Shown here piece by piece: positions 1-64,000 of a stretch of 64,000 bases of DNA; position 1 is the first letter of the stretch, and each line of letters begins with the position of its first letter. Below the pieces are notes generated by a model that made no database searches, was not told the DNA's origin, and worked only from the letters and a program-made list of their open reading frames with translations. Source of the DNA: an uncultured Acidobacteriota bacterium. Lineage in GTDB: Bacteria > Acidobacteriota > Vicinamibacteria > Vicinamibacterales > CAVVIG01. The stretch spans positions 110,386-174,385 of the forward strand of contig CAVREM010000112.1 of assembly GCA_963720005.1 (NCBI GenBank), read 5' to 3'. A program made the translations under genes and the position numbers.

Positions 1-771
1 CCAAGGTCGCGGCGATGAAGGTCGACAACGTCAAGATCCGCGTCGACGACAACCTCGGCACGACGCCGAAGATGGCGCCGGAGGTCTACCGCGCGGTGAT
101 CGACGAGGCGCACAAGCGCGGGCTGCGCGTCGCCGTGCACCTCTTCTATCTCAACGACGCGAAGGGCGTCCTCGACGCCGGCGCCGACTTCATCGCCCAC
201 AGCGTGCGCGACAGCGACGTCGACGCCGACGTCATCGCCAAGATGAAGGCGCGCGGCATCTGCCTGTGCCCCACGCTGATGCGCGAGGTGTCGACCTACG
301 TCTACGAGTCGACGCCGGCGTTCTTCTCGGATCCGCTGTTCGTCGAAGTATTCCGACCCGCAGTGGATCAGCCAGCGGAAGGATCCGGCGTTCCAGGCGA
401 AGACGGCCAAGGACCCGACCGGCCAGCGCTACAAGGTGGCGCTCGAGGTCGCCAGCCGCAACATGAAGAAGCTCGCCGACGCCGGCGTGCCGATCGCGAT
501 GGGCACCGACACCGGTCCGGCCGGCCGGTTCCAGGGCTACTTCGAGCTGATGGAGCTGGAGCTGATGGCGAAGGCGGGGCTGACGCCGAAGCAGGTGCTC
601 CAGTCGGCGACGCGCGACGCCGCGCGCTGCCACAAGGTGGAGGCGGACCTGGGAACGCTCGAGGCGAAACGGTGGGCCGACTTCGTCGTCCTGAACGCCG
701 ATCCGCTCGCCAATATGTCGAACTCGGCAGATCGCGACGTGTATATCGCGGGAAACAAGGTGGCGAGATAG
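1..771 (+). CDS. Amidohydrolase family protein, 5'-truncated, frameshift near 350
   Basis: AHKRGLRVAVH and FIAHS, then in the second frame MGTD...SATRDAA...LGTLEAKRWADFVVLNADPL...VYIAG, typical of the amidohydrolase C-terminus. Confidence 0.8.
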
Positions 772-804
772 CGTCGGGAAACCTGGTAACTCGATACCGG
801 CAAC

Positions 805-883
805 TTTTCATGGCGGCGGGGCCAGCCGCGAACTGACGCTGATGCCTCGCTCGGATTGCGCCTCGGCTGGCATGGCCGCAGGC
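805..883. repeat. Dispersed structured element, copy 1 (copy 2 at 52073-52228)
   Basis: TGGCGGCGGGGCC...GCCGCGAACTGACGCTGATGCCTC...CTCGGCTGGCATGGCCGCAGGC is shared with the 52 kb copy. Confidence 0.75.
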
Positions 884-918
884 TCGCTACCCGGCTGTCC
901 GACTGCCCTTCCCGCCCG

Positions 919-1146
919 CTATTGTGCCGGCTTGTCTGCGCTCCCGGGACCGCCGCTTCGGCTGCGGAAAACCCGATGCGCGAGTGCGTGCCGTCGCAGA
1001 ACGGCTTGTTCGTCGACCCGCCGCAGCGGCACAGCGCGAACGGCCGCTTGGCAATCTGGTAGCTCGCCCCGTTCCAATCCACCACGCGTCACATCGTCGC
1101 CTTCGACCAGATACGGACCGTTCTGTCTGACTTTGATCGTCGCCAT
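919..1146 (-). CDS. CDGSH iron-sulfur domain protein (frameshifted)
   Basis: [16 protein letters not shown] joined to [18 protein letters not shown] (CDGSH motif). Confidence 0.85.
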
Positions 1147-1153
1147 TGGTAGC

Positions 1154-1200
1154 CTCTGCGCCTCTGCGCCTCTGCGTCCTCTGCTCCCTCTGCGTCCTCG
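1154..1200. repeat. Tandem 8-9-mer array (CTCTGCGC/CTCTGCGTC)
   Basis: ctctgcgc ctctgcgc ctctgcgtc ctctgctcc ctctgcgtc between the rho stop and the CDGSH start. Confidence 0.8.
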
Positions 1201-1202
1201 AC

Positions 1203-2599
<1,397 letters not shown>

Positions 2600-2629
2600 G
2601 AGCGTGTCTTGATCTGATAGAAGGGTTGC

Positions 2630-3007
2630 CTATAGCGAGTACGGGTTCCTGCCGATGGCGACGATGCTGCAGGCGACGATCGGCTTGATGGACAGCGCGC
2701 GCGCGCGGGCGATCAACTCGTCGCTCTCGGCGCCTGGGTTCAGCCACACTTCCGCGATCTGCTTGCGAGCGATGTCGCCGATGATCTCTTCGCCGACTTC
2801 AGGCGGCACGTAGAACGAGGCCATGTCGATCGGACCGGGAACGTCGAGGACCGACGCGTAAGCTTTCAGGCCCTCGACCTCGCGCTCGTGCGGGTTGATC
2901 GGGACGACCGTATAGCCCTGATCGAGATAGGCGCGCACGGCGCGGTTGCCGAACTTCCGGCGGTTGTTCGAAGCGCCGATCACGGCGACGACCTTGGGTG
3001 TCTGCAT
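2630..3007 (-). CDS. CoA-binding protein (YccU-like)
   Basis: VAVIGASNNRRKFG...VVPINP...GLKAYASVLDVP...VWLNPGAES. Confidence 0.88.
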   Translation of the reverse strand: MQTPKVVAVIGASNNRRKFGNRAVRAYLDQGYTVVPINPHEREVEGLKAYASVLDVPGPIDMASFYVPPEVGEEIIGDIARKQIAEVWLNPGAESDELIARARALSIKPIVACSIVAIGRNPYSL

Positions 3008-3011
3008 CTAG

Positions 3012-3106
3012 TAATCGAGTGATCTGGTAATCGGGTGATTGATTGGAGGATTGACGGGCGAATCGTTCGATCGATCACCAGATTACCAGATTACGCAATC
3101 ATCCGA
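3012..3106. repeat. Inverted array of 8-mer units (GTAATCNG / CAGATTAC)
   Basis: gtaatcga gtgatctg gtaatcgg gtgattg ... gatcac cagattac cagattac, imperfect palindrome. Confidence 0.7.
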
Positions 3107-3111
3107 TCTCG

Positions 3112-4322
3112 CTACACGCGGGCCGCCGGCAGGTGCGTGCTGCTGCACGAACTCGAGCATACGGCGGCTGCCCTCGCGGAGGTTCTCCATCGAGGTGGCG
3201 TACGAGATGCGAACGAATCCGGGCGCGTCGAACGCCTCGCCCGGCGTCACCGCGACCCGCGCCTCGTCGAGCAGCGCCTTCGGCGAAGTCGGTCGACGTG
3301 CGGAAGCCGTCGACCGACAGCGCGTCGCTGACGTCGACGAACAGGTAGAAGGCGCCGGCCGGCTTGCGGCAGCGCAGCCGCGGATCGGCGGTCAGCCAGG
3401 CGTGCAGCGTGTCGCGGCGGTGCGGTACTCGTCGAGCATCGCCGTGACCGGCTCCTGCGAGCCGGTCAGCGCGGCGACGACGGCCTTCTGCGTGATCGAC
3501 GAGACGTTGGAGGTCGCGTGGCTCTGGATCGCGTTCTGCGCCGCGACCACCGCCGCCGGCGCCAGCGTCCAGCCGCAGCGCCAGCCGGTCATCGCGTAGG
3601 CCTTTGACGCCGATCCGCAGATCACCGCCAGATCGCGGCAGTGCCGTGTCCAGGACACGCCGGCAGGTTGTGCGGCACCGGGTCGTAGATCAGCTTCTCG
3701 TAGCAGAGGTCGACGATGACCCAGATACCGCGCCGCGCCGCCTCCTGCGCGATCGCCGCCAGATCCGTCTCGGAAATCAGCGCGCCGGTCGGGTTGCACG
3801 GCGAATTGATGATGATGCCGCGGGTTCGAGGCGTGATCGCGTCGAGGATCGGCCCGGACCGGATCGCGAACCCGTCCTCCGGCGAGCGTTCGCACCAGCA
3901 CCGGCGTGGCCTCGGCGAGCTTCACCTGTTCGGTCAGCGTCGGCCAGTACGGCGCGTGCGTGATGACCTCGTCGCCGGGGTTGAACAGCGCCAGCGCCGT
4001 GTTGAACAGCGCCTGCTTGCCGCCGGCGCTGGTGATGACCTCGTTTTCCTTGTATTCGACGCCGTAGTCCTGCGCGGTAGCGGTCGCAGATGGCCCGCTT
4101 CAACTCCGCGATCCCGCCGACCGGCGTGTACTTGGTGAAGTCGCGATCGATCGCGTCGTGCGCCGCCGCGTTGATCGCGGCGGCGTGCTGAAATCGGGCT
4201 CGCCGGCGCCGAAGTCGATCACCTCGACACCCTCGCGGCGCAGGCGGTCGACGGTCGCCGTGACCTTCATGGTCGGCGAGCTCGAGATGCGGGCAGTGCG
4301 GTCGGCCAGGCGTGGCGGTCAT
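3112..4322 (-). CDS. PLP-dependent class I/II aminotransferase (AspC-like), several frameshifts
   Basis: ISSSPTMKV, DFGAGEPDF, KYTPVGGIAEL, NSPCNPTG, SASKAYAMTGWRCGW, FVRISYA spread over several frames. Confidence 0.88.
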
Positions 4323-4807
4323 CGGACTGTCCGACTTTGCCTGCGGAGGCGCTCTTCGACCATGTCCGGCACCAGCCCGTGGACGCGGCCGCCGAGCGAG
4401 AAGACTTCCTTGATGAGCCGGGAGCTGATGTAGGTGTACTGCTCCGCCGGCATCATGAAAACGGTCTCGATTTTACCATTCAGGCGGCGGTTCATCAGCG
4501 CCATCTGGAACTCGAACTCGAAGTCGGAGACGGCGCGCAGCCCGCGCACGATGACCTGCGCCTGGCGCCGCTCGACGTAGTCGACGAGCAGTCCGTCGAA
4601 TGTGTCGACCTCGACGTTCGGCAGATCCTTGAAGACCGCGCGCGCGATCTCGACCCGCTCGGCCATCGAGAAGAGCGGCGCCTTCTCCGCGTTGACGAGG
4701 ATCGCGACGACGATGCGATCGAACAGCCGCGCGCCGCGCGTGATGATGTCGACGTGCCCGTTGGTCAGCGGGTCGAACGAACCGGGATAGACGGCTAAGG
4801 TAGCCAT
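4319..4807 (-). CDS. coaD: Pantetheine-phosphate adenylyltransferase
   Basis: AVYPGSFDPLTNGHVDII, VRGLRAVSDFEFE, YISSRLIKEV. Confidence 0.97.
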   Translation of the reverse strand: MATLAVYPGSFDPLTNGHVDIITRGARLFDRIVVAILVNAEKAPLFSMAERVEIARAVFKDLPNVEVDTFDGLLVDYVERRQAQVIVRGLRAVSDFEFEFQMALMNRRLNGKIETVFMMPAEQYTYISSRLIKEVFSLGGRVHGLVPDMVEERLRRQSRTVR

Positions 4808-4815
4808 GCTTATAG

Positions 4816-4885
4816 GTGGGGCTCCGCCCCACACCCCGGCTCGGTCGCTCGCGGGGACCCCAAGCCCCGCTCCACTCCCTAGCTA
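4816..4885. repeat. GC-rich palindromic intergenic element
   Basis: GGGGCTCCGCCCC and GCGGGG-ACCCCAAG-CCCCGC stem-loops between rsmD and coaD. Confidence 0.45.
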
Positions 4886-4938
4886 CGGGACGCTCGAGCG
4901 CCTTAGCGTGACGAGGCTCGCAGGCGCGCTGTGCGCGC

Positions 4939-5519
4939 CTAGCTGTAGGCTGCGTGGGTCCAAGTGCTAGCGCGCTCATAGAACGTCAGCATGGAGTCAC
5001 CGGACGTCACCTCCGTACACGAACCAGCCGGCCCGCCTGTTCGGGCGCCGGCGCGCGCCGCGCGTGCTCGAGCACGACCACCCCGCCCGGCGCGACCAGC
5101 GCGTCGATCTTCATCAGCGCCGCGTGGCCCGGCATGGCGTAAGGCGGGTCCAGCAGGACGATGTCGAAGGGCTCGAAACCAGAGGCCTGCAGCGTCGCGA
5201 CGGCGCGGTCGACGGCGCCGCGCACGAGATTATAGCCGGTGTCAATTCCGCACTCCGCCAGGTTGGCCGCAATCAGCGCCTGCGCCCGGCGATCCTGTTC
5301 CACGAACGTCACCGCCGCGGCGCCGCGGCTCAGGGCCTCGATGCCGAGCGCCCCGGTGCCGGCAAAGGCGTCGAGCACGCGCGCGCCGGCGATGCGCGGC
5401 GCGAGGATGTTGAACAGCGTCTCGCGCAGCTTGTCTGACGTCGGGCGCAGGCCGTCCCAGTCGGGCGCTTTCAGACGCCGGCCCTTAAGCGATCCCGCAA
5501 TGATTCGAAGACCAGCCAA
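4939..5519 (-). CDS. rsmD: 16S rRNA m2G966 methyltransferase (3' frameshift, start approximate)
   Basis: LRIIAGSLKGRRL, LRPTSDKLRETLFN, LDAFAGTGALGIEALSRGA, LLDPPY. Confidence 0.93.
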
Positions 5520-5676
5520 TTTTTGCACAGCGGCTGGGCCACACCGGCCGCGAATGACGTGATCCGCGGCGAGCTATCGCGTAAGTTCGCGGACGGGGGT
5601 GCGGACCCCTGCCGCCAGCGCGAAGCAAGTTGGCTGGCTCGCATCACGTCGTGTGTCCGCGACCCGTCAGCCTACG

Positions 5677-7774
5677 TTAGCCGACCTCGATCAACTGAAA
5701 GCGTTTGTGCCAGCCGTCGAGGATTTTCGCCATCGCGTCGCTCGAGGGCGCCGACGAGGCGAGCCAGTCGGCCGCCTCGCGGCGCGCCGTGTCGAGCAGC
5801 TCGCGGTCGCGCACGAGATCGATGACGCGAAACGTCGGCGCGCCGGCCTGGCGCGTGCCGAAGAAGTCGCCGGGGCCGCGCAGCAGCAGGTCGCGTTCGG
5901 CGATGTCGAAGCCGTCGGTCGTGTCGGTCATCGCCTTCAGCCGCTCGCGCGCGTCGTCGGACAGCGGCGCCTGATAGATCAGGCAGCAGGACGACTGATG
6001 CCGATCGCGGCCGACGCGGCCGCGCAGCTGGTGCAGCTGCGACAAGCCCGAACCGCTCCGCGTGCTCGACGATCATCACACTCGCGTTCGGCACGTCGAC
6101 GCCGACCTCGACCACCGTCGTCGAGACGAGCACCTGGATGTCGCCCGCCGCAAAGGCCTTCATGATCCGCTCCTTGCGCGTCGGCCTTCATGCGCCCGTG
6201 CAGCAGTCCGACCTGGAATGCCGGGAACACGTCCTGAGCGAGCGTGTCGGCCATCTCGGTCGCGGCCTTGAGATCGACCTTGGCCGACTCCTCGACGAGC
6301 GGGTAGACGACGTACGCCTGCCGGCCGGCCTCGAGCTGGTCCTTGACGAACGCGTGGATCTCGTCGCGGCGCGATTCCGGTTTCGCAATCGTGCGTGACC
6401 GGCAGCCGGCCCGGCGGCAGCTCGCGAATCAGCGACACGTCCAGGTCGCCGTACAGCGTCAGCGCCAGCGTGCGTGGGATCGGCGTCGCCGTCATCACCA
6501 GCACGTCTGGCCGCAGGCCTTTCGATCGGAGCGTCGCCCGCTGCAGCACGCCGAACCGGTGCTGTTCGTCGATGATCACCAGCCCGAGCTGCTTGAAGCG
6601 CACGTCTCCCTGGACGAGTGCGTGCGTGCCCACGGCCAGGTGCAAGCGTGCCCGCTTCGATCTCGGCCAGTTGCTCCCGCCGCTTCGCGGCGCCGGCCGA
6701 GCCGGTCAGCAGGGCGACCCGAAACCGCGAGTTCTGCAGCAGCCGGGAGATGTTCAGGAAATGCTGCTCGGCCAGGATCTCGGTCGGCGCCATGAACGCG
6801 ACCTGGAGGCCGTTCTCCATCGCGACCAGCGCCGCGATCAAGGCGACGATCGTCTTGCCCGCGCCGACATCGCCCTGCAGCAGCCGGTTCATCGGCGCGG
6901 GACGCTGCATGTCGTCGACGATGTCCTTGAGCGCGCTGCGCTGGCCGCCGGTGAGCTTGAACGGCAGGACCGCCCGCGCCGACGCGCGGATCCGATCGTC
7001 GACGGTGACCACCGCCGGCTTTTGCTCAGCCGCCGCGGCGCGCCGCCGTGCCAGCAGGCCCATCTGAAACAGGAAGGCCTCCTCGAAGATGAGGCCGCGC
7101 TGCGCCGGTGTGTCGAACCGATTGAGTTGCGCCACCGGCAGATCCGCTGCGGGAAAGTGGGCGCCGACCAGGGAGGCCCGCCGCGTGGGCAGGTTCAGCC
7201 GGAGCCTCACCGCCTCCGGCAGCACGTCGGGCAGATCGGACGGCAGGTGCTGCAGCACGTCATACATCAGACGCCGTTGCATCTTCGGCGTCACGCTTCC
7301 GGCTCTCTCGTAAACCGGCACGATGCGACCGGTATGAATCGTGTCGGCATCCTCGTCGTCGAGGATCTCGTACTGCGGGTTGGTCAGCTGCAGGCCGCCG
7401 TGGCCGCGCATCTCGACCAGGCCGAACAGCACGACGTGCTGCCCCGACGCGAAGACGTCGCGCAGGAACGGCTGGTTCAGCCAGCTCACGCGGATCGTCG
7501 CCGACGAATCCTGGACGGCCGCCTCGAAGATCTTGAATCCCGGCCGCCTCGTGGAACGCAGTCCGCAGCTCAGGATGCGTCCTGCAATCGATGCGCTCTG
7601 GCCCGGCTTGAGCGAGGCGATCGTCGCAAAGCGACTGCGGTCTTCGTAGCGCAGCGGAAAGCGGTACAGCAGGTCTTCGACGATATGCAAGCCAGCGCGC
7701 GCCAGATCGGCCGCGCGCCGCGGGCCAACGCCCTTCAGGTACTGGAGCGACGTGGCGAGGAAGTCTTCGGGCAA
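5677..7774 (-). CDS. recG: ATP-dependent DNA helicase RecG (several frameshifts)
   Basis: [70 protein letters not shown]. Confidence 0.96.
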
Positions 7775-7775
7775 A

Positions 7776-7901
7776 CTGAAATTTAAGATTTCAGATTTAA
7801 GATTTCAGATTGGTGATCGAGAATTGGCTGTCGATCGACGCTGGAATGCCAACTCTTGCCGCGCCAATCTTAAATCTGAAATCTGAAATCTTAAATTTCA
7901 G
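7776..7901. repeat. Long inverted repeat made of AGATTT(C/A) heptamers
   Basis: 38-nt arms 7776-7813 and 7864-7901 are complementary at 36 of 38 positions. Confidence 0.92.
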
Positions 7902-7905
7902 CGCT

Positions 7906-8514
7906 CTATTGGACGACTATCGCCCGTCCGCGCTCGACCTGGATCTCGCGGATCCCGGCGGGGAGCGTAAACGGATCGTCCAGGCTGATGCCGGAGGGAA
8001 ACGTCGCGGACCGTGAGTAGTAGCTGACGATCTGCTGGAGCACGAGCTTCGGGACGCGCACGCCGGAAACCGTGGCCGATTCGAACTGTAACCGTGCGAC
8101 GCCGTCGCGGCTTGCGAGTGTGCCGGTTGCGACGACGGGGAGCCGGCCCCGGAGATAGCTGAGGGGATTGAGAACACTGGTGGCACCAATGCCCTGCCGC
8201 ACGCGATCGAGGTCGACGACGGCCTGACCCGATGCGCGGCCCTGGCCCAGCATCACGACGGCCGGTGAGACGACACCGGAGGGCAGATCGTCGCCAAGTT
8301 CGAGCGCCAGGTAGCCGTTGACTTCGGGTTCGGTGACGGTCGTGCTGGCCCGTTCAGGCCTTGCGGCCGCCGCCCCGCCGCGGCGAGTGATCTCCGCGAC
8401 CTTGACCTTGAAGGCATCCGCATCCCGCCGCGCGACGATTGGATCCGGCACGGCGTACAGGGTCGATGTCAGAAGAACCCCGAGGGACGCAACAAGAAGC
8501 CAGCGGCCGGACAT
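7906..8514 (-). CDS. Hypothetical exported protein (DUF2140/LmeA-like, tentative)
   Basis: Signal peptide, VTEPEVNGYL, C-terminal LPAGIREIQVERGRAIV; co-oriented with the ECF cluster. Confidence 0.65.
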   Translation of the reverse strand: MSGRWLLVASLGVLLTSTLYAVPDPIVARRDADAFKVKVAEITRRGGAAAARPERASTTVTEPEVNGYLALELGDDLPSGVVSPAVVMLGQGRASGQAVVDLDRVRQGIGATSVLNPLSYLRGRLPVVATGTLASRDGVARLQFESATVSGVRVPKLVLQQIVSYYSRSATFPSGISLDDPFTLPAGIREIQVERGRAIVVQ

Positions 8515-8544
8515 CAGCGAAAGTGGACCACGCCGTCCGCCCGT

Positions 8545-8600
8545 TTCTCAGCTCCTCAGTTCCCCAGCTCCTCAGTTCCCTAGTTTCTCGGCTCCTCGTT
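8545..8600. repeat. Tandem 8-mer array (TYCYCAGY)
   Basis: ttctcagc tcctcagt tccccagc tcctcagt tccctagt ttctcggc, overlapping the stop at 8580. Confidence 0.75.
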
Positions 8601-9179
8601 CGTCTGGGGCTGATTCTGGCGGCCGCGGCCCTGGCGGGCTCGCATCAGCAGCTCGATCTTCCGCTGCTCCATCGTTTCCTCGAAGATGCGGAACCGTGCC
8701 TGCTGATACGGGTTGAGGACCTGATCGATGGCAATGCGCTGCTGCTGGATCTCCGTACCCGCGCGCGACTCGAGGTCGTCGAGGGCCTTCAGCCGCTCCC
8801 TGATAGTTCCTTCGTCGACGGTACCGGCACGGGCGGCGGTCATGCGGCGGAGCTCCTGGAGCATTCGCTGACGCTCGCCCTGCGAGCGCCGGCGCGTGTC
8901 CTGCCAGGCACGGACCCGCGACAGGAAGCGCGGAAACTGCTCGTCCGACAGCTGCAGGATGTCCTGCGCCTGAATCAGCATGTAGCCATCGAGCATGCGT
9001 TGGATTTCAGCTGGCGAGACGGCAGGATCGCCCGCTCCCGGCGCGCCGCCAGGAGCCACCCGGCGACCCTGAGCCGCCAGCGTTGGCGCCGTCGCGAGCA
9101 AGACTCCAATGACGGCCGCAAGCACGCCGTGCACCTTGAGCATCCTGCGCACCTTGTGCACCCGGTGAACCATCGTCAT
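8580..9179 (-). CDS. Periplasmic Spy/CpxP / heavy-metal-sensor-like helical protein
   Basis: Signal peptide, LQLSDEQ and VLNPYQQARF (LTxxQ-like motifs), helical hairpin. Confidence 0.7.
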   Translation of the reverse strand: MTMVHRVHKVRRMLKVHGVLAAVIGVLLATAPTLAAQGRRVAPGGAPGAGDPAVSPAEIQRMLDGYMLIQAQDILQLSDEQFPRFLSRVRAWQDTRRRSQGERQRMLQELRRMTAARAGTVDEGTIRERLKALDDLESRAGTEIQQQRIAIDQVLNPYQQARFRIFEETMEQRKIELLMRARQGRGRQNQPQTNEEPRN

Positions 9180-9760
9180 GCCCCGGACGCTGCCAGCGCC
9201 TCCTGGAGGAGCCGATGCAACTCGAGCCGTTCCTCGTCGGAGAGGGCGAGCACGACGCCGTCGACTGCTCCCTCGGTCGGTACGAGACCCGCTTCCGCCG
9301 CCGCCTCCCAGTCCATCCCCGCGCTGAGGTCGGCGAGCAGCGTCAGGGCCGGATCCTCGTCGAATGCCGGCACGGCGTCGGCGCGCAACAGCTCGGCCGA
9401 TGGTTCAGACGACGAATCGGTCGTGCCCGGCGCCGGAACTCGCCGGAGCGCAGGCCCGACCACGAGCACCACCGCCACGATGACCACTGCCGCGGCGGCA
9501 AATCGCCACCACCCGTGCGACAGGAAACCTGGCCGCTCGGCGCGGAGCTCTTCGGCAACCGCCGTACGAACCCGTTCGGACAGGTGATTCCAGAAAAGCG
9601 GCGACGGCTCCGGGACGCTCACCTCCGCGGCGGCTTCGATGGCGCCGCGCAGCTCCGAGATCTGGCGGGCGCAGAACGCGCACGACTGCAGGTGCGGGAA
9701 CTCGCGGTCGACCCGCGTCCCGTCCGCCACGTCCAGCAGCTGTTCAGGAGTGAGATGCAC
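9176..9760 (-). CDS. Zinc-binding (ZAS/zf-HC2) anti-sigma factor with one TM helix
   Basis: MHL...HLQSCAFC (HxxxCxxC), TM helix, directly downstream of the ECF sigma gene. Confidence 0.85.
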   Translation of the reverse strand: MHLTPEQLLDVADGTRVDREFPHLQSCAFCARQISELRGAIEAAAEVSVPEPSPLFWNHLSERVRTAVAEELRAERPGFLSHGWWRFAAAAVVIVAVVLVVGPALRRVPAPGTTDSSSEPSAELLRADAVPAFDEDPALTLLADLSAGMDWEAAAEAGLVPTEGAVDGVVLALSDEERLELHRLLQEALAASGA

Positions 9761-9761
9761 G

Positions 9762-10400
9762 TCAGATCACCTGGTCGCCAAGCATTTTCTTCAAGTTCTG
9801 CAGCGCATGAAACACGTTCGCCTTGACGGCCCCGACCGAGCTGCCGAGCGCCTCCGCGATCTCGTGATGCGCCATATCGTGGTACATGCGAAGAATCAGG
9901 GCGGCGCGCTGTTTGCGGGGCAGCTGCGCGATCGCGGCCCGCACCCGCGCGGCCCGCTCGCTCCGCAGCACGCCATCGGCCGCGCTTTCGCCGCGCGTGT
10001 CGACGTGCTGCCGGTCGTCGATCGGTTCGGTATGAGGCGCCTTGACGCTCAAGCGGTTCAGGCACACATTCACGCCGATACGGTACAGCCACGTGGCGAG
10101 CGACGACTGTCCCCGAAAGTTTCGCAGGCCGCGGTACGCGCGCAGGAAGACGTCCTGCGTCAGGTCGCTCGCATCCTCGTGGTTGGCGACGAACCGGTAG
10201 CACAGCTGATACACGGCGCGCTGATGCCGCTCGACGACGACGTCGAACGCCCCCGGCCGGCCGCTGAGGCACGCCGCAACCAGTTCGGCGTCGCCGATAT
10301 CCGGCGGGATGGTCACGGCCGCCGGTTCAGGACCAACCACGGTGAGCTGCCATTCAGGTTCGCCCGTCCGCGGCATGGTCCACGTAATTACAGGCGCCAT
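9762..10400 (-). CDS. ECF sigma factor
   Basis: DASDLTQDVFLRAY, FRGQSSLATWLYRI, region 4 HEIAEALGSSVGAVK. Confidence 0.93.
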   Translation of the reverse strand: MAPVITWTMPRTGEPEWQLTVVGPEPAAVTIPPDIGDAELVAACLSGRPGAFDVVVERHQRAVYQLCYRFVANHEDASDLTQDVFLRAYRGLRNFRGQSSLATWLYRIGVNVCLNRLSVKAPHTEPIDDRQHVDTRGESAADGVLRSERAARVRAAIAQLPRKQRAALILRMYHDMAHHEIAEALGSSVGAVKANVFHALQNLKKMLGDQVI

Positions 10401-10461
10401 CGTCGCAGAAAGCCCATTGTCCCGTTAGACCGGAGGCAGGGGTGCAATGTAAAAAGCCAGG

Positions 10462-11762
10462 CTACCGCCTGGCAATCACCGCGTAATCCATTGACGAAAA
10501 CAGGCGCGCGTTGAGCTTGTGCGCGTGGTCGTTCACTGCCGCCGCGACTTCGACCATTCCAAATACACCGCCGGCGAGGAAACCGGGTTCGACGGTCTCG
10601 AGCCGATCGCCGGCCGATACCGGCTGCCGGAAGCGCACGTCGACCGACGAGAACCCGCTGGCCTCGACCAGGTAGCGCAGGGTGTCGGGATGGAGCGGCC
10701 GCTGATGGGTCAGGTCGCGGATATACGTTTCGAAGAACGCCATCCAGCATGCGGCGTTGATGGTCTCGAGCACGAGCGGCGCGCCCGGCTTCATCTTGTG
10801 AAACGCGGCGTCCAGCAATCGCACGAGGTACGCCGGATCGAAATGCTCCACGACCTGGATGGCCGCGACGGCGCCCAGGCTGGCATCAGGCTGACGTTCG
10901 AGGAATGAGAGCGCATCGCCCTGCTCGACGTCGAGCTGTTGAGACCGGCACAGCTCGACCATCGCCGCGTTGGCGTCGACGCCGCGCGCCCTGATACCGC
11001 GTGCCTTGAGCGCGCCGAGCAGCTCGCCGCGACCGCAGCCGATGTCGACGACATCGTTCGCCCGCTCGAGAATCGGCAGGTACTCCTCGATCCGCCGCGC
11101 GAGTCGGGCGATGACCCTCGGAAGCGATTCTCGAAGCCGACGTAGGTCACGGAGTCGACCGGGCGCGCGAACGCGCCGGCTGCTGTTGACTGCGGCGTGG
11201 CCGCGGCGCCGGCCGTCCGGTCCAGTTCGCGCTTGATCGCCTGGACCCGCTGCTCGGCCAGGGCCAGCCGATCGCGAACCTCGGTCCCGCCCAGGCTGCG
11301 ATCCTTGGTGTCGACATAGGCGGTGACGGTCTGCAGGTACTGGACGAGCTGCGACTCGAATCGCGCAATCGCCTGCAGTTCGGCCTGCATCGTCTCGCGA
11401 AGGCGCGTGGCCGCTTCGACCCACTTGTCGTGGGCGTCGGCGGCGCGGTTCAGATGGTCGGCGACGGCCGCGTTGAACTCTGCCTGTTTTTGAAGCGATG
11501 GACCAATCAACCGCCAGATGAACCCGGCCAGTCGTCCTTTCAGAGAACCCTCGACAGATGGCGATCCCTGGGGGAGGATTTGCGCTCGGCCGTTGATCGC
11601 CGCGAGCTGCGACCGATCGGCGGTCGCCGGCCCCGGCGGCAGCACGGCCGGCGGCGAAATCGCGCGATCGAGTGCCGTCAAGGCGTCGTTATAGATCCGG
11701 TCGGCCGCCAGCCGTTCGCGCTCCAGGCGGGCGACGAGATCGTCGAGGGGCTCGGGGGTCAC
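10462..11762 (-). CDS. Coiled-coil plus class I SAM methyltransferase (frameshift near 11115)
   Basis: N-terminal coiled coil, YVGFENRFRG, VVDIGCGRGE, QVVEH, LVLETIN, DLTHQRPLHP. Confidence 0.85.
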
Positions 11763-12694
11763 AACAACTGCTCCACTTCCTCGGCCGTCGGCAGGCCGCC
11801 TCGCGCGCCAAGCCGCCGGCAGTTCAACGCAGCAACCGCGTTGGCAAACGACAACACGTCCTCGACCTCGCCCTCGGGAGCCCGAAGGCATCCGGCGGCG
11901 AAGCCTCCACGGAACGCGTCGCCCGCGCCGGTGCTGTCGACGCACGGGACCGGAAACGCCGGAGTCCGGATTTCGCGGCCGCCGCACCTCGCGAGGCTTC
12001 CCTCCTTTCCAAGGGTTACGCACACGAGCGGCGCAGCGAACTCGTCCGCCAGGGCCTCGAGCGCCCGGCCCGTCGACAGGTATCCCGTGTACTCGCCCGG
12101 GAACTGTTCCGCCGCGATAATGGCGTCGATGTGTGCGAGCAGTTCGCCAATATGCGGGCGCACCTTCTCGACATCGACAATCGTCAGCATCCCGGCTTCG
12201 CGTGCGAAGCGCGCCGCCTGCGCCGCCGCCCTGGTCTCGAAGCAGTCGACGATGAGGACCCGTCCCGCGGTGACGGCGTCGCGCGCGACGCGGTCAGGCT
12301 CGATCGTCAGGCCGACGTGCCGGTGCCACAAGACGGTCCGGTCTCCCGTGCTGCCGTCGACCAGCACCACCGCGAACTGATTCGTGGCGCCCTCCACGGT
12401 CATCGACCCGGAAATATCGATGCCGAGGCTGGTCAGGCTCGTCCGCGACAGCTCGCCCAGGTCGTCGTCGCCGAACCGGCCGATGTAGCTGGCCGTCCAG
12501 CCGAGCCGGGCGCAGACGCTGAGAGCCGTCGCCACCTGTCCGCCAGGCAGGCGTTCGAACCGGTCGAGACGCTGCTTGGAGTTCGGCGGCGGGTATTCGG
12601 AAACGACCGCCACCAGATCGATGCTGTTCAAGCCAAGGCCGACGACATCGAACGCGGTGAAGCCGGAAGGTTTCAGTCGAAACGGCAGGCGCAC
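11759..12694 (-). CDS. PfkB-family carbohydrate kinase
   Basis: GGQVATA, VTLGKEG, VDSTGAGDAF. Confidence 0.92.
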   Translation of the reverse strand: MRLPFRLKPSGFTAFDVVGLGLNSIDLVAVVSEYPPPNSKQRLDRFERLPGGQVATALSVCARLGWTASYIGRFGDDDLGELSRTSLTSLGIDISGSMTVEGATNQFAVVLVDGSTGDRTVLWHRHVGLTIEPDRVARDAVTAGRVLIVDCFETRAAAQAARFAREAGMLTIVDVEKVRPHIGELLAHIDAIIAAEQFPGEYTGYLSTGRALEALADEFAAPLVCVTLGKEGSLARCGGREIRTPAFPVPCVDSTGAGDAFRGGFAAGCLRAPEGEVEDVLSFANAVAALNCRRLGARGGLPTAEEVEQLL

Positions 12695-12755
12695 GCCGGA
12701 TGCATGCTAACATTCGGCCGCTCTTCAGCGTTCAAGTTCCATCCTGTCTTATGGT

Positions 12756-14399
12756 GTGAGGTTGAGAGGCCTGCGCGGCGCGCGGTGGACATCAGCATCC
12801 GTCCTGCTGGCGGGCATTCTGGCCCTCGCGGCCGCCGTTCGATTCTGGGGAATCGCGATTCGGACTTCCGCACACGCAGGCACGCCCAGACGAGACGCAG
12901 ATCATCGACGTCACGCTGTACTTCCTCCGGGGCGACTTCAAGCCGCCCTTCTACGACTACCCCTGGTTGTACATGTGGGTGCTGACCGGCCTGTACCTCG
13001 TCTATTACGCGTGGGGAGTCGTGGCGGGGTCGTTCCAGAGTCTCGCCGATCTCGTCGCGAGCTGGCCGGTCAACTGGGAGCCGTTCTTTCTGATCAGCCG
13101 GGGCCTTTCAGCCGCGGCCGGCGTCGGCACGGTGTTCGTCGTGTACCGGCTGGCCCGCACGCTCTGGGATGAGGCGACGGCGCTCGTCGCGGCCTTGTTC
13201 CTTGCGCTGACGTTCATCCACGCGCGCGACTCCCATTTCGGCACGACCGACATCACCATGACGCTCCTGATCGTGATGTCGGTGTCGTTCCTCGCTGAGG
13301 GCGCACCTCACCGGACAGCGCCACCTGTTTGCGCTGGCCGGGCTCGCCGGCGGGCTCGCGACCGCGACGAGGTACAACGGGGCGTTTCTCGCCGCGCCAT
13401 TCGTCGTCAGCCAGGTACTTCACGCCGTCGATTCGCCGGGCCGCCGCGTGGCAGCCCTGCTCGACGCCCGCGCGATCTGGTTTGGCGTCCCGTTCGTCGC
13501 TGGCGCTGGCTCTCGGCGTCCCGTTCGTCGTGGCCGACGCAGGCCGGTTCTGGGCCGCGATGGGCGAGCTGGCGCATTCGATGCAATTCGGCCAGGGCGA
13601 ATTGAACCCCGAGAACGGGTGGCTGCACCACCTCACCCACTCGCTCCGCTACGGCGTCGGCCTGCCGCTGCTGCTGACGGGAATCGCGGGAGCGATTGCG
13701 CTCTCGGTGCGCCAGCCGACCACAGCTGCCTTGCTGTTCGCCTTTCCGGCGGCGTATTTCGCTGTCGCGGGCAGCTTCGGCAACGTGTTCTTCCGCTACA
13801 TGATTCCGATCGTTCCTTTTCTAGTCGTCGGGGCGGCGTGGCTCGTGACGACGGCAGTCCGGCGCGTGACGGCTTCGAAGCCGGCGCTGGCGTTGGCCGC
13901 GACGCTCATCGTGCTGCCGTCTGCGGCGAGCGTGGTGCAATTCGATCGGATTGCCAGCGCGACCGACAATCGCGTGATCGTCGCGGACTGGTTCGCCCGC
14001 CACGTTCCGCCGGGCGATTCGGTCCTCCAGAGCGGCTCGATCTACGGCTATGCTCAGATCGACAACCGTGTGTGGACCGTGTGGACGTGGGATCGCTACC
14101 GCAAGGCGTTCATGGTCCAGGATCACCGCGCCCAGGGCCGGCCGGACTGGATCCTGCTGCAGGAGTCGCCGCTGCCGAGCATGACGCAGGACGTCGTCAC
14201 GGCGTTCCTCAAGGAGGACTATCACGTCGCCGGGCAGTTCACCGCCTACTCACCAGACGACAGCCGCGTCTACGACCGGCAGGACGCGTTCTTCATCCCG
14301 TTCGCGGGATTCTCGGGTGTCACGCGCCCCGGGCCGAACTTCACGCTGTACAAACACACAACTGCCAGCCTGAAAAATGAAGGACGCTCCGGACCCTGA
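12756..14399 (+). CDS. GT-C (ArnT/PMT, GT39-like) membrane glycosyltransferase, frameshifted
   Basis: GLPHTQARPDE...FYDYP in a shifted frame, many TM helices, SHFGTTD, FRYMIP. Confidence 0.75.
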
Positions 14400-16050
14400 G
14401 CGATGCGACGACCCTGAAAGGGTCGCTCTACGATCGCCCGCCGGGTCGACTGCAATCTGGCTGCTGGCGTCGCTGGGATTCTTCGTTGCGCTCGCCGTCG
14501 TGCATACGTGGCCGCTGGCGTCGGCGCCTGGCGTCCTGTCGCGCAATGACAACGGCGATACGGTGCTGCACGAGTGGATCCTCGCGTGGGTCGCGCACCA
14601 GCTCGTCAGCGACCCGCTGCGGTTGTTCGACGCGAACATCTTCTATCCCGAGCGGCACACGCTGGCGTATTCCGACCACCTGATCGTCCAGTCGCTGATG
14701 GGCGCGCCGCTGACGTGGGCGGGCTTCTCGCCGGTGCTCGTTCACAACGTCGTGCTCATCGCCGGGTATGCGCTGACTGGCTGGACGACGGCGCTCGTCG
14801 TGGCCCGCTGGACCGGCAGCCGGGCGGCCGGGTTGCTGAGCGGATCCCTCGTCGCGTTCAGCGCGTTCACGCTGACCCGTCTTACGCAGATCCAGGATCT
14901 CCATTTCGAGTTCTTTCCGCTGGTGCTCCTGGCGCTCGATCGCCTGCTCGTCTACGGACGAGTGCGCGACGCGCTCGCCCTGGCCGGATGGTACGTGCTG
15001 CAATCGCTGACCGGCACCTACCTGATGGTCTTCACCGCAATCTCCATCGTCGCGGCGACGCTCGCGAGGCCGCGCGACTGGCTGGGTGCCCGATTCGCCG
15101 TGGTGGCGCCGAAGGCCGCGCTCGCGGCAGCGGTCGCGGTCGCTGCGCTGACACCCTTCCTGCTGCCCTATCTCGCCGCCAGCCGCGAAGTTGGCCTCAG
15201 CCGGTCGCTCGAAGAGACAGCGAGGTACTCAGCCGAGTTGACCGACTATCTGGCGGCCGCCGGCACTTTTCATTTCGAGGCATGGAGCCGCCGGTTCTGG
15301 CAGGGCAATGGCCTGTTCCCGGGATTGACGGCCTTGATTCTGGCGGCGCTCGCCATCGGGCTGGGGCCCGGCGTCAGAGATCGGCGAATCCGGATGGTGC
15401 TCGCGATGGGCGTGGTGGCGTTCGCGCTTTCGTTCGGGCCGGCGTTCCCGCCTTATCGCTGGCTGTATAACGTGTTCCCACTGCTCACCGGCATCCGCGG
15501 CGCCGCGCGGCTCGGGCAGATTGTCATCGCTGCCGTCGGCATTCTGGCGGGATTCGGTCTGGCGGCGATTCTCGGACGGGCACCCGGCCGGGCTGCCGCA
15601 CCGATCGCCATTGCAGTAATTCTCGCCGCCAACCTCGAAGCGTTCTGCGCCCCGATCAATTACACGGAGTACCGCGGCATCCCGGAGTTCTACGACGCGC
15701 TGCGCCAGGCCGGCGACGATGCCGTGGTCGTGTCGATGCCGTTCTACGCCTCGCCGCAGTTTCACCTGAACGATCGCTTCATGCTCGCGTCGACGCGCTT
15801 CTGGAAGCCGATGCTGAACGGCTATTCCGGGTTCAAGCCCGCGAGCTTCTATAAGAACGTCGAGGCGCTGCGAAGTTTTCCCGACGAAGGATTGATTGCC
15901 CACCTGCGCGCGCTGGGTGTGACGCACGTCGTGGTCGACGGCCGCAACATGGCTCCAGCCGCCCTGGAGCGGCTGGAGCGCTTTCCCGAGCTTCGGACGC
16001 TGACGAGCGACGGCACCTTGCGGCTGTATCTGCTGACACCGGCCAACTGA
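14377..16050 (+). CDS. Polytopic membrane protein, probable GT-C-fold glycosyltransferase (YfhO-like)
   Basis: WILAWVAH...LFDANIFYP...LAYSDH, many TMs, C-terminal MLNGYSGF. Confidence 0.7.
   Translation: MKDAPDPERCDDPERVALRSPAGSTAIWLLASLGFFVALAVVHTWPLASAPGVLSRNDNGDTVLHEWILAWVAHQLVSDPLRLFDANIFYPERHTLAYSDHLIVQSLMGAPLTWAGFSPVLVHNVVLIAGYALTGWTTALVVARWTGSRAAGLLSGSLVAFSAFTLTRLTQIQDLHFEFFPLVLLALDRLLVYGRVRDALALAGWYVLQSLTGTYLMVFTAISIVAATLARPRDWLGARFAVVAPKAALAAAVAVAALTPFLLPYLAASREVGLSRSLEETARYSAELTDYLAAAGTFHFEAWSRRFWQGNGLFPGLTALILAALAIGLGPGVRDRRIRMVLAMGVVAFALSFGPAFPPYRWLYNVFPLLTGIRGAARLGQIVIAAVGILAGFGLAAILGRAPGRAAAPIAIAVILAANLEAFCAPINYTEYRGIPEFYDALRQAGDDAVVVSMPFYASPQFHLNDRFMLASTRFWKPMLNGYSGFKPASFYKNVEALRSFPDEGLIAHLRALGVTHVVVDGRNMAPAALERLERFPELRTLTSDGTLRLYLLTPAN
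14407..14431 (-). repeat. GTAG-type REP
   Basis: Minus strand GTAGAGCGACCCTTTCAGGGTCG. Confidence 0.7.
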
Positions 16051-16082
16051 CTCTCTACGGCTCTAATTCCGCGACTCGACCG

Positions 16083-16111
16083 TTGACCTTCGCCTTTCTT
16101 TTGCGTATAGT
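16083..16111 (+). promoter_or_regulatory. sigma70 promoter of lexA
   Basis: TTGACC-N17-TATAGT; SD AAGGAG upstream of ATG 16132. Confidence 0.8.
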
Positions 16112-16131
16112 GCACGCGAAAGGAGCGACCC

Positions 16132-16740
16132 ATGCTGCCCCTGACCAAACGTCAGCGAGAGATCCTCGATTACCTCAACGAGTTCATCCAACAGCACGGG
16201 TACGCCCCCAGCCTCGAGGAAATTGGCAGGCGCTTCGGGTTGTCTTCGCTGGCCACGGTGCACAAGCACCTCACCAACCTGCAGGAAAAGGGGTTCATCA
16301 AGCGGGCGTGGAACCGGAGCCGGTCGGTCGAGATGGTGCCGACCCGAACCGGCGGCCGGGCGGTGGAGCTCCCGCTGCTCGGGTTCGTGGCCGCCGGCGT
16401 GCCCATCGAGGCGGTCGCCTCCAGCGAGACGATTGCCGTCCCCGAGGACCTGGTGGGCAAGCGCGATACGTACGTGCTTCGCGTCCGCGGCGACTCGATG
16501 ATCGACGAGCAGATTCGGGATGGCGACTTCGTCGTCGTCGAGGACCGGAAGAGCGCCGACAACGGAGAGATGGTGATCGCGCTGCTTCGCGGGACCGACG
16601 TCACGCTGAAGAAGTTCTACCGCGACCCCGGCGGCCGGATCCGCCTCCAGCCCGCCAACGCCGCCATGCAGCCGATCTTCGTCGACCCTGACCAGGTCCA
16701 AATCCAGGGGGTCGTCGTCGGCGTGATGCGGAAGTATTGA
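16132..16740 (+). CDS. lexA: SOS repressor LexA
   Basis: LTKRQREIL wHTH, Ala-Gly site VAAGVP, catalytic GDSM and TLKK. Confidence 0.97.
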   Translation: MLPLTKRQREILDYLNEFIQQHGYAPSLEEIGRRFGLSSLATVHKHLTNLQEKGFIKRAWNRSRSVEMVPTRTGGRAVELPLLGFVAAGVPIEAVASSETIAVPEDLVGKRDTYVLRVRGDSMIDEQIRDGDFVVVEDRKSADNGEMVIALLRGTDVTLKKFYRDPGGRIRLQPANAAMQPIFVDPDQVQIQGVVVGVMRKY

Positions 16741-16746
16741 CGTCGA

Positions 16747-16820
16747 GTAGGGCGGCCCTCTCAGGGCCGCCGCAGAAGCGGGTCTAGCCGCAGAAGGCGG
16801 GTCTAAGAGACCCGCCCTAC
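16747..16820. repeat. Inverted pair of GTAG-REPs (REPIN/BIME-like)
   Basis: GTAGGGCGGCCCTCTCAGGGCCGCC ... GGCGGGTCTAAGAGACCCGCCCTAC. Confidence 0.85.
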
Positions 16821-16869
16821 TACAGAGTCCACCGAGCACCCGGCACCCTCGCGGCATTAGTATGTGGTT

Positions 16870-17208
16870 ATGTCCGATCAACCCCAGCCCCGACAGATCA
16901 ATTTCACCATCGTGCCCGCGGACGACCCGGCCGACGGGCAGACGCCCCGCACGTACTCGAACTTCTGCTCCATCGCGCACACGCCGTTCGACTTCACCCT
17001 CACGTTCTGCGAGGTGATGCCGCTTTCCGACAAGGAGATCAAGGAAGCCGAGTCGGAGCACATCGTCCGGGCGCCGGTCCGCGTCAAGGTGGTCGTGCCC
17101 GTGCAGTTCGTGCCGAACCTGATCAGCGCCCTGCAGGAACACTGGCGGGTCTTCACCGAGTCGTACAACAACGTCGGCTGGAACAAGGGCGCCGGGCCGA
17201 TTCACTGA
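16870..17208 (+). CDS. DUF3467-family protein
   Basis: TYSNFCSIAHTPFDFTLTF...VRVKVVVP...LISALQE. Confidence 0.8.
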   Translation: MSDQPQPRQINFTIVPADDPADGQTPRTYSNFCSIAHTPFDFTLTFCEVMPLSDKEIKEAESEHIVRAPVRVKVVVPVQFVPNLISALQEHWRVFTESYNNVGWNKGAGPIH

Positions 17209-17210
17209 GC

Positions 17211-17982
17211 GTGAAGACCGCATCCGAGACGCGGCGGATCCTCGACGCGCTGGAGAGCCAGCACCCCGACGCCGACACCGAGCTGCACCATCGCAACGCG
17301 TTCGAACTGCTGGTCGCGACGATTCTCTCGGCCCAGTCGACGGACCAGCGGGTGAACATGGTGACGCCCGCGCTGTTCGCCCGGTATCCGGACGCCACGA
17401 ACGCTGGCGAAGGCCACCACCGCGGAGCTCGAGCCGCAAATCCACTCCACTGGCTTCTTTCGCGCCAAGTCGAAGGCGCTCATTGGCATGGCGCAAGCGC
17501 TGGTCGCTCAGCATGGCGGCCAGGTGCCGGCCGACATGCAGAAATTGACCGAGCTGCCGGGCGTCGGCCGCAAGACAGCCAACGTGGTGCTGGGCCATGC
17601 CCTGGGCGTACCCGGGTTGCCGGTCGATCGCCATGTGCTGCGGGTCGCGAACCGCATCGGGATCGCCGAGTCCGACGACCCAGAAGTCGTCGAGGAGCAG
17701 CTCGGCGCTGCGTTGCCGCCGGCACGCTGGACGCGCACGTCCGATACGCTCATCCTGCACGGCCGGCGAGTCTGCCGGCCAAAACCGTTGTGCCCGGAGT
17801 GCGTCGTCCAGGACGCATGCCTGTATTTCCAGACCGGTGCCGCCTCCGAGGATCGGCGGGCGCACCGGAAAGCCGGCGCCCGAAAGGCCGGCGTCCGAAA
17901 GGCCCGCGCCCGCAAGGCGGTGCGCGTCGCACGTGCTGCCGGCAGCCGCCGCCCGCGCAAACCGGCCCGGCGCCGGCGATGA
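17211..17982 (+). CDS. nth: Endonuclease III (frameshift near 17400) with a basic C-terminal tail
   Basis: FELLVATILSAQSTD, HhH LPGVGRKTANVVL, VDRH, 4Fe-4S CRPKPLCPECVVQDAC. Confidence 0.95.
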
Positions 17983-18367
17983 CCCGCCAGGCGTTCGAAC
18001 GGCGCGTTTCCGAGGCGCTCGCCACGATCCCCCGCCGGTTTCGCGACGCGATGTCCAACATCGCCATCGTCGTCGAGGACGAACCGTCGGACGACCTGCT
18101 CGACGACATGGAGGTCGAGACGGGCGATACGCTGTTCGGCCTGTATCAAGGGACGCCGCTCACGGAGCGGGGGTGGGCGTTCGGCAATGCGCTGCCCGAT
18201 CGGATCCTGCTCTTCCAGGGCCCGCACGAACGCGAGGCGGAGGACGAAGACGACCTGATCGTCGTCGATCGGCGAAACGCTCATCCATGAAATCGGCCAC
18301 TACTTTGGGCTGAGCGAGGAGGAGATCGAGGAGATTGAGGAGAAGTACCTGGAGACCAGGCACGTGA
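17979..18367 (+). CDS. Zincin-like metallopeptidase (DUF1025-like), frameshifted
   Basis: IVVEDEP, LFGLYQG, LPDRILLFQ, HEIGHYFG in a shifted frame. Confidence 0.85.
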
Positions 18368-19167
18368 ACGCCCGTAAACGATTCGGGCAGCATTTCTTGG
18401 AAAAGAGCTGGGCGGAAAAGGTCGCCGGCGCGGTCGGGGCGCGTCCGTCTGACGTCATCCTGGAGATCGGGCCGGGCCGGGGCGCGATGACTCACCTCCT
18501 GGCCGCTGCCTCCGCACAGGTCGTCGCCTTCGAGATCGACCGTGATCTTGTTCCGCTGCTGCGCGAAGCCGCCGCTTCGAACGTGACGATCGTCGAGGGC
18601 GACTTTCTGGATGTGACCGCTCAACGGGTCCGCGCGGAGCTCGGCGGCGCCGGCGTTTCACCCGGTGCGTCGGTTCGGGTGGCCGGCAACCTCCCCTACA
18701 ACGTCGCCTCTCCAATCCTGTTCAAACTGTTCGAGCTCATCGATGAGGGGCTGCCCATCACCGACGCCGTGGTCATGCTCCAGCGCGAGGTCGCGGATCG
18801 CCTGACGGCGCCGCCAGGGACGAAGGAGTACGGTGTGTTGAGCGTCCTGATCGGGCATCGAGCAGACGTCCGACGTCTTCTGGCCCTTCCGGCGGGGGCC
18901 TTCCGGCCCCCGCCGAAAGTGCAGTCGGCTGTCGTCAGCCTGCGATTCCATCCGCCCAGCCCGCCGGCCAGGGAGCCGGCGGTCTTCGAAGGTCTGACGA
19001 AGGCGATCTTCACGCGGCGGCGCAAGACGCTGGCGAACGCGCTTCGCGCGTACCGGTCCGAGGGCCTTCCCGCCGCGCTGCGCCGCGCCGGCCTGGATGG
19101 CCGCCGGCGGCCCGAAACCCTCGCCATCCCGGAACTCGTGGCGCTGGCCGACGCGATCGAGTCCTGA
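18364..19167 (+). CDS. rsmA: 16S rRNA m6,2A dimethyltransferase KsgA
   Basis: RKRFGQHFL, LEIGPGRG, AGNLPYN, MLQREVA, FRPPPKV, RRKTL. Confidence 0.96.
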   Translation: MNARKRFGQHFLEKSWAEKVAGAVGARPSDVILEIGPGRGAMTHLLAAASAQVVAFEIDRDLVPLLREAAASNVTIVEGDFLDVTAQRVRAELGGAGVSPGASVRVAGNLPYNVASPILFKLFELIDEGLPITDAVVMLQREVADRLTAPPGTKEYGVLSVLIGHRADVRRLLALPAGAFRPPPKVQSAVVSLRFHPPSPPAREPAVFEGLTKAIFTRRRKTLANALRAYRSEGLPAALRRAGLDGRRRPETLAIPELVALADAIES

Positions 19168-19174
19168 CGGTCGC

Positions 19175-19256
19175 CGTTCGTCGTTCGGGTCGTAGTCAGT
19201 TCGTGCGTCGTTCGAACGGCGAACGGGCGCGAGCCACGCGAAGGACGAACGACCGC
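19175..19256. repeat. Imperfect inverted array of CGTTCG / CGAACG units
   Basis: cgttcgtcgttcg ... cgaacggcgaacg ... cgaaggacgaacgacc. Confidence 0.55.
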
Positions 19257-19273
19257 CCCACACGTGTGAGCTG

Positions 19274-19465
19274 TGCTATAGTTTGGCGGCTATCTGATTG
19301 TCGGGTCCGGCTTTAGCGCGACCCCAGTCAAAACCGTCCATCCTGCCTCGTAGATTTCAGGCACGCCCAGTTGCCTGACAGCCGCCTCCGCGCGGCGCGC
19401 CTGCATCGGTCCGGTCCTGCACGGGACATCACCGGCGCTGGCGGTTTCTGTCTCCACGCGCAGAA
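19274..19465 (+). promoter_or_regulatory. Extended -10 promoter plus a long structured 5' leader of rnj
   Basis: TGcTATAGT at 19274-19282; nested stems over 19285-19386. Confidence 0.55.
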
Positions 19466-21115
19466 ATGCTCGAAGTCGTGCCGCTCGGCGGCCTCGGCGA
19501 GTTCGGAATGAACATGCTGTCGCTCAATTGGGGTGAGACGACCATTGTCGTGGATGCCGGAGTGATGTTTCCGGACCCCGAGCTGCTCGGCGTGGACCGC
19601 ATCATCCCGGACCTCACCTATCTCGAGGAAAAAGGCGGCGCGAGCGCGCTGGTGCTGACCCACGGGCACGAGGATCACATCGGCGGCGTGCCGCACGTGG
19701 CGCCGTTCGTCCATGGCCCGATCTACGGCACGCCGCTCACCCTCGCGCTCGTCGAGCCCAAGCTGCGCGAGCACGGACTTGGCGATGCCCAGCTCGTCCC
19801 CGTGCGGCCGCGCGATCGGATCACGATCGGTCCTTTCACGATCGAATTCATCCGCGTCACGCACAGCATGCCCGACTGCGTGGCGCTGGCCATTCATACG
19901 CCGCTCGGCGTCATCGTCCACACCGGCGACTTCAAGATCGATCAGACGCCCCTCGACGGCGAGCATTTCGACATCCACCGCTTCGCGCAGCTCGGCACCG
20001 AGGGGGTTTTGGCGCTCTTCGCCGACAGCACCAACATCGACCGCCGCGGGTTCACCGGCTCGGAAACCGAAGTGACCGAGGCGTTCGAGGAAATCTTCAC
20101 CAGCGCGGGGGGGCGGTTGATCGTCGCGGCCTTCGCCTCGAGCATCTACCGCATGCAGATCGTCGTCGATCTGGCGGCGCAGTTCGGCCGCAAGGTGGCG
20201 TTCGTCGGTCGCGGCATGATCGAGAACTCGCAGATCGCGCAGCGCCTCGGCTACCTCCACATTCCCGCCGGCGTGCAGATCCGCGACGCCGACGTGATGA
20301 GCTACCCGGCGCAGGACGTCCTGTGCCTCAGCACCGGCTCGCAGGGCGAGCCGATGTCGGCGCTTTCGCGGATTGCCATCGACGACCACCGCTTCGTGAA
20401 AATCGGCCGGGACGACACCGTGGTCCTGTCGGCACGGTCGATCCCCGGCAACGAGAAGGCGATCGGCCGCGTCGTGAACCACGTCGCCCGCCGGGGCGCC
20501 GACGTGATCCACGAGGGCATCAAGCACGTGCACGTCTCGGGGCATGGCAGCGAGGAAGAGCTGAAGCTGATGCTGTCGCTGGTGCGGCCGCGCTATTTCG
20601 TGCCGATCCACGGCGAGTATCGCCAGCTGTCGCAGCATGCGCGGGTGGCCGGGCGCGTCTTCGCCGGCCGCGATCCGCGTCCGGAGATCCTGCTGGCCGA
20701 GAACGGCGACATCATCCAGTTCGATGCCGCCGGGGCGCGGCTGGCCGGCAAGGCACCCGTCGGCCGCGTGCTGATCGATGGGACCCGCACCGGCGAGGTG
20801 GGCGACGAAGTGCTGCGCGACCGGCGTCACCTCGCGGAGGACGGCCTGGTCGTGCCCGTGGTCGCGATCAACAAGCAGACCGGCGCCCTCGAAGGCGTCC
20901 CCGACATCATCACGCGCGGGTTCGTCATGGACGACAGCCCGGAACTGCTCGCCGACGGCGCACGCCTGCTGATCGAGGTGGTCGAACAGGCGAGCGTCGA
21001 GGAGCGGACAGACCAGGGCCTGATCAAGGAAAAGCTGCGCGTCGAGCTGCGGCGCTTCCTCCGCAAGCGATCGGGCCGCCGGCCGTTCGTGCTGCCGGTC
21101 ATTATGGAGATCTGA
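19466..21115 (+). CDS. rnj: Ribonuclease J
   Basis: PLGGLGEFGMN, THGHEDHIGG, HTGDFK, GSQGEPM, HVSGH, PIHGE. Confidence 0.97.
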   Translation: MLEVVPLGGLGEFGMNMLSLNWGETTIVVDAGVMFPDPELLGVDRIIPDLTYLEEKGGASALVLTHGHEDHIGGVPHVAPFVHGPIYGTPLTLALVEPKLREHGLGDAQLVPVRPRDRITIGPFTIEFIRVTHSMPDCVALAIHTPLGVIVHTGDFKIDQTPLDGEHFDIHRFAQLGTEGVLALFADSTNIDRRGFTGSETEVTEAFEEIFTSAGGRLIVAAFASSIYRMQIVVDLAAQFGRKVAFVGRGMIENSQIAQRLGYLHIPAGVQIRDADVMSYPAQDVLCLSTGSQGEPMSALSRIAIDDHRFVKIGRDDTVVLSARSIPGNEKAIGRVVNHVARRGADVIHEGIKHVHVSGHGSEEELKLMLSLVRPRYFVPIHGEYRQLSQHARVAGRVFAGRDPRPEILLAENGDIIQFDAAGARLAGKAPVGRVLIDGTRTGEVGDEVLRDRRHLAEDGLVVPVVAINKQTGALEGVPDIITRGFVMDDSPELLADGARLLIEVVEQASVEERTDQGLIKEKLRVELRRFLRKRSGRRPFVLPVIMEI

Positions 21116-21119
21116 GTTT

Positions 21120-23467
21120 GTGAAAGGATCGACTCTCTCACGCCGGGCCAGCGAGTTCATCGGCGTCGTGCTCTTTGCCGCCTCGCTGATCTGGATGATC
21201 GCGCTCGCGACCTACGAGCCTTCGGACCCGGTGTGGTTCTTCAGCGCGGGGCTGAACGCCGCGCCGGCCAACTTCGCCGGGCGCGTCGGTGCGTTTCTCG
21301 CCGAACTCTCGTTCCAGCTCGTCGGCTACGCCGCTTACATGCTTCCGGCCATCTTCGTCGTCGTCGGCTGGCATTACTTCTGGTGCCGGGCGGTCGATGC
21401 GCGCGGCACGAAGGCCACCGGCGCCGCGCTGCTGCTCGTCTGCGTCAGCGCGTTCCTGAGCCTGGTGCTCGGCATGCGCAATCTCGCAGGCAAGCCGTTT
21501 CGTGCGGGCGGATATGCCGGCGACTGGCTGGCGTCGATGCTGGCCGGCTCTCTCAATCGCACCGGCTCGGTGATTGTCGTCCTGACGCTGATCTTCCTGT
21601 CGATCATCATGTCGACGCAGTTCTCGTTTGGCCGTCTGTTCCGCGCCATGCTCAACGGCCTCGGCAGGATGGCAGTGGGCGCGTGGAGCTCGTTCCGTTC
21701 GTGGCAGGAGGAGCGCCGTCGGCAGCAGCAGCGCCGCGAGGTGATCGCGAAACATACGAAGAAGGGCGCGATCCCGCCCGAGATCAAACTGCCGGGGTCG
21801 CCGACGGAAACCGCCATCGCGGCGCGCCCCGAGCCGCCGAGGCCCGGCCGCAAACGTGAGGACGAGCCGGCGCTCGCGGCGGCCCCCGGCGTTCGGCTCC
21901 ACGAAATCGTTCCCGCCGCCCAAGCCGCCGAAAGTCACCATGCCCTCGCCACCGCTGCCGCTGACCGACCCGGAGCCGACCGCGAAGGCGCCCGCGGAGC
22001 GGCGGAAAGGCGAGTACACGCTTCCTCCAGCTGCGCTGCTCGACCCGGCGCGGACCGAGCGGAAGATCGACGAGCGCGAGCTGATGGACGGCGCGCGGCT
22101 GCTCGAGGAGAAGTGCCGCGAGTTCTCGGTCGAAGGCGCGGTCGTCCAGATTCATCCCGGCCCGGTCGTGACGACCTTCGAGTTCAAGCCCGATGCGGGC
22201 GTGAAGTACTCGAAGATCACCGGCCTGGCCGACGACCTCTGCCTCGCGATGCAGGCCGAGTCGGTGCTGATCGATCGGATCCCGGGCAAATCCACCGTCG
22301 GCATCCAGATTCCGAACCGGACGCGCGAGCAGATCTCGCTGCGCGAGCTGCTCGAATCGGATCTCTACCGGCGATCGACGTCGAAGCTGACGCTGGCGCT
22401 CGGTAAGACGATTCACGGCGAGCCCTTCGTGGCCGATCTCGCGGCGATGCCGCACCTGCTCATCGCCGGGTCGACCGGCGCCGGCAAGTCGGTCGGCATC
22501 AACGGCATGCTCACGTAGCATCCTCTACCGCGCGACCCCCGACGACGTGCGGATGATCATGATCGATCCGAAACGGCTCGAGCTCGGGATGTACGAAGAC
22601 ATCCCGCACCTGCTCACGCCGGTGGTCGTCGACCCCAAGCAGGCGGCGAACGCGCTCCGCTGGGCGGTGCGCGAAATGGAGGAACGCTACAAGACGCTGG
22701 CCGCCGAAGGCGTGCGCAACATCGAGCAGTACAACCGCAATATCCAGCAGGCGATCGCCGAAAAGCGGACGCCGCCGGAAGGCGGCGAGCTGCCTCGCCC
22801 GCTGCCCTTCATCGTCGTCATCATCGACGAGCTCGCCGACCTGATGATGGTCGCCAGCAACGAAGTCGAAGAGTCGATCGCACGGCTCGCACAGATGGCG
22901 CGCGCCGTCGGGATCCACCTGATTCTCGCGACCCAGCGGCCGTCGGTCGATGTGATCACCGGGTTGATCAAGGCCAACCTGCCGTCGCGCATTTCCTTCC
23001 GCGTGTCGTCGAAAATCGACTCGCGCACGATTCTCGACGGCAACGGCGCGGAAGCGCTGCTGGGCCGCGGCGACATGCTGTTCCTGCCGCCGGCCTCGTC
23101 GCGGTGCATCCGGCTCCACGGGCCGTACATCTCCGAGCAGGAAAGCGCGCGGCTGGCAAGCTTCCTGCGCAAGCAGGGGAAGCCGACCTACGACGAGACC
23201 ATCACCGCGGAAGAGAAGACCGCCGCGGAAGCGGTGGAGATGGACAAGGACGATCTCTACGACGAAGCGGCGCGGATCGTCGTGCAGTCGGGCCAGGCAT
23301 CCATCTCGTACCTGCAGCGCCGGCTGCGAATCGGCTTCAGCCGCGCCGCGCGGCTCGTGGACATGATGGAGATGGAGGGCCTGGTCTCCCCCGCTGCTGG
23401 CGGGAAACCGCGCGAGGTCCTCGTGGACAAGGGCTACTTCGAAGAAGTGGACGCGCAACTGCGATGA
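21120..23467 (+). CDS. ftsK: DNA translocase FtsK (frameshifts near 21880 and 22515)
   Basis: 4TM N-terminus [41 protein letters not shown], gamma domain [15 protein letters not shown]. Confidence 0.96.
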
Positions 23468-25582
23468 GACTGGCTGGCATCGCGATCGCCGTCGGGTTGT
23501 GCCTGAGCGCCGCGGGCGCTGGCGCGCAGCAGCCCTCTGTTGAGCGGCTGTTCGTGGACGCCAGCGCCAAGGAGCAGGCGGTCCGCACTGCCCTCTCGAC
23601 TCCAGGGGTCACGGACGCCGCACTGAAGGCCGTTCGAACGGTCGTCGCCGACTACGAGGCCATCGTCCGTCGCTTCCCGACCAGCGCCTACTGCGACGAC
23701 GCGTTGTGGCGCGCTGGCCAGCTCTCGCTGGAGGCGCATGCCAAATTCGGCGCGGCCGACGACAAGGCGGCGGGGATCCGGTTGCTGCGCGCCGTCGTCT
23801 CGCGAGTACCCGAGCAGCAAATTCGCGAAGCAGGCGCCGTCGGTGATCGCAGCGGCCGAATCGCGCCCCGAGCCCGCCAACAAGGCGCCGCAGGATAAAG
23901 CATCGGAGGACCAGGCACCGCAGGACAAGACAGCGCCGGACAAGACAGCGCCGGCACGTCAGCCTGCTGCCAGCGCTCCACTTCCCCCCGTGCCGGTGAA
24001 GACCACCGGCACGGTGAGCTCACCGCGGATCGTCACGATCCGGGATATTCGCCGCGTCGTGCTCCCCGATGCCGTCCGGATCGTGATCGAGCTCGATGGC
24101 GAGGTGCCCGTGTTCCATGATGAGCGGCTGGACAACCCGGTCCGCGTGTTCGTGGACCTGTCGGGGACGCGCGCCGCCCCGGAGCTGGTCGATCGCACGA
24201 TTCGGTTCGAAAGCGACGGCGACGTCGTCCGGCAAGTGCGGCTGGGGCGGCATCCGAACACCACGACCCGCGTGGTCGTCGACGCGTCCGGGGTTTCGAG
24301 CTACAGCGTCTACCCGCTCTACGGTCCCTATCGACTCATAATCGACTTCGTCAAGGACCGGGTTCCGGTTCCGGCTGCGCCGCTGCAGGGACGCCGTGTC
24401 GTGACGCCGGCCGTCGCGTCGATGCCGCGGGCTCCTGTCCCGCCGCCGCTGCCGCCGCGGGAGTCGCCGGTTCCGCCGCGGGAAACGCCCGTTCCTCCGC
24501 TTCTTGAACGCCGCATCATCGCGCCGACCGTCGCGTCGATGCCGAGGGCCTCCTCCCCGCCCCCGCTGCGGCCGCGGGAGACGCCGCCGCTCCTACCGCT
24601 CGTGTCGACGGCGATCAAGACGCGGCCAATCGTCATCAACGCACCTGCACCGCCGTCCCTGACAGCGGCATTGGAGGGGATGCTGGCGGCTGCGGCGGAA
24701 ACGACAGCAAGACCGTCGGCTCCCCCGGCCCCGTCCAGTGCGCCAGCCCCGCCGGCCGCGACGACGACTACCGCGACTACGACAACGCCGGCGACGACTA
24801 CCGCGCCAGCGACCACGACCGCTCCAGTCGTCCCGCCGCAGCCGAACATCGCGGGCGGCTTTTCGATGGCGCGGCAGCTGGGGCTTGGCGTCTCGAGGAT
24901 CGTGATCGATCCGGGGCACGGCGGGCACGATCCGGGCGGCGTCGTGCGAGGGACAACGGAGGCGGCGATCGTGCTCGACGTCGCGCTGCGGCTCGAGAAG
25001 CTGCTCGCCAAGGCGCAGGGCATCGAAGTCATCCTGACGCGGCGGACCGACGAGTTCCTGCCACTTCAGGAGCGCACGGCGATCGCCAATCGCGAGGGCG
25101 CGGATCTGTTCCTGTCGATTCACGCCAACGCGAACAACAACACGCGTGCCGGCGGCGTGGAAACCTACTTCCTGAACTTCGCGACCACTTCGAGCGCCGC
25201 GACGATCGCCGCGCGCGAAAACGCCAACTCGGGCCAGGCGATGGGCGCGCTGCCGGACTTCGTCAAGATGATCGCGCTGAGCAACAAGATGGATGAGTCG
25301 CGCGACTTCGCCACGTTCGTCCAGCGTTCGATGATCGAGCAGCTGACGCCGGGCTACAAAGCGCTGAAGGATCTGGGCGTGAAGCAGGCGCCGTTCGTGG
25401 TCCTGATCGGCGCGTCGATGCCGAGCGTCCTGGCGGAGATCTCGTTCCTCACCAACGTGCAGGAGGCCAGGCTGCTCAGGACGCAAGCCTACCGGCAGAA
25501 GATCGCCGAAGCCCTGTTCGAGGCGATCCGCAAGTATCAGACGTCGCTCAAGACCGACGCGAAGGTCGCGACGCAGCAGTAG
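23464..25582 (+). CDS. N-acetylmuramoyl-L-alanine amidase (TPR + AMIN + Amidase_3), frameshift near 23800
   Basis: Signal peptide, TPR-like [62 protein letters not shown]. Confidence 0.93.
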
Positions 25583-25594
25583 CGGGCGCCGTTG

Positions 25595-25681
25595 AGAATT
25601 GGAATTAGGATCAGGCCGATGCGTACACCGGTGCACATTCCAAATTCCAAATTCCAAATCCTATTCTTAATTCTTAATTCT
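25595..25681. repeat. AT-rich heptamer inverted array (GAATTGG / TTCCAAA / TTCTTAA)
   Basis: agaattggaattaggat ... attccaaattccaaattccaaatcctattcttaattcttaattct. Confidence 0.8.
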
Positions 25682-25690
25682 GGCGGTAGC

Positions 25691-25873
25691 CTAAGCCGAC
25701 CGCCTGGATCGCACCCAGAAAACCAACACGCCGATGACGACGCCGATCGAGATTGTTGCAACGCCGAGGACGGTGGAGAGGCTGAGGACGCCGACGAGCA
25801 CGTCGGCCAGACCGGTAGGGTCCTTCGGGGTCTCGATGATCTTGACGATGACCGGTCCGGGGTCCTGAATCAT
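25691..25873 (-). CDS. Small membrane protein (60 aa)
   Basis: ATGA overlap with the pepA stop; PVIVKIIE then a hydrophobic helix and a basic tail. Confidence 0.7.
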   Translation of the reverse strand: MIQDPGPVIVKIIETPKDPTGLADVLVGVLSLSTVLGVATISIGVVIGVLVFWVRSRRSA

Positions 25874-27420
25874 CGCGGCCAGGAATCAAACGTGAATGGG
25901 AGCTCCGCGAGCGTCCGGACGGCGACGCCGCTCGGACCCTTGGGCAGATAGGGACGCGGCTCGTCGGCCCATGCCGTTCCGGCGATATCGATGTGCGCCC
26001 ATGGCAAGCCGCCGCTGAACTCCTTCAGGAACATCGCGGCGGTGATCGATCCGGCCGGCCGGCCGCCGGTGTTGACCATGTCGGCGATGTCGCTCTTCAA
26101 CTGCTCGGCGTAGTCGTCGAAGATCGGCATCGGCCAGACGCGATCGCCCGCACGGTCGGCGACGCGCCGGATGTGCTCCACCCAGGTATCAGGCGTGCCG
26201 AAGATGCCGCTCGTCACTTTTCCCAGCGCGACGACCACGGCGCCGGTGAGGGTGGCGACGTCCACGAGGTGCGTCGCCCCGAGCTTGCGCGCGTACCAGA
26301 GGCCGTCGCCGAGGATGAGGCGCCCCTCGGCGTCGGTGTTGATCACCTCGACGGTCTTGCCTTCGGCACTCTTGAGGACATCGCCTGGCTTGATGGCTCG
26401 GCCGCCGGGCATGTTCTCGGTGGCCGGCACGACGCCGACCACGCGGATCGGTGCACCGAGCATCGCAATCGCCCGCATCGCGCACGCGACCGCGGCGCCG
26501 CCAGCCATGTCGTCCTTCATCCGTTCCATGCCGTCCGCGGGCTTGATCGAGATGCCGCCGGTGTCGAACGTGATGCCCTTCCCGACCAGCCCCAGCACGG
26601 GGCCCGGCGCGGCGCCCGGAGGCTCGTGGCGAAACGTAATCAGGCGCGGCGGTTCGCTACTGCCGCGCGCGACCCCGAGCAGCAGACCCATGCCGAGCGC
26701 CTCGATCTGCCGTTCGTCGAGAATCTCGACCGACGCGCCGCCGGACGACGCGATGGCCGCTGCCCTCGCCGCGAACTCGCGCGGCGTCAGGGTATTGCCC
26801 GGCTCGTTGGCGAGCTCGCGCGCCAGGTTGCTGCACTCCCCCAGCAGGCGGCCGCGCTTCAGCGCCGCCTCGAGACGCGGCCCGCTCTCCGGCGATGTGT
26901 CGTTGAGCGGCGGCAGGACGATCGTCGTTTCCGGCGGTGCCTGCGGTTGATCGACGGTCTTGTAGATGCCCGCGCTGAAGTCGGCGAGCGTCAATCCCTC
27001 GACGACTGCCTGCATGAAACCCGCAAGGTCGAAATCGCCGGCGGGATCGGGCAGGCCCGGGCGCAGAAGAAATCCGAGTCGTCCGATTCGGCGCTGACGC
27101 GCCGCGAGCCCGCCCACGGTCGCGACGCGTCGGGCTGCCGCCGTCGTATACGCCGCCTGGCGGCCCGCGCCGACGAACAGGACGCGGCGCGCCTTCCACG
27201 TCCCGTCGATCACCCCCGCGGCAAACTGGTCGTACGCCCGCGCCGCAAATTCCTTCGTCGTCATCGCGCGCGCAAGTTCGTCTCCGACCGCGCGGTCGAG
27301 ACCGGCGATCGCCGACGGCGGGTCGTCTTCGAACCAGGGCACGACGATGAGATCGACGTCGACCGCGGCAAGCGGTGCGGCGGTGTACGCGATCGGCTGG
27401 GAAACCGCGGACTGGGGCAT
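25870..27420 (-). CDS. pepA: Leucyl aminopeptidase (M17)
   Basis: VGKGITFDTGG, MKDDMAG, NTDAEGRL, ATLTGA, WAHIDIAG. Confidence 0.96.
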   Translation of the reverse strand: MPQSAVSQPIAYTAAPLAAVDVDLIVVPWFEDDPPSAIAGLDRAVGDELARAMTTKEFAARAYDQFAAGVIDGTWKARRVLFVGAGRQAAYTTAAARRVATVGGLAARQRRIGRLGFLLRPGLPDPAGDFDLAGFMQAVVEGLTLADFSAGIYKTVDQPQAPPETTIVLPPLNDTSPESGPRLEAALKRGRLLGECSNLARELANEPGNTLTPREFAARAAAIASSGGASVEILDERQIEALGMGLLLGVARGSSEPPRLITFRHEPPGAAPGPVLGLVGKGITFDTGGISIKPADGMERMKDDMAGGAAVACAMRAIAMLGAPIRVVGVVPATENMPGGRAIKPGDVLKSAEGKTVEVINTDAEGRLILGDGLWYARKLGATHLVDVATLTGAVVVALGKVTSGIFGTPDTWVEHIRRVADRAGDRVWPMPIFDDYAEQLKSDIADMVNTGGRPAGSITAAMFLKEFSGGLPWAHIDIAGTAWADEPRPYLPKGPSGVAVRTLAELPFTFDSWPR

Positions 27421-27514
27421 CGCGCTATTATCGCTGAAGCCGGTTGCCTGCTCTCTGAACGGCCGGTACAATTACGTGAAGCCAACCTGCCGCGGATGGA
27501 AAAAAGGACGGAAT

Positions 27515-27958
27515 ATGCGCAACCCGCGAGCCGTCGTCTGGGCTGCCTGCTTGACGCTGCTGCCAGCGCTGGCCGCCGCGCAGCAGAAGCCCGAAGGCCG
27601 TGAGCAGGACCGTCGCCCGCGCATGACGCTGCGGGCGCAGCCTCCCGTCGGAATCGCGCCAGCCCGCGTCGTCTTTACCGCCGAGCTCGTCGGCGGCGCC
27701 AACGACTTCGAAGAGTTTTACTGCCCCACCGTCATCTGGGAATGGGGCGACGACACCCAGTCGGAATCCACCCTCGACTGCGAACCCTATGAATCCGGGA
27801 AGAGCGAGATCCGGCGTCGCTTCACCATCGAGCACCGGTTCCGCCGCGCCGGAGGCTACAAGGTGTTCTTCCGACTGAAGAAGCGCGACAAGCCGGTGGG
27901 CGCCGCCAGCGTCAACGTCCAGGTACAGCCTGGCGCGGGCGAACAGCGATTTGATTAG
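27515..27958 (+). CDS. Secreted Ig/PKD-like protein
   Basis: SD AAGGA, signal peptide, WEWGDD and EHRF...GGY PKD-like pattern, Cys pair. Confidence 0.7.
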   Translation: MRNPRAVVWAACLTLLPALAAAQQKPEGREQDRRPRMTLRAQPPVGIAPARVVFTAELVGGANDFEEFYCPTVIWEWGDDTQSESTLDCEPYESGKSEIRRRFTIEHRFRRAGGYKVFFRLKKRDKPVGAASVNVQVQPGAGEQRFD

Positions 27959-28027
27959 TCGGGAGTCGGGAGTCGAGAGTCGGTAGTCAGTGGCTTCAAC
28001 CCCGAGTCCCGAGCACCGAGCCCCGGT
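27957..28027. repeat. Heptamer inverted array (AGTCGGG / CCCGAG)
   Basis: agtcggg agtcggg agtcgag agtcggt ... ccccgag tcccgag caccgag. Confidence 0.75.
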
Positions 28028-28648
28028 TCAGGGTTTGAGTATCTGCCCGCCAGCGATGTTCCGGCTGATGCCCTTGAGCCGAGACGCTCTGCAGGTAATC
28101 GCTGATTTCGAGCACCTTCTTGAAGACCAGCCGTCCGAACGCGTCAAGACTGGTCGATTCGTCGGGCCGGCCGAACACGGCGTCGCCCGCATCCTCGATC
28201 TCGCGCTCGGCGAGCGTGCCGAGCGTGGCAATCACTTTCGCGTAGTAGCGGGCCGCGCTGGCAGACGATCGGGGCTTCCGACGCGGATCGCCAACGCCAA
28301 CGGATTCGGGACCTCGGCATGTTCGGTGACGCTACCGTCCGGGCTCGTAGACCGCGAACTCGCGGCCCGATGGCGTGCAGCGCCAGCCGGAACACGCGCA
28401 CGACCGCCGGGTACACGAGCCGATCCCAGACCGGGCGCCGCTCCCAGACTTCGGTATGGATGCGCAGGTGGACCACGCCGCCCCGGTCGACGGTCTGACG
28501 GAACCGATCAGGCAGCACGTCGCGCAGCTCGATGGAGGCCGTGACTTCGGCGGCCGCCGAGCGGAGGTCCTTGACCTCGACGCCGAGCGCTGCGGCGTCG
28601 GTCGCCGATCGACAACGCGAGGAGGCACGCGAAGACGGCCAGCCTCAC
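28028..28648 (-). CDS. Exported hypothetical protein (DUF4390-like, tentative), several frameshifts
   Basis: Signal peptide; ELRDVLPDRF...EVWERRPVWDRLV; ATLGTLAEREI...FKKVLEISDYL. Confidence 0.55.
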
Positions 28649-28654
28649 TGGTGG

Positions 28655-30325
28655 CTAGAAGGTGTGTCCCAGGCGCAGGACGACCTGCATAGAGCCTGGA
28701 ATGTCGTCCAGCTTGTAGCCGAAGTCGACGCGGATGTTCGCGCGTCAGGCCAAGGCCGAAACCCGCGCCGCGCAGCCATTCCGTCTCGCCGTCGGGCCGC
28801 CAGACGCGGCCGGCATCGAAGAACGGCACGATGTGCGGTCCGTTGAGCATGCCGAGCGCGTACTCGACGTTGAACAGCACCATGCCGTCGCCGACCGCCT
28901 CCTTGAAGCCGTACCCGTGCACCGTGCCGATTCCGCCTAGTGAGAACAGCCGCTGCGGCGGAAGTACGCCGCCCGACCAGCCGGTGAGGCGCGGGCCTCG
29001 CACCTCTTCGTGCCGGAGAGTTGAAACCCGACGCGGCCGCTGACGATGTGCCGCTGGAAGTCGAAATCGGAGTTGAGGCCGCCGCGCGTCGGATACTTCG
29101 GCTGTTCCACTCGGCCCGCCACACCGGCCGCCTGCGGCCGCCGCCTCTCGGGATTCCTGAGCGTGCGACCAAACGGCCTGTTCAGAAGGTGCTGCCGGTA
29201 GGTGGCGGCCAGCGAGTCGTCCTGGAAGCCGATCGAGTCGAACACTGCTCCGAACACCAGCGCATTCAGCTTGCCTTCGGCGACCGCGGGCGTTCGGCCG
29301 GAACTCTTCGTCGCCGTTCCAGACGCTGAAGTCGCTCTCGACGCCGAGCGGCTCGTGCTGCTCGCCCCGCCAGGCGAACTGCAGCTCGAGGCGCGGATTC
29401 GGCCGGACCGCCGAGTGCAGCTGGACCCCGTGCCGCCGGTAATAGTCGCGCATGCTGTTCGCGAACCAGCAGGGATCGCCAGGCTGGCCTGCGTGCCCGA
29501 CACCTGCCAGAGGTCGTCGGTCGCGGTGAGGTCGTACAGCTCTCCGCCGATGAAGACCGGAGACCGGATGGAACAGCGGGCGCTCGAAGCCGAACGAATA
29601 GCCCGGCTCGTTGGTCGCCGATCTTGTATCGCGACGTGCGCGGCGACGTAGGCGTGGTTGAAGTTCTTGTGATCGAACACGGCGCCCGCGAAGCCGAGCG
29701 AGGGCACGAGGCCGTCGACCGACGTGAACCAGTCCTCACGTTCGCCCATGTCGAGGTTGGCGCGGAAGGTTCCCGCGCGCTCCGTGACCTCGACGACGAG
29801 AATCCGCTGGCCGTTGCGCTGAATCAGGTCGAACGCTTGTCGCGTCGGGCTGATCGCGCCGCGTGTCGGCCGCAAGAGCGCCTGGAGCGCATCGCGGGCG
29901 CGCGATCGGTTGAAGACGTCACCGGCACGCATCGCGAAATCGGCCGCCAGGCTGCGCGCCCGCTCGCCGCTGACGCCCGTGAACTCGACGTCGTCGATCC
30001 GCCCTTCGTCGATGGTGAGCGTGAGCGCGCCGGTCGGCTCGTCGAACTCGGCGGTGACCTCGGCGAACGTGAAGCCCTCGTCACGATAGTGGCGTTCGAT
30101 CTCGTCGGCGATCTCGTCGGCCGGTGCCGGTAACGGTTCGTCGAGGCGCAGGTGCCCGGCGGCGAGAATCGACGCCTGGTCGAGCTCCTGTGCGCCGACC
30201 ACGTTGACAGACTTGAGGGGGACGGGCTGAGCCTGGGAGTCCTGGATGCGGGGGGCCTCGGCGCGGACCTGCGGCGAGATACACCACAGGGCCGCGCCGA
30301 GGAGAAGGATCCTGCGGAGGACCAT
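28655..30325 (-). CDS. Omp85/BamA-TamA family protein (POTRA + beta-barrel), frameshifted
   Basis: Signal peptide, HYRDEGF...LTIDEGRI POTRA, FSLGGIGTVHGY loop, PFFDAGRVW, C-terminal LRLGHTF beta-signal. Confidence 0.8.
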
Positions 30326-30708
30326 TCAGGTCACTGTGACGAAGGGCGTCTCCACGAAGTTCCCGTCCGTGAGCCTGAAGAGCCTGACTTCGCCTCCCCC
30401 GACGATGAGATACAGGTGGCCGGGGTAGGTGGCCTCGGCCCGGTCGGTTTCGGACGGCCGGGCGGCGGAATGTGGATGCGAATGGTAGAAGCCGACGACG
30501 GCAAGCCCCGCCGCGCGCGCCCGACGCCGGATATCGATGTGATCTTCGGGATCGAGGAAGATACCGGTTCGGGTCGTCCGCGAGGTTTCGCGCTTCGACC
30601 GCCTGGAGGATCTCGCCCTCCCGGCCGACCAGCACGCCGCAGCACTCGCGGGGTTTCGCACGCTCGGCGTGGCGGACGATCGCATCCAGAGCTGAGCGCG
30701 AGCGGTGC

Positions 30709-30710
<2 letters not shown>
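30326..30710 (-). CDS. JAMM/MPN+ (Mov34, Mec-like) metalloprotease; frameshift, start approximate
   Basis: PRECCGVL then GFYHSHPHSAARPSETD. Confidence 0.88.
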
Positions 30711-31973
<1,263 letters not shown>

Positions 31974-31981
<8 letters not shown>

Positions 31982-32628
31982 ACGTTCCTACCTTTTCAGC
32001 CACGATGAGATCCGCGCCGGTGGCCGCCTTCACCTTCTCGACGGTGGTGTCGCCGGCGATTTCCCGCAGCACCAGACCGGCCGGCGTGACGTCGATCACC
32101 GCCATCTCGGTCACGATCATGTTGACGACCTTGAGGCCCGTGAACGGCAGCGTGCAGCGCTTCAGGATCTTGTGGCCGCCGTCCCTCGTCGTGTGCTCCA
32201 TCGCCACGATGACTTTCTTGGCGCCGGCGACGAGATCCATCGCGCCGCCCATGCCCTTCACCATTTTCCCCGGAATCATCCAGTTGGCCAGGTTGCCTTC
32301 CTGGTCGACCTGCAGCGCGCCGAGGACGGTCAGGTCGATGTGGCCGCCGCGCACCATCGCGAACGAATCGGCGCTGCTGAAGTACGAGCAGCCCGGCAGC
32401 TCGGTGACCGTCTCCTTGCCGGCGTTGATGAGGTCGGGGTCCACTTCCTGCTCGGTCGGATACGGTCCAACGCCGAGCATGCCGTTCTCGGAGTGGAGCG
32501 TGATGTCGATGCCCGGCGGGACGTAGTTGGCGACCAGCGTCGGCATGCCGATGCCGAGGTTGACGTAGTCGCCGTCCTTCAGCTCGCGGGCGATGCGCTT
32601 GACGATGCGTTCGCGAATGGTCTGGCAT
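31974..32628 (-). CDS. scoB: 3-oxoacid CoA-transferase subunit B
   Basis: [15 protein letters not shown] (catalytic Glu), GMGGAMDL. Confidence 0.92.
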
Positions 32629-32633
32629 GAGCG

Positions 32634-33323
32634 CTATCTCGTCGTCCGCTTCTCGATCCGCTTCTCGTAGCTCGCGCCCTGGACGACGTGCTTCACGAAG
32701 ATCCCGGGGGTGACGACGTGATCGGGATCGATCGCGCCGGGCTCGACGAGGTGCTCGACCTCGGCGATGGTGACGCGCGCCGCGGTCGCCATCACCGGGT
32801 TGAAGTTGCGCGCGGTGCGGCGGTAGACGAGATTGCCGACGCGGTCGCCCTTCCAGGCGCGCACGAACGCGAAGTCGGCGCGAATCGGCAGCTCGAGCAC
32901 GTAGGGCGTGCCGTCGATGACGCGCGTCTCCTTGCCTTCGGCGACGAGCGTGCCGTACGCGGTGGGCGTGAAGAAGCCGCCGATGCCGGCGCCGCCCGCG
33001 CGAATCCGCTCGGAGAACGTGCCCTGCGGCACGAGCTCCACTTCGAGCTCGCCGGTCAGGTACTGCCGCTCGAACTCCTTGTTCTCGCCGACGTAGGTCG
33101 AGATCATCTTCCGCACCTGCCGCGATTTCAGCAGCACGCCGATCCCGAAGTCGTCGACGCCGGCGTTGTTGCTGATGACCGTCAGGTCCTTCGTTCCGCG
33201 CGCGTGCAGCGCCGCGATCAGGTTCTCGGGGATGCCGCACAGGCCGAAGCCGCCCATGAGGATGGTTGCGCCGTCGGGGATGAGCGCGACGGCCTCCTCG
33301 GCGCTCGCGAGGACTTTGTTCAT
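32634..33323 (-). CDS. scoA: 3-oxoacid CoA-transferase subunit A
   Basis: [39 protein letters not shown]. Confidence 0.94.
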
Positions 33324-33349
33324 CGCCAAGCACTATAACTGACGGCTGT

Positions 33350-33420
33350 AATTAGGAATTTGGAATTTGGAATTTGGAATGCGTTCACGAATTCCTAATT
33401 CCTAATTCCTAATTCCAATT
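33350..33420. repeat. Heptamer inverted array (AATTTGG / AATTCCT)
   Basis: AATTAGG(AATTTGG)x3 AATGCG ... (AATTCCT)x3 AATTCCAATT. Confidence 0.88.
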
Positions 33421-34314
33421 ACGCTCTTTTGACAGCGCCCGCGCCAGCGGTGGGCCTGCTCGAAGACGTCGGCGAGGCGATCGCCGTCCCGGAGGTCGGC
33501 GCGCAGTTCCTGCAGCAGCGAGATGAGGGTGTCGAGCGCCTCGCCGATCTCATCGGCGTTGGTGGCGGCGATGTCCTTCCAGATCTCGGCCGGGCTCGAG
33601 GCGAGCCGGGTCGTGTCGACGAGGCCGCGGCCGGCGAGCGCCAGGCCGTCTTCGCCGACGGCCTCGCCGACGACCTGCATCAGCGCGCTGGCGGTCAGCT
33701 GCGGAAGATGGCTGAGGAACGCCAGCAGCCGATCGTGGCCGGCGACGCTCACGGTACGCGGCACGGCGCCGAGCGCCCGAGCGAACGCCGTCAGCTTCTC
33801 CAGCGCGTCGCCGCCGGCGTCGCTGGCCGGCGTGAACAGCCAGGGCCGCCCTTTGAACAGATCGGGCCGCGCGTTCTCCAGGCCGCTCGCCGCCGCCCCG
33901 CCGAGCGGGTGCCCGCCGATGAACGTGAAGCGCGGCGGGAGGCGCTTCGCCGCATCGACAATCGCCCGCTTCGTGCTGCCGGTATCGGTGACGACCGCAG
34001 GCTGCCGGACGTTCTCGTCCAGCGCGTCGAGCAGCGCGAGGTTCTGGCGCACCGGCGCGGCCAGGATCACCAGGTCGGCCTCGGCCAGGACGATCAGGTC
34101 GTCGGCCGCGACGTCGATGGCGTGCAGCCGCATCGCCGTCTCGAGGACGTCCTTGTTGTCGACCGCGATCACGAGCGACGACGGCCAGAGCTGCCGCGAC
34201 GCCAGCGCGATCGATCCGCCGATCAGGCCCAGGCCGACGATGCCGATCTTCTGGAAGATCGGCGGCTCGGCCGGCGCGCGGCAGCGCGCCCGGCTGAATG
34301 ACGGGAAGTTCCAT
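33402..34314 (-). CDS. tyrA: Prephenate/arogenate dehydrogenase
   Basis: GIVGLGLIGGS, TDTGSTK, GGHPLGG, HDRLLAFLSHLP, DTTRLASS. Confidence 0.92.
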
Positions 34315-34328
34315 CGCTTAGTCGATCT

Positions 34329-34370
34329 CGCCAATCTGACAATCTGAAATCTTACAATCTGTAAATTTCA
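34329..34370. repeat. CAATCTGA-type tandem array
   Basis: caatctga caatctg aaatctta caatctg taaattt. Confidence 0.7.
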
Positions 34371-34381
34371 CCGAGTCACTC

Positions 34382-35431
34382 TCACACTCCCCATCCTCTC
34401 CGCGCGACCGGCTCAAGGCAGATGCTGCGGCCAATCGCCGGCGCGATGATGCGCAGCTCGGCCATCAGCCGATCGAACTGCGCCGGGAACATCGACTGGG
34501 CGCCGTCGCTCAACGCGTGATCCGGGTCGCAATGCACCTCGATGATCAGGCCGTCGGCGCCGGCGGCGACCGCCGCGCGCGCCATCGGCGCCACCATGTC
34601 GCGGCGTCCGGCGCCGTGGCTCGGATCGGCGACCACCGGCAGGTGACTGAGCTTCTTGACGACCGGGATCGCCGAGATGTCGAACGTGTTGCGGGTGGCG
34701 GTCTCGAACGTCCGGATGCCGCGCTCGCAGAGGATCACGTCGGTGTTGCCGCCGCTCAACACGTACTCCGCCGACAGCAGCCACTCTTCGATGGTCGCCG
34801 AGATGCCGCGCTTCAGCATCACGGGCTTGCGCGTGTGCTGCCCCAGCTCGCGGAGCAGCGTGAAGTTCTGCATGTTGCGCGCGCCGACCTGGAAGATGTC
34901 GCAGTACTTCTCGATGAGCGGGATCTGGCTGATGTCCATGACCTCGGAGATGAGCGCCATCCCTTCGGCCTTGGACGCGTCCTGGAGCATCCGCAGGCCC
35001 TCTTCGCCCAGCCCCTGGAAGCTGTACGGCGAGCTGCGCGGCTTGAAGGCGCCGCCCCGGAAGACTTTCGCGCCGGCCCGCCGGACGGCCGCGGCCGTCG
35101 TCCGCACCTGCTTCTCGTTCTCGGCGGAGCACGGCCCGGCCATGACGATCACCTCGTCGCCGCCGATCCGGATGTCGCCGACCGTGACGATCGTGTCCTC
35201 GGGCTTGTAGGTGCGGCTGGCCAGCTTGTACGGCGACGAGATGCGGACCACCTCGTGCACGCCCTCCATCATCTCGATCAGCCCCGGGTCGGGGTGGCCC
35301 TGACCGACCGCGCCCAGCACGGTCCGCGTCACGCCCGTCGACCGGTGGACGTCCATGCCCATTTCGACCAGCCGCGCGACCACCTGCTCGATCTGGGCTT
35401 CCGTCGCGCGCTCCTGCATCACCACTACCAT
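34382..35431 (-). CDS. aroF: DAHP synthase type I-beta with an N-terminal regulatory domain
   Basis: [43 protein letters not shown]. Confidence 0.95.
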
Positions 35432-35443
35432 TGGCTACTCCCG

Positions 35444-35520
35444 CTGAAATTTCAGATTGCAGATTTCAGATTTAAGATTTCCTTCAGACTTCAGACTTCA
35501 GACTTCAGACTTCAGACTTC
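35444..35520. repeat. Heptamer array AGATTT(C/A) plus (TTCAGAC)x5
   Basis: Five exact TTCAGAC copies at 35483-35517; contains the chorismate mutase stop. Confidence 0.9.
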
Positions 35521-35801
35521 GTGTCCTCGCCGTGCACGACGCGGCGTTCCAGCCGCCGCGCTTCGTCGATGATGCGTTCGAACAGCCGGCCGATCGCCTC
35601 CGGCCCGAGCGGGCCCTCGCACGCGACCTCGCGCACGTGCTGCAGGACCTCCTTCTCGCGCTCGGGTTGATAGATCTCGATGCCCAGCTCCTTTTTCAGC
35701 TTGCCGATTTCGCAGGCGCAGCGCGCGCGCTCGTTCAGCAGGCGCACCAGCACTTCGTCGACGCGATCGATGTCCTTCCGCAGGTCGTCGAGTGTCCGCA
35801 T
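35505..35801 (-). CDS. Chorismate mutase (AroQ)
   Basis: LDDLRKDIDRVD...LLNERA...IYQPERE...LFERII. Confidence 0.92.
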   Translation of the reverse strand: MRTLDDLRKDIDRVDEVLVRLLNERARCACEIGKLKKELGIEIYQPEREKEVLQHVREVACEGPLGPEAIGRLFERIIDEARRLERRVVHGEDTKSEV

Positions 35802-35803
35802 GG

Positions 35804-36640
35804 TCACATGGCTCGCGGGGCGCCGTGCCCGCCCGCGCAGATCGCTGCGTCCTTCAGCGATCGAACGTATGCCTCGACCCGTTCGACGAGCGCCGGCGTA
35901 CCCGCGCGATTCGGCGATGAGCGACACGAGCGCGCTGCCGACGACCGCGGCGTCGGCATATCGGCCGACCTCGGCGACATGCTCGGGCCGCGAGATGCCG
36001 AAGCCTAGCGCGATTGGCAGCGTCGTGTGCGCGCGAATTCGCCGGACCAGCGCCTCGGCGCCCGTCGGCGACCCGATCCCGGGCCCCGGTCACGCCAAGC
36101 CGTGAAATCCCGTAAAGGAATCCCCGCCCGAGCGCGGCCGCCGTGCGGATGCGCGCGTCGGTGGTGGTCGGGCTCAACAGGAATATCGTATCGAGCCCCT
36201 GCGCCGCCAGCGTTTCGCGAAACTCGGCCGCTTCTTCGATCGGCAGATCGAGGGCGAGCACGCCGTCGACGCCGGCGGCGGCCGCCCGGCGCGCGAACGC
36301 GTCGACGCCCATCCGGAGCATCGGGTTCGCGTAGCTGAACATCACGATCGGCGCCGCAGACGACGGGCGGATCCGTTCCACCAGCGCGAGGCTTTCGCGC
36401 AGGTTGCTGCCGGCGGCCAGCGCGCGTTCGGTCGCCCGCTGAATCACCGGGCCGTCCGCCAGCGGATCCGAGAACGGCACACCGACTTCGATCACGTCGG
36501 CGCCGGCGCGATCGAGCGCCTTCAGGATCTCGGCGGACGTCGCCAGATCGGGATCGCCGGCCGTGACATACGTGACGAGGCCCGGTCTGGCGGACGCGCG
36601 TGCGGAGTCCGTCGAAGCGCTCAGCGATCCGCGAGCCCAA
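35804..36640 (-). CDS. trpA: Tryptophan synthase alpha (frameshifted)
   Basis: [38 protein letters not shown]. Confidence 0.95.
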
Positions 36641-37830
36641 GATGCTTCTCCACCGAATGGACGTCCTTGTCTCCGCGCCCCGAGAGGTTCACGAGCACGA
36701 TCGCGTTCCGTCCGAGCTCGCCGGCGAGCGTCTGCGCGTAGGCGACGGCGTGCGACGACTCCAGCGCCGGCAGGATGCCCTCGAGACGCGCCAGGGTCTG
36801 AAAGGCAGCCAGCGCCTCGGCGTCGCTGACGTGAACGTACTCGGTCCTGCCCTGCGCCCGCAGCCACGCGTGCTCCGGGCCGACCGCGGCGTAATCGAGG
36901 CCGGCGGAGACCGAATGCGTGAGCTCGATGTTGCCGTCCTCGTCCTGCAGCACGTAGGTGCGCGTGCCCTGCAGCACGCCGGCGCTGCCGCCGGCGAACC
37001 TCGCCGCGTGGCGGCCGCGCGCGATGCGCTCGCCGCCGGCTTCGACGCCGATCAGCCGCACGCTCGCGATCGTCGATGAACGCGTCGAAGATGCCCATCG
37101 CGTTGCTGCCGCCGCCGACGCACGCGACCACGGCATCGGGCAGGCGTCCGGCCAGCTCGAGGATCTGCGGCCGCGCCTCGCGGCCGATGACCGCCTGGAA
37201 CTCGCGCACCATCAGCGGGTACGGATGCGGCCCCAGCACCGAGCCGAGCAGGTAGTACGTGTCGCCGACGTTCGTGACCCAGTCGCGCATCGCTTCGTTG
37301 ATGGCGTCTTTCAGCGTGCGGCTGCCGGCGTCGACGCCGCAGCACCTCGGCGCCCAGCAGACGCATCCGGAAGACGTTCAGCGCCTGCCGAGCCATGTCC
37401 TCGGCGCCCATGTAGACGTGGCAGTCGAGGCCGAGCAGCGCGCACGCCGTCGCCGTCGCCACGCCGTGCTGGCCGGCGCCGGTCTCGGCGACGATCCGCC
37501 GCTTGCCCATCCGCACCGCAAGCAGCGCCTGGCCGAGGGCGTTGTTGATCTTGTGCGCGCCGGTATGGGTCAGGTCTTCGCGCTTGAGAAAGATCCGCGC
37601 GCCGCCCGCCGCCTCGGTCAGCCGCCTGCCGGGTAAACGGGCGTGGGCCGGCCGACGTACTGCGTCAGCAGCCGATCCAGCTCCGCAGGAACGCTGCATC
37701 GTCGCGCGCCGCGAGATACGCGCGTTCGAGCTCCTCGATAGGCTCGACGAGCGTCTCGGGCACGAAGCGTCCGCCGAATTCGCCGAAATAGCCCCGTGCG
37801 TCCGGGTCGCGGCGGGTTGCGATGCGTCAT
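36621..37830 (-). CDS. trpB: Tryptophan synthase beta (frameshifted)
   Basis: [47 protein letters not shown]. Confidence 0.96.
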
Positions 37831-38456
37831 GGCTCTCCCACAGTGGCGCAGGTTGACGGCGTCGAACAAGCGCCCGCAGCCGCGCGTGATCTTTGACGCC
37901 GGGCGACGACTCGACGCCCGACGAGACGTCGATGCCGAACGGCTGCACCGCCCGGATGGCGTCGGCGACGTTTGCCGGCGTCAATCCACCGGCGAGCAGT
38001 ACCGGGCCGGCGGGCGGCGATCGACGGCAGCGCGCTTCCAATCGACCGTCCTGCCCGGTGCCGCCGCGCTTCTCGGGGTCGTGCGCGTCGATCAGCAGGC
38101 GCACGCGTGACGGCCACGCGTCGGCGTCCTCGGCGCCCATCAATCGCCAGTCCCAACGCCTTCACGACCGGCCGTTCGATGTGTTCGAGCACGTCGATGG
38201 TCTCATCTCCATGGAGCTGCACGGCGCTCAACCCGACACGCGCCGCCACCCCGTTGACCAGGCGCGGCGGCTGATCCACGAACACGCCGACGGTCGTCAC
38301 GAACGGCGGCAGCCGTGAGACGATCGCGCGCGCCTGCTCGGGATCGACATACCGCGGACTCTTCGGCCAGAACACGAAGCCGAGCGCTCCGGCGCCGAGC
38401 TCGACGGCTGCCTCGGCGTCCTCCAGCCGCGTGATGCCGCAGATCTTCACGAGCAT
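37827..38456 (-). CDS. trpF: Phosphoribosylanthranilate isomerase (frameshifted)
   Basis: VKICGIT, SPRYV, VQLHGDE, GGTG, LAGGL, DVSSGVE. Confidence 0.95.
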
Positions 38457-38472
38457 TGGACCGGCTTCTGAG

Positions 38473-38547
38473 ACCACGGAGGACACAAAGGACACGAAGG
38501 AAAAGCCATTAGGGTCTCACCTTCGTGTCCTTAGTGTCCTTTGTGGT
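38473..38547. repeat. 9-mer inverted array (AAGGACAC-type)
   Basis: ACCACGGAGGACACAAAGGACACGAAGG ... CCTTCGTGTCCTTAGTGTCCTTTGTGGT; 28-nt arms with 3 mismatches. Confidence 0.9.
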
Positions 38548-39358
38548 TGGAACAACCGCTGTTCAAGAGGTCTCTCAACGCCGCGCCCGGATCGTCCGTC
38601 GTCATGAACCGCTCGCCGATCAGAAACGCGCGGTACCCGAGTGCCATGAACCGGGCGATGTCGGCGGGCGTCTTGATCCCGCTCTCGCTCACTGCCGTCA
38701 CCCCTTCGGCATGCGCGCGATCAGCTCTTCGGAGACATCGAGGTCGACCGCGAGCGTGCGGAGATTCCGGTTGTTGACGCCGACGAGGTCGGCGCCGGCG
38801 TCGACGCGGCCATCAGTTCGTCGCTGCCGTGCACCTCGACCAGCGCATCGAGGCCGAGGTCGCTGGCCTTTGCCATCAGCCGCGCGAGCTCGGCCGGGCG
38901 AAGCGCCGCCGGCAATCAGCAGCACGGCATCTGCTCCTGCAGCCCGCGCCTCGAGCAGCTGATACTCCGAGACGATGAAGTCCTTCCGGAGCAACGGAAC
39001 GTCGACAGCCGTCCGCACCCTGGCCAAGTCGTCGAGCGACCCGTCGAAGAAGGTCGGCTCCGTGAGGACCGAAATCGCCGCCGCGCCGGCCGCGCTGTAT
39101 CCCCGCGCAATCGCAGCCGGGTCGTAATCGGCCCGAAGCACGCCCCGGGAGGGCGAGCGGCGCTTGCATTCGGCCACGATGTTGACGCGATCCGGTCCGG
39201 CTCAGCGCCGCGCGGAACGCGCCGGGCCTGGTGTCTGTTCGCTCGGCGCGCGAGCGCCAGTCGCGCAATCGGCTCCTGCTCGGCACGCACCTCGACGATT
39301 CGCCGCGTCGCGGCGACGATGGTCGCGAGGAGGTCGGCGCGCCCGCGGTCGTCGTCAT
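38531..39358 (-). CDS. trpC: Indole-3-glycerol phosphate synthase (frameshifted)
   Basis: AECKRRSPSRG, ISVLTEPTFFDGS, LRKDF, GVNNRNL, ESGI, LIGE. Confidence 0.94.
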
Positions 39359-40395
39359 GCTCCGGCTCCTGCGGTCGATTCCCCGGCCGCCGACAGCGCA
39401 GCCATCCGCTCGAGCGCACGCGCCGCGTCGCCGCGATCGATGGCGCCGGCCGCCTGCGCCATGCCGTCCGTCAATCGACGCGGCCTTGCCGGCGATGAAG
39501 AGCGCCGCGCCTGCATTCAGCACGACGATGTCGCGCGCGGCGCCGCGCTCGCCCGCGAGAACCGTCCGGATGATTCGCGCATTGTCTGCAGCCGTGCCGC
39601 CCCGAATCGCCGCCGGCGTGCGCCTTGGGCAGTCCGACGTCCGCGGGATGGAGATAGAACGTGTTCACCGACCCGCCGCGGCACTCCGAGATCTTGGTGT
39701 AGCCGGTCGTCGAGATTTCATCGATGCCGTCGGACCCGTGAACCACCCACGCGCGCTTCGATCCCAGGAGCAGGAGCGACCGCGCGAGGAGCTCGGTGAA
39801 CTCCGGCCTGGGCACGCCGACCAGCTGATGCGATGCCCCAGCCGGGTTCGTCAGCGGGCCGAGCAGGTTGAACGCGGTCCGGACGCCGAGCGCCTTGCGC
39901 GTGGGTCCCGCGTGCCGCATGGATGGATGGAACGTCGGCGCGAAGAAGAAGCCGATGCCTGCCTCCGTGAGGCATCGTTCAACGACGTCGGGCGGGGCGG
40001 TCACCTTGACGCCGAGTGTTTCGAAGACGTCCGCGCTGCCGCACTGGCTCGACACAGACCGGTTGCCGTGCTTCGCGACCCTGATACCCGCGGCGGCGAC
40101 GACGAGCGCCACGGCGGATGAAATATTGAAGGTACCGGAGCGATCGCCGCCGGTGCCGCAGGTGTCGAAGACGTCCTCGAACCGGCGGGAGACGCCCACC
40201 GCGTGCGCCCTCATCGTGCGCGCCAGCCCGACGATCTCGGCCGGCCGCTCGCCTTTCATCGCGAGGCCGATCAGCAGCGCCGCGATCTGTGCGTCGGCGG
40301 CACGGCCCTCCATCACCTCGCCCATCGCCGCCGCGGCCTCCTCGCTCGTGAGGTCCTCGCGCCGCATCAGCTTTTTCGATCAGTGCGGAAAACAT
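39355..40395 (-). CDS. trpD: Anthranilate phosphoribosyltransferase (frameshifted)
   Basis: DTCGTGGD, NISS, KHGNRSVSS, FNLLGPLTNP, GIDE. Confidence 0.95.
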
Positions 40396-40399
40396 CCGG

Positions 40400-40973
<574 letters not shown>

Positions 40974-40984
40974 AAGAGCCGTGA

Positions 40985-41051
40985 GAATTTAAGATTTCAG
41001 ATTTAAGATTGCGTCAGATTTCCTGAAAATCCAAAATCTGATCTTGAATTC
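40985..41051. repeat. AGATTT(C/A) heptamer inverted array
   Basis: AATTTAAGATTTCAGATTTAAGATT is identical to part of the left arm of 7776-7901. Confidence 0.88.
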
Positions 41052-41056
41052 CATCA

Positions 41057-42532
41057 TCAGAGTCCCGCCTGGGCGAGCTCGAGGGCGCGGAGAAGCGCCC
41101 GCGCCTTGTCGCGGGTCTCCTCGTACTCCGCCGTCGGATTGGAATCGATGACGATGCCGGCGCCTGCCTGCACGTAGGCGCGGCCTTTCGACATGATGAC
41201 CGTGCGGATCGCGATGCAGAAATCGAGGTTGCCGGCGAAATCGACATAGCCGACGGCGCCGGCGTAGAGGCCGCGGCCGGCCGGCTCGATCTCGCGGATG
41301 ATCTGCATCGCGCGCACCTTGGGCGCGCCCGACACCGTTCCGGCCGGGAAGCAGGACACGAGCGCGTCGAGGCGATCGCGATCCTCGGCGAGCTTGCCCT
41401 CGACGATCGACGTCAGGTGCATGACGTGCGAAAAGCGCTCGAGGCCCATGAACTGGGGGACGCGGACCGAGCCGTAGTCGCACACACGGCCGACGTCGTT
41501 GCGGCCGAGATCGACCAGCATCACGTGCTCGGCGCGCTCCTTTTCGTTCCGCTTCAGCTCTTCGGCCAGGCGCATGTCCTCCTCGTTGGTCCGCCCGCGC
41601 GGGCGCGTCCCGGCGATCGGATGCGTCTCCACGCGGGATCCCTCGACCCGGACCAGCATCTCCGGTGACGATCCGACGACCGCCACGCCGCCCATCCGGA
41701 TGAAATACATGTACGGCGACGGGTTCACGTGCCTGAGCGCGCGGTAGACGGTGAACGGATCGGCCGCAACCTCCGCCTCGAACCGCTGCGACAGGACCAC
41801 CTGATAGATGTCGCCGGCCGCGATGTACTCCTTGCCCTTCCGGACCTGCTCCTCGAACTGCTCGCGCGTGCGATTCGACCGGACGTCGAGGCATGGCGGG
41901 CGATCGGGTCTGGCTGTCACGGAGAGATTGCGCTCGAGCTCGCGCTCGAGGAACTGGATCTTCGCGCAGGCGAACTGGTACAGCGCCTCGAGGTCGTCGT
42001 CGGCGGTGATGCGCGCGTTGGCGATGATCAGGATGCGGTGCTGGACGTGGTCGAACGCGAGCACCGTGTCGAACAGCATGAAGCCGGCCTGATCGGCCCC
42101 GTCCGAGGCGTCGCCGATGTCGCCAAGCACCGGCTCGAACCACGACGCCGCCCCGTACCCGAGGTAGCCGACGGCGCCGCCGGTGAATCGCGGCAGGTCG
42201 GGGACGAACGGCGACCGGAAGTCGGCCATCAATCCGCGCAGCGTCTCGATGAACGGCCGCTCGCCGTCGGTCACGGTGCCGCCGCGCTCCAGCGTGGTCC
42301 GGCCGTCGCGCGCGCGCAGGATCAGAAACGGGTCCTTGCCGAGAAACGAATAGCGGCCGACGTGCTCCCCGCCCTCGACGCTTTCGAGCAGGAAGGCATA
42401 GTCGGCGTCCTCGGCGATCTTCAGGAACGCCGACACGGGCGTCAGAAGGTCGGCGACGATCTCCTTGCAGACCGGCACGAAGGTGCCCCGCCGCGCCAGC
42501 TCCTTGAACTCCTCAAACGACGTGATTTTCAT
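41057..42532 (-). CDS. trpE: Anthranilate synthase component I
   Basis: FLLESVEG, NPSPYM, PIAGTR, EHVMLVDLGRND, GTVSGAPK. Confidence 0.96.
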   Translation of the reverse strand: MKITSFEEFKELARRGTFVPVCKEIVADLLTPVSAFLKIAEDADYAFLLESVEGGEHVGRYSFLGKDPFLILRARDGRTTLERGGTVTDGERPFIETLRGLMADFRSPFVPDLPRFTGGAVGYLGYGAASWFEPVLGDIGDASDGADQAGFMLFDTVLAFDHVQHRILIIANARITADDDLEALYQFACAKIQFLERELERNLSVTARPDRPPCLDVRSNRTREQFEEQVRKGKEYIAAGDIYQVVLSQRFEAEVAADPFTVYRALRHVNPSPYMYFIRMGGVAVVGSSPEMLVRVEGSRVETHPIAGTRPRGRTNEEDMRLAEELKRNEKERAEHVMLVDLGRNDVGRVCDYGSVRVPQFMGLERFSHVMHLTSIVEGKLAEDRDRLDALVSCFPAGTVSGAPKVRAMQIIREIEPAGRGLYAGAVGYVDFAGNLDFCIAIRTVIMSKGRAYVQAGAGIVIDSNPTAEYEETRDKARALLRALELAQAGL

Positions 42533-43989
42533 CGGCGATGAACTCCGTGAGTTTCCGCTCCGCGGCGGCGCGCATCACGCCCGTGGGGGGCTTCGTTCCT
42601 GTCCACCAGGAGAACTGCTCCTGCGCCTGGGCGACCAGCATGTCGAGACCGCCAATCGTCACGCAGCCAGCTGCCGCCGCGTCGCGGAGCAAACGCGTCG
42701 CCGGCGGGTTGTAAACGAGGTCGTACACGTATCGACCTGAAAGGGCCGCGGCAGGCAGGGGCGACTGATCGAGGTGCGGGTGCATGCCGACCGGCGTGCA
42801 GTTGACGAGCAAGTCCCAGGTGTCCGGCGCCGGCGGCCACGGAGCGGCTCGTACGCCCACCGCTCGCGCCGTGTCCTGCGCCCGTCCTGCGTCGCGGGCA
42901 TGGATGGTGACCTCGGCGCCGGCGTCATCCAGGCCAACGGCGACGGCGCGCGCGGCGCCGCCACCGCCGAGTACCGCGGCCCGGACGCGCGTCAACGGCA
43001 CGCCGGCATCGATCAGCGGCTGAAGAAACCCTGCGACATCGGTGTTGCCGCCGATCCATCGCCCTTGTTCGAGGCTGATCGTGTTGATCGCCCCGACGCG
43101 ACGGGCGACGGCTTCCGCCTCGTCGACGTGGTCGAACAGCGAGACCTTGAACGGAATGGTAATGCTGGCGCCCTTCACACCAAACGCGCGCACAAACCTG
43201 ACGAAATCGTCGGCGTCAGCGGCTGGCAGCGGCAGGTACACGGCATCGATGGACGTGGCCTTGAAGGCCGCGTTGTGCATGTCGGGAGAAACCGAGTGGT
43301 CGATGGGTGACCCGACCAGACCGTATAAAGCCGTTTCCGATCCGAGCGCTCGGAATCGATACGTGTCCAGCAGGGCTTCGGGCGAGAGTTGTCCGACCGC
43401 GTTGAGCGAACCGCCGTACGACCATTCGGAGGAGAAACGGCACGGCAGCACCCGCGTGATGAGTCCCTTCGAGCCCATGGCAATCAGGACCACGGCGCCG
43501 TCGCGCCCCATCGCCTGTCCGAGCTCGGCGAGCGGGATGCAGTCGCCCAGGCGCTGCGCGGTGACCGCAATCTTGACGACCTCGGCGCCGGTCCTTCGCA
43601 TCGCGTGGGCGCGTTCCGCCAGGTCGGCGGGAACCGATTCGAAGTCATGGGACGAAACGACGATTCGGCGGCCGCCGGTCTGGCTCACGGAGATCGCCGA
43701 AGCCGGCGCGCCATTCGATGTCGACGTACTCCGCGCCGCGCGCCAGGGCCTCACCGAGGATCCGCCGGCGTTCTTCCTCTGAGCCGTCGAACCGCCCGCC
43801 TTCCCATGTGGGCCGGCAGGTGACGATCGCCGGCAGCCGCCGGCCGGCGAGCGCTCCCGCGACGTCCGGATCGCTGACGCCGTCGAGCCTCAGCTCGACG
43901 AGATCGGCGTCGCGCACGCCGTCACGGCGACGGCGGAGTTCCGCCGTCGAGGTCGCCGTCACGGTGACGCACAGCCGTGGTTTCGTCAT
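42513..43989 (-). CDS. aroE: Fused type I 3-dehydroquinate dehydratase / shikimate dehydrogenase (frameshift near 43690)
   Basis: VELRLD, YVDIE, SSHDF, VKIAV (AroD), then HSVSPDMHN, TIPFK, GAINT, NTD, GGGGAA, NCTPVGM, DLVYNP (AroE). Confidence 0.92.
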
Positions 43990-43996
43990 ACGTTTC

Positions 43997-44021
43997 GGCG
44001 GGCCTAAGAGGCCCGCCCTAC
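43997..44021 (-). repeat. GTAG-type REP
   Basis: Minus strand GTAGGGCGGGCCTCTTAGGCCCGCC. Confidence 0.8.
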
Positions 44022-44029
44022 ACCGAGTC

Positions 44030-44066
44030 AAAAAAAAAGCCTCTTCAGGGTCAGCTGAAGAGGCTT
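44030..44066 (-). terminator. Intrinsic terminator (attenuator) in the leader of the aro/trp operon
   Basis: AAGCCUCUUCAG-CUGACC-CUGAAGAGGC followed by a U9 run. Confidence 0.93.
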
Positions 44067-44089
44067 GAGATATCGCGCGTGGTGGACGA

Positions 44090-44197
44090 TCAGGCCAAGG
44101 CGACTGCCTCTTCAATCGAGCGCCAATACCACCGCCACGCAGACGATGAGGCACTCGTCTGCTGGCAGGTAAATGCAACTGTGCTGAACAGGTTCAC
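44090..44197 (-). CDS. trpL: Attenuator leader peptide, 35 aa: MNLFSTVAFTCQQTSASSSAWRWYWRSIEEAVALA
   Basis: GTG start with GGGAAG SD; W-R-W-Y-W codon cluster; stop about 23 nt before the terminator. Confidence 0.88.
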   Translation of the reverse strand: MNLFSTVAFTCQQTSASSSAWRWYWRSIEEAVALA

Positions 44198-44219
44198 TCG
44201 GCTTCCCACGAGACCACGG

Positions 44220-44249
44220 ACGATAGCAGAGGGCCCGCGCCGCTGTCAA
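44220..44249 (-). promoter_or_regulatory. sigma70 promoter of the aro/trp leader
   Basis: TTGACA-N18-TATCGT with a TG extension. Confidence 0.75.
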
Positions 44250-44268
44250 ATATCGTGCCCATTTCTCC

Positions 44269-44297
44269 TTGACCAGTAAGCACTTCTCCTCTATAAC
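44269..44297 (+). promoter_or_regulatory. sigma70 promoter of the S55 peptidase operon
   Basis: TTGACC-N17-TATAAC. Confidence 0.75.
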
Positions 44298-44308
44298 GGA
44301 AAGAACCC

Positions 44309-46163
44309 ATGTCGCCACGCCGAGCCGCAATCCTGCTGGTCCTGAGCCTGTTGACGGCGGTCGGCTATCGCGTCGGCGCGGCCACGCCGCAGATGCCGGT
44401 GTCCGAAATCCGGCCCGGCATGGTGGGCGTCGGCCACACGGTCTTCGCGGGCACCCGCGTCGAAGAGTTCCGGGCCAACATCATCGGCGTGATCGAGAAC
44501 GTCATGGGCCCCCGCCGGAACCTGATTCTGGCGAAACTCGAGGGCGGGCCGCTCGCTGACACTGGCGTCATCGCCGGGATGAGCGGAAGCCCGGTCTATA
44601 TCAACGGCCGTCTCATCGGCGCCGTTTCCTACTCGCTCGGCAGCTTCTCCAAGGAACCGATCGCCGGCATCACACCCATCGAGGAGATGACCGAAGAAGC
44701 GGTCCTCACGACGCCGCGGCCGGCCGGCGCGCGCGTGCACCTCGAGTTCCCGCTGACGCGCGACAATCTGATCGCCGCGTTCCGGAAGGCCCTGAACTGG
44801 AACCGGCCGTTTGCCGATCGGCCGTCCGACGCGCAATTGGTCGGTGCGACCGCCGTCGCCGGCTTCGGTCCGAACGAACTGGGCACGATGCTGCGGCCGA
44901 TTGCGACGCCGCTGGTGATGGGCGGATTCGAACCCGATTTCGGGGCGATGCTCGGCGCGGCCTTCCAGGATCAGGGGTTCGTTCCAACCGGCGCGGCAGC
45001 GGGTCTGCGGCCGGGCGACATGCCATTCGAGGGTCCGCTCAAACCAGGTGACGCGCTCGGCGTGACGTTCGTCAGCGGCGACTTGCTCCTGGGCGGAACC
45101 GGCACCGTCACCCACATCGATGGCGACCACGTCTACGCATTCGGTCACCCGATGTACAACCTCGGACCGACCCAGTTCCCGATGACGCGCGCGTACGTGT
45201 ATACGGTCCTGCCGAGTCTTTTCTCGTCGACGAAGCTGTCGACCACGAGCGAGGTGATCGGGACGCTGCTCCAGGATCGCGCGACGACGATTGCCGGCAA
45301 GCTCGGCCCGGGTCCTGCGCTCATTCCGGTGACGCTGACCCTCGAGGCCGAGCGCGGGTCGCGCCGCACGTTCAACTTCGGCGTCGTGAAGGACCAGCTG
45401 TTCACGCCCCTGATGACCTACTCGGCGCTCGTCAACACCTTGTTGTCGTACGAGCGGCAGAACGGAACGGCGACGTTCGCGGTGACGGGTTCGGCCACCC
45501 TGAAGAATCATGGCGTCGTCACCTTCGACAACCTGTTCTCCGGCGGAGATTCTCCGGCGATCAGCGCCGCGGCGTCCGTCATCGCGCCGGTCACGACGCT
45601 CGTCAACAACGACGACGAGGCGGTCGAGATCGAGCGGCTCGACTTGACGATGAAGACGTCGGAGGAGCCGAGGACTGCGACTCTGCAGCGCGTGTGGATC
45701 GACGACCCGCGGCCGCGCGCCGGCCGATCGGTGCCGCTGAAGGTGCACCTGCGCACGTATCGCGGCGAGGACGTCCTGCGGACCGTTCCGATCGAGATCC
45801 CGGCGACCGCGCGCGGCAGCCTGCAGGTGGTCGTTTCGGACGGCCAGCGGCTCGGCGTGGCCGAGCAGCGCGAGGCGCGTGTCATCGCAACCTCGAACGG
45901 TCGAGCAGCTGGTGCGCATGATCAACAAGGGCCGCCGGAACAACACGCTTTACGTCAAGCTGCTGAGCGGCGACGCTGGCGCAGTCGTCAACGGCGAGCT
46001 GTTGTCGGCGCTGCCGCCGTCCGTGCTCGCTGTCCTCGAAGCCGATCGCAGCGGCGGTAACTTCAACCCGCTCTACAGCGCCACGCTCGGCGAGTGGGAG
46101 ATCCCCACGGCGCACGCCGTAACGGGCGTACGGACGCTGACCCTTGCCGTCTCGCCGAACTGA
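44309..46163 (+). CDS. Secreted SpoIVB-family (S55) serine peptidase, frameshift near 45885
   Basis: Signal peptide, GVIAGMSGSPVYINGRLIGAV, GITPIEEM, AFGHP. Confidence 0.88.
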
Positions 46164-46167
46164 GAAA

Positions 46168-48402
46168 GTGCGTTCGTCCCGCCCAGGATCTGCGCTCCTC
46201 TTGCTGTTCGTTGTCGCTGCAATCGCGGCGGCACAGGCCTCGTCCCCGAAATTTTTCCAGGCTGCGACGCAGGCGGACTTCCTCAAGGGCGATGTCGAGA
46301 ACCTGTCGATCGACAGCCGTGGGCAGTTGCTGCTTGGTCCCGCGATCGAGCTGGTCTACGAGACCGCGTCGCCATTCATCTGGGCGATCGTGCCCGGAAG
46401 CGATGGGTCGCTCTTCGTTGGCACGGGTAACGAAGGCCGGGTCTTCAAAGTCGACGCCAAGGGCACGGGAACCTCGTTCTTTGACGCTGCCGAACTCGAG
46501 GCGCATGCGCTCGCGCCCGCTCCGGACGGCGGCCTCTACGTCGCGACCTCGCCTGACGGGAGGATTTACAAGGTCGATCGCAGCGGGAAGTCGACGACCT
46601 TCTTCGAACCTGGCGAACGCTACATCTGGGCCCTGGCCACGGATGCCAAAGGGTTCTTGTACGCCGCCACCGGTGAGAAGGGCATCGTCTACCGCATCTC
46701 CCCGGACGGAAAGGGCACGCGGTTTTATCAGGCCCGGGCGACGCACGTCACGGCGCTCGCCATCGATCGTGCCGGCAACCTGCTGATCGGAACGGAGTCG
46801 CCGGGCAGGGTGCTTCGCGTCGATCCCGAGGGCAAGGGGTTCGTGCTGCTCGACTCTCCTTTCCAGGAAATCCGCACGCTTCGCTTCGACGCCAAGGGGA
46901 TGCTGTTCGCGGCCGCCGTCAGCGGCGCCGGGGCGTCATCGGCCCCGCCGCCCCGCACCGACGAGCGTCCCGCGGAACGGCCGTCGGAGCCATCGAGCAC
47001 GCCTGTGGCCACGGTCACGACCGAGGTCACCTCGATTGCGGTCGTCGACGTGTCCGGAGGCGGATCAGCTGCGACGACGTCACGGGAGGACCGGCGCGCC
47101 GCGCGCGGAGCGGTGTACCGCATCACGCCCGACGGCCTCTGGGATGAGCTGTGGCAGTCGCGCGACGATTCGCCGTACGACATCGCGTTCGATAGTGAAG
47201 GCCGCTTGATGATTGCCACCGGCAACCGGGGCAAGCTGTTCCGGCTGGAAGGCAATCCGCCGCAGCCGACTCTGGTCACCCGTGCCGACGCGCAGCAAAT
47301 CACGGCCTTTCACCGGGATTCGCGCGGCCAGCTGTACTTTGCGACGGCGAATCCCGGCAAGGTCTTCCGCGTCGGCATGCAGCGCGCCCCGCGCGGCAGC
47401 TACGAATCCGAGCCGCGCGACGCGCAAGTGGTCGCTGCCTGGGGCGCCATCAGCTGGCGGGGTTCGACGCCGTCCGGCACCGACGTCGAGATCTCCACGC
47501 GCTCCGGCAATACGCCCACGCCCGACGACACGTGGAGCGCGTGGTCGCCGGCGTACAAGGATCGGAACGGTTCGCCGATCGTCAGCCCGAAAGCGCGTTA
47601 CCTGCAGTGGCGCGCCGTGCTCAATGGCAAGAACGAGACGCCGATTCTCACGTCAGTGACCGCTGCCTATCTCCAGCGCAACCTGCGGCCCGAGGTGCGG
47701 TCGATTACGGTCCATCCGCCCGGCATCGTCTTCCAGAAGCCCTTCTCGACCGGCGATCCGGATCTGGCCGGGTTCGAGAACCAGACGACACCCGAACGCA
47801 AGCTGACGAACGCCGCGATGACCGCTCAGGGCGCCAGCTCGCCGTCGCTCGGGCGTCGAACGTATCAGAAAGGGCTGCAGACGCTGGTGTGGCGCGCCGA
47901 CGACGACAACGGCGACGATCTGTCGTACCAGATCCGCTACCGGCGCGAGGGCGAAACGACCTGGAGGGTCCTGAGAGAGGACCTGCGCGACGAGATTCTG
48001 GTGTGGGATACGACGACGGTGCCGAACGGCACCTACTTCATGAACATCGTCGCATCGGATGCGCCGTCGAACGCTCCCGATTCGGCCCTCGCGGGCGAGA
48101 TGGACAGCGTCGCGTTTGAAGTCGACAACACCCCGCCGCAGATCACGATTCAGAGTGTCCGGACGGACGGATCACGTCCGTCGGTGACCTTCGAGGTCAC
48201 CGACGATCATTCGCCCATCCTCAGGGTCGAGTGCTCGTACGACGGTCAGGAGTGGCGAGCGGTGTTCCCCACCGATGGCATCGCTGATTCGCGAATGGAG
48301 CGGTACGACGTGGCCCTCGACCGGCCGCTTGGGCCGCGCGGGCTGACGATTCGCGTGACCGATTCGATGAATAACGTGGTGACAGCGCAGGTCGAGCGGT
48401 GA
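46168..48402 (+). CDS. Secreted beta-propeller plus Ig/FN3-like protein
   Basis: About 8 repeats of [aromatic]-x-L-A-x-D-x-x-G-x-L-[YF]-x-[AG]-T-G...G-x-[VI]-[YF]-[RK]; C-terminal WDTTTVPNGTY...VDNTPP. Confidence 0.8.
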   Translation: MRSSRPGSALLLLFVVAAIAAAQASSPKFFQAATQADFLKGDVENLSIDSRGQLLLGPAIELVYETASPFIWAIVPGSDGSLFVGTGNEGRVFKVDAKGTGTSFFDAAELEAHALAPAPDGGLYVATSPDGRIYKVDRSGKSTTFFEPGERYIWALATDAKGFLYAATGEKGIVYRISPDGKGTRFYQARATHVTALAIDRAGNLLIGTESPGRVLRVDPEGKGFVLLDSPFQEIRTLRFDAKGMLFAAAVSGAGASSAPPPRTDERPAERPSEPSSTPVATVTTEVTSIAVVDVSGGGSAATTSREDRRAARGAVYRITPDGLWDELWQSRDDSPYDIAFDSEGRLMIATGNRGKLFRLEGNPPQPTLVTRADAQQITAFHRDSRGQLYFATANPGKVFRVGMQRAPRGSYESEPRDAQVVAAWGAISWRGSTPSGTDVEISTRSGNTPTPDDTWSAWSPAYKDRNGSPIVSPKARYLQWRAVLNGKNETPILTSVTAAYLQRNLRPEVRSITVHPPGIVFQKPFSTGDPDLAGFENQTTPERKLTNAAMTAQGASSPSLGRRTYQKGLQTLVWRADDDNGDDLSYQIRYRREGETTWRVLREDLRDEILVWDTTTVPNGTYFMNIVASDAPSNAPDSALAGEMDSVAFEVDNTPPQITIQSVRTDGSRPSVTFEVTDDHSPILRVECSYDGQEWRAVFPTDGIADSRMERYDVALDRPLGPRGLTIRVTDSMNNVVTAQVER

Positions 48403-48416
48403 ACTGCTGCGTTCCG

Positions 48417-49253
48417 CTATGCCGTTCGCTTACGGGCCGCGCGCAGCGCGCGTAGGTCCAGCGGGCCTTTCGTGGCGCGGACCGTCGTCTGCGCGACGAT
48501 CCACACGACGTTCACGGCTACTGGCAGCCCGGTCATGCTCGACGGCTCGAACAGGATGCTGGCGGGCTCGAACCGCGCGCGCGAGACGGTTCCAATCAGG
48601 CCTTCCACCGCCTTCGCCTCGGCATCGTCCGACGGCACCCAACGCCCGCCAGTGGAGTTGAGGACCTCGAGGCTGTCGACGCGTCCCTCGCGCGTGACGA
48701 TGAGCGAGAGCGTGAAGTGCGCGTCCATGTCGGCCGGCGTCACCCAGATCGGTTCGTCGAGGGCGCGCGGCATTCGCACGCGAGGACTGGCGCTGACCGG
48801 ATAGAGATTGGACCCCGGGGTGGCAAACGTTCGGACCATCGCCGCCGTCGAGTCGGGACGTTCGTTGGTCGCGGCGCGCATCATCCCGAGCGTCACCGCC
48901 AGGCAGGCGATGGCGGCCGCCATCGCGCTCAGCCCGGCATAGACCAGGTGCATGTCGGCAAACGCTTCCTGTACCCAGGCAGCGAACGAGAGACGCTCCT
49001 CGGCCTTGATCCGGCTGACGACCGTCGCCTGAAGGTTGAGATCTTCTTCGACCGACATCGTCGACAGCGCGACACGCCCGGGCATCGCGTGGCGCAGCGC
49101 GTCGCGGAGCTGCCGGAGCTCGTCGAGCGCCACTGCGCACTTGTCGCACCACTCCAGGTGGGAGCTCACCGCGATCTGATCGCTGAACGAGAGCTCCTCG
49201 TCGTGATAGGCGTCCAGACGCCGCCGCGTCGCCGCGCAGGTCAGGACTTTCAT
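48417..49253 (-). CDS. ZAS anti-sigma factor with a TM helix and a TonB-C-like periplasmic domain
   Basis: HLEWCDKC; TM; LIVTREGRVDSLEVL...SRARFEPA...PVAVNVVW. Confidence 0.8.
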   Translation of the reverse strand: MKVLTCAATRRRLDAYHDEELSFSDQIAVSSHLEWCDKCAVALDELRQLRDALRHAMPGRVALSTMSVEEDLNLQATVVSRIKAEERLSFAAWVQEAFADMHLVYAGLSAMAAAIACLAVTLGMMRAATNERPDSTAAMVRTFATPGSNLYPVSASPRVRMPRALDEPIWVTPADMDAHFTLSLIVTREGRVDSLEVLNSTGGRWVPSDDAEAKAVEGLIGTVSRARFEPASILFEPSSMTGLPVAVNVVWIVAQTTVRATKGPLDLRALRAARKRTA

Positions 49254-49900
49254 TCCGCCCTCGCCTCGCGCAGCTCGTGGCGCAGCGCCTGGCGCGCGCG
49301 TGTGAGCCGCGACTTGACGGTGCCAACCGCAACCCCGAGGGAATACGCGATCTCGTCGTAGCTGAGCCCGTCGATCTCGCGGAGGACGATCGCCGTCCGC
49401 TGATCGAACGGGAGGTGATCGAGCGCCGTCTTCAGACGCGCCGCGAGTTCCTTTTGCGCCAGCATGCGATCGGGCCGCGCCTCCCCCGCCGAGACGAACT
49501 CGCCATGGGTCGCCACGTGCTGATCAAGGGAGACCTGATCGGCATGGTGGCGCCGCCGCCAGAACCGGTGCCGGTTTCTTGCCTGATTGATGGCGATGCG
49601 GTAGATCCAGGTGCGAAGGGTCGACTGCCCGCGGAAGCGGCCGATGGTCCTGAAGACGCGCAGGAAAACTTCCTGTGACAAATCGAGGGCTTCCTCACGA
49701 TCGCCCAGCAGGTTGACCGCCAGCTGAACGACCATCCGTTGATGTTCGGCGACGAGCTCCGCGCAGGCGGTCTCCTCGCCCGCTGCACACCGCTGCACGA
49801 GCGATGCTTCGCGGACGCCAACTTCAGACCAACCTGCAACGCGGGCCTGCTTCACTAAGAAGTCCCCTGTCGCCGCTGCCACGGAGCGGGTAACTTCCAC
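49250..49900 (-). CDS. ECF sigma factor (start probably at or downstream of 49900)
   Basis: EALDLSQEVFLRVF, FRGQSTLRTWIYRI, LSYDEIA...GTVKSRLTRAR. Confidence 0.94.
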   Translation of the reverse strand: MEVTRSVAAATGDFLVKQARVAGWSEVGVREASLVQRCAAGEETACAELVAEHQRMVVQLAVNLLGDREEALDLSQEVFLRVFRTIGRFRGQSTLRTWIYRIAINQARNRHRFWRRRHHADQVSLDQHVATHGEFVSAGEARPDRMLAQKELAARLKTALDHLPFDQRTAIVLREIDGLSYDEIAYSLGVAVGTVKSRLTRARQALRHELREARAE

Positions 49901-49910
49901 TATACCCAAA

Positions 49911-49938
49911 TTAGACACCCGAGCGGCCCGGAAGTTCC
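49911..49938 (-). promoter_or_regulatory. ECF (sigmaE-type) promoter, probably autoregulatory
   Basis: GGAACTT-N16-TCTAA immediately upstream of the ECF gene. Confidence 0.8.
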
Positions 49939-49962
49939 GTCGGGCTGCTAGGATAGGGCCAG

Positions 49963-51240
49963 ATGAAGCGGATGTTCGCCGTGGCCGTGCTCCTCGCGGG
50001 GGCGGCCGTCGTCGCGGCGCTCGCCTACCAGGCCGCCGCCCGGGATCGCGATTACCGGGCCTACCTGGGCCAGGGGGCCGCCGCCCTGGCCGACGACCAG
50101 ACCTTCGGCGCGATCGAAGCGTATAGCGGCGCGATTGCCCTCCGGCCCGACTCGATGCTGGCGCACCTGCGGCGCGGTGAAGCGTACCAGCACCGCACCG
50201 AGCTCGAGGCGGCCACCAACGATTTCCGCCGCGCCGCCGACCTCGACCCGTCCGCGACGCGGCCTCTCGAGGCGCTCGGCGACGTCCTCTTTCAGCGCGG
50301 GCGGTACCAGCGGTCTGCGGAGATCTACGAACGCCGGCTCGCGGTAGACAGCCTGTCGGCGCGTGTGTCGTTGAAGCTCGCCGTCGCCAGGTATCGCGCG
50401 GGGCAACTCGACCAGGCGCTTGCCGCGGCCCGCGAGGCCGTGCGCCTCGACGAGAACATGGCCGATGCGCATTACCTGATCGGCATGTGCCTTCGCGACA
50501 AGCAGCAGCCGGCCGAGGCCGCGGCCGCGCTCGAGAAGGCGGTCGCCATCTTGCCGGCGCTCGTGCCGGCTCGCGAAGAGCTCGCGGAACTGTACGCGGC
50601 GATGGGCCGCCGCGGCGACGAGCTCGAGCAGCTACAGCTCATCGCGGTGCTCGATCGGGCGCGCCCGGAACGACAGGTCGCCCTCGGCCTCGCCCAGGCG
50701 CGCGCCGGCCAGGAAGAGCTCGCCGTGCTGACGCTCGGCCACGCGCTCGATCGGTCCCCGGGTCATCCGCTGATTTACGGCGCCCTCGGGCAGGTGTGGC
50801 TCCGGCAGGCGGTTTCGCGCGGCGATGCGGTGGCGCTCGGCAAGGCGCTCGAGGCGCTCGAGCGCGCGGCCGCCACCGACGCTGCGACGAGCACGATCCT
50901 CGTGGCGTACGGCCGCGCGCTTCTGATGGACAACCAGATCGAAGCGGCTGAACGCGTGCTCATGCAGGCCACGCGACGTTTTCCGGTCGATCCTTTGGCG
51001 CTGGCGACGTATGCCCCCGTCGCTGAGCGTTTGAACCATGCGGCGGCCGCACGGACGGCTCTCATCGATTACGGCGCGCTCGTCACCGACGAACCGGACT
51101 TCGGCGCGCGCGCGGCCAGCATCGCGCGGTTGTCTCTGCGCCTCGACGATCAGGCCACGGCGGCTTCCTGGGTTGCGCGCGGGCTTGAAAAGGATCCGGG
51201 AAATGCGGCCCTGCAGGCGCTCGACACGCGCGTGAAGTAG
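49963..51240 (+). CDS. Membrane-anchored TPR protein
   Basis: N-terminal signal/TM and many TPR repeats (AIALRPD, AADLDP, AVRLDE). Confidence 0.85.
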   Translation: MKRMFAVAVLLAGAAVVAALAYQAAARDRDYRAYLGQGAAALADDQTFGAIEAYSGAIALRPDSMLAHLRRGEAYQHRTELEAATNDFRRAADLDPSATRPLEALGDVLFQRGRYQRSAEIYERRLAVDSLSARVSLKLAVARYRAGQLDQALAAAREAVRLDENMADAHYLIGMCLRDKQQPAEAAAALEKAVAILPALVPAREELAELYAAMGRRGDELEQLQLIAVLDRARPERQVALGLAQARAGQEELAVLTLGHALDRSPGHPLIYGALGQVWLRQAVSRGDAVALGKALEALERAAATDAATSTILVAYGRALLMDNQIEAAERVLMQATRRFPVDPLALATYAPVAERLNHAAAARTALIDYGALVTDEPDFGARAASIARLSLRLDDQATAASWVARGLEKDPGNAALQALDTRVK

Positions 51241-51257
51241 CTCCCCGCCTCTGAAGA

Positions 51258-52073
51258 TCACCCCAGATACTTGTTGAGTTCCGGCGTCGTGACGATGCGC
51301 TCGACGTATTCGAACGTTCCGCCCGCCTGGATTTCACGCGCGGCGTCGAGAAGTCCCTGCACGGAAGCTCGATACAGCGAGCCTGCCACGCTGATCCGCT
51401 TGACGCCAGCATCCTGGAGTTGCGCCACGGTGAATGACGCTCCACGAATGCCGGCCATGAAGTTGACTGGCCTCGAGACTGCGGTACACACCGCGCGCAC
51501 CGCGTCCAGATCTGGAAGGCCTGGTGCAAACAGGACGTCGGCGCCGGCACGCTCGTACGCCTGCAGCCGCTTGATCGTATCGGCGAGATCTCGGCGGCCC
51601 CGGATGTAGTTCTCGGCGCGTGCGGTCAGGACGAACCCGGAACCGCTCTCGCGTGCCGCGGCGGCTGCGGCTTCCACGCGCGCGGCCGCGTGGTCGAGGT
51701 CGTAAACCGGCGCGGTCCTGTCGGACGGACTGTCCTCGATCGAGCCGCCAGCGAGACCAGCCGCGGCCGCCCGCCGGATCGTTTCAGCCGCATCCTCCGG
51801 CCGATCCCCGAAGCCGTTCTCCAGGTCCCCGGCAACCGGGATGTCGACCGCCTCGACGATCGCTCGCGCGTGCGCGATGGCTTCGTCACGCGACAGCGTC
51901 CCGTCACGGCGTCCCACGACTGCCGCCGCGGCACTGCTGGATGTGGCGAGCGCCTGAAACCCGAGCCCGGCCAGGACCTTGGCGGACCCGGCATCCCATG
52001 GATTGGGGATGATGAAAATGCCAGGTTTCAGGTGTAACGCCCGGAATTGGTCGGACTTTGACGTGGTCATCAT
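51258..52073 (-). CDS. Isocitrate lyase/PEP mutase family protein
   Basis: FRALH, PNPWDAGSA, ATSS, DLENGFG, SIED, LTARAE, GADVLFAPG. Confidence 0.9.
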   Translation of the reverse strand: MMTTSKSDQFRALHLKPGIFIIPNPWDAGSAKVLAGLGFQALATSSSAAAAVVGRRDGTLSRDEAIAHARAIVEAVDIPVAGDLENGFGDRPEDAAETIRRAAAAGLAGGSIEDSPSDRTAPVYDLDHAAARVEAAAAAARESGSGFVLTARAENYIRGRRDLADTIKRLQAYERAGADVLFAPGLPDLDAVRAVCTAVSRPVNFMAGIRGASFTVAQLQDAGVKRISVAGSLYRASVQGLLDAAREIQAGGTFEYVERIVTTPELNKYLG

Positions 52074-52228
52074 TTTCCACTGGCGGCGGGGCCCCACCCC
52101 CGCCGCGAACTTACGCTGATGCCTCTCCGCCTTCGCTCGACGACTACAGCTCACGAGCTACGGCGGGCAGGCGCCGTTCCCTTGGGCGCCGAAGCGCGAA
52201 GGCGGCTCGGCTCGGCATGGCCGCAGGC
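52073..52228. repeat. Dispersed structured element, copy 2, with an ~80-nt nested insertion
   Basis: Same ends as 805-883; insertion CCGCCTTCGC...GCGAAGGCGG at about 52127-52205. Confidence 0.75.
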
Positions 52229-52240
52229 GCTGCTGTCCTG

Positions 52241-53029
52241 TCAGCGTTTCGGGTCCAACCGATTCCGCAGGCCGTCGCCGAGAAAGTTGAAGCCGAGGAC
52301 GAGCAGAGCGATGGCCAGCCCGGGAAAAATCGTCAGGTGCGGCGCGTCGAGCAGGTGCGCGCGGCCACCGTTCAACATCGTGCCCCAACTGGGCGTCGGC
52401 GGCTGCACGCCAAGCCCGAGAAAGCTCAGCGAGGCCTCGCCGACAATGGCGCCAGCCATCCCCAGCGTCGCCTGGACGACGACGGTTGGCATCGCGGCCG
52501 GCACGATGTGGCGCCAGAGAATGCGCCCGGAGCCCGCGCCGAGTGCCCGGGCGGCCTGGATGTACTCGAATTCCCGGGCCCGCAGCGCCTGGCCCCGAAC
52601 GAGGCGCGCGTAGCCGACCCAGCCAATCAGGGTGAGTGCCAAGAGAATGTTGACGAGACTCGGTCCGAGCACCGCCACGATCGCGATGGCGAGCAGCAGG
52701 CCCGGAAACGCCAGCAGCGTATCGATCACCCGGCTGATGACATCGTCGACGGCGCCCCCGAAGTATCCCGCAATCGCGCCGATGGCGGTGCCAACGCCGG
52801 CCGAGATGCCGACCACGACCAACCCGACGAAGAACGAAATCCGGGCGCCGGCCAGGACGCGCGCCAGCACGTCGCGGCCCAGCTCGTCGAGGCCGAGCGG
52901 ATGCAGTGCGGTCGGGACCTCGAGCCTGAGCGCCAGTTCCTGGAACGCCGGATCGAACGGCACGAGCCAGGGACCGATCGCCGCGGCCAGCAATCCGATC
53001 GCGACGATCGCGATCCCAGTCCTCAACAC
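52241..53029 (-). CDS. Peptide/nickel ABC transporter permease (DppC-like)
   Basis: HPLGLDELGRD, EYIQAARALG (EAA), LSFLGLG, PSWG. Confidence 0.92.
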   Translation of the reverse strand: MLRTGIAIVAIGLLAAAIGPWLVPFDPAFQELALRLEVPTALHPLGLDELGRDVLARVLAGARISFFVGLVVVGISAGVGTAIGAIAGYFGGAVDDVISRVIDTLLAFPGLLLAIAIVAVLGPSLVNILLALTLIGWVGYARLVRGQALRAREFEYIQAARALGAGSGRILWRHIVPAAMPTVVVQATLGMAGAIVGEASLSFLGLGVQPPTPSWGTMLNGGRAHLLDAPHLTIFPGLAIALLVLGFNFLGDGLRNRLDPKR

Positions 53030-53035
53030 CGCAGT

Positions 53036-53956
53036 TCACTCATAGCGGATGCGCGGATCGAGCAAGCCGTACACCACGTCGGTCAAGAGGTTCATGGCGA
53101 CGTAGGTCGCGGCGATGAGCAAGATGCATCCCTGGACCAGTGGGTAGTCGCGAAACGAGATCGACTGAATGAGCAGCCGGCCGACGCCGGGCCAGGCAAA
53201 GATGGTCTCGGTGATGACCGCGCCCGTCAGCACGGCGCCGAACTGCAGGCCGAGCACGGTCACGATCGGTACGAGGCTGTTCCTGAACGCATGGCGGAGT
53301 ACGGCGCGCCCGCGCGAGACGCCGCGTGCGCGCGCCGCCAGCACGTACAGCTCGCGCAGTTCCTCGAGCACGCTGGCGCGGGTCATGCGCGCAAGGACCG
53401 CCGCCAGCGGCGCCCCGAGCGTGATCGCGGGCAGCACGAGGTGCGCCGGCGTCCCCCGTCCCGAAACGGGCAGCCACCCGAGCGTCACCGCAAACACGAT
53501 GGCGAGGATCGGACCGAGCCAGAACCCTGGCAGCGAAATGCCGATGAGGGAGAGCGTCGTGGCGCCGTGATCCACGGCGGTGCCGGCCCGAACCGCCGCA
53601 ACGATGCCGAGCGGCACGGCGACCACGACGGCGAAGAGCATTGCCGCGAACGCCAGCTCGATCGTCGCCGGCATGCGCTCCGCAATCGCTCCCGTGACGC
53701 TTTGCCCGGTGCGCAAGGAGCGACCCAGATCGCCGGTCACTGCCCCGCGGAGGAACGCCGCGTACTGGACGTACAGCGGCCTGTCCAAACCGAGCCGCTG
53801 GCGGAGATCGACGACATCCTCGCGCGAGGCGCTCTCGCCGAGCATCGCCTGCACAGGATCGCCGGGCACGAGATGAATCAGGGAGAAAACGAGCGTTGCG
53901 ACGCCAGCGAGAACGGGGACGGTCAGCAGCAGGCGCCGCGCGATGAAGCGTATCAA
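53036..53956 (-). CDS. Peptide/nickel ABC transporter permease (DppB-like)
   Basis: PGDP, LGLDRP, GDLGRS, YVLAARARG, ETIFAWPG, RDYP. Confidence 0.92.
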   Translation of the reverse strand: MIRFIARRLLLTVPVLAGVATLVFSLIHLVPGDPVQAMLGESASREDVVDLRQRLGLDRPLYVQYAAFLRGAVTGDLGRSLRTGQSVTGAIAERMPATIELAFAAMLFAVVVAVPLGIVAAVRAGTAVDHGATTLSLIGISLPGFWLGPILAIVFAVTLGWLPVSGRGTPAHLVLPAITLGAPLAAVLARMTRASVLEELRELYVLAARARGVSRGRAVLRHAFRNSLVPIVTVLGLQFGAVLTGAVITETIFAWPGVGRLLIQSISFRDYPLVQGCILLIAATYVAMNLLTDVVYGLLDPRIRYE

Positions 53957-54477
53957 CGCTTCGGGACCCTCCAGAGAAACAATGGCCGGTAGTCGACGAC
54001 GATTTCCCGGTCCGGCTGCCAGTCGCCCATGCGGAACTGATGCGACACGATGCGCGTGCCGGGGCGCAGTTCCTTCAACAACTTGGGCCGGAGGCGTTCG
54101 TTGATCGAGGTCAAGAGGTACAGCGTGACGACCGTGGCCGCCGAAATGTCGGCCTCGAAGATATCGCCTTCGATGAAGCGGACGCGATCGCCGACGCCGG
54201 CCTCCTGCGCGCTGCGCGTCGCCTGGGCGACGAGCTTCGGGTCGAGGTCGATCCCGACGGCCCGTGCGCCAAAGCGGCGTGCCGCCGTGATCGGGATCCG
54301 GCCGTCCCCTGACCCGAGGTCGTAGACGACGTCGTTCTTGTCGACCTCAGCGAGCCGGAGCATCGCCTCGACGACTTCCTCAGGCGTGGGGACGAAATGG
54401 ATGTCAGGTGTGCGTTTCGGTTGCTGGCCCGCCGCCAGGACGGTGGCCGACAGGAGAACGGCGCCGATAGCGCGCAT
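53953..54477 (-). CDS. Class I SAM methyltransferase with a signal-like N-terminus
   Basis: FVPTP, YDLGSGDGRI, VTLYL, RIVSHQF. Confidence 0.88.
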   Translation of the reverse strand: MRAIGAVLLSATVLAAGQQPKRTPDIHFVPTPEEVVEAMLRLAEVDKNDVVYDLGSGDGRIPITAARRFGARAVGIDLDPKLVAQATRSAQEAGVGDRVRFIEGDIFEADISAATVVTLYLLTSINERLRPKLLKELRPGTRIVSHQFRMGDWQPDREIVVDYRPLFLWRVPKR

Positions 54478-54502
54478 ACGCGCGCCATTAGAGCATAAAT
54501 GG

Positions 54503-55015
54503 TCAACTCCCGCAGGCTGCTGCGAGCATACGGATGCGCTGCGGAACGACCCTTCGCACGAGGACGTCAAGCGTCCGATTGCCGTCTCCGGGGATGAAGT
54601 GCACGGACCGCGGCACCTGTGCCTTCATCGACGTACCGCCGGATTCGATCTCGACTTCGGTCCATTGCTCCTTCGGCGTGACCTTGATTTGCCCCTCCGT
54701 CAGGTCGCCCTGGAGCTTTCCGTCGATCTCGATGTAATGACCCACGTGATCGTCGACACCGTCGCGCTTGACGAGCCAGTAGAGGATGCTCGAGATGGTC
54801 CCCGAGGTGCCGACCGGTCCCGGGACCACTGTTGCGTCGGCCGTCCGCTGCCACGCGGCTTCGCCCGGTACGTTCGTCACCAGGTAACCGTCGCCATCCG
54901 CGCCGCGTACCAGGCAGCCCGTCAGCCGGATGTCGTCGTCCGCAGCCGCCGCGTTGGTTGCCGTCAGCACGACGACGACGAGAACAGCAGGCCAATTGCC
55001 TGTCCGACACCTCAT
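54503..55015 (-). CDS. Secreted hypothetical protein (LTGCL-type OB-like fold, tentative)
   Basis: SD GGAGG, signal peptide, LTGCLV...YL, HVGHYIEIDG, terminal Cys. Confidence 0.7.
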   Translation of the reverse strand: MRCRTGNWPAVLVVVVLTATNAAAADDDIRLTGCLVRGADGDGYLVTNVPGEAAWQRTADATVVPGPVGTSGTISSILYWLVKRDGVDDHVGHYIEIDGKLQGDLTEGQIKVTPKEQWTEVEIESGGTSMKAQVPRSVHFIPGDGNRTLDVLVRRVVPQRIRMLAAACGS

Positions 55016-55039
55016 GCATTCCTCCGCAACTGAAAGAAA

Positions 55040-55056
55040 TGCACGACACGTTCCCT
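55040..55056 (-). promoter_or_regulatory. Candidate sigma54 promoter
   Basis: AGGGAACGTGTCGTGCA: GG-N10-GC spacing upstream of 55015. Confidence 0.5.
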
Positions 55057-55077
55057 GGCTCGCGTCGGAAGAGGTGG

Positions 55078-55183
55078 GGCGGCCAGTTCAGGCGCTGACC
55101 CTGAAGGTCCGCACTACAGCCTCCAGGCGGACCTAGAGGTCCGCCCTACGCCAGGTGACCCAGGCGGACCTAAGAGGTCCGCC

Positions 55184-55187
<4 letters not shown>
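55078..55187 (-). repeat. Cluster of three GTAG-REPs
   Basis: GGCGGACCTAGAGGTCCGCCCTAC, GGCGGACCTAAGAGGTCCGCCCTAC and a degenerate ...GGTCCGCACTAC. Confidence 0.85.
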
Positions 55188-58593
<3,406 letters not shown>

Positions 58594-58794
58594 GGCACCG
58601 CCCTCCGGGCAGGCGCGGTGCAAGATAGCGGCCCGTGAAAATCACTCGGATTCTGGCGGTGTCGGCCCGGCGCAGTGCTGATTCTCGAGGTGCAGTCAGC
58701 GTCCGGCCTGCCAATTTCTTACCGGGGTCAGGTAAATGCCTGACTAAGGTAGGCGACTCTCTGCGTCGATAAGGTTGGCCAGGAGGTTGACCGG

Positions 58795-58965
58795 ATGAAA
58801 AACCCAGTCGTGTCGCTTCCTTCGGACCGCCGTGTCGATCGCGCCCGTGCGCTGCAGGGGGCGGTGACGCGGTTCCAGGCCTGGCAGCGATCAGTCCAGT
58901 GGCCGGCTGTCTTTCAGACTCGGCGCCGGCCTCAGACGGCGACGCGCGTTCGAACGCGCGGGTGA
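58795..58965 (+). CDS. Unannotated 56-aa basic small protein
   Basis: AGGAGG 8 nt upstream of ATG; MKNPVVSLPSDRRVDRARALQGAVTRFQAWQRSVQWPAVFQTRRRPQTATRVRTRG. Confidence 0.55.
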   Translation: MKNPVVSLPSDRRVDRARALQGAVTRFQAWQRSVQWPAVFQTRRRPQTATRVRTRG

Positions 58966-58985
58966 TATCGACCACTCTCCGCCGG

Positions 58986-59021
58986 GGCGGACCTACAGAT
59001 CTGCGGTACGGTCCGCCCTAC
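58986..59021 (-). repeat. GTAG-REP with an enlarged loop
   Basis: GGCGGACC-tacagatctgcggtac-GGTCCGCCCTAC. Confidence 0.75.
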
Positions 59022-59530
59022 CCGACCCGGCGATAGACAATCGACACACGCGTGCCCTGCATCTGGACGAGCGAGCCGTCAGCCTGCGTCTGGCTCCGCC
59101 TGCTATCCATCGTGAGCACATCGCCCTCTGCGCGATAGACGTCGGTGTGAATTGTCGCGGGGAAGGTCTGCCCTGCCAGCCGCACACGCCTGGTCGTCAA
59201 CGCGACTCCGTCGCCGACGAGCACGACCGACGTCGTACGGTTGTCGCCCAGGTCTGTAGGAGTGCCGTCGAGCCGATAGCGCTCCGTGGGTGAATAGCCG
59301 CGATCGATCGTGATTTCCTGCGCCGTCACGCCGATCACCAGCGTGTTGACGAACCTGGGCTTCGGACCCTCTGCCTGCTTGAATGGCGGATCGGCCTGCC
59401 AGCGTCCGGCGAGCGCCGAAAAGTCTTCGATACGGTTCGACGGGCTGCCCTGAGTCTGTTGCGCGGACGTGGCTGACTGCGTCAGCATCAGCAGGCCGGC
59501 GAACGCGAGGACCGCACGGCGTGTGCTCAT
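59018..59530 (-). CDS. Secreted lipocalin-like hypothetical protein (possible Tat signal)
   Basis: MSTRRAVL signal, DFSALAGRWQAD, YRLDG, terminal IVYRR. Confidence 0.7.
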   Translation of the reverse strand: MSTRRAVLAFAGLLMLTQSATSAQQTQGSPSNRIEDFSALAGRWQADPPFKQAEGPKPRFVNTLVIGVTAQEITIDRGYSPTERYRLDGTPTDLGDNRTTSVVLVGDGVALTTRRVRLAGQTFPATIHTDVYRAEGDVLTMDSRRSQTQADGSLVQMQGTRVSIVYRRVG

Positions 59531-59542
59531 GGCGTTTCCTTC

Positions 59543-59595
59543 GGCGGACCTAAAAGGTCCGCCCTACGTACAGCGGACCTGAAGGTCCGCACTAC
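59543..59595 (-). repeat. Two tandem GTAG-REPs
   Basis: GGCGGACCTAAAAGGTCCGCCCTAC and GCGGACCTGAAGGTCCGCACTAC. Confidence 0.85.
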
Positions 59596-59637
59596 ACCTG
59601 CGCAGCCCGCATTATAGATAGAATTGAAACCACGCTG

Positions 59638-60840
59638 ATGCTTCGCTTCCTCACCGCCGGCGAGTCGCACGGCCAGGCGCTCGTCACCATTCTCGAAGGG
59701 ATGCCGGCGGGCCTCGCGCTCGATTTCGACGCGATTACCGCTCAACTCCGCCGCCGCCAGACGGGCTACGGCCGCGGACGGCGCATGGCCATCGAATCGG
59801 ATCGCGCACAGGTGCTGAGCGGCGTCCGCCATGGCGCCACGACAGGCGGTCCGATCGCCTGCTGATTCCGAACAAGGACTGGGAAAACTGGCAGCGGACC
59901 ATGTCGGTCGAGAGCCAGCCGTCAGCCGAGATCGCCGGCGTCGACCGCCCGGTCGTGACGCGTCCCCGTCCCGGCCACGCCGACCTCGCGGGCGTCGTCA
60001 AGTACGGTCACGACGACATCAGGAACGTCCTCGAGCGCGCCAGCGCGCGCGAAACCGCCGCACGGGTCGCCGTCGGGGCCATCGCCCGACAGTTGCTGCG
60101 GCAGGTCGAGGCCGAGATCGTCAGCCACGTGTTCTGCATTGGCTCGGCTTCGATTGCGGATCCGCTCGCCGTCACGTTCGCGGATGCGAAGGCGATCGGT
60201 GACGAGTCCGCGCTGCATTGCGTCGACGCCGACTCGGAGCGGCGCATGATCGCCGAGATCGACAAGGCGCGCGAGGCCGGCGACACGATGGGCGGCGCGT
60301 TCGAGGTCATCGTTCATGGCGTCCCGCCGGGGCTAGGCAGCCATGTCCAGTGGGATCGCAAGCTCGACGGCCGCCTGGCGCAGGCACTGATGTCGATCCC
60401 TGCGATCAAGGCGGTCGGCATCGGCCGCGGGCCGGCGGTAGCGACGCTGCCAGGCTCGCGCATTCATGACGAGATTCTGCCCCCGTCGGGCGCCACCACT
60501 GTCGGCGTGTCGCGCCCGACGAACAACGCCGGCGGCCTCGAAGGCGGCATCACCAACGGCGAGGATCTGCGCGTCACGGCGTACATGAAACCGATCGCGA
60601 CCCTCATGAAGCCGCTCCGCTCCGTGGACTTGGCGACGATGGCGATCAGTCCGGCGACGATCGAGCGCAGCGACGTCTGTGCGGTGCCCGCGGCGGCGGT
60701 CGTCGGAGAAGCCATGGTGGCCATCGTCCTGGCGGACGCCGCTCCTCGAAAAGTTCGGCGGCGATTCCCTGGAGGAACTGCTGGCGAACTGGCGCGCCTA
60801 CCGCGAGCGGACCGCCGCCCGCTTTCAACGGACGACCTGA
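59638..60840 (+). CDS. aroC: Chorismate synthase (frameshifts near 59860 and 60740)
   Basis: [40 protein letters not shown]. Confidence 0.96.
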
Positions 60841-60865
60841 CGGCCCACGTCAGTCGCTGAAGCTG

Positions 60866-61375
60866 ATGATCCGGCCGATTCTCAGGTACGGCGACCAGGT
60901 CCTGCACGAGGCCGCGCAACCGGTCGAGGCGATCACCCGCGAGATCGATCGGCTCGTCGAGGACATGATCGAGACGATGTACGCGGCGCCAGGCATCGGG
61001 CTGGCAGCCACCCAAGTCGGCGTGCCGGCCAGGATTTTCGTGATCGACGTGTCGATCGGCCGGAATCCCGCCGATCTCATCGTGATGATCAACCCCGAGT
61101 TCGTCGAACGCGACGGGATGCAGCTCGAGGAAGAAGGCTGCCTGAGCGTGCCGGGGTTCAACGCGACGGTCGTGCGGCCGGAGCGGGCCGTGGTCAAGGG
61201 CCTGGATCGAACCGGCGAGCAGCAGCAGCGCGAAGGAACCGGCCTGCTGGCGCGCGCCTTCCAGCACGAGATGGATCATCTCGACGGCACGCTCTTCGTC
61301 GATCGCCTGCGCGGGATCAAGCGCGACCTCATCGTCAAGAAGATCCGCAAGCTGGCGCGCTCCGGCAAGTGGTGA
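60866..61375 (+). CDS. def: Peptide deformylase
   Basis: GIGLAATQ, EGCLS, QHEMDHLDG. Confidence 0.97.
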   Translation: MIRPILRYGDQVLHEAAQPVEAITREIDRLVEDMIETMYAAPGIGLAATQVGVPARIFVIDVSIGRNPADLIVMINPEFVERDGMQLEEEGCLSVPGFNATVVRPERAVVKGLDRTGEQQQREGTGLLARAFQHEMDHLDGTLFVDRLRGIKRDLIVKKIRKLARSGKW

Positions 61376-62326
61376 CGCCCCGCTCGCTACGCATCGTGTT
61401 CTTCGGCACGCCGGCCTTTGCCGTGCCGTCGCTCGACGCGCTCCTCGCCTCGCGGCACCCGGTGGCGGGCGTGGTCACGCAGCCCGATCGGCCGCGCGGG
61501 CGGGGCCATCGCACGAGCGATGCGCCGGTCAAGATCCGGGCGCGCGAAGCCGGCCTGCCGATTCTTCAGCCCGCCGGGCTGAAGGCACCGGAATTCCTTG
61601 CCGCGCTGACGGCGCTCGAGGCCGATCTCGGGGTTGTCGCCGCGTATGGACGCATTCTCACCGACGCGGTCCTGGCGATCCCGCGGCTCGGGATGATCAA
61701 CGTGCACGCCTCGCTCCTGCCCCGCTACCGCGGCGCGGCGCCAGTCCATCGCGCGGTCATGGCCGGCGAGCGCGAAACCGGCGTGACGATCATGCGCGTC
61801 GTCAAGGCGCTCGACGCCGGTCCGATGCTGGCGGCCGCGCGCCGGGCGATCGGCGACGACGAGACGAGCGTCGACGTCGAACGGGATCTCGCGCAACTGG
61901 GCGCCAGGCTCCTGATCGAGGCCGTGGATCGGCTCGCCGTTGACGGCGTGCCCGAGGAGCCCCAGAACGAGGCCGAGGCGACCTACGCCCCACGCCTCAC
62001 GAAGGACGACAGCCCCATCGATTGGTCCCGGCCCGCGGAGGAACTGCACAACCAGATTCGCGGTCTGCATCCGTGGCCGCATGCCCAGACGTTTCTCGAC
62101 GGCAAGCGATTAATCCTCTTGCGATCACATCTCGCCGCGCAGTCGAGCGACGAGCCGCCACGGGACGATCGTGGCGGCGCGGGGCGACGACCTGGATGTC
62201 GCGACCGGACGGGGTGTCCTCCGGATCGTCGAGCTCCAGGTCGAAGGAAAGAAGCCGATGCGGACGCGGGATTTTCTTGCCGGCCATCCGGTGCCGGCTG
62301 GCCGGCGCCTGTCGGTGCCGCCATGA
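61372..62326 (+). CDS. fmt: Methionyl-tRNA formyltransferase (frameshift near 62160)
   Basis: FFGTPAFA, TQPDRP, NVHASLLPRYRGAAP; C-terminal LQVEGKKPM...DFL in a shifted frame ending at an ATGA overlap. Confidence 0.95.
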
Positions 62327-63678
62327 TCGCGCCGGCGCGCGTCGCCGCCTACGACATCCTCCTCGCGATTTCTGCCGGCCGGTCCGATTTGCCCTCCGCC
62401 ATTGCCCGCGCGAGAACCTCGCTCGCCGATGACCGCGATCGCGCGCTCGCCGCGGAAATCGCGACCGGCGTTCAACGGTGGAGGGCCGCGCTCGATTGCA
62501 TCATTGGCCTGTTCGCGAAGCGTCCGATCCAGCGCCTCGACCCAGAGGTTGTCGAGATCCTGCGGTTGAGCACGTACCAGTTGCTGCATCTGACACGGGT
62601 GCCGGCATCGGCGGTCGTCGACGATGCGGTGAACCTCGCGCGACGGGCGGGCAAACGGAGCGCGACCGGTTTCGTCAACGCCGTGCTGCGGACCGTGTCG
62701 CGGCGCCGGAATGCCCTCCCGCTGCCCCCGCGACCCGCGGATCCGGCCAATCGGGCAGACGCCCTCGAGTACCTGGCTACCACGCTCTCGCATCCGGGCT
62801 GGCTTGCCGCCCGCTGGTACGATCGCCTCGGGTTCGACGCCGCGGAGGCCTGGATGCGCTTCGACAACGCGCCCGCCCCACTCACCCTCCGAACCAACCG
62901 GATTCGCATGTCGCCGGACGAGTTGATGGGCCGCCTTCGCGAGCGGGACGTTGTCGTCGAGCGCAGCCGCTTCGCCCCCGATGCCCTCGTCGTGGCCGAG
63001 GGTCAACCGCTTCGCGATCCCGGATCCGAGGCTGGCTGGTTCGTGGTCCAGGACGAGGCATCGCAGCTCGTTTCGCTTCTTGCAGGGCCTGTCCCGGGGC
63101 GCCGGGTACTCGACACGTGTGCGGCGCCCGGCGGGAAAACGACGGCCTTCGCGAGCGCCGATCGCTCCGCGCTCGTGGTGGCGTGCGATGTCCGGGACCG
63201 TCGCATGGCGCTGCTGCAGCGAACCGTGGCGGCAACCGGCGCGGCCAACGTGGCACTCGTCCAGGCCGATCTCTCGCGCCCTCTCCCATTCACCGATCGG
63301 TTCGACTGCGTCGTCGTCGACGCGCCATGCTCGGGCCTGGGGACGCTTCGGCGCGATCCGGACATTCGCTGGCACCGGCACGAGGACGATCTGCCGGCGT
63401 TGGCGGGCGCGCAGCTGGGGATGCTGCGTCACGCCGCGGCCGCGGTCGTGCCAGGCGGCAGGCTCGTCTACGCGACCTGCTCGAGCGAACCGGAGGAGAA
63501 CGAAGAGGTTGTCGCAGCGTTTCTGTCGGGCGCCCCAGGCTTCGTTCCAATCGATGCGCGCGAGGCACACCCCGCGCTGCCGCCCGAAACCGTCGACGAG
63601 CGCGGCCACCTGCGCACGGAGCCTCATCGTCATGGTCTCGAAGCGTTCTTCGGCGCGGTGTTCGTGCGGCGACCCTGA
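62323..63678 (+). CDS. rsmB: 16S rRNA m5C967 methyltransferase
   Basis: NusB-like N-terminus FVNAVLR, VQDEASQL, DTCAAPGGKT, DAPCSGLG, YATCS. Confidence 0.95.
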   Translation: MIAPARVAAYDILLAISAGRSDLPSAIARARTSLADDRDRALAAEIATGVQRWRAALDCIIGLFAKRPIQRLDPEVVEILRLSTYQLLHLTRVPASAVVDDAVNLARRAGKRSATGFVNAVLRTVSRRRNALPLPPRPADPANRADALEYLATTLSHPGWLAARWYDRLGFDAAEAWMRFDNAPAPLTLRTNRIRMSPDELMGRLRERDVVVERSRFAPDALVVAEGQPLRDPGSEAGWFVVQDEASQLVSLLAGPVPGRRVLDTCAAPGGKTTAFASADRSALVVACDVRDRRMALLQRTVAATGAANVALVQADLSRPLPFTDRFDCVVVDAPCSGLGTLRRDPDIRWHRHEDDLPALAGAQLGMLRHAAAAVVPGGRLVYATCSSEPEENEEVVAAFLSGAPGFVPIDAREAHPALPPETVDERGHLRTEPHRHGLEAFFGAVFVRRP

Positions 63679-63784
63679 ATTCGTGAGGCGACCCTAAAAG
63701 GGTCGCCCTACATTGGGTGGCGTCGTAGGCCGGGCCTCTCAGGCTCGGCGATGTAGGCCGGGCCTCTCAGGCCCGGCGATGTAG
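63668..63784. repeat. REP cluster (four to five GTAG-type units in both orientations)
   Basis: GGCGACCCTAAAAGGGTCGCCCTAC; GTAGGCCGGGCCTCTCAGGC(T/C)CGGC twice. Confidence 0.85.
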
Positions 63785-63800
63785 TACGATCCTCCCGCAC

Positions 63801-64000
63801 ATGGCCCTCAGAAAACGCGTGTGGGGCGCGGGCAAGCTTGTCCTGCTCGGCGTCGCCCTGCTCGTGACTTACATCCTCTTTGCGGCCGCTTCGATGCGCT
63901 TTGCGCTCCGATCGCGCGAGGTCCAGGTCCCGGACGTCGTCAATCGGACGGCGACAGAAGCGAGCGAAACGATGGCTCTGGCGGGTCTCAGCCTCAAGCT
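63801..64000 (+). CDS. PASTA-domain membrane protein, 3'-truncated
   Basis: MALRKRVW + TM + EVQVPDVVNRTATEASETMALAGL; usual position after rsmB. Confidence 0.8.
   Translation, partial: MALRKRVWGAGKLVLLGVALLVTYILFAAASMRFALRSREVQVPDVVNRTATEASETMALAGLSLK

Follow-up and report, generated by a model that had tools for sequence, protein, structure and literature searches.

In the trp operon of Escherichia coli, the expression of trpE and the genes behind it depends on a short ORF in the leader in which Trp codons are clustered; the 5' arm of the terminator has an alternative partner further upstream, and the position of the ribosome chooses which of the two helices is formed. The E. coli trp leader peptide has a length of 14 codons. 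In Bacillus subtilis, the trp segment of the aro-trp supraoperon is governed by the TRAP protein. Song, Bonner, Jensen et al. (2005; PMC1173090) surveyed aromatic supraoperons with predicted attenuators, in which, as in B. subtilis aro-trp, a terminator/antiterminator switch precedes a large string of trp, aro, and tyrA genes; the main text of that survey contains no mention of Acidobacteria. A leader with mixed aromatic codons has been described in Corynebacterium glutamicum, where aroR lies upstream of the common-pathway gene aroF (DAHP synthase); as summarized in PMC11802643, it contains Phe-Tyr-Phe without Trp and responds to Phe and not to Tyr (Neshat et al., 2014).

Here, we analyzed a window of 64,000 nucleotides from an uncultured Acidobacteriota bacterium (contig CAVREM010000112.1, positions 110,386 to 174,385). 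Judged by its sequence, a ten-gene aromatic amino-acid operon of soil Acidobacteriota is headed in this window by a Trp-rich leader mini-gene and a putatively switchable terminator. The locus shares with E. coli trpL the short ORF with clustered Trp codons ahead of trpE and the following genes, as well as the alternative upstream partner of the terminator 5' arm, with a choice between the helices that would likewise depend on the position of the ribosome. It differs from E. coli trpL in the length of the leader (35–39 instead of 14 codons), in its three Trp codons being interleaved with Tyr, in having no clear 1:2 hairpin and perhaps a leaderless start, and in an operon that begins with aroD/aroE and also includes the genes for DAHP synthase and TyrA. 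Neither in sequence nor in structure does it match the Rfam model of the E. coli-type leader (Trp_leader, RF00513; no match at E <= 10 on the window leader and none at E <= 1 on seven related loci). Compared by description only, the probable leader-peptide attenuator resembles C. glutamicum aroR in its mixed aromatic control codons and in its place ahead of a common-pathway gene (DAHP synthase in C. glutamicum). In contrast to aroR, Trp dominates here, and common-pathway genes are combined in the operon with the entire Trp branch and tyrA. In contrast to B. subtilis with its TRAP-governed trp segment, none of five near-complete relatives (97–100% complete) has a TRAP gene (TrpBP, PF02081), which the control search did detect in B. 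subtilis. In the literature, we found no description of a trp attenuator from Acidobacteria or Vicinamibacter in a search covering main texts, and nothing was found on Desulfovibrio leaders. The word "tryptophan" occurs 0 times in the text of Rodionov et al. (2004).

Pfam matches in the window identified the gene string aroD/aroE-trpEGDCFBA-DAHP synthase-tyrA behind the leader, all on the minus strand, which bears out the initial annotation in that the attenuator heads the aromatic genes; the order aroD-trp-DAHP synthase-tyrA was seen again in all four testable genomes of other families. The first gene is an aroD-aroE fusion (42513–43989) that encodes a type I dehydroquinase and shikimate dehydrogenase (Pfam domains DHquinase_I, Shikimate_dh_N, and SDH_C). 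It is frameshifted in the assembly near 43689, and the extra base 43689 is missing from one DNA and two RNA contig sets. The trp block follows from trpE to trpA (35800–42532), with trpE at 42532–41057, trpG at 40973–40380, trpD at 40367 to about 39330, trpC at about 39330 to 38560, trpF at 38495 to about 37860, trpB at about 37850 to 36621, and trpA at 36640 to about 35800; several of these genes are split into frameshifted pieces, and the limits of the frameshifted genes are approximate. Behind them are the gene of a type I-beta DAHP synthase with an N-terminal ferredoxin-like domain (34382–35431; DAHP_synth_1, 6e-78; DAHP_snth_FXD, 2e-16) and, as the last aromatic gene of the string, tyrA for prephenate/arogenate dehydrogenase (33402–34334; PDH_N and PDH_C). 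The gene order suggests that a single switch may govern all ten genes, which would then be co-transcribed. RNA contigs from three metatranscriptome runs span aroD and the divergent gene, not 44030–44215, and transcript ends cannot be revealed by such contigs. Between the terminator and aroD, and outside the switch, there is a GC-rich REP-like hairpin (43995–44016, minus strand), of which near-identical copies occur at other places in the genomes G000–G003, and a soil DNA contig carries a different insert of 34 nt at this site. Repeat hairpins are also located between genes of the string, at 41056–40974, 38546–38474, and 35510–35445.

The leader architecture was found upstream of aroD in all 30 loci of the same family, and because of this recurrence it is far beyond chance. 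The same layout, again with an aroD-like first gene, was present in 18 loci of 11 further families of the Vicinamibacterales, and a covariance model of the leader matched 44 of 49 sampled genomes of this order. Pattern matching, besides the model, gave 108 hits. With a sample of the phylum and a threshold of E <= 1e-6, the model matched 6 of 10 genomes of the order and none of the 140 genomes outside it. Weak matches (E from 1e-3 to 4.5e-7) were obtained in 21 of 101 genomes from other orders of the class; the two that were inspected, L157 and L158, are plain terminators without a leader, and such matches were not counted as members.

The strong terminator with a U9 tail that had been proposed at 44066–44030 is present as a 12-bp stem (44066–44037) that is followed by a T9 run to 44030, with a folding energy of -19.2 kcal/mol. 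In the following, we refer to its 5' arm as segment 3 (44055–44066, core 44064–44056) and to its 3' arm with the T9 tract as segment 4 (44030–44048, arm 44048–44037, tract 44038–44030); all of these elements are on the minus strand. Segment 2 (44106–44114), the 5' arm of the antiterminator, lies inside the leader ORF, 9 nt past the last Trp codon. It is letter for letter identical to the terminator 3' arm and therefore a perfect 9-bp complement of the 5' arm at 44064–44056, so that the postulated antiterminator does pair perfectly; in the window, the structure formed by segments 2 and 3 folds at -18.8 kcal/mol.

That these helices are maintained in relatives, as had been suggested for examination, was seen in an alignment of 46 sequences, which was fitted to a model that included the terminator and not the antiterminator. 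For the terminator, 99.3% of the alignment cells were paired, with double changes in 5 pairs and 13 cells, and for the antiterminator, 83.5% of the cells were paired, and both partners had changed in 5 pairs and 11 cells. In the antiterminator core, to which 44 of the 46 sequences aligned, 8 pairs were kept in 351 of the 352 lettered cells. The covariation scores of the antiterminator and of the terminator were each matched by none of 500 shuffles, with the reservation that the shuffle and Fisher figures overstate the significance because the sequences are related. Inside the family alone (family alignment, 30 loci), there was no covariation because the columns are nearly invariant. Within these 30 loci, the core of segment 3 is invariant, and in other families it changes jointly with both partners. 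Segments 2 and 4 vary within the family only from A to G opposite U, which alters the encoded residue. This pattern of an invariant segment 3 with partners that exchange only A for G fits the view that one arm may be under constraint from two partners.

A consensus scan placed the promoter on the minus strand at 44220–44249, with the -35 hexamer at 44249–44244, the -10 hexamer at 44225–44220, and a TG just upstream of the latter, in agreement with the initial annotation (TTGACA-N18-TATCGT). It matches 10 of 12 consensus positions and is the sole sigma-70-like match in the 14 kb from 30500 to 44500, where 0.9 were expected; judged by eye, the hexamers are found again at the same place in relatives. 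The spacer has 18 nt in the window, and base 44231 is absent from an independent soil DNA contig (X1), so the true spacer may be 17 nt. The leader mini-gene (44090–44209, minus strand) ends with a TGA at 44092–44090 and has 35 codons from GTG 44197 or 39 codons from the in-frame GTG 44209. Of the previous proposal, the 35-codon frame from GTG 44197 is present as described, but GTG 44197 with its Shine-Dalgarno sequence may not be the start, as an in-frame ATG or GVG is located 9–12 nt past the -10 box in relatives (by eye). Were this position to apply, GTG 44209 would be a leaderless start. The leader frame is open through the Trp cluster in all 30 family loci, including one indel-damaged locus (L003), and the N-terminal part of the ORF varies in length and sequence among them. 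The control-codon cluster Trp-Arg-Trp-Tyr-Trp (44123–44137, minus strand) has three Trp in five codons, with Trp at 44137, 44131, and 44125, Tyr at 44128, and Arg between and after, exactly where the W-R-W-Y-W-R motif had been read. The two Phe codons that had been assigned to the leader are likewise present in the window, as codons 4 and 9, but their position is not conserved.

The spacing of these elements was measured in alignment A4, from whose 46 rows L003, L152, and L153 were excluded because of indel damage or misalignment, leaving 43. In 37 of these 43 rows, a gap of 9 or 12 nt separates the last aromatic codon from the segment 2 core, the distance from the last Trp codon to segment 2 is spread from 9 to 24 nt, and the stop codon begins 21 nt past the start of the segment 2 core in 36 rows. 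This spacing is consistent with a ribosome that would leave segment 2 free when stalled at the aromatic codons and would cover it when located at the stop codon. When we folded the RNA of 30 loci with ribosome masks of textbook footprint sizes, the antiterminator was part of the minimum-energy fold in 23 loci with the ribosome stalled at the last Trp codon, in 21 loci with a stall at the first Trp codon, and in one locus when the ribosome was placed on the stop codon. In the fold model of naked RNA, the full-length transcript formed the terminator in all 30 loci, and RNA cut after segment 3 already formed the antiterminator in 19 of the 30, so untranslated transcripts may read through. In the window, the antiterminator was obtained when the A site was placed on the Tyr codon or on either of the first two Trp codons, and a ribosome on the stop codon gave none. 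An A site on the last of the Trp codons gave no antiterminator in either fold run, and the outcome varies with the chosen 5' end, the antiterminator of the window being absent in one run and present in another.

The whole leader of 194 nt folds at z = -2.96 relative to shuffles, and other helices had been proposed within it. The 8-bp hairpin that immediately precedes the first Trp codon (44139–44162, minus strand; arms 44162–44155 and 44146–44139) is present in the window, where it folds better than shuffles (z = -2.7, 2 of 200 shuffles equally good), and may be a pause hairpin. As a general feature it is weak, with a mean z of -0.38 across 30 loci and z below -1.65 in six of them. The Trp-codon block (44140–44132) can pair with a segment downstream of the stop codon (44077–44085, minus strand) in the window, as had been claimed, with 8 of 9 pairs and one C-A mismatch. 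Within the family, 78% of the cells of this helix are paired without covariation, and outside the family, the duplex energies of cognate and non-cognate combinations did not differ significantly (14 sequences, p = 0.68); we therefore rejected it as a general feature that would be maintained beyond the family. A 5' partner of segment 2 that could act as an anti-antiterminator was weakly enriched (mean z = -0.67, p <= 0.05 in 5 of 30 loci), and a convincing 1:2-type helix was not found among the 30 family loci.

The proposal of a trpL-type attenuation has thus gained in weight from the Trp ORF, which is conserved with 2–4 Trp codons per cluster in all 48 leaders, from the covariation of both helices, and from the conserved spacing. 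On these grounds, the leader is very probably a ribosome-mediated (leader-peptide) transcription attenuator, and as such it is an uncatalogued instance of the classic E. coli-style switch, the principle of which is not new. Transcription would start a few bases past the -10 box at 44220, and the first RNA element would be the mini-gene of 35–39 codons, in which the Trp cluster with adjoining Tyr/Phe is the only conserved coding feature. Segment 3 would have two options, namely pairing with segment 2 to form the antiterminator or with segment 4 to form the terminator that precedes the U tract. If charged tRNA-Trp is scarce, the ribosome would stall in the cluster, and scarcity of tRNA-Tyr or tRNA-Phe would probably have the same effect. 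In this stalled position, the leading edge of the ribosome would end just short of segment 2, so that the free segment 2 could pair with segment 3 as soon as the latter emerges; no terminator would form, and RNA polymerase would continue into aroD/aroE, the seven trp genes, the DAHP synthase gene, and tyrA. With charged tRNAs, the ribosome would move on to the stop codon, located 21 nt past the beginning of segment 2, and cover segment 2, whereupon segments 3 and 4 would pair and transcription would stop at about 44030. Pausing may take place at the hairpin upstream of the Trp codons.

The codon content makes it plausible that such an attenuator could sense Trp, Tyr, and Phe together, and a response to charged tRNA-Trp alone has to be weighed against this, in which case the Tyr and Phe codons would be passengers of RNA structure, spacing, or descent. 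In favor of a Trp-only response, Trp is the sole residue found in every cluster. Tyr or Phe adjoins the Trp codons in 46 of the 48 leaders. Among the non-Trp residues, Tyr and Phe account for 76 of 334 inside the cluster window and for 65 of 1031 in the remainder of the leaders. Depending on the family, the extra aromatic codons, up to four in number, are Tyr or Phe and stand before, inside, or after the Trp run; that they shift in place and identity and yet at least one is kept in these 46 leaders speaks against the passenger view. The gap of 9 or 12 nt to segment 2 is held by the last aromatic codon and not by the last Trp codon, and the operon includes common-pathway and Tyr-branch genes, both of which also argue against a pure Trp switch. 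On the other hand, the two leaders that lack both Tyr and Phe are from one family (G038 and G056), and G038, its one testable genome, still has DAHP synthase and tyrA inside the operon, so the Tyr/Phe codons do not track operon content, in line with the absence of a link between both among five genomes; in G056, the DAHP synthase-tyrA pair is on another contig because the contig of the leader ends first. The Tyr codon is kept within the family at the nucleotide level as an A/T-rich synonym in a G+C-rich genome, which could reflect an RNA constraint, and the Phe-Tyr-Phe leader of C. glutamicum reportedly answers Phe and not Tyr (PMC11802643). We regard sensing of Trp alone as a serious possibility, somewhat short of an even chance. 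The most far-reaching version of mixed sensing would be an attenuator in which one interleaved cluster reads the charging of tRNA-Trp, tRNA-Tyr, and tRNA-Phe, the leader is probably translated from a leaderless mRNA with the first ribosome loading at its 5' end, one promoter sets the level of the common shikimate pathway and of the whole Trp and the Tyr branch, and the design is order-wide with family-specific codon mixes; taken with all of these parts, it is put forward tentatively.

If control did not depend on translation at all, a protein, a tRNA, or a small molecule would act on the leader RNA in a TRAP-, T-box-, or riboswitch-like manner, and the ORF would be incidental. The well-structured leader and the conserved segment at 44085–44077, which is outside the attenuator roles, could be accommodated in this way. 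However, an Rfam scan of the window from 27000 to 47000 gave nothing at the leader, no family reached the gathering score on seven related loci (best E = 0.54), TRAP is missing from the five relatives mentioned above, and an untranslated element would not need a conserved frame, Trp cluster, and stop position next to a free N-terminus, all of which makes such control very improbable. We consider it still less probable that the ORF is simply a gene for a functional small protein with its own terminator, the likeness to an attenuator being coincidental. Such a protein could explain the conserved C-terminal tail Glu-Glu-Ala-x-Ala-Leu-Ala within the family, but four loci that keep the RNA pairing have lost the tail or read it in a different frame (the ORF stops right at segment 2 in L009, L152, and L154, and L147 reads segment 2 in another frame), and the A-to-G changes in segment 2 swap the residue and preserve the pairing. 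From these sequence comparisons, the conservation of the tail is best described as RNA constraint, not peptide constraint. Moreover, the N-terminal part is unconserved, and the terminator directly precedes an operon in which no further promoter-like site occurs.

The Vicinamibacterales are abundant in soil and difficult to cultivate, and to our knowledge their gene regulation is almost completely uncharacterized. The textbook principle of attenuation is unchanged by the leader. It is a well-defined, order-wide regulatory RNA that is open to automatic annotation, and it shows where an aromatic operon of ten genes truly begins. The family-specific mixes of Trp, Tyr, and Phe codons represent a natural series in which the tuning of an attenuator by mixed control codons could be studied.

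The leader lies on the minus strand, and every element that the initial annotation had placed there was found at its assigned position: a promoter with a -35 hexamer at 44249-44244 and a -10 hexamer at 44225-44220, a 35-codon ORF running from GTG 44197 to the TGA at 44092-44090, Trp codons at 44137, 44131, and 44125 with a Tyr codon at 44128, an 8-bp hairpin upstream of the Trp codons (44162-44139), and a terminator whose 12-bp stem (44066-44037) leads into a T9 run down to 44030. The hexamers read as described, and only the 18-nt spacer needs a correction, as it may be 17 nt long, given that base 44231 is missing from a soil DNA contig. A simple consensus scan of 30500-44500 recovered this promoter as the sole promoter-like site and the leader hairpin as by far the strongest terminator-like site. 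The leader segment 44114-44106, referred to as segment 2, has the same letters as the terminator 3' arm (segment 4) and is therefore a perfect complement of 44064-44056, the core of the terminator 5' arm (segment 3), as stated for the proposed antiterminator. In many relatives, inspection by eye revealed an in-frame ATG or GTG 9-12 bases 3' of the -10 box, and its counterpart in the window is GTG 44209. A start at this codon would lengthen the leader to 39 codons and make the mRNA leaderless, as opposed to the originally assumed Shine-Dalgarno sequence with GTG 44197.

Pfam assignments on the minus strand downstream of the leader comprise a fused type I dehydroquinase/shikimate dehydrogenase (aroD, ATG 43989), trpE, trpG, trpD, trpC, trpF, trpB, and trpA, a DAHP synthase with a ferredoxin-like N-terminal domain, and the prephenate dehydrogenase gene tyrA, with CoA-transferase and thiolase genes beyond tyrA. 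In 4 of 4 testable genomes, from four other families, the DAHP synthase and tyrA genes are found at a distance of 9-10 kb on the downstream side of the leader, in the same orientation; in a fifth, the contig end falls in between. The consensus scan of 30500-44500 detected no further promoter-like or strong terminator-like site inside the aromatic gene string, and we infer that all ten genes are transcribed together. In the window assembly, aroD, trpD, trpC, trpB, and trpA are in frameshifted pieces. The genome is 66% complete by marker genes. Two RNA contig sets and one of DNA lack the extra base 43689 that breaks aroD, so this frameshift at least stems from an indel in the assembly and the gene is not dead. 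The data thus point to indel errors in the assembly rather than to pseudogenes. The leader ORF has the same length and frame as in its closest relative, L002.

Upstream of the leader, a divergently oriented gene, which has a weak S55-peptidase match, begins on the plus strand at ATG 44309, and the leader therefore sits in a divergent promoter region. Between this gene and the leader promoter, some 45 bases (44255-44300) are nearly base-for-base identical across the family; on the plus strand they read as a -35/-10 pair, spaced by 17 nt, that ends 11 nt before ATG 44309, and a promoter at this place would yield a near-leaderless divergent mRNA. The spacer of this pair is highly conserved as well. 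Repeats also occur in the intergenic DNA. Between the terminator and aroD, a GC-rich REP-like hairpin (43995-44016) has near-identical copies at many places in the same genome and in congeners, and a soil DNA contig has a different 34-base insert at this site. Low-GC hairpins of tandem and palindromic short repeats, all without a U tract, occupy gaps in and after the operon (40974-41056, 38474-38546, 35445-35510, and 33350-33420); one of them gave weak microRNA-like Rfam matches on both strands, and they may be processing or stabilizing elements or a mobile repeat family. The short tandem repeat run between the attenuator terminator and the first gene at locus L155 (genome G163) is a further case of simple repeats in Vicinamibacterales intergenic DNA.

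The leader is conserved in relatives. When an 821-base stretch spanning the region served as query, 56 of 61 related genomes gave a match, and the leader preceded the aroD start at all 30 loci retrieved. In the family of the window, a variable N-terminal part is followed by an aromatic cluster with the basic form Ala-Trp-(Trp or Arg)-Trp-Tyr-Trp. Segment 2 comes nine bases after the cluster and the stop 13 bases past segment 2; beyond the stop, segments 3 and 4, separated by a loop, lead into a T run. The exact core pattern was present in 108 stretches among one-genome-per-species contigs, and 73 of the 80 matches listed were titled Acidobacteria, Acidobacteriota, Vicinamibacterales, Vicinamibacteria, or Terriglobia; the other seven had different titles (Bifidobacteri*, Acidimicrobiia, cyanobacterium). 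Four of these seven (L034, L042, L067, and L092, titled Acidimicrobiia, Bifidobacterium, Bifidobacteriaceae, and cyanobacterium) and the Terriglobia record were inspected, and in all five the leader and flanks were the same as at Vicinamibacterales loci, so the four odd titles are probably binning or labeling errors. Trained on the 30 family sequences, a covariance model matched 44 of the 49 genomes sampled from the order. The matched genomes represent 12 families, and the E-values, from 1e-3 to 1e-30, were mostly at or below 1e-6. Weak matches occurred in 21 of 101 genomes of the other orders of the class, and the two inspected were plain terminators. At E <= 1e-6, a phylum-wide sample gave matches in 6 of 10 genomes of the order and in the window's own genome, and in 0 of 140 genomes outside the order.

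Within the family, segment 3 is invariant and segments 2 and 4 differ solely by A-to-G exchanges opposite U, and hence there is no measurable covariation. Several lineages of other families have an altered segment 3, with both of its pairing partners altered along with it. Pairs were counted in 46 aligned sequences, namely the 30 of the family and 16 of 18 from other families of the order (L155 and L156 fell under the alignment cut-off). The terminator helix was paired in 99.3% of cells, with both-side changes at five pairs in 13 cells, and the antiterminator helix was paired in 83.5%, with such changes at five pairs in 11 cells; its eight core pairs were intact in 351 of the 352 cells that hold letters. 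Both stems thus covary, with 0 of 500 shuffles reaching the covariation score in either case, although these figures overstate independence because the sequences are related. The model used for alignment contains the terminator but no antiterminator, so fitting did not bias the count for the latter.

No clear counterpart of the E. coli 1:2 hairpin emerged: a pairing partner on the 5' side of segment 2 was only weakly enriched (mean z = -0.67; p <= 0.05 at 5 of 30 loci), and the hairpin before the Trp codons was strong in the window (z = -2.7) and weak overall (mean z = -0.38). The suggested helix between the Trp-codon block and 44085-44077 has the complementarity, with one C-A mismatch, and 78% of its cells are paired within the family without covariation; outside it, cognate pairs were no better than non-cognate ones (p = 0.68).

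Several features indicate that the leader is translated and that translation is part of the device. The reading frame through the cluster is open at every locus and the N-terminal sequence is free. The C-terminal tail looks conserved within the family, but this is an RNA constraint, as three loci have the stop right at segment 2, one reads segment 2 in another frame, and its A-to-G changes alter the residue and keep the pairing. Spacing was counted in 43 rows of the alignment, without the indel-damaged or misaligned L003, L152, and L153. The last aromatic codon is 9 or 12 bases upstream of the segment-2 core in 37 rows, and the stop begins 21 bases past the start of this core in 36. Given a ribosome footprint of textbook size, a ribosome stalled in the cluster would reach to just before segment 2, and one at the stop would cover it. 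In masked folding of 30 loci, the minimum-energy structure included the antiterminator at 23 with a stall at the last Trp codon, at 21 with a stall at the first, and at 1 with the ribosome at the stop. The window formed it when the A site was placed on the Tyr codon or on either of the first two Trp codons, and not when the stop was occupied. Without a ribosome, the complete RNA folded into the terminator at all 30 loci. These models depend on where the 5' end is set, and the window result differed between two such choices. Naked RNA cut after segment 3 already contained the antiterminator at 19 of 30 loci, so untranslated transcripts may read through.

The mixed codons seen in the window recur among relatives: the cluster holds 2-4 Trp codons in 48 leaders, and in 46 of these a Tyr or Phe codon lies no more than two codons ahead of the cluster or four behind it. 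Together, these two residues account for 76 of 334 non-Trp residues in this stretch and for 65 of 1031 elsewhere in the leaders (odds ratio 4.4, with a nominal p overstated by relatedness). The two N-terminal Phe codons also invoked initially are not conserved in position and are given no weight here. The arrangement varies among families, with forms such as Trp-Tyr-Trp-Tyr-Trp, Tyr-Trp-Trp-Trp-Tyr, Tyr-Trp-Trp-Trp-Phe, Phe-Trp-Trp-Trp-Tyr, Trp-Trp-Tyr-Tyr-Gly-Phe, or Trp-Trp-Trp-Phe-Phe-Tyr-Phe. The distance of 9 or 12 bases to segment 2 is kept by the last aromatic codon and not by the last Trp, which favors a putative role of the Tyr and Phe codons. Evidence against such a role comes from the two leaders without Tyr or Phe, which belong to one family: the testable genome, G038, still has DAHP synthase and tyrA in the operon, and in the other, G056, the contig of the leader ends before the operon does. 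In addition, the known mixed leader peptide of Corynebacterium, C. glutamicum aroR with Phe-Tyr-Phe, is reported to respond to Phe only (PMC11802643).

The element probably works like E. coli trpL and falls outside the Rfam Trp_leader family. It also differs from the Bacillus aro-trp supraoperon, which is controlled by TRAP; no TRAP gene was found in five near-complete relatives. As aromatic supraoperons preceded by attenuators were already noted in 2005 (PMC1173090) and the Corynebacterium leader is known, neither the attenuation principle nor codon mixing is new. A search of open-access full text retrieved no published account of this element or of any Acidobacteria trp attenuator. That the Vicinamibacterales leader represents an order-wide, uncatalogued attenuator family is well supported, and its possible pan-aromatic response is the more interesting part.
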